This document shows, one piece after another, positions 1 to 64,000 of a stretch of DNA of 64,000 nucleotides (positions are counted from its first letter, which is position 1; each line of letters starts with the position of its first letter). Below the pieces are notes generated by a model. That model was given only the letters and a program-made list of their open reading frames with translations, was not told the DNA's origin and ran no database searches. Location: assembly GCA_964466315.1 (NCBI GenBank), contig CAYXNS010000002.1, positions 29,174 through 93,173 of the forward strand. The letters are read 5' to 3'. A program made the position numbers and the translations under genes. This stretch comes from an uncultured Gammaproteobacteria bacterium. GTDB taxonomy: Bacteria > Pseudomonadota > Gammaproteobacteria > Steroidobacterales > Rariloculaceae.

Positions 1-603
1 GTTCGCGCCCGCGCCGCCGAATTCGGCGTGGATATGTTGGCCTCACCCGTCAGCGGTAACGGCAAGGTAGTCAAGGCCGGCAAGCTTACGATCGTCACCT
101 CGGGGCCGCGCGCCGCATTCGAAATCGCCGAGCCCTATCTCAATCAGGTCGGCCGCGGCGTGACCTACGTCGGTGAGGGTGAGCTCGCGCGGATGATCAA
201 GATCTGCCACAACGTGCTGTTGGGCGTGTACACGCAGTGCCTCGCCGAGATTCTCGTGCTGGCTGAGAAAGGCGGAGTTGCGCGAAAGGACACGATGGAA
301 TTCATCAACGGCAGCGTCATGGGATCCATGTTTTCGCAGTACAAGACGCCCTCGCTCGTGAATCTCGATCTGACACCGACATTCACGCCGATCCTGCTGC
401 GCAAGGATCTGGATCTCGGTTTGAAGGCAGGTGAGAGCCTCGGGGTCGAGCTGCCCGTCACGCAGACCACGCGAGACATGGTGCAGCGCTCGATCAACGC
501 GGGTTACACGGATTGCGATTTTTCCATCCTGCTGCAGGAACATGCTAAGGCGTCCGGGCTCGAACTCGAGTCGGAGGATGCCGACGTCGGTACCGGCCTG
601 TAA
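1..603 (+). CDS. beta-hydroxyacid dehydrogenase (3-hydroxyisobutyrate / 6-phosphogluconate dehydrogenase NAD-binding family), C-terminal part; 5' end is outside the window
   Basis: Frame is open from nt 1. The translation (ORF 28..603) has the helical C-terminal domain pattern of HIBADH-type enzymes (KICHNVLLG, LLRKDLDLGL, PVT..T). Confidence 0.75.
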   Translation, partial: VRARAAEFGVDMLASPVSGNGKVVKAGKLTIVTSGPRAAFEIAEPYLNQVGRGVTYVGEGELARMIKICHNVLLGVYTQCLAEILVLAEKGGVARKDTMEFINGSVMGSMFSQYKTPSLVNLDLTPTFTPILLRKDLDLGLKAGESLGVELPVTQTTRDMVQRSINAGYTDCDFSILLQEHAKASGLELESEDADVGTGL

Positions 604-629
604 AGTCGCCGGAACGACGGCCCGAGAGT

Positions 630-1895
630 GTGCTGAGTACCCCAAAGAAGAAATCGGCCGGGCTCACGCTCGCGGCCATAGGTCCGGGTCTGCTCCTGGC
701 GGCAACCGGCGTCGGCGGCGGTGATCTCGCCACGGGCTCCTTCGTCGGCAGCATCGTTGGGACGATCGTTCTTTGGGCCGTCGTCGTCGGCGCATTTATG
801 AAGTTCGTCGTGACCGAAGGCCTCGCGCGCTGGCAACTTGCCACGGGCGATAGCTTTCTCGAAGGTCTGGCTCACCACTTCGGCCCTGGCGTTATATGGG
901 CGTTTCTCCCGTATCTCTTTCTCTGGTCGTTCTTCGCCGGGTCGGCACAGATCAGCGCTTGTGGTGTGGCCATGCACGCGATCTTCCCTGTCTTCGGCGA
1001 TGCGACCCAGGGCAAGATCTTCTTCGGCGCTCTCTCCAGTCTCGTCGGGTTAGGGTTGGTGCTACGCGGCGGTTACCGGCTGTTCGAAAAAATAATGCGG
1101 GGCTGCATCGCGATCATGTTCGTCACGGTCGTCTGGACCGCACTCGCCCTCTGGCCGGGTACGGGTGAAGTACTGCGCGGACTCGTCTTCCCGAATATCG
1201 CCGAATTAACCGGTGAGAACCTGACGTGGACGATCGCGCTGATCGGCGGTGTGGGCGGAACCTTGACCGTGCTCTGCTACGGCTACTGGATGCGCGAGGA
1301 GGGGCGGACGGGTATCGAGGACCTGTGGATCTGCCGCGTCGATCTGGGCGCGGGCTATGCCATGACGGCGATATTCGGCATTGCCATGGTCATCGTCGGC
1401 AGTAACGTCCAGATCGAAGGCTCGGGCGCAACCTTGCTCGTCGACCTCGCGGAGCAGCTGGAGGAACCTATCGGCCCCATCGGTAAATGGATGTTCCTGA
1501 TTGGCGCGTGGGGAACGGTGTTCAGCAGTCTGCTGGGTGTCTGGCAGGCGACGCCGTATCTGTTCGCCGACTGCTGGGGGCTTGCCCGAGGTAACCTGGT
1601 GGCAGGACAGAACGATCCGGTCGATACGGAAGGCTTGCCGTACCGGTCCTACCTCGTGTTACTCGCTATCGTCCCGATGATCGGGTTGTTCACGGGCTTC
1701 CAGCAGGTGCAAAAACTCTACACCGTCTCGGGCGCGATGTTCTTCCCATTCCTCGCGCTGGCGCTATTGATACTCAACGGACGCTCGGCCTGGATCGGAG
1801 AACAGTTCAGGAACCGGCCCATCACGGCGATCGTACTTGTGAGCGTGCTAGTATTTTTCTCCAGAATCGCGGTCAGAACCGTCTGGGGAATCTGA
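630..1895 (+). CDS. Nramp-family divalent metal cation transporter (GTG start)
   Basis: 421-aa polytopic protein. The N-terminal GPGLLLAATGVGGGDLATGS resembles the Nramp GPG..(D/G)PG..AT motif region. It sits 26 nt after the upstream stop. Confidence 0.75.
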   Translation: MLSTPKKKSAGLTLAAIGPGLLLAATGVGGGDLATGSFVGSIVGTIVLWAVVVGAFMKFVVTEGLARWQLATGDSFLEGLAHHFGPGVIWAFLPYLFLWSFFAGSAQISACGVAMHAIFPVFGDATQGKIFFGALSSLVGLGLVLRGGYRLFEKIMRGCIAIMFVTVVWTALALWPGTGEVLRGLVFPNIAELTGENLTWTIALIGGVGGTLTVLCYGYWMREEGRTGIEDLWICRVDLGAGYAMTAIFGIAMVIVGSNVQIEGSGATLLVDLAEQLEEPIGPIGKWMFLIGAWGTVFSSLLGVWQATPYLFADCWGLARGNLVAGQNDPVDTEGLPYRSYLVLLAIVPMIGLFTGFQQVQKLYTVSGAMFFPFLALALLILNGRSAWIGEQFRNRPITAIVLVSVLVFFSRIAVRTVWGI

Positions 1896-2078
1896 ACGGT
1901 ATCGGTTGGATCTCGGCACTGAGCGACGATGGCGTCGCCAATCTCGCGCCATTCAGTCATTCGAATCTCGTCAGCGTTGCGCCACGGCTCTCTGGGATCA
2001 GCGCAGCTACGCTGATCTTCAGTACTCCGAGAGTAATGTGAGCTTGTGGCGCCCTAAGTCTTGGGGGACAATTCATTC

Positions 2079-3200
2079 ATGATGAATAGACAAAACCGAC
2101 GACCGGCGCGGTGGTTCGCGTCTCTGGGCGCAGCGGCTTGCATGCTTGCCGCGGTTTCCGTTCCGACCTCCGGGGTCGCTCGCGCTGATGGCTACTACGA
2201 AGGCGAAACGATCACGCTGATCATGGGACTCGACGCGTCCGCGGGCGGGACGACAGTCGGGCGACTCTTTGCCAAGCACCTCGAGTTGAACCTCGAAGGC
2301 AACCCGACGGTCATCGTGCAGAATATGCCGGGCGCGTCGATGATGATCGCGCATATCTACGTGTTGCTAAAAGCGCCGAAGGATGGGACGACCGTCTACT
2401 ACGGTCCGCGCTCGTCGCTCGGCGAGTTGCTCGAGTTTCCCGGTCATTCGTTCAAATACGAACAGTTCACGACGCTCGGTGGCGCCCAGCTCGCACCGCT
2501 CGTCACCTACATGCGTAAGGATATGCTCGAAGGCGGTATTCAAACCCCTGCCGACGTGCTACGTGCGGAAGGCCTGGTCTTCGGCGGAATCTCGGCCGAG
2601 CACGGCCGCATGATTGCGAGCACGATGGGTCTGGACCTCATCGGTGCGGAGTATCACTTCGTCGGCGGCTATCCTGGTAGCGGCCGGATTCGCGCTGCCG
2701 TATTGAGCGGCGAAGTCAACATGGCGACGGACGCCGCGCACGCCTACCTGAACGAAGCCGTGCCGCTTCTCGAACAGCAGGGCCTCAACGCGCCGCTGTT
2801 CAGCCTGCCACAGCTAACGGCCGATGGCCAACTCGTGAAAAGTGCGCTCGTACCGGATATTCCCACCATCGACGAGCTCTACGAAGAGATCAACGGCGAG
2901 CCGCCCTCGGGCACGAACTGGGATGCGATTCGGACGATGATCGAGATCGATCAGACGATGCAGCACGTTTTCCTCGGCCCGCCGGGAATGAACCCCGAAG
3001 CCGTCGAGACGTTCCGCAACGTGCTCACGCCGATGATGGAGTCCGCCGCTTTCATCGAGGAAGCGACGCGGATCCTGAGCTATGCACCCGAGGCGGTTGA
3101 GCATGAGCGCGCGACCGACATTCTGGCAGCGACCGGCGAGGTCACGCAGGACGTTCAGGACTACATCCGGGATCAGATCGCGCGCAATAACGCCTACTAG
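2079..3200 (+). CDS. tripartite tricarboxylate transporter substrate-binding protein (TctC/Bug-like), exported
   Basis: N-terminal signal-like segment, then ITLIMGLDASAGGTTVGRLFAKHL...VIVQNMPGASMMIA...KAPKDGTTV, matching the Bug/TctC pattern (PGAgG...DGyT). The ATG at 2079 is preferred to the TTG at 2061. Confidence 0.6.
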   Translation: MMNRQNRRPARWFASLGAAACMLAAVSVPTSGVARADGYYEGETITLIMGLDASAGGTTVGRLFAKHLELNLEGNPTVIVQNMPGASMMIAHIYVLLKAPKDGTTVYYGPRSSLGELLEFPGHSFKYEQFTTLGGAQLAPLVTYMRKDMLEGGIQTPADVLRAEGLVFGGISAEHGRMIASTMGLDLIGAEYHFVGGYPGSGRIRAAVLSGEVNMATDAAHAYLNEAVPLLEQQGLNAPLFSLPQLTADGQLVKSALVPDIPTIDELYEEINGEPPSGTNWDAIRTMIEIDQTMQHVFLGPPGMNPEAVETFRNVLTPMMESAAFIEEATRILSYAPEAVEHERATDILAATGEVTQDVQDYIRDQIARNNAY

Positions 3201-3451
3201 GATACGAGAATGAAGCAGGCCCCGGACCTGGTTCGGGGATCTTTCGGGAGTATTGCGCGGACGATTCTCTGTGGCTGTAGCTGTTCCGGTGGACGACCGG
3301 ATCGGCTCAAATCAACGGGTGTTCGCCTTCGTCGGCTCGGCACAGCTGCAAGCTTGCTCTGCGAAACTCCCAACGGCGGGGCTACTTCTTTTACCGAGCA
3401 ACCTCGATCGATAACCTGGCGGACCGCCTCATCCTTAAACTCCGGCGAATA
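3200..3451 (-). mobile_element. IS3-family transposase orfA (HTH_Tnp_1) remnant with no start codon and no orfB/DDE part
   Basis: The minus-strand frame opening at 3451 reads YSPEFKDEAVRQVIDRGCSVKEVAPPLGVSQSKL... The (Y/F)SPEFK.EAV...G.SV.EVA...GVS..L signature of IS3/IS911 OrfA is clear. The rest (..PEQLQ..RAILPKD) is only vaguely leucine-zipper/ILKKA-like. A TGA lies immediately upstream, and the expected orfB position is occupied by tctC-like. Confidence 0.5.
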
Positions 3452-3454
3452 TCA

Positions 3455-3724
3455 TTGTTAGCTGGAGACGTTCTCAGTTGTCTGGAGACAGCAAGGCGTT
3501 TGCTTTACCTTTTCAGAAGTGAGGCAGATCGGGCGGAGAGCGGATACGTCAGTCTGAGTTCTTCGACCATAAACCTCAGATTTGGGCAAATTGACGAAGT
3601 CAGGAATCTTCTTAGCCAAATCTCTAGCGAAGGGGGAGTGCCTGAATCTGAAATCGACTTGATTGAGGCCACCGCTGCGGAAATAGAAGCCAGGCTCACG
3701 GCTTTGCTGGATACCCAAGCTTAA
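3455..3724 (+). CDS. hypothetical small protein in a low-GC patch
   Basis: 89-aa ORF in a ~49% GC (by eye) segment between the IS3 remnant and the duplicated fragment. No recognisable family. May be non-coding. Confidence 0.2.
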   Translation: MLAGDVLSCLETARRLLYLFRSEADRAESGYVSLSSSTINLRFGQIDEVRNLLSQISSEGGVPESEIDLIEATAAEIEARLTALLDTQA

Positions 3725-3829
3725 CCGGGTTGAGATGTGAACCTGGCCTGGTTGTTCTCGTTGGGACAATAGCACTCGAAGTACTGTTGCTTCGCTGCCA
3801 TCGAATCTGGCCGTAGGCGAGCACCCACC

Positions 3830-4187
3830 GACCACGTGCGACATGGTGCAGCGCTCGATCGACGCGGGTTACACGGATTGCGATTTTTCCATCCTGCTGC
3901 AGGAACAAGCTAAGGTGTCCGGGCTCGAACTCGAGCCGGGGGACGCCGACGTCGGTACCGGCCTGTAAAATCGCCGGAACGACGGCCCGAGAGCGTGCTG
4001 AGTACCCCAAAAAAGAAATCGTCCGGGCTCACGCTCGCGGCCATAGGTCCGGGCCTGCTCCTGGCGGCAACCGGCGTCGGCGGCGGTTACCGGCTGTTCG
4101 AAAAAATAATGTGGGTCTGCATCGCGATCATGTTCGTCACGGTCGTCTGGACCGCGCTCGCCCTCTGGCCGGGTACGGGTGAAATAC
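3830..4187 (+). pseudogene. degenerate duplicate of the HIBADH 3' end + intergenic spacer + Nramp 5' end (parent copy 465..722 joined to 1074..1173)
   Basis: Hand alignment gives about 15 mismatches in ~347 nt. The copy lacks parent nt ~723..1073, and the junction lies in the GCGGCGGT repeat present at both parent breakpoints. The resulting ORF 3995..4429 reads MLSTPKKKS.GLTLAAIGPGLLLAATGVGGG|YRLFEKIM..CIAIMFVTVVWTALALWPGTGE and then runs into unrelated sequence. Confidence 0.85.
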
Positions 4188-4256
4188 AAGCGTGTGCTAC
4201 GCTGCACTCTCGTCGCCGAAAAGATAGCTCGACCCCGTTCTGGAGTGAATACCGGC

Positions 4257-5297
4257 ATGAAACCAAGAATAACGATTGTCGTCGTCATAGGCGCGTTCGT
4301 CTCGCAAGCGCCGTTTTCTGTTGTCAGCGGTCAGGCGAATCAGCCGTCGGTCGTCGTTGGTACGGCGATAGAAATCTCCGGCGTGGTCGCGAGCGGCGCG
4401 GAGATCCAACGTATCCTGGAAGGGTATAACGGGCTGGATGATCCGATCGGTCTGATGGATGGATCGCTGGTGTTCGCCGAGCCGGACGCGCTCCGACTCC
4501 ATCGCATGGGCACCGAGACCAACGAGGTGGCGGTACTCGTCGCCGAGTCCAACGAGTCGCACGGCGTTACCCAGGACTCCATGGGCCGCTTGATCTCGGC
4601 TCAGGCATGGGATGGATCCACGAGGATCGGGGTGATCTATCCGCCGGGCAGCGAAGCCGTGCTCACGGATAGCTACGACGGTATGCCGTTCAGTCGCCCT
4701 AACGATTTAATCGTCGCCAGGAACGGCGGTGTCTACTTCACGGACCCCGGGCTCACGATGGGACAGGCCGAGGAGTTGGTAGAAAGGTACGGGGGCACGC
4801 CCCTGGGGCCGCGCCTGCCGCCGGCCGTGTATTACATTCCTCCTGGGGGAGAGTCGGTGAGGATTGAAGAGAACATGATCCGGCCGAACGGCATTCAGCT
4901 CAGCCGAGACGAAAGTACGCTATACATCAGCGATTCCAATGGTGTTCATATCATCGCCTGGGATATCCGACCGAACGGTCTCGTTCAAAATCGGCGCGAC
5001 TTCGGTACCCTGCAGGGCCGAAGCAACCGGGACAATGGATTGGGTGGAATCAAGACCTTCGCTGATGGGATGGCCGTCGACGACAAAGATCGTCTCTACG
5101 TGGCCACGGGAGCCGGCATCGAGGTCTTGAGTTCAGACGGGGCGCACCTCGGCATCATACCCGTGCGCTGCCCACCGCGAGACTGCCAGAACGTCGCGTT
5201 CGGCGGGCCTTCGAAACAGATGCTGTATATTGCCGGCGCGGGCTCTCTCTACAAAGTTGAGATGGTCGCTCGGGGGCTCACGGAACGTGCAAAGTAG
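4257..5297 (+). CDS. SMP-30/gluconolactonase/LRE-like six-bladed propeller protein, exported
   Basis: MKPRITIVVVIGAFVSQAPFSVVSG signal-like N-terminus. Later motifs: VYFTDPG, RPNGIQLSRDESTLYISD, DGMAVDDKDRLYVA, NVAFGG. The ATG at 4257 is preferred to the ORF-track start at 4179, which lies inside the duplicated fragment. Confidence 0.8.
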   Translation: MKPRITIVVVIGAFVSQAPFSVVSGQANQPSVVVGTAIEISGVVASGAEIQRILEGYNGLDDPIGLMDGSLVFAEPDALRLHRMGTETNEVAVLVAESNESHGVTQDSMGRLISAQAWDGSTRIGVIYPPGSEAVLTDSYDGMPFSRPNDLIVARNGGVYFTDPGLTMGQAEELVERYGGTPLGPRLPPAVYYIPPGGESVRIEENMIRPNGIQLSRDESTLYISDSNGVHIIAWDIRPNGLVQNRRDFGTLQGRSNRDNGLGGIKTFADGMAVDDKDRLYVATGAGIEVLSSDGAHLGIIPVRCPPRDCQNVAFGGPSKQMLYIAGAGSLYKVEMVARGLTERAK

Positions 5298-5913
5298 CCA
5301 ATGCACTGTCTCGGTGCGCTGTTTCAAAGGCGTCGTTTGGGGATTGCTCGTCGTCCTCGCGCCTCTAACATCGTCCAAAGAGAGCGTCGCTGCCACGCTC
5401 CTTCTATCGAACCATGCGTCCGTTCCGGAGGGTGTCCCAAATCAATTTGTCCACGTCTCCGCAACTTCAGATGTAAACGACGCACCATACTATGCGGTTA
5501 CAATCACCACGATGGGCGGCGATGTCGAGATTGTGGAACTCGCATTCACGCTCACTGACGTAACCGGGATCTCCCCACTTTCTGATTTCTCAGACTATGA
5601 TTTCGGCATCGACAGCAATTTTAATTTGGATATCACTGCTGCGGAGCAAGTTGCGAATGTCGTAACTGCTACGGCCACGCGGATTACAATTAACGGGTTC
5701 TCGTCTCTGCGGATGATCGACGGGCAGGCTACACCCTTCGTCTTAGAAATGGACGTGAATAGCGTCACACTAGGCGACCGGTTCACCATCGATCTGGCGC
5801 CCGCTGGTATCCAGGCCATCTCGGGGTCGAACCCTGTCGCCGTCATAGGCGAGTCGTTCTCGCCGACCCATATTAGCCGACAAGATAGCTGGAGTGATGC
5901 GAACGGCAGATAA
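5230..5913 (+). CDS. hypothetical exported protein (lower-GC gene); true start probably internal
   Basis: 227-aa ORF with a hydrophobic VVWGLLVVLAPLTSS segment near the N-terminus. No recognisable family. Overlaps the upstream gene by 68 nt if started at 5230. Confidence 0.4.
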   Translation: MPARALSTKLRWSLGGSRNVQSSQCTVSVRCFKGVVWGLLVVLAPLTSSKESVAATLLLSNHASVPEGVPNQFVHVSATSDVNDAPYYAVTITTMGGDVEIVELAFTLTDVTGISPLSDFSDYDFGIDSNFNLDITAAEQVANVVTATATRITINGFSSLRMIDGQATPFVLEMDVNSVTLGDRFTIDLAPAGIQAISGSNPVAVIGESFSPTHISRQDSWSDANGR

Positions 5914-6123
5914 CAGCAGGAATCGGGATCGGCCGAATAACTGCGTTCTCCAAGCCGTTCAGAAGGTACGTGTTAGGGTCGAGGGCCGTATCGCAGACGT
6001 GTGTCAACAGGCAGGGTTCAAGTTGAGACACGTTGCGTCGGGGGCAAATGAAGCAGCAAGTTCGTGTCGGGCTAGACCTATGGTATCGAGTCACGGGACA
6101 GAGTGCAGAGATATTCGGGATCC

Positions 6124-6154
6124 GGCCGGTGTGGAAAGGAACCCGGCCCCTTTT
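6124..6154 (+). terminator. possible rho-independent terminator
   Basis: GGCCGG (6124-6129) pairs with CCGGCC (6043+100, i.e. 6143-6148), with a 13-nt loop, followed by CCTTTT. Confidence 0.3.
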
Positions 6155-6158
6155 CATC

Positions 6159-8186
6159 CTACACGATCAGCCAGTCAGGGAATCCGTTAGGCAGAATGTC
6201 CTGCAGCCAGACCTGCAGATATGAAGGATGGAACAACATGCTCATGACCTCGCCGTAGAAGAATACGGTGATGGCCCAGGCGGCTATCGAATAACTCAGG
6301 ACGATTCGTTTGGAGTACCCGCCCCAGCGCCAGAGATAAGAGCCGATAAACAGCGGCAGCGCGATCTTCTGCCCGACGAGCAGCGTCAAGACGATAATTC
6401 CGAGCAGGTAACCGAAGAACGGCAGCGCGTTACCGAGCCAAGCTTCTTCGTAGGATTTCTTAAGCGTGAGCCCCCACGTCCCTTCGGCTTTGTGTTCTTC
6501 GAGCAGATGGATGAAGTCGCGCACGGCGACGATGGCCGCGAGTATTGCACCCGGGACAGCGACGAGTAGGGGCGCCTGCCGAACGGGCGGCGGCCACTCG
6601 AGTGACGTTACGCCGGCCCAGACGAATAGCACGCATAGGCCGGACGACAGCCCCAACGACAGCGCCGGGTTTCTTGCAGAGCCCTCGCCGGCCATCGGCT
6701 TGTTCGCCGAGAGCTTCTGTCTCGCGATACCGCGGGCGGCGAAGATCAGTGTCACGACGATGACGACGATGAGCACGAGCACAATCGGGCGGGTCAACCA
6801 GCTTACGCCCTGGTAAACGCGCATGCTAATCTGGAAATAGCCTTCGAGAATTCCGCCGAGCACGAGCGCGAGTATGACCGGCGGTCGGGGCCAGCCGCCT
6901 CGCTTCATCAGGTATCCAACTACACCGAACGCCGTGCAGCTGATCCAGTCGCCGAGTGACGCACCGCCGAGCCACGCACCCATATAGACGAATAACAGGA
7001 CACCGGGCACGACGAGTTGCCCCGGCATGAGCGCCACTTTCACGACGTGCTCTACCGTCGCAAGCAGGATCAGTGTGGCGATGACGCTCGCGAACGCAAT
7101 CATCCAAACGAAGCTGAACGTCATGTCGAGATTCTCCGACAGCATCGCCGGACCCGGGCGCAGGCCGAGCATAATGAGCGCGCCCATGAGCACCGCGGTA
7201 CCGACACTTCCTGGAATGCCCATCGTCACCGTGGGGATCAACGCGCCGCCGCGCAGGGCGTTATTCGCGGCCTCGGGCGCAAGTACCCCGCGGATATCGC
7301 CCTGGCCGAACTGCGACTGGTCCTTCGCGGTCTGCATCGCGTGACCATAGGTGACCCAACCCACGATCGATGCGCCGAGGCCAGGCAGCATGCCGATGTA
7401 GGCGCCGATGACGCTGCAGCGAATGACCAGCCACCAGCGCCTGAATGCATCGCGGATACCCGTCGTCAGACCGCGGCGTGTGTCCCCCGCCTCCCCGGTG
7501 CGCACGATCGAAACGTCCTTGATCGCGAGCTCCATGATCTCCGGAATCGCGAATAACCCGAGCAGGACCGGAATCAGCGGTAGCGCGTCGAGGAGATAGA
7601 GCGTATCGAAGGTATACCGCGGGATCGCAAACGACTCGGGGAAACCGACCATCGCGAGTAAGAGGCCGAACATCGCCGCGGTGATGCCTTTCAGGATCGA
7701 CCTTCCTGCGAGCGAGCCGACCATGGTGAGGCCTAGCACGCCGAGCATGAAGGTCTCCGGCGACTCGAACGCCAGGATGATCGGCAGGATCAGCGGCAAC
7801 GAGACGCCGAGTGCCGCGGCGCCGAAGACGCCACCGATGGCTGACGAGGTAAACGCCGCGCCCAGCGCACGCGCTGCCTCACCTGCCTTCGCCAACGGGT
7901 AGCCGTCCAGGACCGTCGCCTGCGAGGCCGCGGTGCTCGGAATGCCCAGCAGTACAGACGTGATCGCACCGCTCGTCGAGGTCGAGGCCCATGAAGCGAG
8001 TAACAGTGCGAATGCCGAGACGGGCTCCATATTGAACGTGAATGGTAGCAACAGCACGAGGCCGATCGCGCCGCCGAGCCCCGGGATCGCGCCCATCCAG
8101 ACGCCGATCACACAGCCGAGCGCAAAATAGCCTAGGACCTCCCATTGGAAGATCAGCCCCAGGCCCCCTATCAGCGCTTCAATCAT
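6159..8186 (-). CDS. tripartite tricarboxylate transporter large permease (TctA) with a C-terminal four-TM TctB-like extension
   Basis: The first ~500 aa show TctA-like sequence (GAIPGLGGAIGLVLLLPFTF, LLGIPSTAASQATVLDGYPLAKAGEA, MLPGLGASI). The last ~170 aa form four hydrophobic segments of TctB size. Confidence 0.75.
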   Translation of the reverse strand: MIEALIGGLGLIFQWEVLGYFALGCVIGVWMGAIPGLGGAIGLVLLLPFTFNMEPVSAFALLLASWASTSTSGAITSVLLGIPSTAASQATVLDGYPLAKAGEAARALGAAFTSSAIGGVFGAAALGVSLPLILPIILAFESPETFMLGVLGLTMVGSLAGRSILKGITAAMFGLLLAMVGFPESFAIPRYTFDTLYLLDALPLIPVLLGLFAIPEIMELAIKDVSIVRTGEAGDTRRGLTTGIRDAFRRWWLVIRCSVIGAYIGMLPGLGASIVGWVTYGHAMQTAKDQSQFGQGDIRGVLAPEAANNALRGGALIPTVTMGIPGSVGTAVLMGALIMLGLRPGPAMLSENLDMTFSFVWMIAFASVIATLILLATVEHVVKVALMPGQLVVPGVLLFVYMGAWLGGASLGDWISCTAFGVVGYLMKRGGWPRPPVILALVLGGILEGYFQISMRVYQGVSWLTRPIVLVLIVVIVVTLIFAARGIARQKLSANKPMAGEGSARNPALSLGLSSGLCVLFVWAGVTSLEWPPPVRQAPLLVAVPGAILAAIVAVRDFIHLLEEHKAEGTWGLTLKKSYEEAWLGNALPFFGYLLGIIVLTLLVGQKIALPLFIGSYLWRWGGYSKRIVLSYSIAAWAITVFFYGEVMSMLFHPSYLQVWLQDILPNGFPDWLIV

Positions 8187-8517
8187 GTGTGCCTCATCCC
8201 ATTATTCGTGCGCGCGAGAGTTTATCAAGCCGTTTCCCACCATGTTTTGATCACTGGAAAAGCCGCCGCAAATATTCGACGGCTTCGGCGAGCGGTGGTG
8301 CTTTGAGGCCGCGTTCGCTATCGATGCGATCGTTCTTCCGGCGCAGCGTTTCGGGCATCGCATCGTAGTAAGCCTCGACGGCGTCGGCACCGCCCGCTGC
8401 GTTCAGATCGCGCATGCTTAGACCTCGGCGGTGTTCGCTATCGGTGAAATGGCCGCATGGTGATGGCGCAGGCCAACTCGTTGATAATATCATCGGCTGA
8501 GAACAGGAGATCGATGC

Positions 8518-8997
8518 ATGCCCCGAACACTGAGTCCGCTAACAGTCGCTCTGAATCTCGAGCAAGCAAGCGCGATCATCGATGAAGCCCTACGCTTGGC
8601 GAGAAAGCATGGCATGCTGCCGCTGACCGTTGCCGTGTTGGACGCCGGCGGTCATCAGATCGCACTCAAGCGTGAGGACGGCTCCGGGATCATACGCGTC
8701 GAGGTCGCCATCGCGAAGGCGTATGGTGCATTGGGAATGGGCGTCTCAAGCCGCGTAATCGGTCAACGACTTGCGGAGCGTCCCGTATTTTCGACCACCC
8801 TGTCCGTGATCTCCGGTGGGCAATTCGTCTCCGTGCCGGGCGGTGTCCTCGTATGCGACGGCGATGGTACGGCCATTGGCGCCGTCGGTATCAGTGGTGA
8901 GACATCCGCACGGGATGAGTTTGCGGCCGTCGGCGGGATCAGAGCCGCGGGCTTCAATTCCGAACCCGCTGAGCCGCTGCCCGATTGGGATGCCTAG
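8518..8997 (+). CDS. GlcG/HbpS-like (DUF336) haem-binding family protein
   Basis: LEQASAIIDEALRLARKHGMLPLTVAVLDAGGHQIALKREDG...AIAKAYGA...GGVLV...GAVGISGETSARDE is the typical DUF336 pattern. Confidence 0.8.
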   Translation: MPRTLSPLTVALNLEQASAIIDEALRLARKHGMLPLTVAVLDAGGHQIALKREDGSGIIRVEVAIAKAYGALGMGVSSRVIGQRLAERPVFSTTLSVISGGQFVSVPGGVLVCDGDGTAIGAVGISGETSARDEFAAVGGIRAAGFNSEPAEPLPDWDA

Positions 8998-9009
8998 AAA
9001 CGGTGACAG

Positions 9010-10575
9010 CTAGAGCGGGTTACCGAGAGCGTCGATCGCGTTGAGTTGCATGCCGTCCGGTCCCGGACCGGAATCCACTATCCATGGCGCCAGGCAATTC
9101 GCGTCCAGAATGCAGGGATCGGTCAGCGTCTCGAGGAACTCGATGACGTCTCGTCGTTGTCCGCCGTTGATGTTGATCTGCGGCAGTTGCTCGTCCGGCG
9201 GCAAGATGTTGCGTTCCCGTCTTACCTTCGCCAACGCGTCGGCAGTGTTGTCTTCGGCATCGGGATACAGAGCGGCACAATTCACGACATCCAGGAACTG
9301 ATCGAGCTGGCACCAGCCGCCGTTATTGAAAAAATTGTTCACGGTTCCGTTTTGATTGTTGTAGTGTCGGACGACTTCATCCAATGTCTCGTAGGTGCCC
9401 GCGTGTCCCCACGGCCCCGTCACTTGTACATTCAGCAGGCTCGGTGTGCGGAAGCGGTAACGGTCCGCGAGCAACCCGGTCTCATGAGCGCGACCGAAAT
9501 CGTCGTTGTTGCCGTCGCCACGGCCCGGGCCGATATTTGGGAAGCCGATCGTGTGGTGCTCCCCGTCCGTAAAGATGTCACTCGAGTGGCATTGCTGGCA
9601 GCCGAAGCCGTCATCATCAGTTGACCTGAAGAACAGCAGCGCGCCGCGTTTGGCTGAGTTGGTGATCGCGCCGGAGTCGCCCTCGACATAAGCTTTCCAG
9701 GGGCTATTTATGAATATCATAGAGCGTTCGTACTGGCCTATCGCGAACGCGATATTCGCGAATGTGATGAGTTGATCGGCCGGTTGCGCGCTAATGAACG
9801 CCGTCTGAAATTCGGCGAGCCAGCTGTTCGTCTCCAGCTCTCCGGCGCCAACGCCATAGTTTCCGATTCGCGCCGCCAGATGAGCCCGGATCGTTTCGTT
9901 ATCGCTGCCGTTCTCGAACCCCGCAGTCTTCATTTCGGTAGAGGAAGTCACCGGGAAACGCGACTGAGCTGTGGGGAGAAACGTTCCGGCGACAATGTCT
10001 GCGACGAACAGCGCCGTATCGGGGGTCCGAATTCCGGAGCCGCTGCCATTCAGCCTGCTGCCTTTGTCGATACTCTCGATACGCGAGTCCCAGAACATGC
10101 TGGTGTCGTTGAGTCCGGTATTGAAAGTGGTTGGCGCGTTTCGGGGAACATTCGGAATCCCATCGGCGCGGCCGCGTCCGGGTCCAAGCAGGTCCGGTTC
10201 GACAGTCCCCGTGCCGATACTTAGAGAGAGGCTGTCGCCGCCCCCGAGCAGCGGGTGGTGGCAGCTCACACAGGCCGCGTCGAACCCGCCGCCGAGGCTC
10301 TTGCTAAAGAAGAGTTTCATGCCGAGTTGTGGAATCGGATCGTCGATCGAAGGCAGATCGCGGCCGGCAGCAGGATCGCCCGTTAGGCCGAGGGCGGTGA
10401 TCAGCTGAAAAAGCTCAATATCGAGCGGAGCGGTCGATGGCGGCGGTGGAGCCGGCGGCGCCGGAGCAGGTGGCGCGTTCGGGGCCGCTGTTATCGCGGC
10501 GAAGTTGCTGTCTCCGCCGCTGCTGCAGCTCGCGACGGCAGTGGCCAGAATCAGTATGACAGGCACGATGCCCAC
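9010..10575 (-). CDS. di-haem cytochrome c peroxidase family lipoprotein (CCP/MauG-like)
   Basis: Lipobox LATAVASC. Two CxxCH haem motifs (CVSCHH, CQQCHS). Confidence 0.8.
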   Translation of the reverse strand: MGIVPVILILATAVASCSSGGDSNFAAITAAPNAPPAPAPPAPPPPSTAPLDIELFQLITALGLTGDPAAGRDLPSIDDPIPQLGMKLFFSKSLGGGFDAACVSCHHPLLGGGDSLSLSIGTGTVEPDLLGPGRGRADGIPNVPRNAPTTFNTGLNDTSMFWDSRIESIDKGSRLNGSGSGIRTPDTALFVADIVAGTFLPTAQSRFPVTSSTEMKTAGFENGSDNETIRAHLAARIGNYGVGAGELETNSWLAEFQTAFISAQPADQLITFANIAFAIGQYERSMIFINSPWKAYVEGDSGAITNSAKRGALLFFRSTDDDGFGCQQCHSSDIFTDGEHHTIGFPNIGPGRGDGNNDDFGRAHETGLLADRYRFRTPSLLNVQVTGPWGHAGTYETLDEVVRHYNNQNGTVNNFFNNGGWCQLDQFLDVVNCAALYPDAEDNTADALAKVRRERNILPPDEQLPQININGGQRRDVIEFLETLTDPCILDANCLAPWIVDSGPGPDGMQLNAIDALGNPL

Positions 10576-10729
10576 CGGGCTGTCGGCGCCCCTGCTAATG
10601 TTCAGGCTCGCGGAGAAAGGATTCTTAATTGTTTTCGATAGATACTAACGCATTGTTCGCCAGGGCATTGACCCGCTGGTTATATCAACTACCGGGCGAC
10701 GGTAGAATGAGCCGGCAGATGGGACCCGC

Positions 10730-11836
10730 ATGGCACTAAAACGGACGGCATGGGTAGGCGGTCGAGTCGTCACGCTCGAGCATACGTCGGCGATTCTCGC
10801 CGATAACCCTCTGGGCGACCCGCATCGCCGCAGTCTCGATGTCTGGTTGCCGCCGCAGTATGACCAGGGCATGGGCCGCGGCCGCGGCCGACGATTTCCC
10901 GTGCTGTTCGATCTAGTCGGCTACACAGGGTCGGGTAGATCGCATACGAACTGGCGCAATTTCGATGAGAATCTCCCGGAACGTGCCGCTCGCCTGGTTC
11001 ATGAGAAGAAGATGCGCCCGTGCCTGATCGTCTTTCCCGATTGCTTCACGGCTCTGGGCGGCAATCAATACATCAACTCCTCCGCGATAGGCCACTATGC
11101 CGACTATCTAACACGGGAGTTGATCCCGTGCGTCGACCGTGAGTTTCGAACGCGGGCGTCACGAGATCATCGCGGTTGTTTCGGAAAATCGTCAGGCGGC
11201 TATGGGGCGATGCTTCATGGTATGAAGTACGCGCGCTACTGGGGAGCTATCGCCAATCATTCCGGGGACGCCTACTTCGATTTCATCTATCGTTCCGACT
11301 GGCCCAATACGTTGAACAAGCTCGCGAGTCATCGTCGGCGTCAACGGCGTGCCGGAACTATCGACGTTGAACGGGAAGCGCATGGTCTCGAAGAAGGCCT
11401 CGACGACGGCCGGGTCGCGAAGTTTCTGAAAGATATCTGGGGGCGCACTAAGTTGTCACGCGATGATATTCATTGCTTGATGAATGTCGCGATGGCTGCG
11501 ACCTACGACCCGGATCCGGAAGCGCCCAACGGCTTCCGTTTGCCGTTCAATCTCGAGACTGGAGAGATCATCCCGGCCCGTTGGCGTGCGTGGCTGCAGC
11601 ACGACCCGATCAATCTCGTGCGTCGTTATCGGAAGAATCTCGAGAGTTTGCGCGGTATCTTCATCGACTGTGGTTGGCGGGATCAGTATCAACTCCACTA
11701 CGGTAGCCGCATTCTCTCCAAGCGCCTGACGGAAGCCGGGATAGAACATCGCTACGAGGAGTTCCCGGACACTCATTCAGGCATCGATTACCGCATGGAT
11801 CGTAGCTTGCCATTCCTGAGCCGCGCACTACGCTGA
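10730..11836 (+). CDS. alpha/beta hydrolase, 'putative esterase' (enterochelin esterase / S-formylglutathione hydrolase-like) family
   Basis: LPPQYD...FPVLFDLVGYTG, nucleophile elbow GKSSGG, and HSGDAYFD. Confidence 0.7.
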   Translation: MALKRTAWVGGRVVTLEHTSAILADNPLGDPHRRSLDVWLPPQYDQGMGRGRGRRFPVLFDLVGYTGSGRSHTNWRNFDENLPERAARLVHEKKMRPCLIVFPDCFTALGGNQYINSSAIGHYADYLTRELIPCVDREFRTRASRDHRGCFGKSSGGYGAMLHGMKYARYWGAIANHSGDAYFDFIYRSDWPNTLNKLASHRRRQRRAGTIDVEREAHGLEEGLDDGRVAKFLKDIWGRTKLSRDDIHCLMNVAMAATYDPDPEAPNGFRLPFNLETGEIIPARWRAWLQHDPINLVRRYRKNLESLRGIFIDCGWRDQYQLHYGSRILSKRLTEAGIEHRYEEFPDTHSGIDYRMDRSLPFLSRALR

Positions 11837-12171
11837 CCCGTGTAGCGCAATAAGGGGCACGGCCCCTTTATCGGCGCAATCTAATGCTTGAGATTCGGGG
11901 GGCGTATTTCCCGGTCGAGTTCGCCGCCGTAGCGTACGACAATGTCCGGAATCGCGTCGACATCGCCGACACTCGTGCGAAAATTCACGATGCAGGCGCG
12001 CAGCACGTTTCGGGTCAAGCCAGCGGAGCGATGTTAGAAGCAGTAGAATCAGATTCGGCTCCGACAATCAATAGTGATGTGTTTCCGGATCTAAGTTTGG
12101 ACGCCGAGCTGGTTTGATACGTCGCGCATTACCCAATCGATGAGCGCGTTTCTACTAGACTGGGGATAAGA

Positions 12172-13431
12172 ATGCTAACGAATCGATATGTCGTTCCACT
12201 GTGTTTCGAGATCGTTCTGAACTATGGGGTGGCGTCTGACGCGCGAGCGCAAGTGCCGGAGAACTACGCGCCGATGGACCCGATTCCAGCCGAAGTCGCG
12301 TTACCCGATCCCTGTGACAATCCGACGACGCGGATGTGGGGCCCCGACGATCAGGCTGGTAATCTCAACTACCTGACGCCCGAGCGCGTGAGCGACACGC
12401 TCGGTCTCATTCGGCTGGGCAAGGTCTATGAACTTGGCCACTTACTCGAGCCGGGGCAAATGGGATTCTCGGCTTATCTCGACTTCAAGAGCAACCTCGG
12501 CGAGTGGCCGGGTCGCGATGCAAGTCATGCGATCTTCAACAACGAAGAGACGCTCGGCAACAGCCGCTTCAATCCGGATAGGGCCGGGGTGATGCAGTTC
12601 GAACTCGGCACGCAGCTCGATGGGTTTAATCACGTCACGCAGGAAGGGATCACCTACAACTGTTTCGATACCCGGAATCCCGCCGACCATTACTACCCCG
12701 AGGGCGATCCCGGCGACCTACCCCGCGGCAATCCCGGTGCGGACTATATCTTCCGCGGGTATCGACGGATGGGGATCGAGAATGTGCGTACGATCGTCGC
12801 GCGGGCCGTATTGATCGATGTGGGTCAACTGCTTCGCGAGCGGGAAATCGACGCCGGCCGCGATCCGGAACAGTTTCCGCCGGCAGATTACGAGTTCACC
12901 CCCGAGGAACTGGAGCAGACACTTATCCGTCAGGGCTTGAGTCTCGACGACATTCACCCCGGTGATGCGCTGATGATCCGAACGGGTTGGTCAGCTCGCT
13001 TCTGGACGGCGAATCCTGCCGATCCACGTGATGAGCGGGTGAAGTACTTGAACCGCGGTCAGGACGAGTTCCGGCCTGGCGGCCCCGGTATCGACGCGCG
13101 CGCGATCCAGTGGACGATCAATCGCATGCCGGTACTCATCGGTGGCGATACCAAGACTATCGAGAACAGCAATCCAGCCGACCCGACGCGCGAGATTTTC
13201 GTCGAGCGCCCCGGACATGTCAGCTGGCTGAGCAGCGGCATCTATATGCTGGAGGATCTCGATCTAGAGGTGCTGGCTGCGGACTGTGAGAATCAACGAG
13301 CCGCAAGCATTGCGGTGCGCGGCATACCGAGTTCACCCGAAGATTCGTGCTATATCTCGACGCTCGTGGTACAGACGACTCCGGTCAGGGGGTCCGGCGG
13401 TTCTACTGTCGCCCCGACCGTGTTTCGTTAA
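12172..13431 (+). CDS. cyclase-family protein (kynurenine formamidase-like fold)
   Basis: WGPDDQAGNLNYLTPERVSDTLGLIRLGKVYELGH and LGTQLDGFNH resemble the Pfam 'putative cyclase' N-terminal and metal-motif regions. Confidence 0.65.
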   Translation: MLTNRYVVPLCFEIVLNYGVASDARAQVPENYAPMDPIPAEVALPDPCDNPTTRMWGPDDQAGNLNYLTPERVSDTLGLIRLGKVYELGHLLEPGQMGFSAYLDFKSNLGEWPGRDASHAIFNNEETLGNSRFNPDRAGVMQFELGTQLDGFNHVTQEGITYNCFDTRNPADHYYPEGDPGDLPRGNPGADYIFRGYRRMGIENVRTIVARAVLIDVGQLLREREIDAGRDPEQFPPADYEFTPEELEQTLIRQGLSLDDIHPGDALMIRTGWSARFWTANPADPRDERVKYLNRGQDEFRPGGPGIDARAIQWTINRMPVLIGGDTKTIENSNPADPTREIFVERPGHVSWLSSGIYMLEDLDLEVLAADCENQRAASIAVRGIPSSPEDSCYISTLVVQTTPVRGSGGSTVAPTVFR

Positions 13432-13508
13432 TATTTTAACGCTCGACAACTGATAACTCGGAGATCGAGCTCTATACCGGTCCGGTTCAATACTCGGAGG
13501 GAAAAATC

Positions 13509-14129
13509 ATGCAGATTCTTCGCCCGTTGATTCCAGCATCACTCATCTTGCTGGCGCCGCCATCCATCGCACAGAGCTGGTTTGAGTACAGCAGTCTCGT
13601 CGATCGATTCAGTGTGAACTTCCCAGCCGAACCGGCCATCGAAGAGTTCGACTATTACTCCGAGTTCGATGCGATATTCTCGGCGCGCCGCTATACGGTC
13701 GGGGTGGGTTCAAGCGGTTACTCGGTGACGGTAGTCGATTTCAGAGATTCTGAGAAGATCCACGCGGAGATGGAGAAGACCGAGGCCGCGAGCGGTATGA
13801 ACGTTTGGATCAACGATCAACGCGCATCGGTGGCGAAGGCGGCCAGGGAGTTCCGGCAACGCGATGGTAAAGTAACCTACGACGCGTGGTCGCATATCGA
13901 TCTCGTCGAGGGCCACCAGTTACAGATCACGAACGTCGACGGATCCCGGACCTTCGCCGGGATCTATCTGCACGGCAACGCCAGCCGCTTGTATATCCTC
14001 GAATCGACTGTCGCTCCGGGCTCACCGCCGCCGGGACAATTTCAGCAGTCACTGCGATTCCTCGACGATGACGGTCAGCGAATTCGTTATCAACTGTCGC
14101 CGAACGGCTGCACGGTGGATCTCGGATAG
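13509..14129 (+). CDS. hypothetical exported protein
   Basis: 206-aa ORF with signal peptide-like MQILRPLIPASLILLAPPSIAQS. No family recognised. Confidence 0.5.
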   Translation: MQILRPLIPASLILLAPPSIAQSWFEYSSLVDRFSVNFPAEPAIEEFDYYSEFDAIFSARRYTVGVGSSGYSVTVVDFRDSEKIHAEMEKTEAASGMNVWINDQRASVAKAAREFRQRDGKVTYDAWSHIDLVEGHQLQITNVDGSRTFAGIYLHGNASRLYILESTVAPGSPPPGQFQQSLRFLDDDGQRIRYQLSPNGCTVDLG

Positions 14130-14249
14130 GACCGTCCATCGTGCCTAGTGGTCTCGCCGTACTTCGACGTGCTGGGATTCGCTTGCGACCCGGGGGTGTC
14201 GAGGTGCTACAGCACCGAGTGGTTGGTAGCGTTGTTGCCTGGTCCGCGC

Positions 14250-14846
14250 ATTAGATGCCACCCTGAAACATCTCGTCAACCGGGACGATGGTAATGTCCG
14301 CAGGCATTATTCCCAGAGGGAACTCCGCGATAGCGGCGTCTTCGTCAGAAACCGCCTGCGGTTTGGGCGATTCGTACTCCAACGGGCTCGGGCATCACTC
14401 GATAGGGCTTCGGCGAGCGCTTCGTTATCACCCGTGATGATCGCGATCTTCAGGTTATCGGCTTGCAGGAAGATCCTGATCGCGGCATAGCCTGGGCGCT
14501 CATTGCGTCCTGCCCGTGAGTACGATCATCTCGCGATCCACGCGGATCCCGTAATTCGACGCGATGGGGTAGAGTTTTTCGAGGATTTCCTCGTAGCGGT
14601 TGTCCTCGGTGGACGCATCCGTAAGCATCTGACCGGCCAGGTAAGCGAGACCTTCCTTGCCGAGCGGGTCGTTCTGTAGGCCCACCTTAAATCATACCGA
14701 GAACGAGATTGTTGGATCTGTCGGCACCGGCAGCAACACGGAGGTCGATTCGGGAGTAACCGGTTGCGTTCTTTCCGGCTCGACTTCAGCAGAGCACGCG
14801 GTCAACGCGAAGGCGACTACCGCGACGTAAGCGGCGACGTATCTCA
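14250..14846 (-). pseudogene. M16 (insulinase/pitrilysin) family peptidase remnant with a nonsense codon, frameshifts and a large internal deletion
   Basis: Lipoprotein start MRYVAAYVAVVAFALTAC. Then ...PTISFSV-TGA-FKVGLQNDPLGKEGLAYLAGQMLTDAS...YEEILEKLYPIASNYGIRVDREMIVLTG (M16 N-terminal region). The reading then jumps in another frame to ...AAIRIFLQADNLKIAIITGDNEALAEALSSDA, and in a third frame to PSPLEYESPKPQAVSDEDAAIAEFPLGIMPADITIVPVDEMF (C-terminal tail). Only ~195 of the expected ~450 codons remain. Confidence 0.65.
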
Positions 14847-14920
14847 TTGTACATAAGCTCAGGCTGTGGGCTGAATTTGCGAGTGTTAGAATACCTCCCC
14901 CTCCTAGGGGAGTAGGTGAA

Positions 14921-15493
14921 GTGAAACAGAGTGGCTCTCTTCCGGATCTGGTGATTGCGCACAAGCTTGCCGCATTGCTCTTTGTGTTTCTGCTATGCCA
15001 GGCGAGTTCGGCGCAGGAAGCCGATGTGGAGGAGTGGGCTACGCTAACCGAGGTCACGATCGATCAGGAACCGCTGCCGATGGAAGAGCTGACGGTCGTC
15101 GCTCCTCAGTCGCTGGCCTCGATGCGAAACGAACTCATCCGTGTCGAAGACGATGTTCTTGCGGTATACAACAATCTCAACGATGACAACGATTTCGATA
15201 TCTATTGCAGGAAGGAGACGCCGACGATGAGCTACATTGCCATTCGCGTCTGCCGGGCAAATTTCGTCGATAGGCTCACCGCCGAAGCTGCGTCCAATTT
15301 CATCGGCAGCTCCGCCTATGACGATCCTACAGGTGAGCTCCGTTACTATGAGTCACTCCTTCGCGAGAAGATGGCGACGTTGATGGAGGAGAATCCGGCG
15401 CTGTACCAGGTGTTGCTGAGCTACTATGAGCTAAAGACCGATTATGAGGCGGAGCGCGCGGAGAGATCCGAAGATAACTTCTTCGCGCGCTAG
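14921..15493 (+). CDS. hypothetical exported protein (GTG start)
   Basis: 190-aa ORF with a hydrophobic N-terminal segment AALLFVFLLCQASSAQ. No family recognised. Confidence 0.5.
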   Translation: MKQSGSLPDLVIAHKLAALLFVFLLCQASSAQEADVEEWATLTEVTIDQEPLPMEELTVVAPQSLASMRNELIRVEDDVLAVYNNLNDDNDFDIYCRKETPTMSYIAIRVCRANFVDRLTAEAASNFIGSSAYDDPTGELRYYESLLREKMATLMEENPALYQVLLSYYELKTDYEAERAERSEDNFFAR

Positions 15494-15526
15494 CGGATAC
15501 GGCTGACGCGCTCATCGGATTCTGTC

Positions 15527-16138
15527 GTGCCCGGCATTCAACCAGTCCTCGATTTTCTACCGTGCCGCACACCTCCCGCCTGGATCGATCAAGGGACCGA
15601 GGATCTCCCTACGTTACTCCTAGACCATGCCGCCTTGGAGCTCAAGGCCGCGCAACAGGCGTTAACACTCATGAACCGCTACGCTGGTCAAACCGCGGTG
15701 CTGAAAAAGATGTCACGACTCGCGCGGGAAGAACTGCGTCACTTCGAGCGGGTGATGGTTGCTCTCAAGAGGCGAGGCATTCACTATCGGCCATTGTCTG
15801 CATCACGTTATTTTGCCAGCTTGCACCGTTGTATTCGAAGGTCTGAGCCCGGCAGGCTCATCGATACGTTAATCGTTGGTGCGATCATCGAGGCTCGTTC
15901 CTGTGAGCGATTCTATTGCCTGTTACCCTATTTTTCTGCACATGAGCCGGAACTGGCCGAACTGTATGAGTCTCTGCTCGATTCGGAGGCACGGCATTTC
16001 GTGGATTACCTCGGCTTGGCCGCTCAGGCTGCGGGAGATTCGAATGAAGCACGGTCCGCGACGTTACTCACAGTGGAAGCCGAACTGATCTGCTCGCCCG
16101 ACTCCGAGTTGCGCTTCCACAGCGGTGTTCCCGCGTAA
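15527..16138 (+). CDS. miaE: tRNA-(ms2io6A37)-hydroxylase MiaE
   Basis: LLDHAALELKAAQQA...LAREELRHFERV...GAIIEARSCERF...LLDSEARH is the di-iron four-helix motif pattern of MiaE. Confidence 0.8.
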   Translation: MPGIQPVLDFLPCRTPPAWIDQGTEDLPTLLLDHAALELKAAQQALTLMNRYAGQTAVLKKMSRLAREELRHFERVMVALKRRGIHYRPLSASRYFASLHRCIRRSEPGRLIDTLIVGAIIEARSCERFYCLLPYFSAHEPELAELYESLLDSEARHFVDYLGLAAQAAGDSNEARSATLLTVEAELICSPDSELRFHSGVPA

Positions 16139-16170
16139 TCTCGGTTCGACCCCTAATTATTGCCGCGGGC

Positions 16171-16386
16171 ATGATGATTTCAAAGTCGGCCGCGTCCTTA
16201 ACCAACAGAAAAACCATTGAGTTAACGCCGGGTGATGTCTTCGTGGTACCGGCAGGAACGGGGCACCAGTTCACGAGGATCGACGACCACATCGCCTACC
16301 TCATGGTGCGTATCGATCCCGACAAGGTGGTGCCGCTCATGGACGCGGCTGCCTCCGAGGCCTACCTTGTGGAGTACGGCGGATAG
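16171..16386 (+). pseudogene. cupin-fold C-terminal fragment (N-terminal metal motif missing)
   Basis: The 71-aa ORF contains only cupin motif 2 (LTPGDVFVVPAGTGHQF). It starts 33 nt after the miaE stop, leaving no room for motif 1. Confidence 0.35.
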
Positions 16387-16396
16387 GAGTTATTCC

Positions 16397-17251
16397 TTAT
16401 CGATCCTCGTTCGCTTCCGTCGCGGCGATCAGCTCGTCCAGCCAGCGCTGAAAATGTGCCGGGTCGACCCACGGATGCGGATCGCCGGGGCGGCGGTTTG
16501 CGAGCAGCTCGGCGCGCCCAAACAGATCCGGCGCGCCGCTCGCATGAATATCGAAGTGATTGGCAATCTGGACTTCGATGCCGGGAATCCGCTTGATGCG
16601 GCGCAGGTCGTCGAGGAATACTTGTTTTACTTCGGGGTCGTCCGAGCGCAGCGCGGGGCCGCCGTGAAGATATGCGAGATGCTCGGTGCCATTGTCGAAT
16701 ACCGAGAATCGAATCGACGTCGTGCCCGGCGTGTGTCCAGGTGTGAGTTCGAAACGGAGTGTCGTGTCGCCCAAGGTCAGCGTGTCACCGTCCTCAATGG
16801 TGAAGTCGATGCGCGGCGCGTACTCGCCGAAGTCCTCCACCATCAGCTTCCGATCTTCCTCGGCCGTGCCGAACTGCGCGTCGATGATCTCCTGCAGCGC
16901 CGGCGCACCGCCATAGTGATCGCGATGTCCCTGGAGAATAATGACGTACTCGATATCCATGGGGTCGAGGCCAACCTCGCGAATATTGCCTAGGTGATAC
17001 TCGGTATACCCGGAAAGATCCCACAGCGTGTCGAGGAGGATCAGACCCCCGCTTGTCTCGATCACATAGCTACCGACTTCGCCGATGCCGACGAAGTAGA
17101 GGTTGTCGAAGACCTGAAACGGATCTCGCGCCATGATGTTCAGGTCGTTTCTCGGGGACAGCGTTGCGGGTGGTGGTTGTGACGAGGCGGCTCCGATCGA
17201 AAGGAGCAGCGCGGCGGTGAGAATAATCATGCTTGGCAGACGGTGGTACAT
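16397..17251 (-). CDS. subclass B3 metallo-beta-lactamase family protein, Gln116-type first-site motif, exported
   Basis: Signal peptide. PFQVFDNLYFVG...SYVIETSGGLILLDT, ILQGHRDHYGG (QxHxDH), TPGHTPGTTS, IANHFD. The layout is as I recall for L1/FEZ-1/GOB-type enzymes. Confidence 0.7.
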   Translation of the reverse strand: MYHRLPSMIILTAALLLSIGAASSQPPPATLSPRNDLNIMARDPFQVFDNLYFVGIGEVGSYVIETSGGLILLDTLWDLSGYTEYHLGNIREVGLDPMDIEYVIILQGHRDHYGGAPALQEIIDAQFGTAEEDRKLMVEDFGEYAPRIDFTIEDGDTLTLGDTTLRFELTPGHTPGTTSIRFSVFDNGTEHLAYLHGGPALRSDDPEVKQVFLDDLRRIKRIPGIEVQIANHFDIHASGAPDLFGRAELLANRRPGDPHPWVDPAHFQRWLDELIAATEANEDR

Positions 17252-17484
17252 GTTCTGGCCCCTGTTTGTTGTTCGTATGCTGTGTCTAGACCCGTGATGC
17301 GCGCCATTGCACTGTGGCGAGTAGGGGGCCTATATGCATTAATCATCGCGCGAACCTGCTCGAAATGCCACTCAGAGGAGTTTCTCTTGCGTCAAATTTT
17401 GTCAGTGTCCGTTCTTCCCGGTTCTGCTTAGAGCATTGAAAGAGTAGACTCACAGCACGAGAAAAACGCATAGTTGGGGTAGTT

Positions 17485-18510
17485 ATGAGCACTTACCGGA
17501 TTTCATCGATCGTAGGCGCCGCGCTCGTGACCATCGTATTGCCGTTGACTGTGAACGCGCACCATTCCCGTACCGAGTATGCGGAGGAGGTCATCGAACG
17601 CACGGGCAAACTCATCGATGTCATCTGGCGAAACCCGCACGCGGGCCTGATCATCACGGTAACCGACGATCAAGGCAGCGAAAAGGATTGGCGTATAGAG
17701 ACCTTCGGCAGCCCGAACCTCTTCAGCCGCATGGGTGTCGAGCGTGAGTACTTCACGATCGGCGAGCAGATAAAAATATCCGGCCGCGCGTCGACACGCC
17801 GGGATTCCTATATGCTCGGTACCAATGTGCTAATGGAGAGCGGCTTGGAGGTGATCCTGAGCGCGACGGTCGGGCCCCTCTGGTCGGATCGCTATGTCGG
17901 TGGCTTGGAATACTCCGACCGAGACCTTTCCGTGACTGCCAGGGCTGCATCTGAAAACAGAGGTATCTTCCGCAACTGGAGTATCGCAGGTAGAAGAATC
18001 GGCGTGAGCCGGCACCTTCCGTATACCGAAGAAGCCCAGGCAGCGATGGATGTCTGGGATCCGATCACGGCTCCCGTCGCACAATGCCAGACGCCGGGGA
18101 TGCCCGGGCCGATGTATCAGCCCTTGTCGCTCGAGTTCGTCGACGAGGGTGCGACCATTACGATCAACATCGAATATTTCGGCATTCAACGTACGGTTCA
18201 TATGGGCGACGCCGAGGATCCTGCTACCCAGCCTGCGTCGCCACTCGGCTATTCAGCCGGGCACTGGGAGGGCAGCACGCTCGTTGTAGAGACGACACGC
18301 ATCAACTATCCCTATTTTAACTCGGGCGGCGCGCCGCAGAGCGAGAACGTGCATGTCGTCGAACGGTTTGCGCTCAGCGATGACCAGGGTGAGCTGGACG
18401 TCAGCATGACCATCACGGATCCCGTGACCTTCACCGAGCCGGCGACTGCGGGACGGTTATACGTAGCGCTCGGAGAGCCTTATATTCCACTCGACTGCAC
18501 GGTTTTCTGA
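17485..18510 (+). CDS. hypothetical exported protein (N-terminus resembles DUF6152)
   Basis: Signal peptide, then HHSRTEYAEE...GKLIDVIWRNPHAGLIITV...WRIETFG. Confidence 0.55.
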   Translation: MSTYRISSIVGAALVTIVLPLTVNAHHSRTEYAEEVIERTGKLIDVIWRNPHAGLIITVTDDQGSEKDWRIETFGSPNLFSRMGVEREYFTIGEQIKISGRASTRRDSYMLGTNVLMESGLEVILSATVGPLWSDRYVGGLEYSDRDLSVTARAASENRGIFRNWSIAGRRIGVSRHLPYTEEAQAAMDVWDPITAPVAQCQTPGMPGPMYQPLSLEFVDEGATITINIEYFGIQRTVHMGDAEDPATQPASPLGYSAGHWEGSTLVVETTRINYPYFNSGGAPQSENVHVVERFALSDDQGELDVSMTITDPVTFTEPATAGRLYVALGEPYIPLDCTVF

Positions 18511-18512
18511 GA

Positions 18513-18538
18513 CTCGTGCTATAGACTGACAGCACGAG
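18513..18538 (+). terminator. stem-loop directly after the 17485..18510 stop codon
   Basis: CTCGTGCT (18513-18520) pairs perfectly with AGCACGAG (18531-18538), with a 10-nt loop. No U-run follows. Confidence 0.35.
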
Positions 18539-18774
18539 GCGACTTGCTACTTGCTGAAGTTATTGATGGTCTGAATCGGGGGGTGCGGAAGGATCAGCCT
18601 TTGTGCTATGCGTCGCTGGAGGCTCGGGAAGAAGCCAACCGGCGCAGAGACGCGATACACCGGCACCTGGGTGAAGGGGGCGATGATAGCCCAGCGCGAC
18701 TCGACAAGCTGCCCGAGGATGGACTGCACGACGACGAGGTCGAGCGCAACGAATAAAAGGCCCCCTTTACTTAG

Positions 18775-19362
18775 TTACGAGGAAGTTGGATTCCACTCGC
18801 TGACGATGGTCTCGAGCTGTGGTCTCGGTCTCTCTTTCGGTGGCTCGACGGCCGTGCCGATGTGAATGAAACCGACGAGCCTGGTTTCTTCCGAATGGCC
18901 CAACGCGACGCGGACTTCCGGATGATATGCCGGCCAGCCCGTGACCCACTGCGCGTTGAAGCCCAGGGCCCGGGTCGCGATGAGAATATTCTGGCAGACC
19001 GCGGCAGACGACAGGATCTGTTCGATTTCCGGTACCTTCACGAATCTGTGTGGATCCGGATGCGAGCCCACCACGAGGAGCAGCGGCGAACGCTGGGGCC
19101 TCTCGTGCTCAGCCTCGATCGTTGCTGCCGTGGCATCCGGATTCTCGCGCTCGAATATCGCGGCACAGGTTTTGCCGAAGACGCGCTGAGCATCTCCTCG
19201 TAAGACCTGAATGCGCCAGGGTTCGATGCCGCCGTGGTCGGGAACGCGAACGCCGGCGCTCAGGATTATTTTCAACGTGTCGTCGTCCGGGCCGGGCTCA
19301 CCGAGGTTCATCGCGAGTACCGAGCGGCGAGTAAGAAGCAGGTCTATCGTAGTGTTCGTCAT
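18775..19362 (-). CDS. nitroreductase family protein
   Basis: LLTRRSV...PGPDDDTLKIILSAGVRVPDHGGIEPWR is the typical nitroreductase N-terminus. Confidence 0.8.
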   Translation of the reverse strand: MTNTTIDLLLTRRSVLAMNLGEPGPDDDTLKIILSAGVRVPDHGGIEPWRIQVLRGDAQRVFGKTCAAIFERENPDATAATIEAEHERPQRSPLLLVVGSHPDPHRFVKVPEIEQILSSAAVCQNILIATRALGFNAQWVTGWPAYHPEVRVALGHSEETRLVGFIHIGTAVEPPKERPRPQLETIVSEWNPTSS

Positions 19363-19389
19363 TCTCGGCGCCCGTGGCGAAATCGAAGA

Positions 19390-19682
19390 TTAACGCGTAT
19401 CCGGCGCCTTGACCCGCTGTGCGAGTACGAGCCAGATTCCACCCAGCGTTGCTATCGACGCAGTGAGGAGGCGTGCGGTGATGTCTTCAGACAGTAACAC
19501 GACACCACCGAAGGTGGCGATGATCGGCACCGACAGCTGTACCGTGGCCGCCCGGCCCCGAGCGCCATGCGGCACAGCAACGAACTTGCCGCGAACGCGA
19601 TCATGGCGAGCACGGTTAGAAATGCAGTGCCGCCGAGAGATGAGGCCAGTATCATAGACGGAAGACTAAGAGTCTGCGTCAT
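19390..19682 (-). pseudogene. EamA/DMT-family transporter remnant (N-terminal ~45 codons joined out of frame to C-terminal ~55 codons)
   Basis: ORF 19452..19682 starts MTQTLS...FLTVLAMIAFAASSLLCRMALG (EamA N-terminus). ORF 19390..19575, in another frame, reads ..RAATVQLSVPIIATFGGVVLLSEDITARLLTASIATLGGIWLV (EamA C-terminal helices). About 200 codons are missing. Confidence 0.6.
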
Positions 19683-19728
19683 AGAGGTAACCTAGCGCGG
19701 CCGATGTCGCGCAACCGAGGAAGGCCTG

Positions 19729-20709
19729 GTGTCAGAACTGCCATATGCGAATCTCTCGCCCGATGTGGTACTGGAAGCGCTCGAGGGAGTCGGGTTTCGC
19801 TGCGATGGCAGAATTCTCGCCCTGAATAGTTACGAAAACCGCGTCTACCAGTTAGGACTGGAGGACGGTGGATTCATGGTCGCGAAGTTCTATCGCCCGA
19901 ATCGGTGGACGGATGCGGCAATCCTCGAGGAGCACGAATTCTCGGCGGAACTCGTCGCTCAAGAAATCCCCGTCGTCGCCCCACTCATCGTCGATAATGC
20001 GACACTGCACGAGCATCGGGGTTTCAGGTTCGCCGTCTTCCTCAGGCAAGGGGGACGCTGGCCCGAGCTGAACTCAACCGTGGATAGACTGTGGATGGGA
20101 CGCTTCGTAGGGCGCATCCATGCCGTGGGTTCGGCCGGTTCGTTCTCACACCGCCAGACGATGTCCGCGGAGCGAATGGGGAATGAGTCAGCGGCGTACC
20201 TCTTGGGCAACGACTGGCTCCCGGATCATCTCGTCGAGAGTTACGAGGCGATCGTCCTGCAGTTAGTCGAGTCGATCGATGACGCTTTCGAACGCACGGG
20301 AGAATATCGGCAGTTACGTATTCACGGCGACTGTCATCCTGGAAATGTCTTGTGGACAGATGATGGACCCCACTTCGTCGACCTCGACGACTGTATTTCC
20401 GGTCCGGCTGTCCAGGATCTATGGTTGTTCCTATCCGGTGACCGCGACGAACGCGCCGGCCAGCTGCAAGATCTCCTGGAGGGCTACAATCAATTTTTCC
20501 AGTTCGATTACCGCCAACTCCACCTGATCGAAGCGCTGCGTACACTGCGCATGATTCACTACACGGCCTGGATTGCACGCCGCTGGGAGGATCCCGCATT
20601 CCCACGCGCTTTCCCTTGGTTCGTGGAGAACAAGTATTGGGAAGAACACGTTCTCGCGTTGAAAGAACAAGCCGCCGCACTCAGTGAGCAGCTGCTCGAG
20701 GTCGTGTAG
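19729..20709 (+). CDS. srkA: stress-response serine/threonine kinase SrkA (YihE/RdoA)
   Basis: LSPDVVLEALEGVGFRCDGRILALNSYENRVYQL...VAKFYRPNRWTDAAILEEHEF is close to E. coli YihE as I recall it. GTG start. Confidence 0.85.
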   Translation: MSELPYANLSPDVVLEALEGVGFRCDGRILALNSYENRVYQLGLEDGGFMVAKFYRPNRWTDAAILEEHEFSAELVAQEIPVVAPLIVDNATLHEHRGFRFAVFLRQGGRWPELNSTVDRLWMGRFVGRIHAVGSAGSFSHRQTMSAERMGNESAAYLLGNDWLPDHLVESYEAIVLQLVESIDDAFERTGEYRQLRIHGDCHPGNVLWTDDGPHFVDLDDCISGPAVQDLWLFLSGDRDERAGQLQDLLEGYNQFFQFDYRQLHLIEALRTLRMIHYTAWIARRWEDPAFPRAFPWFVENKYWEEHVLALKEQAAALSEQLLEVV

Positions 20710-20744
20710 ACTGCAAGCGGCACAGTCAAGCGAGGAATCCTCTC

Positions 20745-23147
20745 ATGGCTTACACACTGCTCGGCAAGGACTTCACACCGCCCGACGTTAGAGCCAAGGT
20801 CACTGGCCGCGGACTCTATGCCGAAGATTTTCGTGCCGAGGGAATGGCGTTCTGCCGTCTCCTTACGAGCCCCATTCCTCATGGGCGCGTAAACAATATC
20901 GACTCGACTGAAGCTTTGGCCATGGACGGCGTCCTCGGTGTGTTAACGGCGGATGAAGTCCCGGCGCTACCAGCCCCCCAGGACCCGATCCTGTCGAACG
21001 AGCCGATGTGGGTGGGTCAGCCGATACTGGCGGTTGCCGCTGTGGACGAGACCACTGCCCATAACGCTCTCGAGAAGATCTCGCTCGACATCGAGCCGCT
21101 GCCGTTTCTTATCGATCCGCTCGAAAGTCTATATCCGGCCGGGCCGGACGCGAGGCCGGGCGGTAACGTTGCCGGCCGAGGGCTCGAGTTGCAGTCGATC
21201 AAGTGGACGGCGCAGGATTTCGCGGCGGCGGGCGAGGGTCGATTGCCAATGGGGACGCCCGCCGCGGAATGGAGCTACGGTGATCTGGAGGCTGGCTTCG
21301 CCGCCGCCGAGTACATGCTCGAGGAGAACTTCGTCACCTCATCGCTCTCACATCACTCCATGGAGCCGCGAACGGCGATGGCCTATTGGGAGAACGGCCG
21401 CTGTTTTCTGCATGGCTCCTCGCAGAGTCAAAGCTTTGTGGTACCCACGCTTGCCGGCTGGATCGGTATCGATCCGTCGGATCTCGTCTTTATCGCCGAG
21501 TTCTGCGGTGGCGGATTCGGTTCCAAGGGCGGCGCGTACCCGGCTATGACGATACCGGCGCATATGTCACGGAAGATCGGACGCCCGGCCATGATGCGCA
21601 TCAGTCGACACGAGGAGTACTGTATTGGCTCGGCACGCCCGGCCTTCCAGGGCCGTATCCGGATGGGATTTGCCGCGACTGGCCGGGTCACCGCCGTCGA
21701 CATGTACATCGTTCAGGACAACGGCCCCAACACCGGCTTTCCGGACTGGACGTCGGCTGCCGACAACGTGTCGATCGTCTATACACCCGAGGCCATGCGA
21801 TTTCGCGGAATTCCCGTGCTCACGAACACGCCGCAGCGCGGCCCTCAACGCGGTCCGGGACAGAATCAAATCGCGGCTGCCGTAGAACCGCTGATCGACA
21901 AAGCGGCGCGGGAACTCGGGCTCGATCAGCTCGAAATACGCCGCATCAACGCGCCGGACAACGATACGGTCTATGGTGGCAGACAGACGCCGCTCACGAG
22001 CGCCTACCTCGGGAACGCACTCGAGATCGGCGCCGAGCAGTTCGACTGGGAAGCCAAGCGGGCGCTGAGCGGGCAACGCGACGGCTCCAAAGTGATCGGG
22101 GTCGGTGTCGGGCAGGCCTATCACTCGGCCGGGGGGAACGGTTTCGACGGCCTGGTCCGGATCACGCCGGACGGGATGCTGCACATCCACACGGGTGTCG
22201 GTAACCTCGGGACGTTCTCCCACTCCGGCACGTCGCGTGTGGCCGCCGAAGTCCTGCAATACGATTGGGACAACTGCGTCGTCGTACGCGGCGATACTCG
22301 TAAGCATCTTCCCTGGAATCTCGGGCAGTTCGGCAGCAACACCTCGTTCACGATGACGCGTACGAACTATGTCGCCGCAATGGACGCGTTGACGAAGCTC
22401 AAGGAAATCGCGGCCCTGGATTTCGGTGGGACTGCCGACGACTACGATGTGGCCGGTGAACGCGTGTTTTCAAAGTCGGACAACACGCAGGGGTTGAGTT
22501 ACGCTGAAGCAGCACAGCGTGCGATCGAATTGGGCGGCAGGTACTCGGGTCAGGAGACGCCCGACGACATCAACCCGATGACCAGTGCCTCGGTGGCGGC
22601 GCTTGCCGGTACTGGGCTCATCGGTGTCGCGAAGGATAATCTGGAACGCGTAGGAACAGTCCCAGCGCTCGCGGCAGGCTTCATACAGATCGAACTGGAT
22701 CTCGAGACGGGCAAGTTCGATATCGTCGAGTACATAGGTGTGGCCGATTGCGGCACCGTCATCCATCCGTTGAATCTCGCGAACCAGATCAAGGGCGCCG
22801 CCGTCATGGGCATCGGCATGGCGTCGACGGAGCGTTATATCATCGATCCTCAGAATGGGTTGTCGGCCAATATCGGTCTGTATCAGGCGAAACCGCCGAC
22901 CTATCTGGATATGCCAGCCATCATGGGTTCGGCAGCTGTTGACGAACCGGACCGATACAATCCCGTCGGCGCCAAAGGTATCGGCGAGCCGATCATGGGT
23001 TGTGCGACCGCGGCGCTGCTCTGCGCGATATCCGACGCTCTCGGCGGGCATGTCTTCAATCGCACGCCGGTCGTGCCGGACATGATCGTCAACGCCGTCG
23101 CCGGGCGAGAGCAATCGCACCAACCGCTGCAGCTGCACACAGCCTGA
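20745..23147 (+). CDS. xanthine dehydrogenase/aldehyde oxidase family molybdopterin-binding subunit (paralogue 1, no adjacent FeS/FAD partners)
   Basis: 800 aa with a/b-hammerhead and Moco-binding patterns (HHSMEPR, GGGFGSKG, QRGPGQNQ, GIGEP). Paralogous to 24700..27096. Confidence 0.85.
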   Translation: MAYTLLGKDFTPPDVRAKVTGRGLYAEDFRAEGMAFCRLLTSPIPHGRVNNIDSTEALAMDGVLGVLTADEVPALPAPQDPILSNEPMWVGQPILAVAAVDETTAHNALEKISLDIEPLPFLIDPLESLYPAGPDARPGGNVAGRGLELQSIKWTAQDFAAAGEGRLPMGTPAAEWSYGDLEAGFAAAEYMLEENFVTSSLSHHSMEPRTAMAYWENGRCFLHGSSQSQSFVVPTLAGWIGIDPSDLVFIAEFCGGGFGSKGGAYPAMTIPAHMSRKIGRPAMMRISRHEEYCIGSARPAFQGRIRMGFAATGRVTAVDMYIVQDNGPNTGFPDWTSAADNVSIVYTPEAMRFRGIPVLTNTPQRGPQRGPGQNQIAAAVEPLIDKAARELGLDQLEIRRINAPDNDTVYGGRQTPLTSAYLGNALEIGAEQFDWEAKRALSGQRDGSKVIGVGVGQAYHSAGGNGFDGLVRITPDGMLHIHTGVGNLGTFSHSGTSRVAAEVLQYDWDNCVVVRGDTRKHLPWNLGQFGSNTSFTMTRTNYVAAMDALTKLKEIAALDFGGTADDYDVAGERVFSKSDNTQGLSYAEAAQRAIELGGRYSGQETPDDINPMTSASVAALAGTGLIGVAKDNLERVGTVPALAAGFIQIELDLETGKFDIVEYIGVADCGTVIHPLNLANQIKGAAVMGIGMASTERYIIDPQNGLSANIGLYQAKPPTYLDMPAIMGSAAVDEPDRYNPVGAKGIGEPIMGCATAALLCAISDALGGHVFNRTPVVPDMIVNAVAGREQSHQPLQLHTA

Positions 23148-23173
23148 GACGACGTCGAACGAAGCGTGTAGGA

Positions 23174-23192
23174 GCGACCCCCCCCCGGTCGC
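23174..23192. terminator. small hairpin between convergent genes
   Basis: GCGACC-CCCCCCC-GGTCGC. Confidence 0.25.
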
Positions 23193-23219
23193 GACCAGCG
23201 TCGGTGGTCGGAGGCGCGC

Positions 23220-23813
23220 CTACAGGACCTGACAGACCTCGTCGAAGTCGAATCGCGGCAAGCGTTCGAAGATACTCTCGGGGTCGCCCTCGCCGAGTCC
23301 GCAAATGAAGTTTGATTTGCAATGCCCATCGGGGAAAAACTCCGCATCGACGCCGGGATTCTTGAAGCCCGACATCGGCCCGCAGTCCAGGCCGACGGCT
23401 CGCGCTGCGAGCATGAAATAGGCGCCCTGCAACGACCCATTCCTGAAGGCGACGATGCTAGTTCGCGCCTCATCGTCGATGAAATGATCCTTGTTCTCCG
23501 GGCGGAACGGCGTGAGCTTCTCGAAGTGCTCATAGAATCGCATGTCGTGGGCGATGATAGTGAGTACGGGTGCGGTCATCGTCTTCGTAATGTTGTTCGG
23601 CATGAGGTGGGGCTTGATGCGTTCCTTGGCTTCTTGAGTGTGCAAGAAGACGAACCGGCCCGGACAGCAATTGAACGCCGTCGGGCCCATTTTCAGTATG
23701 TCGTAGAGACGGCGCAACTGATCCTCGGTCACCGGCGTGTCGCGCCAGCCGTTATAGCTTCGGGCATCGAAAAAAAGTTGCCGCAGGGGTGCTTGATCTA
23801 CGATTCCTTTCAT
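23220..23813 (-). CDS. RutE-like nitroreductase (malonic semialdehyde reductase family)
   Basis: LFFDARSYNGWRDTPVTEDQLRRLYDILKMGPTAFNCCPGRFVF...GPMSGF...RLPRFDFDEVCQVL parallels E. coli RutE end to end, as I recall it. Confidence 0.75.
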   Translation of the reverse strand: MKGIVDQAPLRQLFFDARSYNGWRDTPVTEDQLRRLYDILKMGPTAFNCCPGRFVFLHTQEAKERIKPHLMPNNITKTMTAPVLTIIAHDMRFYEHFEKLTPFRPENKDHFIDDEARTSIVAFRNGSLQGAYFMLAARAVGLDCGPMSGFKNPGVDAEFFPDGHCKSNFICGLGEGDPESIFERLPRFDFDEVCQVL

Positions 23814-24010
23814 CTGCAGTCCTTTTCCATTCTGCCGAAAGTTTAATAGTCACGGTACCATACGCCGGCAGGCGGAAGTGTATCTTAAAGGCCTGATTCT
23901 CGGGGCGCTTACCGCCTCCGCAGGCCGTTGGGCCGGTTGTTTGAGCGGGGCTTTTCCCATACGATCTAAAAGTCGATCTGTCCGTTCTATCTCCGCAGGG
24001 GGGATTCCTG

Positions 24011-24697
24011 ATGGCTGAAGATAAGACCGCTCCAATGCCCGTTGCTGCGCCATTTCCAGAGCCTCAGTACGACGATGGCGGTGTGCTCGCCGAGCTCGGC
24101 AGAAGCCGCGCTTCGCGGCGCAAGTTCATCAAAGGTGTTATCGCTTCCGGTGCGGCCGTGTCATCCACCGGGTACGTATTCGGCGGCTTGAGTGGCTGTA
24201 CGCCGGCTGAGCAGACTACGCCCGGTGGCGTCGAGCGATTGCTGAGTCTCAATGTAAACGGTCAGGCTCGCCCCGTCGACGTATTGCCCAACGAGACTCT
24301 GGCGATGACCCTGCGCTACAAGCTCGGTTTGACGGGTACGAAACTCGCTTGCGATCGCGGTGAGTGTGGAGCATGCACAGTGCTGATCGACGGTACGCCG
24401 GGCTATTCCTGCTCGACTCTCACGCATACGGCCCGCGGGCGCTCGATAACCACGATAGAAGGTATCGAAGGGCCGAACGGTGAGCTTCATCCCGTGCAAC
24501 AGGCGATGATCGACGAGCTTGGCCCACAGTGCGGCTTCTGCACACCCGGTCAGGTCATGACCGCCGTGGCACTTCTGGAGACGAACCCGAATCCGACGCG
24601 GGATGAAGCCCGCTTCGCGATGTCCGGAAACCTGTGCCGCTGCGGGGCTTACGATCACTACTTGAACTCGGTCATGCGGGCGGCTCAGGACGCATAA
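24011..24697 (+). CDS. [2Fe-2S]-binding small subunit of an XDH-family enzyme, with a twin-arginine (Tat) signal
   Basis: SRRKFIKGVIASGAAV Tat motif. GECGACTV, CGFCTPG and CRCGAY cluster motifs. Confidence 0.85.
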   Translation: MAEDKTAPMPVAAPFPEPQYDDGGVLAELGRSRASRRKFIKGVIASGAAVSSTGYVFGGLSGCTPAEQTTPGGVERLLSLNVNGQARPVDVLPNETLAMTLRYKLGLTGTKLACDRGECGACTVLIDGTPGYSCSTLTHTARGRSITTIEGIEGPNGELHPVQQAMIDELGPQCGFCTPGQVMTAVALLETNPNPTRDEARFAMSGNLCRCGAYDHYLNSVMRAAQDA

Positions 24698-24699
24698 AC

Positions 24700-27096
24700 A
24701 TGGCCTGGGACCTCATCGGCAAGAATTTCATCCCTCCCGACATACATGGCAAAGTTACCGGTAGGGCGAAGTACGCCGAGGATTTTCGTGCCGACGGCAT
24801 GGTCTTCGGGCGATTGCTGACGAGTTCCGTCCCCCACGCGACGATTACGAACATCGACGCCTCTACGGCCCTCGCCATGGAGGGCGTGCTAGGCATCATC
24901 ACCGCAAACGACGAGGGACTCGACGGTCTGCTGACGAACGAGCCGAAATACGTAGGTGATCCGATTCTCGCCGTGGCCGCCGTCGACGAAACGACGGCAC
25001 AGGATGCGATCGATCGCGTCGACCTCGAGTTCGAACCTCTGCCCTATACTGTCGATCCCCTCGAGAGCCTGTATCCGGGCGGCCCCAACGGCCGCGCGGA
25101 TGGCACGAATATCGGCGGCGGGCGCACGGGGATGCAGCCCCGCCAGGTCAAGTGGACCGCACGTGACTTCGCTGCCGTCGAGGAAGGCCAGTTACCGATG
25201 GGTGAGGCAGCCATCGAGTGGGCCTTCGGCGATCTCGACTCGGGTTTCGCGGCCGCTGAACTCGTGATCGACGAAAGCTTCGTTACCCAGGGTAACTCTC
25301 ATCACTCGATGGAACCCCGCACGACCATGGCGTATTGGGAGAACGGCAAATGCTATGTGCACTCCGGTACGCAGAGCCTAACGGCAGCTCTGCCGAGTAT
25401 CGCTAACCAGCTCGGTATCGGCTTGGATGACTTCGTCTTTATCAACGAGCATTGTGGCGGCGGTTTCGGATCGAAGGGCACGGCATCGCAGACAGTCGGC
25501 ATTGCGGCCCATCTCTCCCGAAAGATCTCCCGTCCCGTCATGCTGCGCATCAGCCGTCGCGAGGAGTACTACATCGGTTCGGCACGCGGTAGTCTTCAAG
25601 GCCGGGTCCGGATGGGCTTTGGCGCGGACGGCGCCGTCACGGCCGTGGATTTTTCGGTCGTGCAGGATGGTGGTGCGAACGGTGGTTTCCAGGATGCCGG
25701 CGACGCGGCCCAGGCCGTTTCGATCATCTATCAGCCCGGGGCAATGAGATTCCGGGGCATCCCGGTCGTCACCAACACGACGCCGCGAGGACCGCAGCGC
25801 GGTCCGGGCCAGAACCAGATCGCGGCAGCACTCGAGCCGCTCGTCGATCGGGCCGCCCGCGAACTCGGCCTGGATCGTCTCGCGATCCGTAAGCTCAATG
25901 CGCCGGACAATACGGCGACGGTCGGCGGCAGCCAGGTACTCGTGAGCAGCGCTTATCTGCCGGACGCCCTCGACAAGGGTGCGGCCGCATTCAACTGGGA
26001 GGAGCAGGCTCAACGTAGCGGCGAACGCAACGGCTCGAAAGTCCGTGGTGTCGGTATCGGCGAGGCTTACCACGATGTCGGCCGGACGGGCTACGACGGC
26101 CTCGTCGTGCTGACGCCCGATGGCAAGCTGCAACTGCATAGCGGAGTCGGCAATCTCGGAACATATTCCTATGCGAGCACGACTCGAGCCGCTGCGGAAA
26201 TACTGAAATACGATTGGGCGAATTGTGTCGTTCACCAGGGCAGTAACGCGAAGTTTCTGCCGCGAGCATCGACGCAGACCGGCAGCAATACGTCCTGGAC
26301 GATGAGCCGGACTAACTACGTTGCAGCCGTAGATGCGGTCAACAAACTCAAAGAGATCGCGGCGGCGGATCTCGGCGGTGTCCCGGACAATTATGACATC
26401 GGTGATCATCGCGTGTTCGCGACCGACGACCCCGACCGCTTTCTGACCTACGCACAAGCCGCACAGCGTGCGATCGAGTTGGGCGGCCGTTTCTCAGGCG
26501 AGGATCCGCCAGAAGAGATTCACGAAATCACCAAGCTGGCCGTGGCAGGCGTCGCAGGTACGGGTCTGGTCGGCGTCGCGAAGGACACGCTGCGCATGGA
26601 AGGTGACATTCCCGCGCTCGCATGCGGGTTCGCCGCCGTCGACGTCGATCTCGAGACCGGGAAGGTCGAGCTAGTCGACTATGTCGGCGTGGCCGACTGC
26701 GGTACCGTGTTTCATCCGCAGGGCCTGGCGCAACAGGTGAAAGGCGGCGGTGTCTGGGGCGTCGGTTTCGCGCTCTTCGAGCGCCAGATCTACGATCCGC
26801 AGAACGGGCTGCCGGGCAATACCGGCTTCGAGCAGTGTAAACCGGCGACCTATCTCGACGTGCCATCGGCCATGCGTTGGGACGCGGTGGACATCGCCGA
26901 TCCGCAGAATCCCGTCGGTGCGCGTGGTATCGGCGAGCCGCCCATGGGCGCTTGCGCCTCGGCAATTCTCTGCGCCATTTCCGACGCCCTTGGTGGACAC
27001 GTCTTCAATCGAACGCCGGTGGTACCGGATATGATCGTTAACTACGTAGCCGGCCGGGAGCAGTCGTCCCGGCCTCTACAATTACACACAGCATAA
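24700..27096 (+). CDS. xanthine dehydrogenase/aldehyde oxidase family molybdopterin-binding subunit (paralogue 2)
   Basis: MAWDLIGKNF... begins 2 nt after the small-subunit stop. Same motif set as paralogue 1. The ORF-track start at 24634 overlaps the upstream gene and is rejected. Confidence 0.9.
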   Translation: MAWDLIGKNFIPPDIHGKVTGRAKYAEDFRADGMVFGRLLTSSVPHATITNIDASTALAMEGVLGIITANDEGLDGLLTNEPKYVGDPILAVAAVDETTAQDAIDRVDLEFEPLPYTVDPLESLYPGGPNGRADGTNIGGGRTGMQPRQVKWTARDFAAVEEGQLPMGEAAIEWAFGDLDSGFAAAELVIDESFVTQGNSHHSMEPRTTMAYWENGKCYVHSGTQSLTAALPSIANQLGIGLDDFVFINEHCGGGFGSKGTASQTVGIAAHLSRKISRPVMLRISRREEYYIGSARGSLQGRVRMGFGADGAVTAVDFSVVQDGGANGGFQDAGDAAQAVSIIYQPGAMRFRGIPVVTNTTPRGPQRGPGQNQIAAALEPLVDRAARELGLDRLAIRKLNAPDNTATVGGSQVLVSSAYLPDALDKGAAAFNWEEQAQRSGERNGSKVRGVGIGEAYHDVGRTGYDGLVVLTPDGKLQLHSGVGNLGTYSYASTTRAAAEILKYDWANCVVHQGSNAKFLPRASTQTGSNTSWTMSRTNYVAAVDAVNKLKEIAAADLGGVPDNYDIGDHRVFATDDPDRFLTYAQAAQRAIELGGRFSGEDPPEEIHEITKLAVAGVAGTGLVGVAKDTLRMEGDIPALACGFAAVDVDLETGKVELVDYVGVADCGTVFHPQGLAQQVKGGGVWGVGFALFERQIYDPQNGLPGNTGFEQCKPATYLDVPSAMRWDAVDIADPQNPVGARGIGEPPMGACASAILCAISDALGGHVFNRTPVVPDMIVNYVAGREQSSRPLQLHTA

Positions 27097-27107
27097 GGAG
27101 CGGAGCC

Positions 27108-28097
27108 ATGTCCAGAGACATGATGGCTAATTTCGAGCTCTACCAGCCGGATAGTGTAGACAATGCGTTGGATCTACTCGGCCGGTTCGGAGAGGACGGC
27201 TGGGCTATGGCAGGCGGCCACGATACGCTCGACTGGTTCAAGGACCGAGCCAAATACACGGCGAACGTCGTCGATCTGACCGGCATCGCCGAGTTACGCG
27301 GTATCCGCGAGACGGCGGACGGCGTCGAGATCGGCGCGCTCACGACATTGACCGAGATTGAGCAGAGTGCACTGATTCAAGAACGCTATGGTGTGTTGGC
27401 CGATGCGGCGCGCCGCGTTGCTAGCCCGCAGATCCGCAACACGGGCACCCTGGGAGGCAACGTCAATCAGGATACGCGCTGCTGGTACTACCGTTACGGT
27501 ACCGATTGTTATCGCGCGGGCGGGACGACCTGTTACGCCGATACGCCCGAAGGCCAGAATCGCGAGCATTGTCTGTGGGGCGCCGATCGTTGTGTCGCCG
27601 TCTCACCGTCCGATACCGCACCGGTGCTGGTCGTCCTGGATGCGAGCATGATCGTGCGCAATACGGAAGGCGAGCGCGTCGTCACGGCCGAGGATTACTT
27701 CATCGGTCCCGATATTGACATCGAGCGCATGACGGTACTCGAGCCGGGCGAACTTCTGACGGCAGTGAGGCTGCCGGCCGAGTGGGCTGGTGCGACGTTC
27801 TACTTCGAGAAAGTAGCCGACCGCAATACCTGGGATTTTCCGCTCGTAAACATCGCTTCCGCAATGGTCGTCGACGGTGGCACGATCTCTCGCATTCGTA
27901 TGGCGGCGGGTGCCGTGCAATGTGTCCCGAGAAGGCTGACCGTCGTTGAGGAAGTCGTTACCGGCAGCGCCAAGGACGAAGAGACCGCCGCATTGGCCGG
28001 TCAGGCTGCGATCCGTGGCGCGACGCCGCTGAACTTCAACCACTTCAAAATACCCCTGCTCGAAAACCTGGTGAAGCGCGCTATTCGCGACTCGTAA
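27108..28097 (+). CDS. FAD-binding subunit (CoxM/XdhB-like molybdopterin dehydrogenase FAD-binding domain)
   Basis: AGGHDTLDWFK, RNTGTLGGN, and C-terminal CO-dehydrogenase flavoprotein-like region. Confidence 0.85.
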   Translation: MSRDMMANFELYQPDSVDNALDLLGRFGEDGWAMAGGHDTLDWFKDRAKYTANVVDLTGIAELRGIRETADGVEIGALTTLTEIEQSALIQERYGVLADAARRVASPQIRNTGTLGGNVNQDTRCWYYRYGTDCYRAGGTTCYADTPEGQNREHCLWGADRCVAVSPSDTAPVLVVLDASMIVRNTEGERVVTAEDYFIGPDIDIERMTVLEPGELLTAVRLPAEWAGATFYFEKVADRNTWDFPLVNIASAMVVDGGTISRIRMAAGAVQCVPRRLTVVEEVVTGSAKDEETAALAGQAAIRGATPLNFNHFKIPLLENLVKRAIRDS

Positions 28098-28155
28098 TCC
28101 GGTGGAAGTTCTCCGAGTCAGCCGCGACGTTTGGGGGCAAGAGGTCGTTCAGGGC

Positions 28156-28251
28156 GTGTCTTGGGATCTTTTGCCTGTGTTCTTTTTCGGCGCAGCGGTG
28201 TTCATATTGCTGCATGCCCTCTATCGCCGGTTCCTCGCTCCAAAGCGATAG
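28156..28251 (+). CDS. candidate 31-codon hydrophobic small ORF (alternative GTG at 28102 gives 49 codons)
   Basis: Reads (M)SWDLLPVFFFGAAVFILLHALYRRFLAPKR, one TM-like segment with a basic tail. AAGAGG lies ~12 nt upstream. The stop is 3 nt before the cytochrome b ATG. Below the ORF-track size cutoff. Confidence 0.25.
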   Translation: MSWDLLPVFFFGAAVFILLHALYRRFLAPKR

Positions 28252-28254
28252 TTA

Positions 28255-28929
28255 ATGGTGAGTAGGGCGGACTCGGCCGCGACCGGCGGAGGGAGCAGGG
28301 TGGACAAACTCATCAGGCACGCACTTTTCGATCGTCTATTGCACTGGGTCACGGCTGGGTGTGTCATTGTTCTGCTCGCGACGGCATTTCTACCCATCCT
28401 CGGGTTCGATTTTGCCTGGGTGACGATTCATTGGGTGACCGGAATCGTTGTGACCGTAACCGTTTCTATTCATATCGTTCGAGCACTATTCTGGCGGGAT
28501 CTTCAAGCAATGCGGATCGGGCCGAGGGATCTGCGCGAGGGCCTACAACTCGCAAAGTGGATGCTCAGGCTCGATACTGGGCGACCCGGCCTCACTGGCA
28601 AGTACTCCCTCGCCCAGAAAGCGATCCATCACATTTTTTCCATGGTCGTATTGACGACGATTGTCAGCGGTGCGCTCATGCTGAAAAAGATCGATACGCC
28701 CTGGTGGGAACGGGACCCTTACTGGCTTGGTGAGAATGTTTGGGGAGCCATCTACGTTCTACACGATTTCGCCGCGCTACTGCTGATCGCTATGGTGATG
28801 ATGCATGTCTACTTCGCACTACGACCCGAGAAGCTCTTCTTCACGCGCGCGATGATACTCGGTTGGATAACCCGAGACGAGCACGAAGCTCATCACGATC
28901 CGGAGCGCTGGCGGGCGGACCCGGAGTGA
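28255..28929 (+). CDS. membrane b-type cytochrome (Ni/Fe-hydrogenase / formate dehydrogenase gamma-type cytochrome b family)
   Basis: IRHALFDRLLHWVTAG...four TM segments with conserved His (HW, IHIV, AIHH, MHVY). Confidence 0.7.
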   Translation: MVSRADSAATGGGSRVDKLIRHALFDRLLHWVTAGCVIVLLATAFLPILGFDFAWVTIHWVTGIVVTVTVSIHIVRALFWRDLQAMRIGPRDLREGLQLAKWMLRLDTGRPGLTGKYSLAQKAIHHIFSMVVLTTIVSGALMLKKIDTPWWERDPYWLGENVWGAIYVLHDFAALLLIAMVMMHVYFALRPEKLFFTRAMILGWITRDEHEAHHDPERWRADPE

Positions 28930-28945
28930 ATTAGTATCTCTCCGG

Positions 28946-29350
28946 ATGAGCGAAAATCAGGGGCAAAGTCTCGAAGAACGAATCGATGCCATCGAATCGG
29001 GTTACGAGTTCATGCTGGCCTACGCCGCACAGGGTAGGGACAGCGACCGAGGCGCGAGTGGTATGGCGTCCGAGTTGCGCGACTTTCTCGATGCGATGGA
29101 GCAGGCTCTGGAAGGTCTGGGTGCGATTATTAGATCGCTCACCGAGTCGAAGAATGCGGATGCGGTCGATCGCGCAACTGCATTTTTCGACGCCGTGGAT
29201 GAGGATGCACGACGTGCCCAGGGTGTCATCCGGCTCGTGCTTGCGCAGGAGGGAATCAGCTCTCAGTTGGTCGATAACGTCAATGCATCTATACACTTAC
29301 GAGCATTGCTCACCGACCTGTTCGTGCTGGACGAGGCGTTGAAGAATTAG
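28946..29350 (+). CDS. hypothetical helical protein
   Basis: 134-aa ORF 17 nt after cytochrome b. No family recognised. Confidence 0.5.
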   Translation: MSENQGQSLEERIDAIESGYEFMLAYAAQGRDSDRGASGMASELRDFLDAMEQALEGLGAIIRSLTESKNADAVDRATAFFDAVDEDARRAQGVIRLVLAQEGISSQLVDNVNASIHLRALLTDLFVLDEALKN

Positions 29351-29446
29351 AATAAGCGGCTTAACTGGCCTCTACGAGGCCGGGTGAGCTACTCAAGACT
29401 AACAGCGACATGAGTCGCGCAGTGAATATTCTTAAGGAGAACGACA

Positions 29447-30346
29447 ATGGCACGTCTAATTGCATCGGCCCTGACCATGGCGAGTTTAGCGGTGCCTGTC
29501 TGGGCACAGGAGGATTTTTCAGCCGTCGAGATCGAAACCGTGCAGGTGGCGGACGGCGTCTACATGCTCGTCGGTGCCGGCGGCAACATCGGCCTCTCCG
29601 TCGGAGACGATGGCGCGTTCGTCATCGACGATCAGTTTGCTCCTCTGAGCGACAAGATTATGGCCGCCATCGCCGAGATCACGGACGCCGACGTCGAGTT
29701 TTTGGTGAACACGCACTATCACGGTGACCACACGGGCGGCAACGAGGCGTTCGGTGCGGCCGGGGCGCTCATCTTCGCTCACGACAATGTGCGTGTGAGA
29801 ATGAGCACCGACCAATTCCGATCCATCTTTAACCAGCCGATTCCGGCGTCCCCCGAAGGCGCGCTTCCGGTCGTAACGTTTTCGGATGAGATGAGTTTCC
29901 ACTGGAACGGTGACAATATCCGGGCGATACACCAACCGCCCGCCCACACTGACGGCGACTCGATCCTGCATTTTCAGAACGCGAATGTCATCCACATGGG
30001 CGACACGTTCTTTCTCGGCTGTTATCCCTTTATCGATGTTGATAGCGGTGGCGACATTAACGGTATCATTGCCGGTGGCTACCGGGCGTTATCCCTTGCG
30101 GATGAGGATACCGCGATCATACCGGGTCACGGCCCGCTTTCCGATGCAGACGGGCTGGCGTCTTGGCTCGAAATGCTCAAAGCGACGCGCGTCAGCATGC
30201 AGTCCATGATCGATCAGGGTATGTCCGAGGACGAGGCGCTTGCGGCGCGGCCGACAGCGGAGTTCGACAACGAAGTGGATGAGGGCTGCTTCATCAATCC
30301 CGAGAACTACAATCGCTTGCTCTATCAGAGTCTGACGCGCAACTAG
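29447..30346 (+). CDS. MBL-fold metallo-hydrolase, exported
   Basis: Signal peptide. NTHYHGDHTGGN (HxHxDH) and IPGHGP. Confidence 0.8.
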   Translation: MARLIASALTMASLAVPVWAQEDFSAVEIETVQVADGVYMLVGAGGNIGLSVGDDGAFVIDDQFAPLSDKIMAAIAEITDADVEFLVNTHYHGDHTGGNEAFGAAGALIFAHDNVRVRMSTDQFRSIFNQPIPASPEGALPVVTFSDEMSFHWNGDNIRAIHQPPAHTDGDSILHFQNANVIHMGDTFFLGCYPFIDVDSGGDINGIIAGGYRALSLADEDTAIIPGHGPLSDADGLASWLEMLKATRVSMQSMIDQGMSEDEALAARPTAEFDNEVDEGCFINPENYNRLLYQSLTRN

Positions 30347-30756
30347 TCCACCTGTTGTAGAGGCCGGACTAGATAGCCATTCATTTTTCGTGGAACGTGT
30401 TGCCAAAGAAGCTCGTCGAGGGTCGTTATATGCAATCTCAATTCATTTGCAAGGGCGAGGGCTGTCAGCCGGCCGGCCGCACGCGGTAATCTCGGTGGCA
30501 ACCGGCACTGATCAGTAGCACTAAGCTGGTAGCGCCTATCGTCACGATCTTGGTCGAGTTTCACATGGAAGGTCCTTGTTCTTGAATGGAAGGCGGAGCG
30601 GAGAATAGCCAGGCTCGGCGTTGATACGCAAGTGTTCGGCTCGTTTCAGTATGATGGCTTGGGCCAGTGAGGAGACCTTGAGCCATTGGATAGAACTGTG
30701 CGAAACACACCCGAACAAGAGCGTATGGGCTTGATACTTGCCCCGGTTCGACGACT

Positions 30757-31305
30757 ATGATTGGCCGGTATATTCCGCCGCCGGCTGATGAGTTATCGAA
30801 AGATCAGCAGCGCGTGGCGGATGCGATCACCGGTGGGTTACGCGGCGAGATACCGGGACCCTTACACATGTGGCTCCTGCGGCCGGAGCTCGCAGATCGT
30901 GCACAGTGTCTCGGTGAATACGCGCGTTACCAAACTTGCCTGCCTGCCGCGCTGTCGGAGATTGCGATCCTCACCGTCGCGCGGCATTGGGACTCGGAAT
31001 TCGAATGGCATGCGCACAAGACGATCGCCCTCGATGCCGGTGTACCGGAAGAAACCATCGAGAGCATCCGAAACCGGCGGGATCCGAAGTGGGAGACCAC
31101 GGAGCAGGCGATCGTGCATGAGTTCTCCAAGACGCTTCTGGAGGAGCGCCGAGTCGGTGACGACCTGTTCGAGCGGGCGATCGAAACGATAGGATGGGAG
31201 GGCCTCGTCGATCTTGTCGGTATTCTCGGTTATTACTCGTTGATCTCGATGACGATCAACGTTTTTGACGTGCCTCTGCCGGATAGTGTGACACCTGAAC
31301 TCTAG
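30757..31305 (+). CDS. carboxymuconolactone decarboxylase (AhpD-like) family protein
   Basis: LTVARHWDSEFEWHAHKTIALDAGV is the typical CMD-family core. Confidence 0.8.
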   Translation: MIGRYIPPPADELSKDQQRVADAITGGLRGEIPGPLHMWLLRPELADRAQCLGEYARYQTCLPAALSEIAILTVARHWDSEFEWHAHKTIALDAGVPEETIESIRNRRDPKWETTEQAIVHEFSKTLLEERRVGDDLFERAIETIGWEGLVDLVGILGYYSLISMTINVFDVPLPDSVTPEL

Positions 31306-33539
31306 AAACGGTATGTGTAGCTGAACTTCAGGCTCAGATCAGTCAGAGTGGAATGAAAACTGTTGTTGCGATTCAGATCCTGCAGGTTGTGGTTCAGGAC
31401 GATGAATGCTTCGCGGCCTGCTTGAGGGATCCAATGAAGCCGACTGTTGATGCTGATGATTTCCGAGTTGTTATCGTATTGCAGCAAGTTCACCCAGGAC
31501 AACGTGTTGGAGAATACAAAATCAAGGCCGAGGCCTGCCAGGCGTAGATCGAAATTTCCCTCGGGAAGGTCGATGTCGTTATAGGTATAACTCCAGAAGA
31601 TGCGCCAGTGCTCGGTTGGCGTCCAGGTCATTTGCGCGACGATGTTGTCCTTCGTGCCACCGAAGAAATCGCCTGTCCGATAGGTGAGGTCGCCAGAGAG
31701 CCTGCGCGAACTGAAGCTGGAAAACTGGATACCAATGTCGTCGAATGAGTACTCGCCGGCCGGAATCGTTACCGGCACTCCGCCGGAGCTCGGATCAGGA
31801 TCCCAGATTGTGAAAGGCTCACCCAGGATCTCGCGCGTACCCGTGTAGAGAAACCGCAACGAATCGCCGGAATTGGTCGAGAAGCTGAAAAAGCGAGCAT
31901 TCAGGATTTCGCTTTGTAGGTCCCCCGCAATCGATTCGACACGTTGCAGCCCGAAGTTCGAAAAAATGAAACGCAGAGGATTACCCTGGGGGTATCGTTG
32001 CAGCCAGCCGATCTCGGCGGCGTAGTCTCGAATGCCGGCGCGATTGACGAAGCCCTGAGCCGGGTTGAAGTGCTCTTGAATTTCTTTAAACGCCACGTTG
32101 AACTTCCAGCCACGTGTGCTTGGGTTTGGGAGTATGAAGCGCAGGCCCCAAGAGGCGTCGTCGCCGACGAGGCCTTCCGTGTCCGACTTCTGATACCAGG
32201 CTGAGCCCTGGATCGTGCGGTTGTTCGGCATGCGTGTGTTGAGGTAGTTGAAGTCGACGCCTAGAACGCTGTTGTCGAGATTCGAACGTGGGTCGCCATT
32301 CGTCATGATCACGCCCAGTGATGATTCCTGCAGCACATTCAGTGACGCACGACCGGTGAACAGATCCGTCGCTTCGACGTTACCGAATTCATCTTGCTTG
32401 ATTGTCAAGGCGCCCAACGTCCACGGACCGGCGCGGCCGCTGAGTTTGCCGCCGTACTCGAGATCGACCGGTTGGCCGGAAAGGCTCAGGCCGATCCGGC
32501 GCGAGAAGAACGGCCGGCCGTTCTGCTCGAGCGTCCCAGAGAGCTGGCCGAAGCTTCCCAGTGCGCCGGTACCACCAAATTCGAAGATGTCGGCGTCGCG
32601 AAGAAAAAAGTCCCGCTTCTCGGGAAAGAACAGGCCGAAGCGTGTGAGATTGACCTGACGATCGTCGACCTCAGTAGCGGAGAAGTCCGTATTGAATGTC
32701 AGCGAGCCGCTCAGCGATGGGGTCAAACGGTAGAAGATGTCCAACGATGGGTCGAACTCCGACTCGTTACTCGATAGCGAGAAATCTCTCTGATCACTGA
32801 TGCTGATGCTCGGGACGATGTCGAGTCCAACTCCCTGGTTCAAATCTTCGAAGCCGATCGCTTTTCCGGAAACGGCGGGATTCTGAGTACGGTTTCGAGA
32901 CACCCAGGCCATGCGTTCGTTCTTGCTGCGAACGCGGCGGCCGAAGTTGATGCCCCAGGTATCGGTGTTGGGGTCGAACGATAGCGTCTTGAACGGAATC
33001 GCTAGCTCCGCGACCCAACCCTGATCGTCGCGCGTGGCCGCCGCCTGCCAGATGCCCTCCCAGTTTGATTGTAGCTGCGTCGAACCGACGTAGAGGCCCT
33101 CGGAACGAACCCCGTTGGGGTTGACGAGAAACCGATAACCATCGCGCTGCGTGTTATACGGATCAATGATCAAAACCAGGTGATCTTCGTTTTCGATCGA
33201 GGCACCCTGCCGTAAGATATTCGCCGTGATTCTCTCGGGTTCGCTGTCCCACAATCGTGCCGCAACGTATAGCGCGTCCTGATCGTAGAGGACGTAGATT
33301 TCACTCTTCTCGGTCGCTTCGCTGTACTCGATGGGATCCATCTGGTGCAGGTCAGCTGTGACCGATGCGTGGCTCCAGGCTTCGTCGTCGAGAAGGCCAT
33401 CGATAACTGGGGACGTGGTCGTCCGGACCATCTGAAACGATTTGGTTTGTTGCCCGCTCGGTTGGCCGAGCGCTTGCTGCGAAATTCCGATTACGATTAG
33501 CGCGAGCAAAAATCGATGGAGTGACGAACAGTGATCCAT
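31302..33539 (-). CDS. outer-membrane protein with N-terminal CBM9-like domain and DUF5916-type beta-barrel
   Basis: IDGLLDDEAWSHA...YVLYDQDALYVAARLWD...DHLVLIIDPYNTQRDGYRFLVNPNG, and a C-terminal ...FSYTYRF aromatic terminus. The start at MDHCSSLHRFLLALIVIGISQQALG (33539) is preferred to 33665. Confidence 0.7.
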   Translation of the reverse strand: MDHCSSLHRFLLALIVIGISQQALGQPSGQQTKSFQMVRTTTSPVIDGLLDDEAWSHASVTADLHQMDPIEYSEATEKSEIYVLYDQDALYVAARLWDSEPERITANILRQGASIENEDHLVLIIDPYNTQRDGYRFLVNPNGVRSEGLYVGSTQLQSNWEGIWQAAATRDDQGWVAELAIPFKTLSFDPNTDTWGINFGRRVRSKNERMAWVSRNRTQNPAVSGKAIGFEDLNQGVGLDIVPSISISDQRDFSLSSNESEFDPSLDIFYRLTPSLSGSLTFNTDFSATEVDDRQVNLTRFGLFFPEKRDFFLRDADIFEFGGTGALGSFGQLSGTLEQNGRPFFSRRIGLSLSGQPVDLEYGGKLSGRAGPWTLGALTIKQDEFGNVEATDLFTGRASLNVLQESSLGVIMTNGDPRSNLDNSVLGVDFNYLNTRMPNNRTIQGSAWYQKSDTEGLVGDDASWGLRFILPNPSTRGWKFNVAFKEIQEHFNPAQGFVNRAGIRDYAAEIGWLQRYPQGNPLRFIFSNFGLQRVESIAGDLQSEILNARFFSFSTNSGDSLRFLYTGTREILGEPFTIWDPDPSSGGVPVTIPAGEYSFDDIGIQFSSFSSRRLSGDLTYRTGDFFGGTKDNIVAQMTWTPTEHWRIFWSYTYNDIDLPEGNFDLRLAGLGLDFVFSNTLSWVNLLQYDNNSEIISINSRLHWIPQAGREAFIVLNHNLQDLNRNNSFHSTLTDLSLKFSYTYRF

Positions 33540-33627
33540 TCCGGTTGCAGCTTCCGTGGTGATCTGGGTGACCACACGCTCATGTAGACGGAGTTGCAGT
33601 CTCCACGCAGACGTGTACCGGTATCGG

Positions 33628-33655
33628 CGGGGCGCCATTGTGCTGAAACGCCCCG
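33628..33655 (-). other. 7-bp perfect stem-loop between the S1C-like gene and the OMP gene
   Basis: CGGGGCG (33628-33634) pairs with CGCCCCG (33649-33655). No U-run follows. Confidence 0.3.
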
Positions 33656-33693
33656 AAGATGTCACCTAACCATTTTGTAATGTTAAAACGACG

Positions 33694-34638
33694 TTACTGA
33701 ATCGTACCTTTGTGCAGAAACGCGGCACGCTCAGATGATTTCACCACCAGTTCTTGTCTTTTCGTGTTTCGCAGAATCGTGAGCGGTACATCGACACCGG
33801 CACGCCCTAGGCTCCAGACGAACCTGAAAAAATTCGCGAGGTTGCGGACAGGCTGCTTCTGGACCTCGAGTACGATATCGCCCGGCCGAAGTCCGGCGTC
33901 GTCTGCAGGGCAATTGCGGTAGACACCGACGACCGTGAGATCGCCTTCTGCATCATGGATGAGAAGGCCTAGCCATGGTCTCGGCGGTGCGAGGCGGCGG
34001 CCGTGATCGCAGATTTCATCGATAACCGGTAACAGTAGATCGATAGGCACGAACATATTTACGGTGCGGAGTGCACCGCTGACCTCGAATCCTTGAATAA
34101 CGAGCGAGCCGATTCCGCACAGCCGGCCGTCGAGGTCGAGCAGTGCGGCACCTGACCAGTTCTGGTGGATCGGTGCCGTGAATATTGCATCATCGAGAAC
34201 GTACTCCCAGCGACCGGCGAACTCCTGCCTTGCCACCACCTGAGCTTCCACGACCTGAGGATCGATACCCGCGCTACTGCATACCGTGACGGCATCGCCG
34301 ACGTTCAGATCCTGCGATCGTCCCGGTAGCATCACCGGGCCCGGTAGAGGTGTCGTTGGCCGGATGAGCGCCAAGCCGCTCTGAAAGTCATTGCAGATGA
34401 CAATGCCGGGTGCTGCTGTACCTTCCGCCGATTTGATCCAGATCTCATCCGCCTCGCTGATGACGTAGCCGATCGTCACGATCAGGCCATCGTCGCGAAT
34501 GCGCACGCCGTGCCCGCTACGCTCGGTACCCAGTAGACCTGCACTCATCGCATCGTCCGGTACGTGCGATTGGACCGACACCACGGGCTCCAGTGCTTCC
34601 TCGGCTAATTCCTCGGTGGATCGGGTCGTATCGGACAT
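33694..34638 (-). CDS. trypsin-like (S1C/HtrA-like) domain + PDZ protein with an apparently incomplete catalytic triad and no signal peptide
   Basis: GHGVRIRDDGLIVTIGYVI (Tyr where HtrA has TNxHV His), SGLALIRP (Gly where DLAxL Asp is expected) and NWSGAAL (Ser retained). PDZ-like LRPGDIVLEVQKQPV. Confidence 0.65.
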   Translation of the reverse strand: MSDTTRSTEELAEEALEPVVSVQSHVPDDAMSAGLLGTERSGHGVRIRDDGLIVTIGYVISEADEIWIKSAEGTAAPGIVICNDFQSGLALIRPTTPLPGPVMLPGRSQDLNVGDAVTVCSSAGIDPQVVEAQVVARQEFAGRWEYVLDDAIFTAPIHQNWSGAALLDLDGRLCGIGSLVIQGFEVSGALRTVNMFVPIDLLLPVIDEICDHGRRLAPPRPWLGLLIHDAEGDLTVVGVYRNCPADDAGLRPGDIVLEVQKQPVRNLANFFRFVWSLGRAGVDVPLTILRNTKRQELVVKSSERAAFLHKGTIQ

Positions 34639-34658
34639 GAGCTCGTAGTGAATCGGCG

Positions 34659-35348
34659 TTAGAAACTGATACTCGGCACCCAGAGTTCGAAATCGTGATG
34701 CTCATGGATGTCGAAACTTCTCAGCAGGCTGAACCCCGCTGCTCGGAGTTCTTCTTCGCGAAGCCCTTCCGGTAGTTTCATTTCAACCGGCGGTCCAGCA
34801 GGTAGCTCACCCGCTTTGTACTCGATCACCGCGATGCGGCCGCCGGGGCGCAGAACTGACCGCAGATGTCTGAAGTACTCGGTTCGATCTTCGATGTGGT
34901 GGTAGGTGTCGACGAGCAGTATGAGATCGAGATGGGCGGGCGGCAGGTGTGGCGTGGAGAACGACGCGAGAACAGGTACGACGTTGTGTAAGTCCGCTTC
35001 AATGAGCCGCTGTCGAAGCGCATCGAGCTGCTGTGGCTCGACGTCGACCGCGTACACGACGCCCCGGCGAAGCTCTTGCGCCAGAGGCACGGTGAAGACA
35101 CCGGGACCGGAGCCCAGATCGGCAACGATCGCATCTTCCGGCAGCATGAGCTCGGCGATGACACGCTCAGGCCGTAACTCCGCGACGCGCTCATCGCTCA
35201 TCAAGCTCTGAATCAGACTCTGAACATCCGGCGGTCCGTGCGGATCTCGATTCGGTACCTCCTGCCCCAACGCGACGCCTGCCGCTCCCAGTAGGACTAT
35301 CAGGCTGGCCAGCCCCATCACGATTCTTCTTAACGCCGCTTTCGCCAT
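34659..35348 (-). CDS. class I SAM-dependent methyltransferase with N-terminal signal/anchor segment
   Basis: VADLGSGPGVFTVPLA (motif I) and GGRIAVIEY. The ATG at 35348 overlaps the upstream TGA (TGATG). Confidence 0.8.
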   Translation of the reverse strand: MAKAALRRIVMGLASLIVLLGAAGVALGQEVPNRDPHGPPDVQSLIQSLMSDERVAELRPERVIAELMLPEDAIVADLGSGPGVFTVPLAQELRRGVVYAVDVEPQQLDALRQRLIEADLHNVVPVLASFSTPHLPPAHLDLILLVDTYHHIEDRTEYFRHLRSVLRPGGRIAVIEYKAGELPAGPPVEMKLPEGLREEELRAAGFSLLRSFDIHEHHDFELWVPSISF

Positions 35349-38300
35349 CAATTTATCGCTGCCGCGTAGGACTCGAGTCGTTCAAGAGTCCGCGATGCGT
35401 TGCGCAATACAATGGCGGCACGGGCGGGATCTCCGCCCGGTAGATCTCCTTGTAGATGGTTGATGACTGCACGGAGATTGCGCCTATTCGACTCCAGATC
35501 TTCCACCGGCAACCGGAAACCCTGAGTTTCGACGCGGTACAGATCGCCCTCGATATAGGACACGACGAAGCGAGCCGATTCGATCGCGAGATCGCTATCG
35601 TTTAAGCCAATAGCCGCCAATACGCGCAGCAAATATAGATCCCGGTGTGGGTTCAGGACGAGTGCCCGATCGATCAATCTGAGTGCATCGAAAGAGAAGC
35701 GCTCGCGGTCCGTTGACACGTTCACGCGCCATTCGGCGCGAAGTCGTACTACTTCGGTGTACCACACATCGGTTATACGAGATCTGCTCAGGATCGGGTC
35801 GAGTTGCGCCATCGCGGGATAGTTCCGCGAAGCGCCATAACCCCACCCCTCGACAACGGCCGCCGCAGTCTCTGACAAGCTGGCCGCGAGCGCCCTGGCT
35901 TCATCCGTTGCCGCGTCGGTGTTCAATGATGCGATTTGGTTTTTGATGAGTTGATAACGCGCCTGGTCGTTTGACGGATCGGCGGTGAGCGCGGCTTCGA
36001 AGGCCGCCGTCGCGCGCTCTGATTGCCCGGCCGAAAGATAGACGAAGCCGTATATCATAAGCTGATCCGAAACCCTCGGGTGGACTTCGGCGAGTGTTGC
36101 CGTTCTTGTCTGCTGCCCCAACCGTAGCATTCGTTGCGCGATGTAACCGAAATTCAAGTCGTCCGTCAGGCGGGTAAAAACCCAACTTCCGCGACGAGTT
36201 AACGGGTCGTACGGTAGGAAGATTCGGTTGAGATCGTCCAGATAGAGTCCGTCCGCGAGGCTGCGGCTCTGCGTCGCCATGAGATTGTTATCGTCAGTGC
36301 TGATTGGTGAGTCGGCGGCGAATTCTTCGACGCCTTCTTGATCCATCATGAGCGCAGCGAGCAAATCTTCGACGCTGTTCATTCCCATGCGGCTGTAGTG
36401 CATGATATCGGTCGTGAATGGTTGCCCCGTTCTTGCCGCCTGTAGTTCTACGTCCAGCGGCGCCTCCGATGCAAGAAACATCAGGACCTGGGCCGCAGGC
36501 TGGTATAGCCGGACATTGGGGTACTCGGCGAGCAGGGTTGCGGCCAACGTCCGTAACAGCGGCTCTTCTACGAACTCCGAGTTCATCCATTGGACGAATA
36601 CGCCCCCCTCATTGAGATGGCTCTTTACGTCCGCTACGAACTCTCGGGTGAATAAATGCGATGCGCCGGCCGTCCACGGATGTGAGGGTTGCGAAACGAT
36701 GAGGTCATAGGTCTTATTCGTCAGCCTCAGCGCGTTGCGGGCGTCATTAATGACGAGATTGATGCGTGGATCCTCGAGCGGGTCTTTGTTGCGTTTGCCC
36801 TGAAGTACTCGGTTTGCTTCGATGACCTCCGGCTCGAGTTCAATCGCGTCGATTGTCTGAATCGACGGTGGCACTCCTTCGAGTGCGACGCCGCCGCCGA
36901 AGCCGATGACGAGCATATCCTCGGCATCGGGGCGTGCGGCAACGGGCAGCGCCGTTAACCATTTCTCCGGATCTTGGACGGGGGGACCACCTTTGGCCAT
37001 TATCGAAGCTTCGGGCAGGCCGTTGGTACGAACGTAGTAATAACCCTCGTCGCTCAGCAGCATGACGGTGGATGAGCGACCGACGCTGTAGAAGAGTTCC
37101 TCGGGTTCCGTCAGATAACCCAGCACGAAGCCGGTACTCGAGATGACGGCCTGCGGACGAGCCGGATGGTAGGCCACGAGGATAATCAGCAGTCCGGCAG
37201 CGACCGCACCCGTATGCAGGCGTTTCGGCGGCGCGACGAAAGCGATCGTCCACAGAGCCAGTACGACGTTGACCGAGACAGCAAGCCGGATGGAGCCTTC
37301 GAAGCCGAGACCCGGGATCAAGAAGAAGCCGGCGAGTATAGCGCCCACGATTGCGCCAATCGTATTCCAGGTATAGATGCGCGCGGTTCCTGAACTTGCC
37401 TCCAGCTCGTCTCTGGCGATTATTCTTACGGCGAGAGGGAAGGTCGCACCGATAAATATCGTCGCCGGTAGCATAATGCTTACCGCATAGACGGCCAGCC
37501 GCTGTGTCGTCAACTCGTCGGGAATGAGGGCTCCCATCCATGCATAGACACCCATCGAGAGAATGGCGATGGCGATCTGGGTAACGGCGAACGCCAGCGC
37601 GGCACGCTGCCGATCTTCGGCAAATTTACCGGCCAGGCTACCGCCCAACGCTATACCGGTGAGGAACGCTGCGAGCATGGTGGCGAAAGCGTAGATGCTC
37701 CCTCCTAACACATGGGTCAGCATCCGCGTCCACAGAACCTCGTAGAAGAACGCATTGGCTCCGGAGAGCAGCATCAGGGGAAGTACCCAGCCGCGCTGCA
37801 TATTGAAGACTTGGTCGAGCCGCTCCGCAGCCGGTCGGCCGCCCTTCAACAGAGGTGCAATGCACGCTCCGACGAAACTGATGACGGGCCGAGTGGCCTC
37901 GCCGGCGCCTGCGGGTGATGTGAGAGCCGGCGCACGTTTGGCCAACAATGCAGCAATCCCGAATACGAGGGCGTTGATCGAAACGCCGATCCAGACTGTG
38001 CCGTTCAGACCCAGTGCCGGCAGCAGGACAAAACCGGCGAGTACCGTGCCGAGGACCGCGCCCGCCGTGTTGGTCGCGTACAGCAACGCTACTCGGGGGC
38101 CGATCTGCTCGTCGTTCGTGATCGCATGCCGTGTCAGCAATGGCAGCGTCGCACCCATGAAGCCCGTGGGTAATGCGAGGACGATAAATGCCACGATCAA
38201 ATAGAACATGGGTTGGCCGAATGTTGCCGCGTTGGGTGGAGCGGGTTGATCGCCGAGCGCGAGCGTGTAGAGCATCCTGGCGCCCGCTAGCAGCAGCGGT

Positions 38301-38695
38301 ACGGCTAGAGCGGATAGGGCGATTCCGGCCTCAAGCAGGCCGTAGACGAGAATCGGTCGCCGAACGCGGTTGATGTACCGTCCGGCGACAGCGGCGCCAG
38401 CGGCCAGGCCGCCCATGTAGGCCGCGAGGACTGCGACGACGGCGAGTTCGCTCGTGCCGAATACCAGCGAGAACTGTCGCAGCCAGGCGGTCTGATAAAG
38501 CAGAGCCGCGAAGCCGGAGAGGAAGAAACAGGCGACGACACCCGGAAGCACGAATGCTGAGGGCGCAGCGGGTTCAACCGGCGTGCCCGGGGTGACCTGT
38601 TGCCTTTTGCGTGATCGTCTCGTCATCGTCTTCAGCCTGTTTCCGCGCCTGGATTCCTCACCTGCGTGCCGGGTATCGCGCCAGGCCTGCGGCAT
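35348..38695 (-). CDS. fused polytopic membrane domain + spermidine-synthase-like domain + TPR-like C-terminal region
   Basis: About 500 aa of TM segments. Then MLVIGFGGGVALEG...IDAIELEPEVIEAN...LVINDARNAL...YDLIVSQPSHPWTAGASHLFTREF. The tail is helical and repeat-like. The start could instead be the MTRRSRK Met at 38626. Confidence 0.75.
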   Translation of the reverse strand: MPQAWRDTRHAGEESRRGNRLKTMTRRSRKRQQVTPGTPVEPAAPSAFVLPGVVACFFLSGFAALLYQTAWLRQFSLVFGTSELAVVAVLAAYMGGLAAGAAVAGRYINRVRRPILVYGLLEAGIALSALAVPLLLAGARMLYTLALGDQPAPPNAATFGQPMFYLIVAFIVLALPTGFMGATLPLLTRHAITNDEQIGPRVALLYATNTAGAVLGTVLAGFVLLPALGLNGTVWIGVSINALVFGIAALLAKRAPALTSPAGAGEATRPVISFVGACIAPLLKGGRPAAERLDQVFNMQRGWVLPLMLLSGANAFFYEVLWTRMLTHVLGGSIYAFATMLAAFLTGIALGGSLAGKFAEDRQRAALAFAVTQIAIAILSMGVYAWMGALIPDELTTQRLAVYAVSIMLPATIFIGATFPLAVRIIARDELEASSGTARIYTWNTIGAIVGAILAGFFLIPGLGFEGSIRLAVSVNVVLALWTIAFVAPPKRLHTGAVAAGLLIILVAYHPARPQAVISSTGFVLGYLTEPEELFYSVGRSSTVMLLSDEGYYYVRTNGLPEASIMAKGGPPVQDPEKWLTALPVAARPDAEDMLVIGFGGGVALEGVPPSIQTIDAIELEPEVIEANRVLQGKRNKDPLEDPRINLVINDARNALRLTNKTYDLIVSQPSHPWTAGASHLFTREFVADVKSHLNEGGVFVQWMNSEFVEEPLLRTLAATLLAEYPNVRLYQPAAQVLMFLASEAPLDVELQAARTGQPFTTDIMHYSRMGMNSVEDLLAALMMDQEGVEEFAADSPISTDDNNLMATQSRSLADGLYLDDLNRIFLPYDPLTRRGSWVFTRLTDDLNFGYIAQRMLRLGQQTRTATLAEVHPRVSDQLMIYGFVYLSAGQSERATAAFEAALTADPSNDQARYQLIKNQIASLNTDAATDEARALAASLSETAAAVVEGWGYGASRNYPAMAQLDPILSRSRITDVWYTEVVRLRAEWRVNVSTDRERFSFDALRLIDRALVLNPHRDLYLLRVLAAIGLNDSDLAIESARFVVSYIEGDLYRVETQGFRLPVEDLESNRRNLRAVINHLQGDLPGGDPARAAIVLRNASRTLERLESYAAAIN

Positions 38696-38760
38696 TGTAA
38701 TGACCTCGACAGGGTCTCGTCACGGCCGCCCCGTTAGAAATCCCCAGACAGCGAGTATAG

Positions 38761-39546
38761 CGCCGCGGCTTTTCCTGCCCGCCGTGTGCGATAATTCGCT
38801 TCTCTCAGGCGCTCGGGACCGCACGGGCCAATGAATCGCTCGTTCTCACTGCCAAGGTGACCGACCGCGTACGGCGTGTAAATTTCGAGGATAGCGCGTA
38901 CGTCGAAGCCGGTACCGTACTGATCGAGCTCACGAACGAAGAGGAAGAAGCATTGCTCGCCGAAGCACGTGCGAATCTTGTCGATGCCGAGAAGCAGCGG
39001 CGACTCGAGGATCTCTCGATTCAGGGGCTCTCGGCAGAATCGGAACTCGATATCGCGCGTTCGCGAACGGCTGCTTCCGCGGCCAGACTGAATACCGTAG
39101 TCGCGCGCCTCAAAGATCGATTGATCCAGGTGCCATTCACGGGGCTCCTGGGCTTTCGTGATGTCAACCGCGGGACTCTCGTGACGTCGGCGACGGCGAT
39201 CACGACCCTCGATGACATCTCTCTCATGAAATTGGACTTCACGGTCCCGGAAACTTACTTGCAGGTCGTGGAAACAGGTGCGGTCATCTATGCGCGCAGC
39301 GCGAGCTGGCCTGATTGACAATTCGAAGGGGTCGTCCGCACCGTGAACTCCAGGATCGACCCCGTGACTCGGACGCTCGTACATTTATCTCGTCGGTGCC
39401 GACAATATCGCGCGGCAGCGGGATATCGAGATCGTTTCGCGGCAGTTTGGAATCGTCGAAGTCGGCGCTGGACTAGAATCTGGTGATGCCGTCGTGACGG
39501 GGGGCTCAGTAAACTTCGCGACGGCGCAACCGTGCGGTCCCGGTAG
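38761..39546 (+). pseudogene. RND/HlyD-type efflux periplasmic adaptor (MFP) remnant, 5'-truncated with at least 3 frameshifts and an internal deletion; no pump gene follows
   Basis: Frame 1: ..ALGTARANESLVLTAKVTDRVRRVNFEDSAYVEAGTVLIEL...VPFTGLLGFRDVNRGTLVTSATAITTLDDISLMKLDFTVPE. Frame 2: QFEGVVRTVNSRIDPVTRTL. Then ..IVEVGAGLESGDAVVTGG, and after a further shift KLRDGATVRSR-stop (39544-39546). Confidence 0.65.
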
Positions 39547-39727
39547 ATCGGAGTTCCCCGGAAATTTCCGAGCTGCCGGGGCTGGGGCCAGGATCGGGCG
39601 CGCGCTCCGGCCGAGCTGAAGCGGCGGACTCCGGCACAAGATCTGTCGACCCAAGCGCCTGATCCCTGCGGCCGTCGGACACCTCCGGTGCCAGACGACT
39701 CGCCACCTCGAGCTCCTAGAGTCGGTC

Positions 39728-40411
39728 TCAACGCCTGAGAATCGCCCACCAGCGAGCGATGTTGAGCAGGCTGGTCAGCGCTCCTGAGACATAGGTCAAC
39801 GCCGCCGCCGTGAGCAGTCGCCGTGCTCTCGGTTTATCACCGGGCCGGAGGATTCGCTGTTCATCGAGTAGCGGTAGAGCTCGAGTGAAACTCGCATCGA
39901 ACTCCGTGGGCAGCGTCAAGAAATGGATCGCCGCACCCGAGCCCAGCGTCAGCATGCCGCCAAGGAACGTCAGCAGCCCGACCGCAGGAACCCGCGTAAG
40001 TGCGATCGTAAAGGGCGCGACCATGAGCAATCCTGCGCCCAATTTCTCGATAGGGCTAACCCAGCGCACGAGTCGAGTTCGCCATTGTAATGGGCGGAAC
40101 CCCTTGGCGTCCTGTAACGCGTGTCCGACCTCATGTGCGGCGACCGTGACGGCCGTGAGCGAGCGGCTCGAGAAATTATTCGGCGACAGACGCACGACTT
40201 TCTTCAGCGGGTCATAGTGATCGCCGGCCTCCGTCGTCTCGGTGCCGACATGCTGCAGGCCGAGATGGTTCAGGAGTTCTCTCGCGACGTCTCCACCACT
40301 CTTACCGTAGCGGTCCGCCGGATGGCTGTAGCGGGTCATCACGGATTTCACCCAGAGTCCGGGACCCAGAATCAGCATGAAAAAAATGAGTGTGAAGAGG
40401 ACGATGTGCAT
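39728..40411 (-). CDS. membrane-anchored neutral zinc metallopeptidase (Zn_peptidase_2 family)
   Basis: MHIVLFTLIFFMLILGPGLW... and HEVGHALQD. Confidence 0.8.
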   Translation of the reverse strand: MHIVLFTLIFFMLILGPGLWVKSVMTRYSHPADRYGKSGGDVARELLNHLGLQHVGTETTEAGDHYDPLKKVVRLSPNNFSSRSLTAVTVAAHEVGHALQDAKGFRPLQWRTRLVRWVSPIEKLGAGLLMVAPFTIALTRVPAVGLLTFLGGMLTLGSGAAIHFLTLPTEFDASFTRALPLLDEQRILRPGDKPRARRLLTAAALTYVSGALTSLLNIARWWAILRR

Positions 40412-40540
40412 CGTGTGCCGGTCGTCGATTTCTCAGACCCGTCCCCGAATCCTAACATTGTGCCTTGCTCACGGTCTTGCAGCCGGTACGTCTATCCCGC
40501 AACATGCAACGGACCTCCCGCACTAGAGCCGAATTCCCCG

Positions 40541-41311
40541 ATGAACACAGATCCAGTCTCTCGTTCCGAAATCACGCTCGCCGTATTCGTGGACTTCGAG
40601 AACCTCGCACTTGGTGCTAGAGACAGCAAACACGGCCGCTTCCAGGTGGATCTCGTGCTCAAGCGTTTACTCGAGAGGGGCCGCATCGTCTTCAAGCGCG
40701 CCTATTGTGACTGGACGCGCTACAAGGGATATATGAAAGAGTTTCATGCCAATGGCTTCGAGATGGTGGATATTCCTCAATCCTCCGTTAGCGGAAAAAA
40801 CAGCGCCGACATTCGCATGGTCGTCGACGCGATCGACCTCTGCTATTCCAAGACACACATCGATACGTTTGCGTTGCTTACCGGTGACAGTGATTTCTCA
40901 CCGCTGGCATCGAAGCTCAAGGAGAACGACAAACGCGTCGTCGGTTGCGGTGTGCGCAGTTCAACCTCGGACCTGCTGGCGAATAATTGCGATGAGTTTA
41001 TCTTCTACGATGATCTGGCGAGAGAGTCGAGGCGAACCAAACCTAAGCGCAAGAAGGGTCAGACCACGAAGCAGCAGGAAGCGTTCGAGCGTCTTGCCGC
41101 GACAGTAAGCTCGCTGGAAGCTGAGTACGATCCGCTCTGGGGATCAATCGTCAAACAGACCGTAAAGCGCGTCTATCCAGGCTTCAACGAGAGCTACTAC
41201 GGTTATCGAAGTTTCTCAGACCTGCTCGAGGACGCTGCGAAAAACGGTTCGATCGTGCTCGACTTCGATGAAGCGCGTGGGAATTACAAACTGCGCTCGA
41301 AGCCCCGTTAG
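40541..41311 (+). CDS. NYN (LabA-like) nuclease-fold domain protein with C-terminal OST-HTH/LOTUS domain
   Basis: LAVFVDFENL...KRAYCDW...SGKNSADIRMVVDAIDL...LLTGDSDFSPLASKL, with C-terminal ..YGYRSFSDLLEDAAKNGSIVL. The ATG at 40541 is preferred to the ORF-track start at 40121, which overlaps the peptidase gene. Confidence 0.8.
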   Translation: MNTDPVSRSEITLAVFVDFENLALGARDSKHGRFQVDLVLKRLLERGRIVFKRAYCDWTRYKGYMKEFHANGFEMVDIPQSSVSGKNSADIRMVVDAIDLCYSKTHIDTFALLTGDSDFSPLASKLKENDKRVVGCGVRSSTSDLLANNCDEFIFYDDLARESRRTKPKRKKGQTTKQQEAFERLAATVSSLEAEYDPLWGSIVKQTVKRVYPGFNESYYGYRSFSDLLEDAAKNGSIVLDFDEARGNYKLRSKPR

Positions 41312-42172
41312 GCCTGCACTACGTGGCTCACGAGCGCTTCGCCGGCACGAGCCGGTGAAAAAGACTCGACTCGCGCTTGAAGAATCCCTCGGTATGAAAA
41401 GAGTCCGCGAGTTCAAGCAGCTCGTAATCCAGGTGATGGCAGATCTCGTGCAGCACGGTTCGAAGGAACGTTCGGAAAGCGACGATAGATGGTTTTGTCG
41501 CTGGCCTTGAGGTTGGTGTAGTAGGCGTACGGCAAGCCCGGCGACTCCCGATTTCAGCGCGCCGCGATCTTCTGGGGATCGCCCCGGCCAGTAGACCATC
41601 AATTCCGCCTGGGGAGCGTGTAGTAGGGCCCAGAGCGCCAAGGGTTCGTTCGAGAATATGAACTCCGCTCCGGCGGGTACGACCTGCCAGTCGCCGGCCG
41701 CTATCTCACGCTCGAGCTGGCCCCCCTCCCAGCCGGCATGCCCTGCATAGGCCCTTAGGGCCTGCTCCGTATACGCTGAGTCGACGGTTTCGTTCAGGAA
41801 GTCGGGATCGGCGCTGAAATAGACGTCGTCGATAATAGGTTCGAGATCGAAGTCGTCATTCTCCGGGATTCTGACGAGCGTGACGAGATTAGCTGGAGCA
41901 ACCGGACCACCGAAATAGATGCGGCCCGTGTAATCGTCCAGAAAAGGCATGTCCGGGAACGTTTCGGCGGCATCAACCCACGTCGGCCGGTTGATCGCGA
42001 CGCCGAGAGCCCCGTCCGGGCCGTAATGCAGCAGCAGGATGACCGTTTCGGAGAAGCGTGGATCGCGTAATTCGTCGGTCGCAACGAGTAACATGCCGGT
42101 GGCCGGAGACTGGGCCAGTGCGGCGTTCGCGCCTGATAGGATCAGCAGCGATGCGACGATCAATCTCATCAT
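41216..42172 (-). CDS. exported YqgE/AlgH (DUF179) family protein whose reading frame continues ~125 codons past the domain end (probable loss of the native stop)
   Basis: Signal peptide, then GMLLVATDELRDPRFSETVILLLHYGPDGALGVAINRP...YFGGPV...AGHAGWEGGQLEREI..GDW. After ~aa 190 the sequence is low-complexity and overlaps the convergent NYN gene by 96 nt. Confidence 0.6.
   Translation of the reverse strand: MMRLIVASLLILSGANAALAQSPATGMLLVATDELRDPRFSETVILLLHYGPDGALGVAINRPTWVDAAETFPDMPFLDDYTGRIYFGGPVAPANLVTLVRIPENDDFDLEPIIDDVYFSADPDFLNETVDSAYTEQALRAYAGHAGWEGGQLEREIAAGDWQVVPAGAEFIFSNEPLALWALLHAPQAELMVYWPGRSPEDRGALKSGVAGLAVRLLHQPQGQRQNHLSSLSERSFEPCCTRSAITWITSCLNSRTLFIPRDSSSASRVFFTGSCRRSAREPRSAGLTGLRAQFVIPTRFIEVEHDRTVFRSVLEQV
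41328..41560 (-). pseudogene. HExxH-motif metallopeptidase-like gene remnant (frameshifted, N-terminus missing) lying inside the AlgH ORF tail
   Basis: A second minus-strand frame reads ..FRTFLRTVLHEICHHLDYELLELADSFHTEGFFKRESSLFHRLVPAKRS-stop (TGA at 41328-41330). A third frame just upstream reads ESPGLPYAYYTNLKASDKTIY. I cannot name the family. Confidence 0.4.
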
Positions 42173-42223
42173 GCCATCATACTCGCTACGGGAAATGGGC
42201 GCTTCGTGACCGGGACGCGCGCG

Positions 42224-42832
42224 TTACGGGCGCGCGTCGTCGATCCGATAGCCGTATGCCGGTTTGATGACCTCGCCGTGGTCGACTTCGAACGCGGTGA
42301 CCGTGACGCCGTCGGCTTCGTAGACGACTCCAGTGGCCGAGTACTCGGAAACATCGAAATGCGCGGCCTCCGCCGGGCGGCGTTCGTCTACGATTCTAAT
42401 CGCGATATCGGCGGCATAGGCACTCGCGAGGCCTGAGGTAATGTTGCTGGTTCCCGTTGGCCCGATGACGCGCAGCGGTACGGTCCGTTGACCGAAGTTC
42501 GGCGGCAGCCACGAAGTCAGCCAGAGATCCGCGAGACCCATCAGATGGTCCGAGTGAAAATGCGTGATGAATACCGCCGATATCTCGCGCATCGAACGCG
42601 CGATTTGATTCAACCGAATCGTTACGCCGCGACCGGCGTCGAAGAGCAGTTTCTGCGAGCCCGCCTCGATGAGGGTCGCGGCGCCGAAGCGCGCCGGATC
42701 GGGTAGCGGTGCGCCGGTTCCGAGCAGCGTTACCCGGATGGAATCGGACTGTGAGGTGGCGAGGCCCGGGAGACCGAGTAGTAGCAGCGCAATGGTCGTT
42801 AGGGCCGGATAATTTTTTGCATTGAGGGCCAT
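42224..42832 (-). pseudogene. MBL-fold (RNase Z/ElaC-like) hydrolase, apparently truncated at the C-terminus
   Basis: Signal peptide. LLGTGAPLPDPARFGAATLIEAGSQKLLFDAGRG...FITHFHSDHLMGL. It ends at ..YGYRIDDARP after 202 aa, where homologues continue ~100 aa with further metal ligands. The next gene starts 52 nt later. Confidence 0.5.
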
Positions 42833-42853
42833 TCGTTCGACTCCTTGGTCAGC

Positions 42854-44095
42854 TCAATCCAGTACGTGGGTTAACAGTCCGTCGGCTAGTTTGGGTTCGA
42901 ACCACGTCGACTTGGGAGGCATTAGCTGCTCGGCATCCGCGACGTCCATGAGTTGTTCTATGCTCGTCGGGTATAGCGAAAACGCGATCGCCGCGTCCCC
43001 GCCGTCAACGCGTTGTCTTAACGTATCGAGGCCACGGATACCGCCTACGAATCCGACTCGCGGGTCGAGACGCGGATCGCCGACTCCGAGAATCGGTGCA
43101 AGGATCTGATCCTGTAAGAGGCTCACATCCAGCCGGCCGACCGGATCATCTTCGGGAATGAGCTCCGGATGGATCGTCAGGAGGTACCATTGAGTGTCGA
43201 CGTACATGCCGTAGCTGCCCGGCCTACCCGGTCTGACCGACGTTTCGCAAATCTCGACGTCGAATCCCTCGCTCAGGCGAGCGAGGAGTTCATTCGGCGA
43301 GAGGCCGTTCAGATCCTCGATGACGCGGTTGTAGTCGAGAATATTCATCTCGTCGTGAGGGAAGGCCACGGTGAGAAAGAAATCGGCGTTCGTAAGCCGA
43401 GCGTCACCGCCTCCCGTAGCTCGCTCCGCCGCAACGCGCGAGGCTGCCGCGGATCGATGGTGGCCGTCGGCGATGTAGATGGCATCCATCGCGTCGAATG
43501 CGTTAGAGAGTGCTTCGACCACTTTCACCTGATCGACCCGCCATAGCGTATGCGTGACATCGTATTGCCCGACTACGTCGATGATAGGGGCCGCTGTTTT
43601 AATCTGATTCAGCAGGGTCTTGATGGCATCGTTCGCACGATAGACGCTTAGTACGGGGCCCGTCTGTGCGTTCAGACTTGCGATGTTCCGTACACGGTCT
43701 GTCTCCTTGTCCGGTCGTGTGCGTTCATGTTTCCGCACGCGATTGGCATCATAGGCCGCGACAGAAGCCGTAACCGCCAGGCCGGTTTGTTCATGCTCAC
43801 CCATGCGCATCCGATAGACATAGAAGCTCGGTGCCGGATCCCGGGTTAGAAGTCCGAGCGCAGAGAGACGTTCGAAATTCTCGGCACCTGTCGCATACAC
43901 CTCGTCCGCGTACGGGTTCGTTTCCGACGGCAGGTCGATCTCGGGCCGCGAGATATGCAGGAAACTATTCGGGCGCCCTGCGACCAGTTCGCGAGCTTCT
44001 GCCGTGCTGACGACATCATAGGGGGGCGCGACGACGGCAGCCGCATGCTCAGCTTCGGGGTGCAATGCTGCGAATGGTCTGATGAGATTTGTCAT
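42854..44095 (-). CDS. DUF1015 family protein
   Basis: IRPFAALHPE...VVAPPYDVVSTAEARE...NSFLHISRPE is the typical DUF1015 N-terminus. Confidence 0.8.
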   Translation of the reverse strand: MTNLIRPFAALHPEAEHAAAVVAPPYDVVSTAEARELVAGRPNSFLHISRPEIDLPSETNPYADEVYATGAENFERLSALGLLTRDPAPSFYVYRMRMGEHEQTGLAVTASVAAYDANRVRKHERTRPDKETDRVRNIASLNAQTGPVLSVYRANDAIKTLLNQIKTAAPIIDVVGQYDVTHTLWRVDQVKVVEALSNAFDAMDAIYIADGHHRSAAASRVAAERATGGGDARLTNADFFLTVAFPHDEMNILDYNRVIEDLNGLSPNELLARLSEGFDVEICETSVRPGRPGSYGMYVDTQWYLLTIHPELIPEDDPVGRLDVSLLQDQILAPILGVGDPRLDPRVGFVGGIRGLDTLRQRVDGGDAAIAFSLYPTSIEQLMDVADAEQLMPPKSTWFEPKLADGLLTHVLD

Positions 44096-44125
44096 GGTGC
44101 GATTATAGAGTGTCTGAAAGCCACG

Positions 44126-45439
44126 TCAGGCTACTGGTCTCGCCCAGAGGTCGTACGGGCCGGCTTGTTGAACCGTCACGGTGACGATATCGCCTACGTT
44201 GAATCCATCACCGCTGACCAATACTTTGCCATCGATCTCCGGGGCGTCACCTTCGGAGCGGCCGATTGCTTTGCCGTCAGCCACTTCGTCGATAATGACT
44301 CTGATCTGCCGAGCCACTTTTCGTTGTAATCGTTTCGCGCTAATCGCTTGCTGCGCCGCCATGAAACGGTGCCAGCGCTCTTCCTTGATCTCCTCCGGTA
44401 TGGCCCCCGGCAGATCGTTGGCGGGAGCGCCGGCGACGGCTTCGTAGCGAAAGCAACCGACGCGATCGAGCTCGGCTTCTTCGAGCCATTGCAGGAGCAG
44501 TTCGAAATCGGCATCCGTCTCTCCGGGGAAGCCCACGATGAAGGTCGAGCGTATCGTAAGATCCGGCACCGTGGCACGCCACGCACAAATCCGTTCCAGT
44601 GTCTTCGCGGTTGCAACGGGGCGGTTCATCGCTTTCAGAATTCGGTCGCTCGCGTGCTGGAAGGGCACGTCCAGGTATGGCAGTAGGTCCCCCGAGGCCA
44701 TGAGGGGGAGTAGTTCGTCGACATGCGGATAGGGATAGACATAGTGCAGCCTGACCCAGACGTCGAATTCACTTAGCGCGATACAGAGTTCAGTAATACG
44801 TGCAGGAAGTGCGCCGCCACTCCATGTGGACTCCTGATAACGGATATCGGCGCCATAGGCGCTCGTATCCTGCGAGATCACGAGCAACTCTCGCACGCCG
44901 GCGATGACGAGAGATTCTGCCTCGTGCAGCACGTCGGCGGCCGGCCGGCTGACGAGGTCCCCGCGCAGCTGCGGGATAATGCAGAAGCTACAGCGATGAT
45001 TGCAGCCCTCCGAGATCTTGAGATAAGCGTAGTGCCGCGGTGTCAGCCTGACTCCCTGAGGCGGGATCAAGTCGAGAAAAGGCGCGTGTGGCGGCGGCAG
45101 TACGTTGTGAACGGCCTCCATCACGGCCTTGTATTGATGAGGACCGGTTACGGACAGTACTTGCGGATGCGCGGCGCGGATCAGGCCCGACTCTGCACCC
45201 AGGCAGCCCGTGACGACGACCCGGCCGTTCTCGGCCAACGCCTCCCCGATCGCTTCGAGAGACTCCTCCCGTGCGCTGTCGAGAAAACCGCAGGTGTTGA
45301 CAACGACGAGGTCCGCGCCCTCGTAGTCGGAAGCTGTTATATAGCCCTCGGCCTTGAGCCGGCTCAATATTCTCTCGGAGTCGACGAGCGCCTTAGGGCA
45401 GCCAAGGCTGACGAAGCCGATTCGCGGGGGCGTGGGCAT
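44126..45439 (-). CDS. rimO: ribosomal protein S12 methylthiotransferase RimO
   Basis: [18 protein letters not shown], radical-SAM CNHRCSFC, and a TRAM-like C-terminus. Confidence 0.9.
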
Positions 45440-45663
45440 ACGAGCGTTCAGCGCGGGGCCGTCACAGTGAGGCGGGCCGCAGCTTGCGCCGCGACGTCCA
45501 TAGAAATCTCAAGTATGCTAGCGATATTTTGGGCCATCTGTTCCCGCGTAGGTAAGGGGCTTTCCTCGAGCGATTGCGCCACGCGGGCATGAAAAAGGCA
45601 ACAGGTGATCGTTTTTTATGGGGTGCTCGCACCGAGGGCATCGCACCCTTCGTGGAGAACAGT

Positions 45664-46122
45664 ATGTCGAAGACGAGGACGAAGGAACAGCTTCTCGAAC
45701 TAGCGGGCGAGAAGCTGGGAACTTCCGAGTGGTTCGTCGTCGATCAGGAGCGTATCGATCACTTCGCCGATGTAACGGAGGATCATCAGTTTATCCACGT
45801 CGATCCGGAGCGCGCCGTGGATGCCGGTTGGGGGGGCACGATCGCGCACGGTATGCTGACACTCTCGCTTATCGTAGGTTTCTGCAGGGACTTCGCCCCG
45901 GCGCTGGACGGGTCGAAAATGGTGATCAATTACGGTTTCGACAAGGTGCGATTCGCGTCGCCCGTCAAGGTTAACGACCGGATTAGAGCCGTCGCCGTTC
46001 TGGCGGAAGCTCGGGAGCGTGGGAGTCATCTGCTCGTAAAGGCGAAAGTGACGATCGAGATCGAAGGTGAGACCAAACCCGCGCTCGTAGCCGAGTGGCT
46101 GACGATGCACGTGTTTCCCTGA
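45664..46122 (+). CDS. MaoC-like (R)-hydratase/dehydratase domain protein
   Basis: FADVTEDHQFIHVDPERA...GGTIAHGMLTLSL. The ATG at 45664 is preferred to 45574. Confidence 0.8.
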   Translation: MSKTRTKEQLLELAGEKLGTSEWFVVDQERIDHFADVTEDHQFIHVDPERAVDAGWGGTIAHGMLTLSLIVGFCRDFAPALDGSKMVINYGFDKVRFASPVKVNDRIRAVAVLAEARERGSHLLVKAKVTIEIEGETKPALVAEWLTMHVFP

Positions 46123-46248
46123 GAAGCGCACGATTCTGTGGGGAGCCCTCCATCGCTCCCGGGACCTTCCGAAAGTTTGAACCAGTCGGGCTACCCGCGA
46201 TCGCTACGCACGTAGACTCGCGGGAATGGACGTCCGCCTTATAGATAT

Positions 46249-47412
46249 ATGAGTAGCCTCGAGAAAGTGATCCGCTCCGAGCACGCGGGTCCTTCCGTGG
46301 CCTTTCGTGAGAGGGCTTACGGTTCGGTCGAACGGCAGAGTTTGATCCGCGATATCTTGGGCCTGGCGAACGCGCTGGTCGACGGGCCGCGCTATCTCAT
46401 CCTGGGGGTACGCGATAATGGTCCCGATGAGCGAAGTTTCGCCGGGCTCTTGGCTAAAGAGGTCGCAGAGGCCGGGGAACTGTATCCGCCAGAGATCTCC
46501 CGCTTCATCGAGCCGGCGCTGGCGATCGATTTGCAGACGCTCGAGCTCGACGGTGCGCTGGTCGCGATCGTCGCTTTGAATGACTGCGTCGAGCCGCCGT
46601 ATCTTCTGAAGGAGAGCGTCTCCAACGCGATGCGCGAGGGTGCTGGTTGGATTCTCAAGTCCAAGGTGCCCGCACGTCTCCGACGGGCAGATCTGCAGCA
46701 GCTCTTCAAGAAAAACCTGTTTGGTCCGGCTCATCAGCCGACCCTTCAGGTGGGTTTCGCGGGCAAGGGCCTCGTCGACGAAATCTCGCTCTCGGTTTTG
46801 AATCTGGATGAGCTTCCGTCGAAACTGGCTGGAGAGAAATTCCGCAAGCTCATGGAGGTCAAGCAGGCATCCCATGACATCGGCGGGAATACCATGACGA
46901 GGATAGAACGGCTCGTGCACGCGCGTGAGTTCGGCGGCACACAACCTTACGAGAAAATCAGCGAGAGCTCGCTCGTGCGGCGGCTGCGTTCTGCCGAAGA
47001 AGAGCATTATTGGGCGGACGATTACTACGAATATGAGACCCGCACACATCACGTCAACATCGTGTTATCGAATATCGGTCAGGTAGCTCTGTGCAATAGT
47101 GTCCTGACGCTCGACTTCCCGCACGTCGAAGGCTTTGGTGTCTCCGAGTACGTACGTGCGCCGCAGGATTGCGAAGAGGACCGCCTGGAAGGCTATCCGG
47201 CCGTTGATACGGGCGAGAAGATGATCCGTGTTCAGGCGGCGGTGGCAGCGGTGCCCTGTCGCTCTACCGTTGCCGCGTTCCCAGAGCCGCTGCGAGTCTG
47301 GATACGCGGAGCCGTCTCCGGTCAGACGCTACCGGTAGACTACCGCCTGCATGCTGCTGGGCTCAAAGAACCTCTCGTTGGCACGCTGCGAATTCATGTG
47401 CATGCGGAGTAG
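46249..47412 (+). CDS. hypothetical protein with an N-terminal AlbA_2/Schlafen-like (divergent AAA-4) region and an unknown C-terminal half
   Basis: VIRSEHAGPSVAFRERAYG...SLIRDILGLANALVDGPRYLILGVRDNG resembles the E..lEfK...i.AfaNt.GG.lliGV.d pattern. Third-position GC favours the plus strand over antisense ORF 46204..47052. Confidence 0.45.
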   Translation: MSSLEKVIRSEHAGPSVAFRERAYGSVERQSLIRDILGLANALVDGPRYLILGVRDNGPDERSFAGLLAKEVAEAGELYPPEISRFIEPALAIDLQTLELDGALVAIVALNDCVEPPYLLKESVSNAMREGAGWILKSKVPARLRRADLQQLFKKNLFGPAHQPTLQVGFAGKGLVDEISLSVLNLDELPSKLAGEKFRKLMEVKQASHDIGGNTMTRIERLVHAREFGGTQPYEKISESSLVRRLRSAEEEHYWADDYYEYETRTHHVNIVLSNIGQVALCNSVLTLDFPHVEGFGVSEYVRAPQDCEEDRLEGYPAVDTGEKMIRVQAAVAAVPCRSTVAAFPEPLRVWIRGAVSGQTLPVDYRLHAAGLKEPLVGTLRIHVHAE

Positions 47413-47469
47413 TCCGTTACGTACTCGGGCGAACTTCCGGCCTGTCAACCGACTCCAACTATCTGCGTT

Positions 47470-47955
47470 GTGGCAGGTATGAAGGAGAATCCGATGAGTT
47501 TGAGGTTTGTTCCGTTCTTCGCCGGGCTCGCTCTAGTCAGTGGCTGTGCGACCTATAGCACTTCCGGCAGCAGCTTTCCACGCTACGAGACACGTACGGC
47601 TTACGACGTCGAGTACGGCGAGGTCGTGGCGACGCGTATCGTCGAGATAGAGGGTGATACATCCTACATCGGCGTCTGGGGTGGCGCGGCTGTAGGGCAC
47701 GCCGTAGGTGGCGCCGTGAGCGACGGGGGGGATACCAGGGACGTTGCTCAGGCGGTCGGTGGCATTGCCGGTGCGGTGGCGGGCGAGGCCATCGAAAAGA
47801 AGATCACGGCCGAGGACGGACTCGAGATCACGGTGCGCCTGGATAACAGCAATACGATTGCCGTCGTTCAAGCTCACGACGAGCTGTTCGTGTCGGGTGA
47901 TCGCGTGCGCGTCCTGTTCGGCCCCCGCGGATCGACTCGCGTTACCGTGCCCTAG
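47470..47955 (+). CDS. glycine-zipper outer-membrane lipoprotein (SlyB / 17-kDa antigen-like)
   Basis: Lipobox LALVSGC. GVWGGAAVGHAVGGAV...AVGGIAGAVAG glycine zipper. Confidence 0.7.
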   Translation: MAGMKENPMSLRFVPFFAGLALVSGCATYSTSGSSFPRYETRTAYDVEYGEVVATRIVEIEGDTSYIGVWGGAAVGHAVGGAVSDGGDTRDVAQAVGGIAGAVAGEAIEKKITAEDGLEITVRLDNSNTIAVVQAHDELFVSGDRVRVLFGPRGSTRVTVP

Positions 47956-48064
47956 CGCGATCCGCCTGTAGCCCCCGAACTTCGCCGGGATCGGCGTCCC
48001 CGCCGAGCGTGACGGCGCTCACAGCGTCTTCTCGATGATTCTGTTCCAATCGGCGGCATCAAGC

Positions 48065-48084
48065 TAGAATAGCATTAGAATAGC
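48065..48084 (+). repeat. tandem TAGAATAGC direct repeat (11-nt period) ~45 nt upstream of the first waaA
   Basis: TAGAATAGC at 48065-48073 and again at 48076-48084. Each copy contains a -10-like TAGAAT. Confidence 0.5.
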
Positions 48085-48125
48085 GGCCTCTGATCACGCC
48101 CAGCAGGGGTAGTGGCGATTCTCGT

Positions 48126-49484
48126 ATGGGGCTGTTGCTCAATTTAGCCTATCTCGTTGCAGTCATCTTGGCATCGCCGTGGTTGATCTATCGTCTTGTC
48201 CTGCGCGGCGATTGGCACGAACTCCCGGCGCGCTTTGGTTGGGGGCTGGGTTCGGGTCTCGAGGGTTCGATCTGGCTGCACGGCGCGTCGGCGGGAGAGA
48301 TCTCATTACTCGAGCCGCTCGTGAAACTCATCGAGCGGGATATGCCGACGACGCCACTCGTGATCTCGGCGTATTCCTCTACGGGCCTGGCCGCCGCTCG
48401 ACGGGCCTATCCCAGGCACCGCGTAATATTCTTCCCGTTCGATCTGACATTTATCGTTTCGCATTTCCTGTCATTCTTCGCCCCGCGCCTGATCGTAATC
48501 GTGGAGTCGGATTTCTGGCCGAATTTTCTTGCCGCTGCACAACGACTCGAGATATCGGTCGCGGTCATCAATGGCAAGATGTCCATGAAGTCCTTCGAGC
48601 GTAATGCGAAAATACATCTTCTGCCTATACTGTTACGTCGTATACTCTTGTTCGCCGTTCAGAGCCAGGAACATGCCGAGCGCCTGCGTCGACTCGGTGT
48701 GCCCGAAGAGCGACTCTGCGTTACGGGCAATATGAAATACGATCTGGTGCGGCCCCTGACCCCACTCGAGCAGGCGGCAGAGATCAGGTCGGCGCTCGGT
48801 TATCGCGACGGCGATGTCGTAGTGATCGGCGGAAGCGTGCACGAAAAAGAGGATGAGGCGCTGTTGGATGCATTCTTGGGCATGACAGCCCACGGTTCTC
48901 CGGGTGCTTTGATTCTCGTTCCGCGCTACCCGCGCGACGCTTACCGCATCGAACAAGCCGTTCGAGCGCGAGGTCAGCCCGCTGTCCTGAAAACCGCGGT
49001 CGACCGAGGTGAACAATCGCCGCCGGGGTCTCGTGGCGTTCTTATCGTCGATACGGTGGGCGAGCTACGCACACTTTACGAGGTAGCCGATATCGCGTTC
49101 GTGGGCGGCAGTCTGTTCAATCGCGGCAGTAATAAAGGCGGCCACAATCTGATGGAGCCGGCAATACTCGGGTTACCGATACTGTTCGGGCCCTATCATT
49201 TCAGCTTCAGAGAAACGGTTGAGGAACTACTTCGAGCCGACGCAGGAATCGAAGTTCAGGACGGCACCGAGTTGGAGGCGGCGTTGATTGCACTCGCCGG
49301 AAATCACGAACGGCGGCAGGATCTGGGTGGCCGCGCACACGACGTCGTGCTGCGTAGTCAGGGGGCGACGCAGAGGAACTACGAGCTGCTCATTCCCCTC
49401 TTGCACTCTGGCGGCGAGCGCTTGCCAGCCTCACCCTTTGAAAGCACAATGCCGCCAGCAGTCGGTGACACAGACTCTACATGA
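48126..49484 (+). CDS. waaA: 3-deoxy-D-manno-octulosonic acid transferase (GT30), divergent paralogue
   Basis: WLHGASAGEISLLEPLVKLI..., ESDFWPNF, VTGNMKYD and VGGSL are the GT30 N- and C-domain motifs. Confidence 0.75.
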   Translation: MGLLLNLAYLVAVILASPWLIYRLVLRGDWHELPARFGWGLGSGLEGSIWLHGASAGEISLLEPLVKLIERDMPTTPLVISAYSSTGLAAARRAYPRHRVIFFPFDLTFIVSHFLSFFAPRLIVIVESDFWPNFLAAAQRLEISVAVINGKMSMKSFERNAKIHLLPILLRRILLFAVQSQEHAERLRRLGVPEERLCVTGNMKYDLVRPLTPLEQAAEIRSALGYRDGDVVVIGGSVHEKEDEALLDAFLGMTAHGSPGALILVPRYPRDAYRIEQAVRARGQPAVLKTAVDRGEQSPPGSRGVLIVDTVGELRTLYEVADIAFVGGSLFNRGSNKGGHNLMEPAILGLPILFGPYHFSFRETVEELLRADAGIEVQDGTELEAALIALAGNHERRQDLGGRAHDVVLRSQGATQRNYELLIPLLHSGGERLPASPFESTMPPAVGDTDST

Positions 49485-50332
49485 CAAAAAGACACGTACA
49501 GATCGGCGACATCGATTGTGGCTCGGATCAGCTATTTCTGATATGTGGCCCGTGTGTAATCGAGGAAGAATCGCTCATGATGGCTACGGCAGAGCGGCTC
49601 AAAGACATTGCGGAAGAGCTCGACCTTCCCTTGGTTTTCAAGTCTTCTTTTTCTAAGGACAATCGAAGCTCGCTCGAGTATTACCAGGGGCCTGGTCTCG
49701 ATGAGGGCCTCAGGATTCTGGAGAGGATAAAGCAAGAGTTCGAGCTACCGCTGCTTACGGATATTCATTATCCGACCCAGGCGGCAACGGCGGCCGAAGT
49801 CGTCGATGTCGTTCAGATCCCGGCCTACCTCTGTATGCAGAGCGAGCTCGTCGTCGCCGCCGCCAAAACAGGCACGGTCGTTAATCTCAAACACGGTCAG
49901 TTTATCGCTCCGGATAACATGGCCAAACCCGTTAAGAAGATCGAAGCATCCGGAAATAACAGAATCTTGATGACGGAGCGCGGCTACACGTTCGGTTATA
50001 ACGATCTGATCGTCGACCCGAGAAGTTTTCTTCTACTGAATCGGATCGGATATCCGGTAGTTTTCGATATCACACACACGATCCGAAAATACGGAATCCC
50101 GAGCAAGGACCCCGAGGGTGGTGGCCGAGAGTATCTTTCGGTTCTCTCCAGGGCCGGAGTTGCGTCCGGTGTTGACGGAATCTTTATCGAAGCGCACCCG
50201 AACCCGCCCGATGCGCTGTGCGATGCTGCAAGTCAATATTACTTGGATCAACTGGCGGAGTTCGTGCGCCCCCTCTTGGACATTCATGCACTCGTTCGAG
50301 AGCAAGCGGCGAGAGCATCAAGCGTAGGATAG
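49481..50332 (+). CDS. kdsA: 3-deoxy-8-phosphooctulonate (Kdo8P) synthase, Cys-type (metal-dependent class)
   Basis: Collinear with E. coli KdsA as I recall it (FKSSFSKDNRSS, GPGLDEGL, DIHYPTQA, QIPAYL, FDITH, FIEAHPNP). GPCVIE has Cys where E. coli has Asn. The ATGA overlaps the waaA stop. Confidence 0.9.
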   Translation: MTKRHVQIGDIDCGSDQLFLICGPCVIEEESLMMATAERLKDIAEELDLPLVFKSSFSKDNRSSLEYYQGPGLDEGLRILERIKQEFELPLLTDIHYPTQAATAAEVVDVVQIPAYLCMQSELVVAAAKTGTVVNLKHGQFIAPDNMAKPVKKIEASGNNRILMTERGYTFGYNDLIVDPRSFLLLNRIGYPVVFDITHTIRKYGIPSKDPEGGGREYLSVLSRAGVASGVDGIFIEAHPNPPDALCDAASQYYLDQLAEFVRPLLDIHALVREQAARASSVG

Positions 50333-50335
50333 CAA

Positions 50336-51373
50336 ATGGATCTCTATTTAGACTCAGTAGATTTCAAGGAAATCGAACGAGCTTTCGAGTTTGGCTTTGT
50401 CAAAGGCCTGACGACGACACCGACGTTCATGCACCGTCACGGGATAACCGATATCGACGGTGCAATCGTCAGGCTTTCGGGTATGGTGCCGGAGTTACAG
50501 GTTGAAGCATTGGGCGATACGGTCGACGCGATTCTTGCCGAGGCGGACCGAATTCTCCAACTGCCTCTGAAAAAAGAGCCAGTCTTCAAGGTGCCAATCT
50601 CGAACGCGGGTGTGACGGCCTGCCAGCGGCTGACGGCGAAGGGCCATCGCGTCAATGTCCACCTGATCTACACGTTGAACCAGGCTTACATGGCGATAGA
50701 AGCCGGTGCTGCATTCGTGTGCCCGCTCGCCGGCCGGTTGCAGGACCAGGGCCATGATGCCGTGAAGCTATTCGAGCAGTGTGCAAAGATCATCGATAAG
50801 CACAACTATTCGAGCAAAGTGATGTTCTCGTCTGTCCGTCATCCCGAACACGTACGGCAGGCGCTACTTTCCGGAGCGCATGTCTGCACCGTGCCGTTCG
50901 GTGTTATGAATCACCTCTGCGATAATTCGCTGACTACCGTTGGTGCCGAGCAATTCCAGGAACACACGCGGCTCATGACGATGAGGGTCGGGGAACTCGT
51001 CCGGCCGCAAAACCCCATCTGCGAGTCCACCGAGACCCTGACGACGGCGATGGTCAAGATGACGGAGTCGCGTCTGGGCACCGTTACGCTCGTAGACGGA
51101 GAAGGCAAGGTTGCCGGAATATTCACCGACGGCGATCTGCGCCGTAGCTTGCAGGAGAATGGGCGCGAGATTCTGGATGAGACATTGGCCCAGATCGGTT
51201 TCTCGGAAAGTCCAGTAACGATCGGTCAAGGCGCATTGTTGGACGAAGCCGTCAAACTCTTCAAAGAGTTCGAGGTCGACAGCATTATCGTGGTCGACGG
51301 CGACAGGCCCTCCGGCGTGCTCGATATCCAGGACCTCGTAAAACTCGGACTTCTTGGTCAAGAACATCTCTAA
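50336..51373 (+). CDS. fusion protein: TalC/FSA-type (small transaldolase family) aldolase domain + KdsD/KpsF-type tandem CBS pair
   Basis: N-terminal ~215 aa: MDLYLDS, GLTTTPT, LQVEAL, VFKVPIS (Schiff-base Lys), NVHLIYTLNQAYMAIEAGAAFVCPLAGRL, SSVRHP. C-terminal ~120 aa: LGTVTLVDGEGKVAGIFTDGDLRR...SIIVVDGDRPSGVLDIQDLVKLG. Confidence 0.75.
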   Translation: MDLYLDSVDFKEIERAFEFGFVKGLTTTPTFMHRHGITDIDGAIVRLSGMVPELQVEALGDTVDAILAEADRILQLPLKKEPVFKVPISNAGVTACQRLTAKGHRVNVHLIYTLNQAYMAIEAGAAFVCPLAGRLQDQGHDAVKLFEQCAKIIDKHNYSSKVMFSSVRHPEHVRQALLSGAHVCTVPFGVMNHLCDNSLTTVGAEQFQEHTRLMTMRVGELVRPQNPICESTETLTTAMVKMTESRLGTVTLVDGEGKVAGIFTDGDLRRSLQENGREILDETLAQIGFSESPVTIGQGALLDEAVKLFKEFEVDSIIVVDGDRPSGVLDIQDLVKLGLLGQEHL

Positions 51374-52076
51374 TCACGATGCCAATTCGAGTGATTCTGG
51401 ACCGGCAGACCGGTTCAGAGAACTCGGCGGAACATTTCTGACTGACGCAGCGGAACTCTCGAAGCGCCTCGAGGCCGTTCGTGCCCTCGTATTCGACTGG
51501 GACGGCGTATTCAACCTTGGGGCCAAAGGGGAGGGCGCCAGCAGTGGCTTCAGTGAAGCCGATTCCATGGGAACCAACATGCTGCGCTACGGATTGTGGC
51601 GGCGCGACGGCGCTCTGCCGATCACGGCGATCGTCACTGGTGTGGACAACTCGACTGCCGAGAGCTTCGCGAAGCGCGAGCACTTTCATGCCATCTATCG
51701 CGGCGTCGCGAATAAAGGGGAGGCAATCGATAGGCTCCGTGCTACCTATCAATTGGAGACGACTCAGATCGCATGCATCTTCGACGACATCAACGATCTC
51801 GGTATGGCGGCGGAATGTGGGGTGCGGTTCCTAGTGCACCGCAGCTCGAGCCCGTTGCTGCGGGACTTTGTATCCCGGAACGACTACTGTGACTACATTA
51901 CGGCCGCGGAGGCGGACGAATTCGCCGTCCGCGAGTGCGTGGAGCTGATGTTGGGCGTTATGGGCGCATTCGATTCCGTCGTGCGGTCGAGGGCAGCTCA
52001 CGATGGTGATTACCAGCGTTACTTCAGTGCCCGCCAGGCGATAGAGACTCAGTTCATGAACGGACCGGAACCATAA
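51354..52076 (+). CDS. KdsC-like HAD-IIIA phosphatase with N- and C-terminal extensions (TTG start)
   Basis: HAD motifs LVFDWDGV (DxDG), AIVTG, ANKGEA, IFDDINDL and FAVRECVELML parallel KdsC. 240 aa versus ~180 for KdsC. Confidence 0.6.
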   Translation: MVKNISNHDANSSDSGPADRFRELGGTFLTDAAELSKRLEAVRALVFDWDGVFNLGAKGEGASSGFSEADSMGTNMLRYGLWRRDGALPITAIVTGVDNSTAESFAKREHFHAIYRGVANKGEAIDRLRATYQLETTQIACIFDDINDLGMAAECGVRFLVHRSSSPLLRDFVSRNDYCDYITAAEADEFAVRECVELMLGVMGAFDSVVRSRAAHDGDYQRYFSARQAIETQFMNGPEP

Positions 52077-52092
52077 CCCGCGGGCCAGGACT

Positions 52093-53406
52093 ATGATGAT
52101 CTGGTCAATCGCCGTCTACTGTCTACTGCCGTTCGTGCTTTTCAATCTGCTCTGGCGCGGAGTCCGCTATCCTGCGTATTGGTTCCGCTGGCCCGAACGC
52201 TTCGGTTATCTCGACTCGATGCAGGGGCAGCGGGTCATCTGGATACATGCCGTGTCGGTCGGGGAGGTACGCTCATCGGCAGAGTTGGTCAACGAGCTAA
52301 CCAGCCGCTACCCGAACCATCGTATCCTCGTCACGACCATGACGCCGACGGGCTCGAAGCAGGTCCACGAGCTGTTTGGTGGTCGCGTCGGGCATGCTTA
52401 CGTGCCCTATGACTTTCCGGGTTCAGTGCGCCGCTTCATGAACAGAGTCGCGCCGGAGTTTGCGGTCGTCGCGGAAACTGAGTTCTGGCCGAATCTATTC
52501 AAGGCCTGCCAGGATCGACGCGTCCCGTTGTTTCTCGTAAACGTACGCTTGTCGCAGGAGTCCCTCAGGGGTTACTTGCGCGTTCCGCGCACGGCGCGTG
52601 CGATGATGGAACGGGCGACGCTTATCTGCGCTCAGACGAATAGCGATGCGCAGCGGCTCAAAAGCCTCGGCGTTTCACGGCCTCGCCTCGAGGTTACCGG
52701 TAACCTGAAGTTCGATGCCCCGTTGCCGGAAACGCTCTTGTCGGCGGCGGTAATCTTGCGGCAGCATTGGGGGGTTGATCGCCCGATTCTCCTAGCGGCG
52801 AGCACGCACGGCGGCGAAGAGCGCCGAATTCTCGTCGCTTTCCGTGTGCTCCGACAGGTCTATTCGGACCTCCTGCTTGTCGTCGTGCCGCGGCATCCCG
52901 AGCGATTTAACTCTGTCGCGCGGCTCTGCCGGCGGGCGGGTGTGGAGGTCGCGCTTCGCAGCCAGCATCGCGGCGACTTGCCGGCTGGGGTCGGCATCAT
53001 GGTTGGAGATACCATGGGCGAACTCCAGCACCTCTATGCTGCGGCGGATATCGCGTTCGTCGGCGGCAGCCTGGTCGGTATCGGGGGGCACAATCTACTG
53101 GAACCCTGTGCTGTCGGTGTGCCCGTGATCTTCGGCCCACATATGTTTCACTTCGAGGAAATAAGTTCGATGGTCATCGAGTGCGGTGCTGGCAGCCAGG
53201 TTTACGATGAGCATGGTCTTGTGGATAAAGTCGCGATGTATCTGGAGCAGCCTGCGTTGCGCAAGGCTGCGGGGCAGGCCGCTCGCCTGCTCGTGGCGGA
53301 GAATCGCGGTGCGGTTGAACGGACTATGCAGCTCATATCCGAGTCTCTGCGCTGGGAGAGTCCCGAGCGGGATGCTACGACCTCCGTATCGGCACTCCAT
53401 GATTGA
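52093..53406 (+). CDS. waaA: 3-deoxy-D-manno-octulosonic acid transferase (GT30), canonical-looking paralogue
   Basis: WIHAVSVGEVRSSAELVNEL, ETEFWPNL, VTGNLKFD, FVGGSLV. Confidence 0.85.
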   Translation: MMIWSIAVYCLLPFVLFNLLWRGVRYPAYWFRWPERFGYLDSMQGQRVIWIHAVSVGEVRSSAELVNELTSRYPNHRILVTTMTPTGSKQVHELFGGRVGHAYVPYDFPGSVRRFMNRVAPEFAVVAETEFWPNLFKACQDRRVPLFLVNVRLSQESLRGYLRVPRTARAMMERATLICAQTNSDAQRLKSLGVSRPRLEVTGNLKFDAPLPETLLSAAVILRQHWGVDRPILLAASTHGGEERRILVAFRVLRQVYSDLLLVVVPRHPERFNSVARLCRRAGVEVALRSQHRGDLPAGVGIMVGDTMGELQHLYAAADIAFVGGSLVGIGGHNLLEPCAVGVPVIFGPHMFHFEEISSMVIECGAGSQVYDEHGLVDKVAMYLEQPALRKAAGQAARLLVAENRGAVERTMQLISESLRWESPERDATTSVSALHD

Positions 53407-53409
53407 TTA

Positions 53410-54270
53410 GTGCCATTGCGGCGAGCGTCGGCTTCGCGGACAACATACGGGTCAATACTTAGGTCGAGTGCTTTGAATCTCTGTCGTCATACCGCGTGCG
53501 TCGTTTTGTGTGCTGCCGCGCCGAACACTCACGCTTTCGGCTCTGATGGTCACCGCATCGCGGCGCTCATTGCAGAGCCGTATCTGTGTGCGGCGGCGAC
53601 GGTCGAGATCGATCGTCTCGGTAATGGTGATTATCTTACCGAGCTCGGCTTGTGGGCAGATCGGATCCGCACACTGCCGCCCTGGAATGACTCCGGGCCT
53701 TGGCACTATATGAATATCGCCGACGGGGACTTGCTCGAGAATTATCGATCTCCGCCGGAGGGAGATATTCTCTGGGCAATTGCGAACTTTCGCTCGCGTC
53801 TGGAGGATACCGGGCTTGCGAGGGAACGGCGCGGCGAAGCCTTGAGATTCCTGGTGCACTTCGTCGTGGATTTGCACCAGCCACTGCATGTGGGACGTGA
53901 CACAGACCGTGGCGGCAACACGATCGAAGTTTTTCTTGACCGGAAACGGATCACCCTCCACCGTTTCTGGGACACGGAAGCGATCGGCGCAGATGCGTTG
54001 CCGGTCGAACGGTTCCTGCGCAACGCGATGCCAACTGTCCGGCGACTTGCTGCTGGCCACCGGTCCAGCCCGGCGCGCCAGTGGGCGGCGGAGAGTCTCG
54101 CACTCCGCGACGTCGTCTACGCTTTCGACGCCGAGACACGGCAGCTCGACGAAAACTATCTCGAGATTGCCGCTGACGTCGTGCAAAAACGCTTAATACA
54201 GGCAGGTATACGCCTCGCCGATGAGCTCAATAGTGCGTTCTGCCCCGAGAGCGCTTCACTCAGTCCGTAG
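53410..54270 (+). CDS. S1/P1 nuclease family protein, exported (GTG start)
   Basis: AFGSDGHRIAA...WADRIR...GPWHYMNI...HFVVDLHQPLHVG...DRGGN...LHRFWD. Confidence 0.8.
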   Translation: MPLRRASASRTTYGSILRSSALNLCRHTACVVLCAAAPNTHAFGSDGHRIAALIAEPYLCAAATVEIDRLGNGDYLTELGLWADRIRTLPPWNDSGPWHYMNIADGDLLENYRSPPEGDILWAIANFRSRLEDTGLARERRGEALRFLVHFVVDLHQPLHVGRDTDRGGNTIEVFLDRKRITLHRFWDTEAIGADALPVERFLRNAMPTVRRLAAGHRSSPARQWAAESLALRDVVYAFDAETRQLDENYLEIAADVVQKRLIQAGIRLADELNSAFCPESASLSP

Positions 54271-55455
54271 CGCTTCCAACGGCTCCAGCACTGCAGCACG
54301 GTGTGCCGGAAGCACACCGGCGATCAATCCGATTACGATCGCAATCGCTTCAGCGAGTACGACGTAGCCGGGCGCGACGTCAGCAGGCATCGCGGGAATA
54401 ATCAGACGGACTACTGCCACGATGCTAAGACCGGCAGCCAGGCCGGCGAATCCGCCCATACCTGCGAGTAGGACAGCTTCGCCGAGGAATAGCTGCGAGA
54501 TGCGGTTTCGCTCGGCGCCGACCGCACGAAGAAGCCCGATCTCCGGCGTGCGTTCGCGCACCGCAATCGTCATGATCGTGAAGATGCCGACACCACCGAC
54601 CAGGAGCGAGATTCCGCCGAGCGCGGCGACGCCGAATGTCAGTACGCCGATGATGGACCCGAGCACATCGAGCATTTGTTGCTGACTGATGATCGTGAAG
54701 TCCTCGCCGCCATGACGCGCGAGCAGAATCCGCTCGATGCCGGCAATGACTTCGTCCACGGATGCGCCGTCGTCATAGAGAATATCGATCTCGTGTAGAC
54801 CTTCGCGGTTGAACAGCGCGAGACCGCTCGCGGCGGGTATGTAGATAGTGTCATCGAGATCGATTCCGAGCATATCGCCCTTTGACTCCATGACGCCGAC
54901 TACGCGGTAACGATCGCCGCCAACCCGGATTCTGTCATTGAGTGGATTGGCTGATCCATATAGCTCGGAGTAGACGAGTGACCCCAGAACGACGACGGCG
55001 CGCGGGCGCTCCAGATCATCTTCGGGCAGGAAACTACCGCGTGACACATTGAATTTGAACGCCCGGTCGAACTCCGGGCCCACGGCAAAAACATTGACCG
55101 TGCGTTCGCGCCCACGTGCTTCGACCGACGCGGCTCCCGAGACTGCGGGAACCGAGTGCAAGACATACGGGGCTCGCATTAGCGCTTCAGCATCCTGCAG
55201 GCTCAGAGGTCTGACCGAGTTGAATACGCCGGCGGAGATCCCGAGCGTATTCGCTTTGCCGGGCTGTATCCCGATCGTGTTAGTTCCGAACTGAGTGAAC
55301 TGTTCGACGATGTACCTATTGACGCCCACACCGATTGATGTCAGCGACACGACTGCCATGACGCCGATACCGATCCCCAATGCCGTCAAACCACTGCGCA
55401 TGCGATGCGCCAGCACCGATTGGGCCGTGAAAAGAACGATGTCTCTAGCGAGCAT
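54256..55455 (-). CDS. ABC transporter permease (MacB-type periplasmic domain + FtsX)
   Basis: N-terminal TM, large periplasmic domain, and C-terminal FtsX-like helices (IGLLRAVGAERNRI). Confidence 0.8.
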   Translation of the reverse strand: MLARDIVLFTAQSVLAHRMRSGLTALGIGIGVMAVVSLTSIGVGVNRYIVEQFTQFGTNTIGIQPGKANTLGISAGVFNSVRPLSLQDAEALMRAPYVLHSVPAVSGAASVEARGRERTVNVFAVGPEFDRAFKFNVSRGSFLPEDDLERPRAVVVLGSLVYSELYGSANPLNDRIRVGGDRYRVVGVMESKGDMLGIDLDDTIYIPAASGLALFNREGLHEIDILYDDGASVDEVIAGIERILLARHGGEDFTIISQQQMLDVLGSIIGVLTFGVAALGGISLLVGGVGIFTIMTIAVRERTPEIGLLRAVGAERNRISQLFLGEAVLLAGMGGFAGLAAGLSIVAVVRLIIPAMPADVAPGYVVLAEAIAIVIGLIAGVLPAHRAAVLEPLEALRTE

Positions 55456-55461
55456 GATTAG

Positions 55462-56673
55462 TTATCGCCCCGTGAGAGCCAGCACCGGGTCGAGGTAGGC
55501 GGCACGGCGTGCCGGTAGAATACTGAATAGCAGCCCACTCGCCACTGCGATGCTCACGGCTGCCACCATGGCCCAGGTGGGCGCCGCGAAGTCGAGTATT
55601 GGGAAGACGACACTCATTAGCGCCGCCCCGGCGTTGCCAATAAGTAGCCCCAGCAGTGCGCCGACGAATGACAGGTAGACGGCTTCGGTCAGAAACAGGA
55701 TGACGATATGGCGTCGTTTCGCGCCCAGCGCCCTCAGCAGCCCGATCTCTCTGGTGCGTTGACTGACGGCAACGAGCATCACGTTCATGATCAGGACACC
55801 AGCGACGAACAGACTGATTGCCGCGATGCCGGCCAATCCCATGGTGATCATGTCGAATATCGATTCGAACGTCGAGAGCACGGCGTCCTGGGTAACGACG
55901 GTGATGTCTTCCTCGCCCTGGTGACGGGCTTTGATGATCTCGATGATGTCCCGCCGCGCCGGTTGTATGGCTTCCTGGCTGACGGCTTCGGCCAGGATCC
56001 GGAATATACCGGGCGCGTTGAAGAGCTGCTGCGCGCTCGCGACGGGCAGGATGACCAACTCATCGGTGTTGAACGGTCCGGTGATGCCCGCTTGGGCCAA
56101 CACACCGGTCACACGGCAGCGTGTGTCGCCGATACGCAGCCATTGACCGAGCGGATCCGTACTGCCGAAGAACTCCGTACGGACGACGCTGCCCATCACG
56201 CACACGGGTGTCGCGACGTCCATGTCGATCTCCGGCAGGAAACGGCCGAGCTGCATCGTCCAATGTTGGACCTCAAGCATTTCTGTCGTCGTGCCGAGCA
56301 CGGTGATCTCTCGCTCACGCTCGCGCCACGATGCGTTGCCGCTGCCGACGACTACGGGCGCCACCTGCGCGATGCGCGGGCTGCGCTCGACGGCCATAGC
56401 GTCATCGAGGGTCAGGTCTCGGGCGGTCTCGCCGATAATCATGCCCGTGCCCCCGCCGCCGGCCGTCTCCGCTTTACCGGGTAGTACCACCAATAGATGA
56501 GTGCCCAGGGCGGCGAATTCGCCCGTAACGTAACGGCGTGCGCCTTCGCCGACCGCCGTCAACAACACAACCGCGGTGACGCCGATCGAGACCGCCAGCA
56601 GCAGCATGGACGTCCGCAGCGGGTAACGCCGGATCGCCTGAAATGCAAGTTTTGAGGTATCGAATGGTTTCAT
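55462..56673 (-). CDS. ABC transporter permease (MacB-type periplasmic domain + FtsX), second copy
   Basis: Same architecture (IGLLRALGAKRRHI). Confidence 0.8.
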   Translation of the reverse strand: MKPFDTSKLAFQAIRRYPLRTSMLLLAVSIGVTAVVLLTAVGEGARRYVTGEFAALGTHLLVVLPGKAETAGGGGTGMIIGETARDLTLDDAMAVERSPRIAQVAPVVVGSGNASWREREREITVLGTTTEMLEVQHWTMQLGRFLPEIDMDVATPVCVMGSVVRTEFFGSTDPLGQWLRIGDTRCRVTGVLAQAGITGPFNTDELVILPVASAQQLFNAPGIFRILAEAVSQEAIQPARRDIIEIIKARHQGEEDITVVTQDAVLSTFESIFDMITMGLAGIAAISLFVAGVLIMNVMLVAVSQRTREIGLLRALGAKRRHIVILFLTEAVYLSFVGALLGLLIGNAGAALMSVVFPILDFAAPTWAMVAAVSIAVASGLLFSILPARRAAYLDPVLALTGR

Positions 56674-57350
56674 CGCGCTGCTGCACTGTCGTCTTTGATG
56701 ATTTTTCCGTCCTGCATCAGTAGATGACGGTGAGCTCGTCGCCCGATGTCCGGGTCGTGGGTAACGACCATGAGGCTGATTCCATCCCGATTTAGTTGTT
56801 CGATGATCTCGATGACCTCGCCGCTGGATCGAGAGTCCAGATTACCGGTCGGCTCATCGGCCAGGAGTAAACCGGGTTTCATGACGATCGCGCGTCCGAT
56901 CGCGACGCGCTGCCGCTCGCCGCCGGAGAGTTGATCAGGCCGATGACCCAGCCGGGACCCGAGGCCCACCGACTCGAGCACTTCGCGCGCGCGTTCCCGG
57001 CGTGCTGCGACAGGTGTCCCCGCCAGTAGCAGCGGCAACTCCACATTCTCGAGCGCGCTCAATCGAGGTATCAGATGAAAAGACTGAAATATAAAGCCGA
57101 TATGCTGCTGACGTTGTTCGGCCAATGCGTTGTCGTCGAGACTGGAGACGTCCGCGTCGTCGAGCCAGTAAGTTCCTGAGGTGGCGCGGTCCAAAAGCCC
57201 CAAGATATTCAATAGCGTGGATTTACCGGATCCCGACGGCCCCATGACGGATATGTATTCGCCGGGCGCGATCTCGAGATCGGCGTGATCCAAAGCGTGC
57301 ACGACCTGGTCCCCAACCTGGAAATCGCGGCAGAGGCTCTCCAGCCGCAT
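56670..57350 (-). CDS. ABC transporter ATP-binding protein (MacB/LolD-like)
   Basis: Walker A GPSGSGKST, signature LSGGERQR, Walker B LLLADEPT. The ATG at 57350 (MRLESL...) is preferred to 57383. Confidence 0.9.
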   Translation of the reverse strand: MRLESLCRDFQVGDQVVHALDHADLEIAPGEYISVMGPSGSGKSTLLNILGLLDRATSGTYWLDDADVSSLDDNALAEQRQQHIGFIFQSFHLIPRLSALENVELPLLLAGTPVAARRERAREVLESVGLGSRLGHRPDQLSGGERQRVAIGRAIVMKPGLLLADEPTGNLDSRSSGEVIEIIEQLNRDGISLMVVTHDPDIGRRAHRHLLMQDGKIIKDDSAAAR

Positions 57351-57357
57351 TATTGAG

Positions 57358-58485
57358 TTACTCGAGGCTGGCTGCAGCGCCATCCTCTACACCTTCGCGA
57401 TCGATGAAGCTAACTACGTGCTCGCCAGCGCGTAGGCCCCGAGTAATCGCGGTGTATTCCCAGTTCGAGATCCCGGCTTCGATCTCGCGAAGCTCGAGCC
57501 GGCCGAGCGTCTCGTCGTAGACGTAGACCTGATTCCCATCCACAATCACCGAAGTCGGCACGCGCACGGCGTCATCCTCGCTGGCGAGCAGAATTTCGAC
57601 GTCGGCGCTGTAGCCGGGCAGCAATTCGCCCTTGTCGGGATCGTCGATCTCGGCCTCGATCTCGACGGTGCGCGCCTGTTTCTCGATGTCCAGCACATAG
57701 GGGGCAATGCGCCTGACATGCCCGGAGAAGGTTCGCTCGGAAAAAGCGTCGAGACTGATACGGGCGGGAAGGCCTTCTCGCACGGCCGGTGCGTCCACCT
57801 CATCGATCGGTGCGCTGATGTAGAGGCAGCTCGAGTCGATCAGATCGACCGTCGGAGGCGTCGGGATACCCACGGGCGAAGGCGTCACGAATTCACCGAG
57901 TTCGCCGTTGATCTCGGCAATGACCCCCGGGAACGGTGCGTAGAGCTGTGTGCGCTCCAATGCGGCTTCCGTTACTTCGATTCTCGCCACGGCGACACGA
58001 GCGCTGGCTTCCGCGGCTGTGCAGGCCGCGGCACTGGACTCGGCGATGCCGACGGCACGATCGGTGTCCTCTTCAGATGCCAGCCCGTCTTCGAGGAGCG
58101 TCATCAGGCGGTTAGCTTCTCGCCGGGCAAAATCGGCGATGATACAGGCCTCACCGGCACGAGACTCGGCTGCCGTCGCATCCTGCTCCACAAGGCGTAG
58201 CTCGGCCCGGATATCGTCATTCCATAGCTCGAGAAGAAGTTGCCCTGCATCGACCTTGTCGCCGTTCGCGACCGGTAGCTGCACGATCTGTCCACCAACA
58301 GCCGGTGAGAGGCCAGCCCGCCGACACGCATCGACCGTCCCGGCTCGCGTGTTGCTTACGGTCGCGGATACTGGGCCTCGCTCGACGGTGAAGATGCCGA
58401 CCGAGATGGGCTTCGGCCGCGTGAAGTACCATCCCCCCGCGGCGACAGCGACGACTAAACTGATGATGATGGCGAATCGTTTCAT
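57358..58485 (-). CDS. efflux periplasmic adaptor (HlyD/MacA-like MFP)
   Basis: N-terminal anchor, biotinyl-lipoyl-like and coiled-coil regions, beta-barrel (APFPGVIAEI). Confidence 0.8.
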   Translation of the reverse strand: MKRFAIIISLVVAVAAGGWYFTRPKPISVGIFTVERGPVSATVSNTRAGTVDACRRAGLSPAVGGQIVQLPVANGDKVDAGQLLLELWNDDIRAELRLVEQDATAAESRAGEACIIADFARREANRLMTLLEDGLASEEDTDRAVGIAESSAAACTAAEASARVAVARIEVTEAALERTQLYAPFPGVIAEINGELGEFVTPSPVGIPTPPTVDLIDSSCLYISAPIDEVDAPAVREGLPARISLDAFSERTFSGHVRRIAPYVLDIEKQARTVEIEAEIDDPDKGELLPGYSADVEILLASEDDAVRVPTSVIVDGNQVYVYDETLGRLELREIEAGISNWEYTAITRGLRAGEHVVSFIDREGVEDGAAASLE

Positions 58486-58495
58486 CGTGGTACGG

Positions 58496-59497
<1,002 letters not shown>

Positions 59498-59596
59498 TCA
59501 GTTGCGCGAGGTTATTAATTTGGGCAATCTGCCTTTTTTCAATGGGCGCTGGCCCGTAAACTTACCGTCCCGTATTACCGCCAGGAGCCAGATTCA

Positions 59597-60757
59597 ATGG
59601 CAAGCAGCTATCTCTTTACGTCGGAATCGGTGTCGGAGGGGCATCCCGATAAGATGTGCGATCAGATTTCCGATGCGGTGCTCGACTGCGCGCTGGCGGA
59701 GGATCCAGCGGCGCGCGTTGCCTGCGAGACGCTTACCAAGACGGGGCTCGTCATGGTGGCCGGGGAAATAACCACGACGGCACATGTCGATGTGGAGAAA
59801 CTCGTTCGAGAGGTTGTGCTCGATATCGGCTACGACAATGCGGATGTCGGATTCAACGGCAACGACTGCCGCGTCATCGACGAACTGGGCGAGCAGTCAC
59901 CGGATATCGCTCAGGGCGTGGATCGGGTCGCCCCGGAGGAGCAGGGCGCCGGCGATCAGGGATTGATGTTCGGTTATGCGAGCAACGAGACCGAGGCGCT
60001 AATGCCGGCGCCGATCATGTATGCGCACCGCCTCGTCGAGCGGCAGGCGCAGGTCAGAAAGGCGGGCGAGATTTCATGGCTGCGCCCTGACGCCAAGAGC
60101 CAGGTGACGTTCCGCTACGAAGACGAACGGCCCGTGTCAGTGGATGCTGTCGTCTTGTCGACCCAGCACGATCCGGATGTCTCGCAGGGCGATCTCAGGG
60201 AAGCCGTCATGGAGAGCATCATCAAGCCGGTGCTACCCGAGAAGTGGTTAAGCGCCGAAACCAAGTATCACATCAACCCGACAGGACGCTTCGTTATCGG
60301 CGGGCCTGCCGGAGACTGCGGTCTCACGGGCCGCAAGATCATCGTGGACACCTACGGCGGCATAGCTCGGCATGGTGGCGGCGCGTTTTCCGGGAAGGAC
60401 CCCTCCAAAGTCGACCGCTCTGCCGCCTATGCTGCACGGTATGTCGCCAAGAATATCGTCGCCGCCGGTTTGGCGGATCGCTGTGAGATTCAGGCCTCCT
60501 ACGCGATCGGCGTCGCCGAACCGACCTCGGTCATGGTGCAGACTTTCGGCACTCACAAGGTCGCGGAGGATCGGATCGCGGTGCTGGTCCGGGAGCATTT
60601 CGACCTTAGACCCTATGGAATACTGCAGATGCTCGACCTGTTACGCCCGATCTATCGGCAGACGGCAGCCTATGGTCACTTCGGCCGTATCGAAGAAGGT
60701 TTTTCCTGGGAAAGCACGTCGAAGGCAGAAGCGTTGAAAGTGGACGCAGCCGCTTAA
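59597..60757 (+). CDS. metK: S-adenosylmethionine synthase
   Basis: [45 protein letters not shown]. Confidence 0.95.
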
Positions 60758-60788
60758 GCTAACATCTCCCTACCAGCAAGGATCCGTT

Positions 60789-61727
60789 ATGCCCGCCCTA
60801 ATCTGTGGCTCGATCGCCTATGACAACATCATGGTGTTCGAAGATTCGTTCAAAAATCATATCTTGCCGGATCAGATCCACATCCTGAACGTCGCGTTCC
60901 TGGTTCCCGATATGCGCCGCGAGTTCGGCGGTTGCGCCATCAATATAGCCTACAACTTGAAGCTCCTCGGCGAAGATCCATTGCCGATGGCGACGGCTGG
61001 GAGCGACTTCGAGCCCTACCGTGAGCGACTCGCAGCCCAGGGGATTCGTCAGGATCACATACGCGTCATCGATAAAGTGTTTACGGCGCAGGCGTTCATT
61101 ACGACGGACCTGGATGACAATCAGATTACGGCGTTTCATCCGGGCGCCATGAATCAGTCCCATCTGAACGATGTGGGCGATGCCGAAGACGTGACCGTCG
61201 GTATCGTGTCGCCCGATGGGCGTGAAGGCATGCTGGCGCATGCCGCTCAGTTTGCCGCGGCCGGTATACCGTTCATCTTCGATCCCGGCCAGGGGTTGCC
61301 AATGTTCGGTGGCGAGGAATTGCGGCAGTTCGTCGATCAGGCCGCATGGGTGACGGTAAACGACTACGAGTGGCAGCTGCTGAAGGAACGCACAGGTTGG
61401 GATGTCGATGAGGTAAAGCAGCGCGTGCGCGCGTTGATAGTGACGCGGGGCGCTGAAGGCTCCGTGATCCATACGCCGGACGCGGATCTGGAAATTCCTG
61501 CCGTAACACCCGCTGCGGTCAGCGATCCCACCGGCTGCGGTGATGCTTATCGTGCCGGGTTGTTGTACGGGATCATGGCGGGTTTCGACTGGCTAACTGT
61601 GGGCCGCGTCGCAAGTCTGATGGGGTCTATTAAGATAGAATGTCACGGAACCCAGAACCACGAATTCACTCGCGATGAGTTCACGTCACGATTTCAGGCC
61701 AGTTTCGGCGAGCCTTTAACGGAGTAA
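60789..61727 (+). CDS. PfkB-family carbohydrate/nucleoside kinase, probable adenosine kinase
   Basis: PfkB motifs ([17 protein letters not shown]). Its position between metK and ahcY suggests the methyl cycle. Confidence 0.65.
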
Positions 61728-61734
61728 CGAATAC

Positions 61735-63162
61735 ATGACTGATCAGATGGTAGTCGTCGACTCGGCGAACGAGGATTTCGTCGTCGCCGACATTGGTCTT
61801 GCCGAGTTCGGCCGCAGAGAGATCGCGCTCGCAGAGCACGAGATGCCTGGGCTGATGGCAACACGCGAGGAATTCGGCGCGAGCCGGCCCCTGCGCGGTG
61901 CTCGCATCACGGGTTCGTTGCACATGACGATTCAAACCGCAGTTCTAATCGAGACGCTCGAAGCGCTCGGTGCCGAAGTCCGTTGGGCGAGCTGCAACAT
62001 TTTTTCGACTCAGGATCATGCCGCAGCGGCCATTGCCGCGAACGGCACTCCCGTGTTTGCCATCAAAGGCGAGACGCTGGAGGAATACTGGGACTACGTT
62101 GACCACATCTTCGACTGGCCGGATTGTGATGGCCCGAACATCATTCTCGACGATGGCGGCGACGCAACGCTCTTCGTGCATCTCGGTTACCGAGCCGAGG
62201 ACGACGCCTCGATCCTGGATAAGGCACCCGAGACCGAGGAAGAGGGCGTGTTATTCGCGCAGCTTAAGCGGTCATTACAGCGAGACCCGCAAAGATTTCA
62301 CCGAATGGTCAAGGGAATCCGCGGCGTAACCGAGGAAACGACGACAGGTGTCCATCGGCTCTATCAGATGCTGGAACGCGACGAACTGTTGTTCCCGGCA
62401 ATCAACGTCAACGATTCGGTGACGAAATCGAAATTCGATAACCTCTACGGTTGCCGTCACTCGCTCGTTGACGGGATCATGCGCGCCACCGATGTGATGC
62501 TCGCCGGTAAAGTCGCTGTGGTCGCCGGCTATGGTGACGTCGGTAAGGGCTGCTGCCAGTCTTTGAAGGCGCAGGCCGCGCGCGTGATCGTTACCGAAAT
62601 CGATCCGATCTGTGCACTACAAGCCGCCATGGAAGGCTATGAAGTGATGACCATGATCGAAGCTGCAATACTCGGCGACGTCTTCGTCACGACGACCGGT
62701 TGTGTCGACGTGATTACCGAAGAACACATGTTGCAGATGAAGCATAACGCGATCGTCTGCAATATCGGCCATTTCGATAATGAGATCGAGGTTGAGAAAC
62801 TTCGAAAATATGAGTGGGAAGAAATCAAGCCCCAAGTGCACAAGATTACTTTCCCCGGCGGAACCAGCATCGTTCTGCTGGCCGAGGGACGGCTCGTTAA
62901 TCTCGGTTGTGCTACGGGCCATCCGAGTTTCGTGATGTCCAACAGCTTCACGAATCAGACGCTCGCGCAGATCGAACTATTCAATCATCAGGACGACTAC
63001 CCGTTGGGCGTCTATACCTTGCCCAAGCACTTGGACGAGAAGGTCGCGCGATTACATCTGGATAAGCTTGGCGTACGTTTGGAAGAGCTCTCGGCGCGGC
63101 AAGCCGACTATCTCGGTGTCGCGGTTGAGGGCCCATACAAGCCCGAGCATTACCGGTACTAG
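61735..63162 (+). CDS. ahcY: adenosylhomocysteinase
   Basis: [53 protein letters not shown]. Confidence 0.95.
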
Positions 63163-63163
63163 A

Positions 63164-63241
63164 AAATGGGGCCAGATTCCTTTTTTCTCGAGATCGTTCC
63201 AGATCTCGCGTGGCTCATGAAAAAAGGGATCTGGCCCCATT
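63164..63241. terminator. 78-nt composite palindrome (23-bp outer stem + 7-bp inner stem) filling the gap between convergent ahcY and tetR; a bidirectional terminator or REP/MITE-like element
   Basis: 63165-63187 AATGGGGCCAGATTCCTTTTTTC pairs with 63219-63241 GAAAAAAGGGATCTGGCCCCATT (one G-U). Inner CGAGATC (63189-63195) pairs with GATCTCG (63202-63208). Confidence 0.55.
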
Positions 63242-63244
63242 ATT

Positions 63245-63835
63245 CTAACGTTTGGCCGCGCCGATCAATTTCTCGAGGGCGACACTCGCGTGAGCCAGTG
63301 CGCTCTCATCGACGAGTAAACGCCTCGCAAAATGAAAACCCAGCACAATGCTGTGAAACTCGAAGGCAAACTGCCGGGTATCTAGTCCCTCGCGGAAGTT
63401 TGCCTCGGCGACGGCTTTCTGACTCATCCTTCGAATGTGATCGATCCAGCTTTCTTGTTGATCGACGAGAAAGTCGCGTAGCTCACCGGGCCGGTCGGCC
63501 AGTTCGGTAGCCGCCGAGACCAACGGACATCCGCCACGGCGTTCCTCCGAGGCGAGCCACTTGAGCCAGAGACGGAACAGGGCTCGCAATCGCATCTCAC
63601 CGGTCGATTCTCTCAACGCGGGAGCTAATACGCTCCGGACGAGGTCCTCGCCGGCCGTCTCGAGCACGGCTCGTTGCAGCGCTTCCTTGGAGCCGAAATG
63701 GCCGAAAAGTCCGCTCTTCGACATGCCGGTCACGATAGCGAGCCGGCCGATGCTCATGCCGTCGAGTCCATGCACGCCGGCCATGGCTACGGCCTGATCG
63801 AGGATTGCAGCTCGGGTTTGTGCGCCTTTTCTCAT
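63245..63835 (-). CDS. TetR/AcrR family transcriptional regulator
   Basis: TRAAILDQAVAMAGVHGLDGMSIGRLAIVTGMSKSGLFGHFGSKEAL HTH. Confidence 0.85.
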   Translation of the reverse strand: MRKGAQTRAAILDQAVAMAGVHGLDGMSIGRLAIVTGMSKSGLFGHFGSKEALQRAVLETAGEDLVRSVLAPALRESTGEMRLRALFRLWLKWLASEERRGGCPLVSAATELADRPGELRDFLVDQQESWIDHIRRMSQKAVAEANFREGLDTRQFAFEFHSIVLGFHFARRLLVDESALAHASVALEKLIGAAKR

Positions 63836-63854
63836 GGAGGTTGCTGGGCGAACG

Positions 63855-63864
63855 ATCGTACGAT
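63855..63864. promoter_or_regulatory. 10-bp perfect palindrome ATCGTACGAT 20 nt upstream of the tetR start; possible operator
   Basis: Self-complementary decamer in the tetR 5' region. No other support. Confidence 0.2.
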
Positions 63865-64000
63865 TTTATCACAGCTAGTTTACATAATCTCTCTCTCGTC
63901 CCGTCATGGCTGTGACAAGATGCCTGGTTTCGCCGCCGCGCGTAACGCTGCGGTGACCGACACAGGCGGCTGTCATGGTTCGTGTGAACAAAAAAGAGGC

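What the first reader, a model, noticed from the sequence alone, without database searches (positions are those of the whole stretch)
50336..51373. Aldolase-for-isomerase domain swap in a Kdo operon: TalC/FSA-type aldolase fused to a KdsD-type CBS pair
**Established:** Kdo synthesis starts with arabinose-5-phosphate isomerase KdsD/KpsF/GutQ, which is a SIS domain followed by a tandem CBS pair. The next steps are KdsA, KdsC, KdsB and WaaA.

**Seen here:** the gene between kdsA and a kdsC-like phosphatase has a C-terminal CBS pair with what I recall as the KdsD signature (AGIFTDGDLRR; GVLDIQDLVKLG). The SIS domain is absent. In its place is a ~215-aa small-transaldolase/fructose-6-phosphate-aldolase fold:
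- LYLD Asp.
- Schiff-base Lys in VFKVP.
- Glu in LQVEAL, as in TalC-type enzymes.
- SSVRHP.

Two positions that are normally conserved differ: TTNP reads TTTP, and P(F/Y)VGR reads PLAGR. Packing is operon-tight. The first waaA and kdsA overlap in ATGA, a 3-nt gap separates kdsA from the fusion gene, and the fusion gene overlaps the kdsC-like gene by 20 nt.

**Inference:** the fusion may supply arabinose-5-P (or a related KdsA substrate) by aldol chemistry rather than by isomerising ribulose-5-P. E. coli FSA is reported to interconvert glycolaldehyde + glyceraldehyde-3-P and arabinose-5-P in vitro. The fusion would keep the KdsD regulatory module. Alternatively it is a CBS-regulated transaldolase that tunes pentose-phosphate supply for this operon. 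I do not know of a described enzyme with this architecture and context.
Basis: partly seen in the sequence, partly recalled or inferred. Interest (0 to 1): 0.8.

Follow-up and report, generated by a model that had tools for sequence, protein, structure and literature searches.

The report
Aldolase-like substitute in Kdo sugar pathway
In the operon that makes the essential outer-membrane sugar Kdo, the gene slot normally held by the first pathway enzyme (the isomerase KdsD) holds a transaldolase-type enzyme with a rewired active site joined to KdsD's regulatory tail, and this arrangement recurs in very different microbes, which points to an undescribed way of making the Kdo precursor arabinose-5-phosphate.

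Summary
ORF 50336..51373 (+, 345 aa) is a TAL/FSA barrel (Pfam E 3e-34; AF2 pLDDT 92; TM 0.94 to T. maritima TalC) fused to a CBS pair that matches KpsF/KdsD/GutQ best. There is no SIS domain.

Four coupled substitutions (T109H, S129C, F131L, A165S) define a separate "His-type" class, distinct from transaldolases (Glu/Thr/Phe) and from FSA (Gln/Thr/Tyr). Three of the four lie on residues reported to set reaction type and donor choice. Asp6, Glu57, Lys85 and the phosphate site are kept.

In 104 non-redundant loci (872 kb), kdsA is directly adjacent in 69 of 72 evaluable cases and within one gene in 71 of 72. A KdsC-like phosphatase follows in 67 of 80. No SIS isomerase was found. Relatives of 36-55% identity lie in kdsB-kdsA-X-kdsC, kdsC-X-kdsA and X-kdsA arrangements. 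Named sources include Bacteroidota, Nitrospirota, Spirochaetales and archaeal-labelled MAGs.

Best reading: it supplies arabinose-5-phosphate to KdsA in KdsD's place (about 0.65-0.7). The chemistry is unresolved: glycolaldehyde + G3P aldol addition (about 0.38) or pentose-phosphate epimerisation/isomerisation (about 0.28).

I could not test whether canonical kdsD is absent genome-wide. I found no prior description.

The parts
48126..49484 (+). waaA1: divergent Kdo-transferase paralogue and first gene of the operon
   Evidence: Pfam Glycos_transf_N, E 1e-47. NCBIfam lipid IVA Kdo transferase, 279 bits, below the cutoff of 438. Present upstream of kdsA in most related loci.
49481..50332 (+). kdsA: 3-deoxy-8-phosphooctulonate (Kdo8P) synthase, the enzyme that consumes arabinose-5-phosphate
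   Evidence: NF003543 scores 335 bits (cutoff 242) and TIGR01362 scores 320 bits (cutoff 314). ATGA overlap with waaA1. Directly adjacent to the fusion in 69 of 72 evaluable loci.
50336..51373 (+). The fusion gene (345 aa): His-type TAL/FSA barrel plus KdsD-type CBS pair
   Evidence: It is 76-93% identical across Rariloculaceae-type genome loci, about as conserved as KdsA.
50336..50971 (+). TAL/FSA (beta/alpha)8 barrel domain, residues 1-212
   Evidence: Pfam PF00923 at residues 3-207, E 3e-34. Foldseek against 1VPX: target-normalised TM 0.94, rmsd 1.5 A. TIGR00875 scores 146 bits, below the cutoff of 246.
50588..50590 (+). Codon AAG = Lys85, the predicted Schiff-base lysine (VFKVP)
   Evidence: Aligned with Lys85 of E. 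coli FsaA and with the lysine of 1VPX and 3R8R. Invariant in 27 fusions down to 29% identity.
50660..50662 (+). Codon CAC = His109, replacing the catalytic-water Thr of the N-x-T motif
   Evidence: Invariant in the His-type class. Thr109 is part of the Q59-T109-Y131 water site of FSA (PMC13259622).
50720..50728 (+). Codons TGC CCG CTC = Cys129-Pro130-Leu131, replacing S/A-P-F/Y
   Evidence: Position 129 sets donor preference, and position 131 (TalB F178) switches transaldolase to aldolase (PMC3962226).
50972..51370 (+). CBS pair of KpsF/KdsD/GutQ type, residues 213-345, with GIFTDGDLRR and GVLDIQDL motifs
   Evidence: Pfam CBS x2, E 2e-15. Best NCBIfam hits are KpsF, KdsD and GutQ. Best PDB CBS hits are A5P-isomerase CBS pairs. 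tblastn with E. coli KdsD matches only this part.
51354..52076 (+). kdsC-like HAD phosphatase (240 aa, divergent); putative Kdo8P phosphatase
   Evidence: NF007019 KdsC, 44 bits (cutoff 208), and TIGR01670, 38 bits. Directly downstream of the fusion in 67 of 80 evaluable loci. 20-nt overlap, TTG start.
52093..53406 (+). waaA2: canonical lipid IVA Kdo transferase
   Evidence: NF004388 scores 493 bits, above the cutoff of 438. Conserved downstream.

Best explanation
The gene encodes the enzyme that feeds D-arabinose-5-phosphate (A5P) to KdsA. It is a non-homologous stand-in for the SIS-type isomerase KdsD/KpsF.

Shown:
1. It is a small-transaldolase/FSA barrel. It keeps the Schiff-base lysine (Lys85), Asp6, Glu57, Asn107 and the phosphate-binding Arg134/Ser166/Arg168.
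2. It carries four coupled, invariant changes (T109H, S129C, F131L, A165S). Three of them lie on the positions reported to hold the catalytic water and to shape the donor pocket.
3. Its C-terminus is a KdsD-type CBS pair.
4. In distant lineages it sits beside kdsA, together with kdsC, kdsB and waaA. In those cassettes the only Kdo step without a gene is the A5P-forming one.

Inferred mechanism:
1. Lys85 forms an imine with a two-carbon aldehyde unit (glycolaldehyde). Equivalently, it forms an imine with C1 of A5P, which is fructose-6-phosphate without its C1 hydroxymethyl group.
2. The remodelled donor pocket (Cys129, Leu131, His109) is proposed to suit this smaller donor better than dihydroxyacetone.
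3. A Glu57-His109 pair takes over the proton-relay role that Tyr131 and water play in FSA.
4. D-glyceraldehyde-3-phosphate is held by the unchanged phosphate site.
5. C-C bond formation yields A5P. KdsA then pulls it irreversibly towards Kdo8P, KdsC dephosphorylates that, and WaaA transfers the Kdo.
6. The CBS pair probably carries over whatever ligand sensing or oligomerisation it performs in KdsD.

My estimates: the protein supplies A5P for Kdo, about 0.65-0.7. It does so specifically by net glycolaldehyde + G3P aldol addition, about 0.38.
For: Fold and residues.

A distinct class: the signature D-TT[TN]-E-K-N-H-C-x-L-R-SS-R is found in all 122 proteins tabulated and in every intact fusion. 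Canonical TalC reads N-T-S-P-F / AS and FSA reads L-T-A-P-Y / AS. In an NJ tree the His-type sequences group apart from the canonical/FSA cluster.

Roles of the changed positions:
- Q59/T109/Y131 hold the catalytic water, and swapping these residues interconverts FSA and TalB activities. Asp6 and Asn28 contact the donor. Position 129 is in the donor pocket (PMC13259622).
- A129S in FSA and S176A in TalB shift donor preference. F178Y turns TalB into an aldolase. R181 binds the phosphate (PMC3962226).

Context:
- 104 non-redundant loci, 872 kb. kdsA is directly adjacent in 69 of 72 evaluable loci and within one gene in 71 of 72. A kdsC-like gene is adjacent in 67 of 80. There are no SIS hits.
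- Independent gene orders occur in distant relatives: kdsB-kdsA-X-HAD (P0132, 38% identity); kdsC-X-kdsA (P0128); X-kdsA ... kdsB (P0147); kdsA-rSAM-X (P0139); and kdsB-kdsA followed by a CBS-less His-type protein (P0125).
- The fusion is as conserved as KdsA and more conserved than either WaaA or the KdsC-like protein.

Precedent for the chemistry:
- E. coli FsaA acts as an "Ara5P aldolase", making Ara5P from glycolaldehyde and GA3P (PMC9947464).
- In engineered P. putida given labelled ethylene glycol, about half of the KDO was M+2. Aldolase-made Ara5P therefore does reach Kdo in vivo (PMC13550131).
Against: - No biochemical data exist for any member of this class.
- Free glycolaldehyde is not a central metabolite. 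No glycolaldehyde-generating gene is linked in any of the loci or in the 64-kb window. That is awkward for a housekeeping LPS pathway kept across whole families.
The fusion could therefore be auxiliary.
- The structure tools return no coordinates, so the placement of His109, Cys129 and Leu131 relative to Lys85 rests on homology, not on measured geometry.
- Asn107 is transaldolase-like rather than FSA-like (FSA has Leu).
- Solo His-type genes on short contigs are not all seen next to kdsA.
Confidence: 0.38

Rival explanations
1. The pathway role is the same (A5P supply in KdsD's place), but the substrate is an abundant pentose phosphate and no free glycolaldehyde is involved. There are three possible forms:
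(a) R5P to A5P 2-epimerisation on the Lys85 imine, by removing and re-adding the C2 proton with His109, Glu57 or Cys129 as acid/base.
(b) The same epimerisation by retro-aldol cleavage and re-addition of a Lys-bound two-carbon unit that is never released.
(c) Ru5P to A5P enediol isomerisation using a Glu57/His109/Lys85 set.
For: - Metabolic logic. The cassettes contain only kdsA, X, kdsC, kdsB and waaA, with no glycolaldehyde source. A replacement kept under strong purifying selection in whole lineages is expected to draw on central metabolites.
- The new invariant residues are His and Cys. From general enzymology (my own knowledge), both are residues that often act as carbon acid/base catalysts.
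- Glu57 stays transaldolase-like. From my own knowledge, transaldolases characteristically hold on to their bound fragment rather than releasing it.
- TalB F178Y is reported to give D-ribose-5-phosphate as a by-product from glycolaldehyde + GA3P (PMC9947464). TAL-family active sites can therefore form both C2 epimers.
Against: - I know of no epimerase or isomerase in the TAL/FSA family, and the searches found none.
- Ru5P isomerisation cannot go through a Lys imine, because it would end in a stable Heyns-type adduct. Form (c) therefore needs the nucleophilic lysine to stay idle.
- The full aldol machinery (Asp6, Glu57, Lys85) and the pocket for the donor hydroxyl (Asp6, Thr26, Asn/Thr28) are kept, which fits a stereospecific aldolase.
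Confidence: 0.28
2. It is an accessory, CBS-regulated transaldolase or F6P aldolase that works on ordinary substrates (F6P, S7P, E4P, G3P) to balance pentose-phosphate supply for the operon. A canonical KdsD elsewhere in the genome makes the A5P.
For: - It belongs to the TAL/FSA family and keeps Glu57, Lys85, Asp6, Asn107 and the phosphate site.
- Absence of kdsD from the genome was not shown.
- Capsule loci of other bacteria carry extra copies of Kdo-pathway genes (my own knowledge of E. coli kpsF and kpsU).
Against: - Two of the three residues of the water-holding triad and the donor-pocket residue differ from every characterised transaldolase and FSA, and they are invariant.
- It scores below the TalC/FSA equivalog cutoff: 146 bits against 246.
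- Canonical TalC proteins never carry the CBS pair in the 150 representatives examined.
- Near-absolute adjacency to kdsA across phyla is not expected for a general pentose-phosphate enzyme.
- No SIS gene accompanies it in 872 kb.
Confidence: 0.12
3. It makes or edits a different sugar phosphate, giving a non-A5P substrate for a KdsA-like synthase or a modified octulosonic acid. Alternatively it consumes A5P, so the product is a Kdo variant rather than Kdo.
For: - Distant members sit in polysaccharide loci with radical SAM/SPASM enzymes, a second cytidylyltransferase, an HpcH/HpaI aldolase, a 2-hydroxyacid dehydrogenase and methyltransferases.
- The window operon has a second, divergent WaaA.
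Against: - In the window's clade KdsA passes both KDO8P-synthase equivalog cutoffs and WaaA2 passes the lipid IVA Kdo-transferase cutoff.
- The operon there has no tailoring genes.
- The KdsD-type CBS pair points to the A5P step.
Confidence: 0.12

Closest known systems
Small (subfamily 4) transaldolases, TalC-type: T. maritima TM0295 (1VPX), B. subtilis Tal (3R8R), T. acidophilum Tal (3S0C)
   Same: Same fold: target-normalised TM 0.90-0.94, rmsd 1.4-1.9 A, about 28-32% identity. Same Asp6, Glu57, Lys85, Asn107, Arg134, Ser166 and Arg168.
   Different: His for the water-holding Thr, Cys for Ser129, Leu for Phe131 and Ser for Ala165. Carries a C-terminal CBS pair. Sits in Kdo operons rather than pentose-phosphate contexts. 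Scores below the NCBIfam equivalog cutoff.
Fructose-6-phosphate aldolase FsaA/FsaB of E. coli (1L6W), also used as an "arabinose-5-phosphate aldolase"
   Same: Same family and the same Schiff-base lysine. FsaA makes A5P from glycolaldehyde + G3P (PMC9947464), which is the reaction proposed here. Both depart from the transaldolase triad.
   Different: FSA uses Gln59/Thr109/Tyr131, Leu107, Ala129 and Lys168. This protein has Glu57/His109/Leu131, Asn107, Cys129 and Arg168. It is only about 23-26% identical to FsaA. No dedicated physiological role in Kdo synthesis is known for FSA (my own knowledge).
Arabinose-5-phosphate isomerase KdsD / KpsF / GutQ (SIS domain plus CBS pair)
   Same: The same CBS pair type, including the GIFTDGDLRR motif. 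The same operon neighbourhood next to kdsC and kdsA. Presumably the same pathway step.
   Different: The catalytic SIS domain is completely absent and a non-homologous (beta/alpha)8 barrel takes its place. The CBS pair is only about 27-32% identical to that of E. coli KdsD. Isomerase activity is untested.
Sulfofructose transaldolase SF-TAL (8BC3, 8C4I)
   Same: A precedent for a small-transaldolase subfamily recruited to a specialised pathway with altered substrate specificity. It appears among the PDB sequence hits (E 4e-18) and the fold hits.
   Different: A different pathway (sulfoquinovose degradation) and a different substrate, with no CBS fusion. I did not examine its active-site signature here.

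Membership tests
TAL/FSA superfamily (Pfam PF00923, class I aldolase barrel) | Profile match above the curated threshold | tested here: met
   PF00923 at 119 bits against a cutoff of 27, E 3e-34, residues 3-207.
TAL/FSA superfamily (Pfam PF00923, class I aldolase barrel) | (beta/alpha)8 fold superimposable on solved small transaldolases | tested here: met
   AF2 model with pLDDT 92.3. Foldseek against 1VPX, 3R8R and 3S0C: target-normalised TM 0.90-0.94, rmsd 1.4-1.9 A.
TAL/FSA superfamily (Pfam PF00923, class I aldolase barrel) | Schiff-base Lys on strand 4, plus Asp6 and the Arg/Ser/Arg phosphate site | tested here: met
   Lys85, Asp6, Arg134, Ser166 and Arg168 align with those of FsaA and TalC and are invariant in 27 fusions. 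Covalent catalysis itself is not testable here.
Canonical transaldolase (TalC-type, EC 2.2.1.2) | Glu / Thr / Phe catalytic-water triad and Ser in the donor pocket (N-x-T ... S-P-F) | tested here: not met
   Glu57 is present, but Thr is replaced by His109, Phe by Leu131 and Ser by Cys129. TIGR00875 scores 146 bits against a cutoff of 246.
Fructose-6-phosphate aldolase (FSA, EC 4.1.2.-) | Gln59 / Thr109 / Tyr131 triad with Leu107 and Ala129 | tested here: not met
   The window protein has Glu57, His109, Leu131, Asn107 and Cys129. The FSA models NF009299 and NF009296 score far below their cutoffs.
Arabinose-5-phosphate isomerase KdsD/KpsF/GutQ | N-terminal SIS (sugar isomerase) catalytic domain | tested here: not met
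   No PF01380 hit. tblastn with E. coli KdsD residues 1-195 finds nothing in the window or in 104 related loci. The KpsF, KdsD and GutQ models match only their C-terminal regions and score below cutoff.
Arabinose-5-phosphate isomerase KdsD/KpsF/GutQ | C-terminal tandem CBS pair of the KdsD type | tested here: met
   Pfam CBS x2. Best NCBIfam and PDB CBS matches are A5P isomerases. GIFTDGDLRR is identical to E. coli KdsD.
Arabinose-5-phosphate isomerase KdsD/KpsF/GutQ | Interconverts Ru5P and A5P; complements a kdsD gutQ mutant | not testable with these tools
   Requires enzyme assays or genetics.
Kdo biosynthesis operon component | Conserved co-location with kdsA, kdsC, kdsB and waaA across lineages | tested here: met
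   kdsA is adjacent in 69 of 72 evaluable loci and within one gene in 71 of 72. A kdsC-like gene is adjacent in 67 of 80. kdsB is nearby in at least 10 loci. Several different gene orders occur in relatives of 36-55% identity.
Kdo biosynthesis operon component | It is the only A5P source (no SIS-type isomerase in the same genome) | not tested
No SIS was found in the 872 kb examined.

The most novel reading that the evidence does not exclude
Whole lineages make the universal LPS sugar Kdo without the SIS-type isomerase KdsD. These include Rariloculaceae-type Gammaproteobacteria, many Bacteroidota such as Chitinophagaceae, and other bacterial and possibly archaeal groups. They would instead obtain arabinose-5-phosphate from a previously unrecognised third catalytic class of the transaldolase/FSA family (Glu-His-Leu-Cys). 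That class would be either a natural glycolaldehyde + G3P "A5P aldolase" (a natural counterpart of the reaction used in synthetic glycolaldehyde-assimilation pathways) or the first R5P/A5P 2-epimerase working through a lysine imine.
Probability: 0.5. Interest if true: 0.85.

Novelty: new variant of a known kind. Interest (0 to 1): 0.74.

Why it matters
- **LPS biology.** KdsD is treated as the obligatory first step of Kdo and LPS synthesis and as an antibacterial target. A widespread non-homologous replacement would change pathway reconstruction. Automated annotation would score these genomes as lacking the step while calling this gene a "transaldolase" or "CBS protein". It would also limit the target's generality.
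- **Enzymology.** The transaldolase-versus-aldolase distinction is currently explained by two states of a three-residue water site (Glu/Thr/Phe and Gln/Thr/Tyr). This class is a third natural state, Glu/His/Leu with Cys129, and its reaction is directly testable.
- **Biotechnology.** If it is a dedicated A5P aldolase, it is a ready-made natural catalyst for glycolaldehyde and ethylene-glycol assimilation routes that now rely on the promiscuous E. coli FsaA. If it is an epimerase or isomerase, it is new chemistry on a class I aldolase scaffold.
- **CBS function.** Keeping the KdsD-type CBS pair on an unrelated catalytic domain offers a natural experiment on what that still poorly understood module senses.

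Tried and rejected
1. Whole-genome test for a canonical kdsD. This was not possible. Only local absence is shown: the window, and 872 kb of loci.
2. Literature on the host clade. "Rariloculus" returned 0 papers. "Rariloculaceae" returned 2 unrelated community surveys. No KO tables could be mined.
3. The cyanophage paper that matched A5P + FSA + Kdo. It lists TalC and KdsA/KdsB separately, so the match is incidental.
4. AFDB fold search for named carriers. The library is not installed. The cluster-member look-up gave only generic names.
5. Active-site geometry. The structure tools return no coordinates, so geometry rests on alignment to solved structures.
6. Could the 686-aa KdsA homologue next to a distant fusion hide a SIS domain? 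No. Its C-terminal extension has no Pfam hit.
7. Could the ORF be a frameshift or mis-assembly joining two genes? Rejected. The same 334-350-aa fusion is present in hundreds of independent contigs, and the linker is modelled with confidence.
8. Rejected, because both N and T occur within the His-type class.
9. Ru5P to A5P isomerisation through a Lys imine. Rejected on chemical grounds, because the Heyns-type product would stay covalently bound. Only a non-covalent enediol route remains for that substrate.
10. Solo His-type contexts (P0155, P0165, P0175, P0152). The contigs are too short to be decisive. Two show a KdsB-like cytidylyltransferase downstream.
Full report
**1.

- ORF 50336..51373 (+) encodes 345 aa.
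- Pfam finds TAL_FSA at residues 3-207 (E 3.1e-34) and two CBS domains (E 2e-15). There is no SIS domain.
- In NCBIfam the N-terminal part matches the fsa/talC/mipB model at 146 bits, below its cutoff of 246. The C-terminal part matches only the C-terminal regions of KpsF (57 bits), KdsD (52 bits) and GutQ (36 bits), well ahead of any other CBS family.
- Against the PDB, the barrel matches small transaldolases (1VPX, 3R8R, 1WX0, 3S0C). The CBS pair matches the solved CBS pairs of A5P isomerases best (4O9K, 3FNA, 3K2V).
- An AlphaFold2 model is confident (mean pLDDT 92.3). It superimposes on T. maritima TalC with target-normalised TM 0.94 and rmsd about 1.5 A.
- Neighbours: a divergent WaaA; a KdsA that passes the equivalog cutoffs; a weak KdsC-like HAD phosphatase; a canonical WaaA; and an S1/P1 nuclease.

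**2.

I aligned the protein with E. coli FsaA, canonical TalC proteins and distant homologues. The residues at positions 6, 26-28, 57, 85, 107, 109, 129-131, 134, 165-166 and 168 fall into three classes:

| Class | Signature |
|---|---|
| Canonical TalC | D-TTN-E-K-N-T-SPF-R-AS-R |
| FSA | D-TTN-Q-K-L-T-APY-R-AS-K |
| Window protein and every intact CBS fusion | D-TT[T/N]-E-K-N-**H**-**C**x**L**-R-**S**S-R |

- The four changes (T109H, S129C, F131L, A165S) are coupled.
- His109, Cys129 and Leu131 are invariant in fusions down to 29% identity. They are present in all 122 proteins tabulated in a second survey.
- In an NJ tree of the barrel domain, the His-type sequences group apart from the canonical/FSA cluster. 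CBS-fused and CBS-less members are interspersed.
- According to the literature, Q59/T109/Y131 of FSA hold the catalytic water. [quoted passage not shown] Asp6 and Asn28 contact the donor (PMC13259622).
- Position 129 (A129S in FSA, S176A in TalB) sets donor preference. F178Y turns TalB into an aldolase. R181 binds the phosphate (PMC3962226).
- So the half of the site that handles the donor and the proton relay is rewired, while the Schiff-base lysine, Asp6, Glu57 and the phosphate/acceptor site are untouched.

**3. Linkage to Kdo genes is near-absolute and phylogenetically broad**

- Eighteen genome loci from Ca. Rariloculaceae and unclassified gammaproteobacterial MAGs share the order waaA1-kdsA-fusion-kdsC-like-waaA2.
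- In those loci the fusion is 76-93% identical. That is about as conserved as KdsA and much more conserved than WaaA1 or the KdsC-like protein.
- A metagenome scan with the His-type signature region confirmed 572 loci, of which the 80 best were kept.
- Over 104 non-redundant loci (872 kb): kdsA is directly adjacent in 69 of 72 evaluable cases and within one gene in 71 of 72. A kdsC-like gene follows in 67 of 80. kdsB is nearby in at least ten. tblastn with the E. coli KdsD SIS domain finds nothing.
- The single exception (L031) belongs to a nested branch that has lost Lys85, Asp6 and His109. That branch is probably a set of pseudoenzymes.
- Distant members repeat the association in different gene orders:
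  - kdsB-kdsA-fusion-HAD phosphatase inside a polysaccharide locus (P0132, 38% identity).
  - kdsC-fusion-kdsA (P0128).
  - fusion-kdsA ... kdsB (P0147).
  - kdsA-radical SAM-fusion (P0139).
  - kdsB-kdsA followed by a CBS-less His-type protein (P0125).
- Named sources include Taibaiella, Flavipsychrobacter, Raineya, Chitinophagaceae, Nitrospirota, Spirochaetales, and MAGs labelled Thermoplasmatota and Helarchaeota. The Bacteroidota proteins are 53-55% identical to the window protein.
- In these cassettes every Kdo step (KdsA, KdsC, KdsB, WaaA) has a gene except the A5P-forming step. The one extra gene carries KdsD's CBS pair.

**4. How it most likely works**

Shown: the fold, the retained class I aldolase residues, the rewired triad and donor pocket, the KdsD-type CBS pair, and the conserved placement beside kdsA.

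Inferred: the protein supplies A5P to KdsA. I put this at about 0.65-0.7.

- A5P is fructose-6-phosphate without its C1 hydroxymethyl group, with the same stereochemistry. Its C1-to-phosphate distance equals the C2-to-phosphate distance of F6P. An unchanged phosphate site combined with a remodelled donor pocket is what one would expect for an enzyme specialised on A5P.
- The only reaction with direct precedent is the aldol addition of glycolaldehyde to G3P. E. coli FsaA does this, and the papers call it an "Ara5P aldolase" (PMC9947464). In engineered P. putida, about half of the KDO carried two labelled carbons from ethylene glycol. Aldolase-made A5P therefore does reach Kdo in vivo (PMC13550131).
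- I therefore take this as the leading mechanism, at about 0.38. In it, a Glu57-His109 pair plays the proton-relay role that Tyr131 and water play in FSA.
- Its weakness is metabolic. Glycolaldehyde is scarce, and no gene that would produce it is linked in any locus or in the window.

The main rival, at about 0.28, keeps the same pathway role but starts from R5P or Ru5P.

- One form is epimerisation at C2 on the lysine imine, either by proton exchange or by retro-aldol cleavage and re-addition without releasing the two-carbon unit.
- The other form is a non-covalent enediol isomerisation.
- The reported R5P by-product of TalB F178Y shows that TAL-family sites can form both C2 epimers.

Lesser rivals are an accessory CBS-regulated transaldolase (about 0.12) and an enzyme for a different or modified sugar (about 0.12).

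**5. Comparison with known families**

- It is a member of the TAL/FSA superfamily by profile, fold and catalytic lysine.
- It is not a canonical transaldolase: the Thr/Phe/Ser features are not met and it scores below the equivalog cutoff.
- It is not an FSA: the Gln/Tyr/Leu/Ala features are not met.
- It is not a KdsD/KpsF/GutQ isomerase: there is no SIS domain. It shares only the CBS pair.
- It may work like FSA in FSA's A5P-aldolase mode, and it sits where KdsD sits.
- Whether TAL replaced SIS inside a kdsD gene is unknown. The CBS pair is only about 27-32% identical to that of E. coli KdsD, and fused and solo forms are interspersed in the tree.

**6. Novelty and limits**

- Four full-text searches found no description of this architecture or role.
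- Public names are "transaldolase family protein", "CBS domain-containing protein" and "TalC/MipB family F6P aldolase".
- I rate it a new variant of a known kind: a third catalytic class of the TAL/FSA family, recruited to the first step of Kdo synthesis.
- The main untested point is whether carrier genomes truly lack a SIS-type A5P isomerase. Only local absence is shown.
- The chemistry needs experiments. The decisive ones are listed under next steps.

Noticed in passing
window 48126-49484 and 52093-53406: Two WaaA (Kdo transferase) paralogues, only about 31-35% identical to each other, bracket the operon. Only the second passes the NCBIfam lipid IVA Kdo-transferase cutoff. Both are conserved in most related loci, which suggests two distinct Kdo-transfer steps or acceptors.
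   Followed up: partly
window 51354-52076; loci L007, L038-L040, L053, L073, L081: The kdsC-like HAD phosphatase is very divergent: 44 bits against a KdsC cutoff of 208, 240 aa against 188 aa in E. coli, and a TTG as its only candidate start. It is missing in several relatives, where waaA2 follows the fusion directly.
   Followed up: partly
P0130, P0133, P0141, P0154; locus L031 1434-2438: A branch of TAL+CBS fusions nested inside the His-type class has lost Lys85 (now Arg or Ser), Asp6 (now Glu), His109, Cys129 and Arg134, but keeps a well-conserved KdsD-like CBS pair. Its one readable locus has a peptidase M61 gene upstream and no kdsA. It is possibly a pseudoenzyme or regulator.
   Followed up: partly
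L025 4179-5108, L028 7061-8035, L030 6987-7940, L114 1-408: Radical SAM/SPASM genes recur next to distant His-type TAL genes in polysaccharide loci. Other neighbours are a second cytidylyltransferase, an HpcH/HpaI aldolase, 2-hydroxyacid dehydrogenases and methyltransferases. This hints at a modified ulosonic-acid pathway in those lineages.
   Followed up: no
L030 4913-6973: The KdsA homologue next to a distant fusion is 686 aa. Residues 1-232 match DAHP_synth_1, and the C-terminal ~450 residues have no Pfam hit.
   Followed up: partly
P0301, P0320; L025: Fusions occur in MAGs labelled Candidatus Thermoplasmatota and Candidatus Helarchaeota. P0301 is 89% identical to P0132, whose locus is kdsB-kdsA-fusion-HAD. 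Either archaea carry Kdo-type cassettes or the bins are contaminated.
   Followed up: no
window 53410-54270 and 54256-57383: An S1/P1-type nuclease gene directly follows waaA2 and is conserved there in many relatives. A LolCDE-like ABC system (two FtsX-type permeases plus an ATPase) lies convergent to it.
   Followed up: partly
window 20745-28097: There is a cluster of two molybdenum-hydroxylase large subunits (800 and 820 aa, xanthine/CO-dehydrogenase type) with a 2Fe-2S subunit and an FAD subunit. It is unrelated to the finding.
   Followed up: no
window 35348-38695 (-): A 1115-aa protein whose only Pfam match is a spermine/spermidine-synthase domain in its middle (residues 580-721). It is flanked by a methyltransferase and a trypsin-like PDZ protease.
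   Followed up: no
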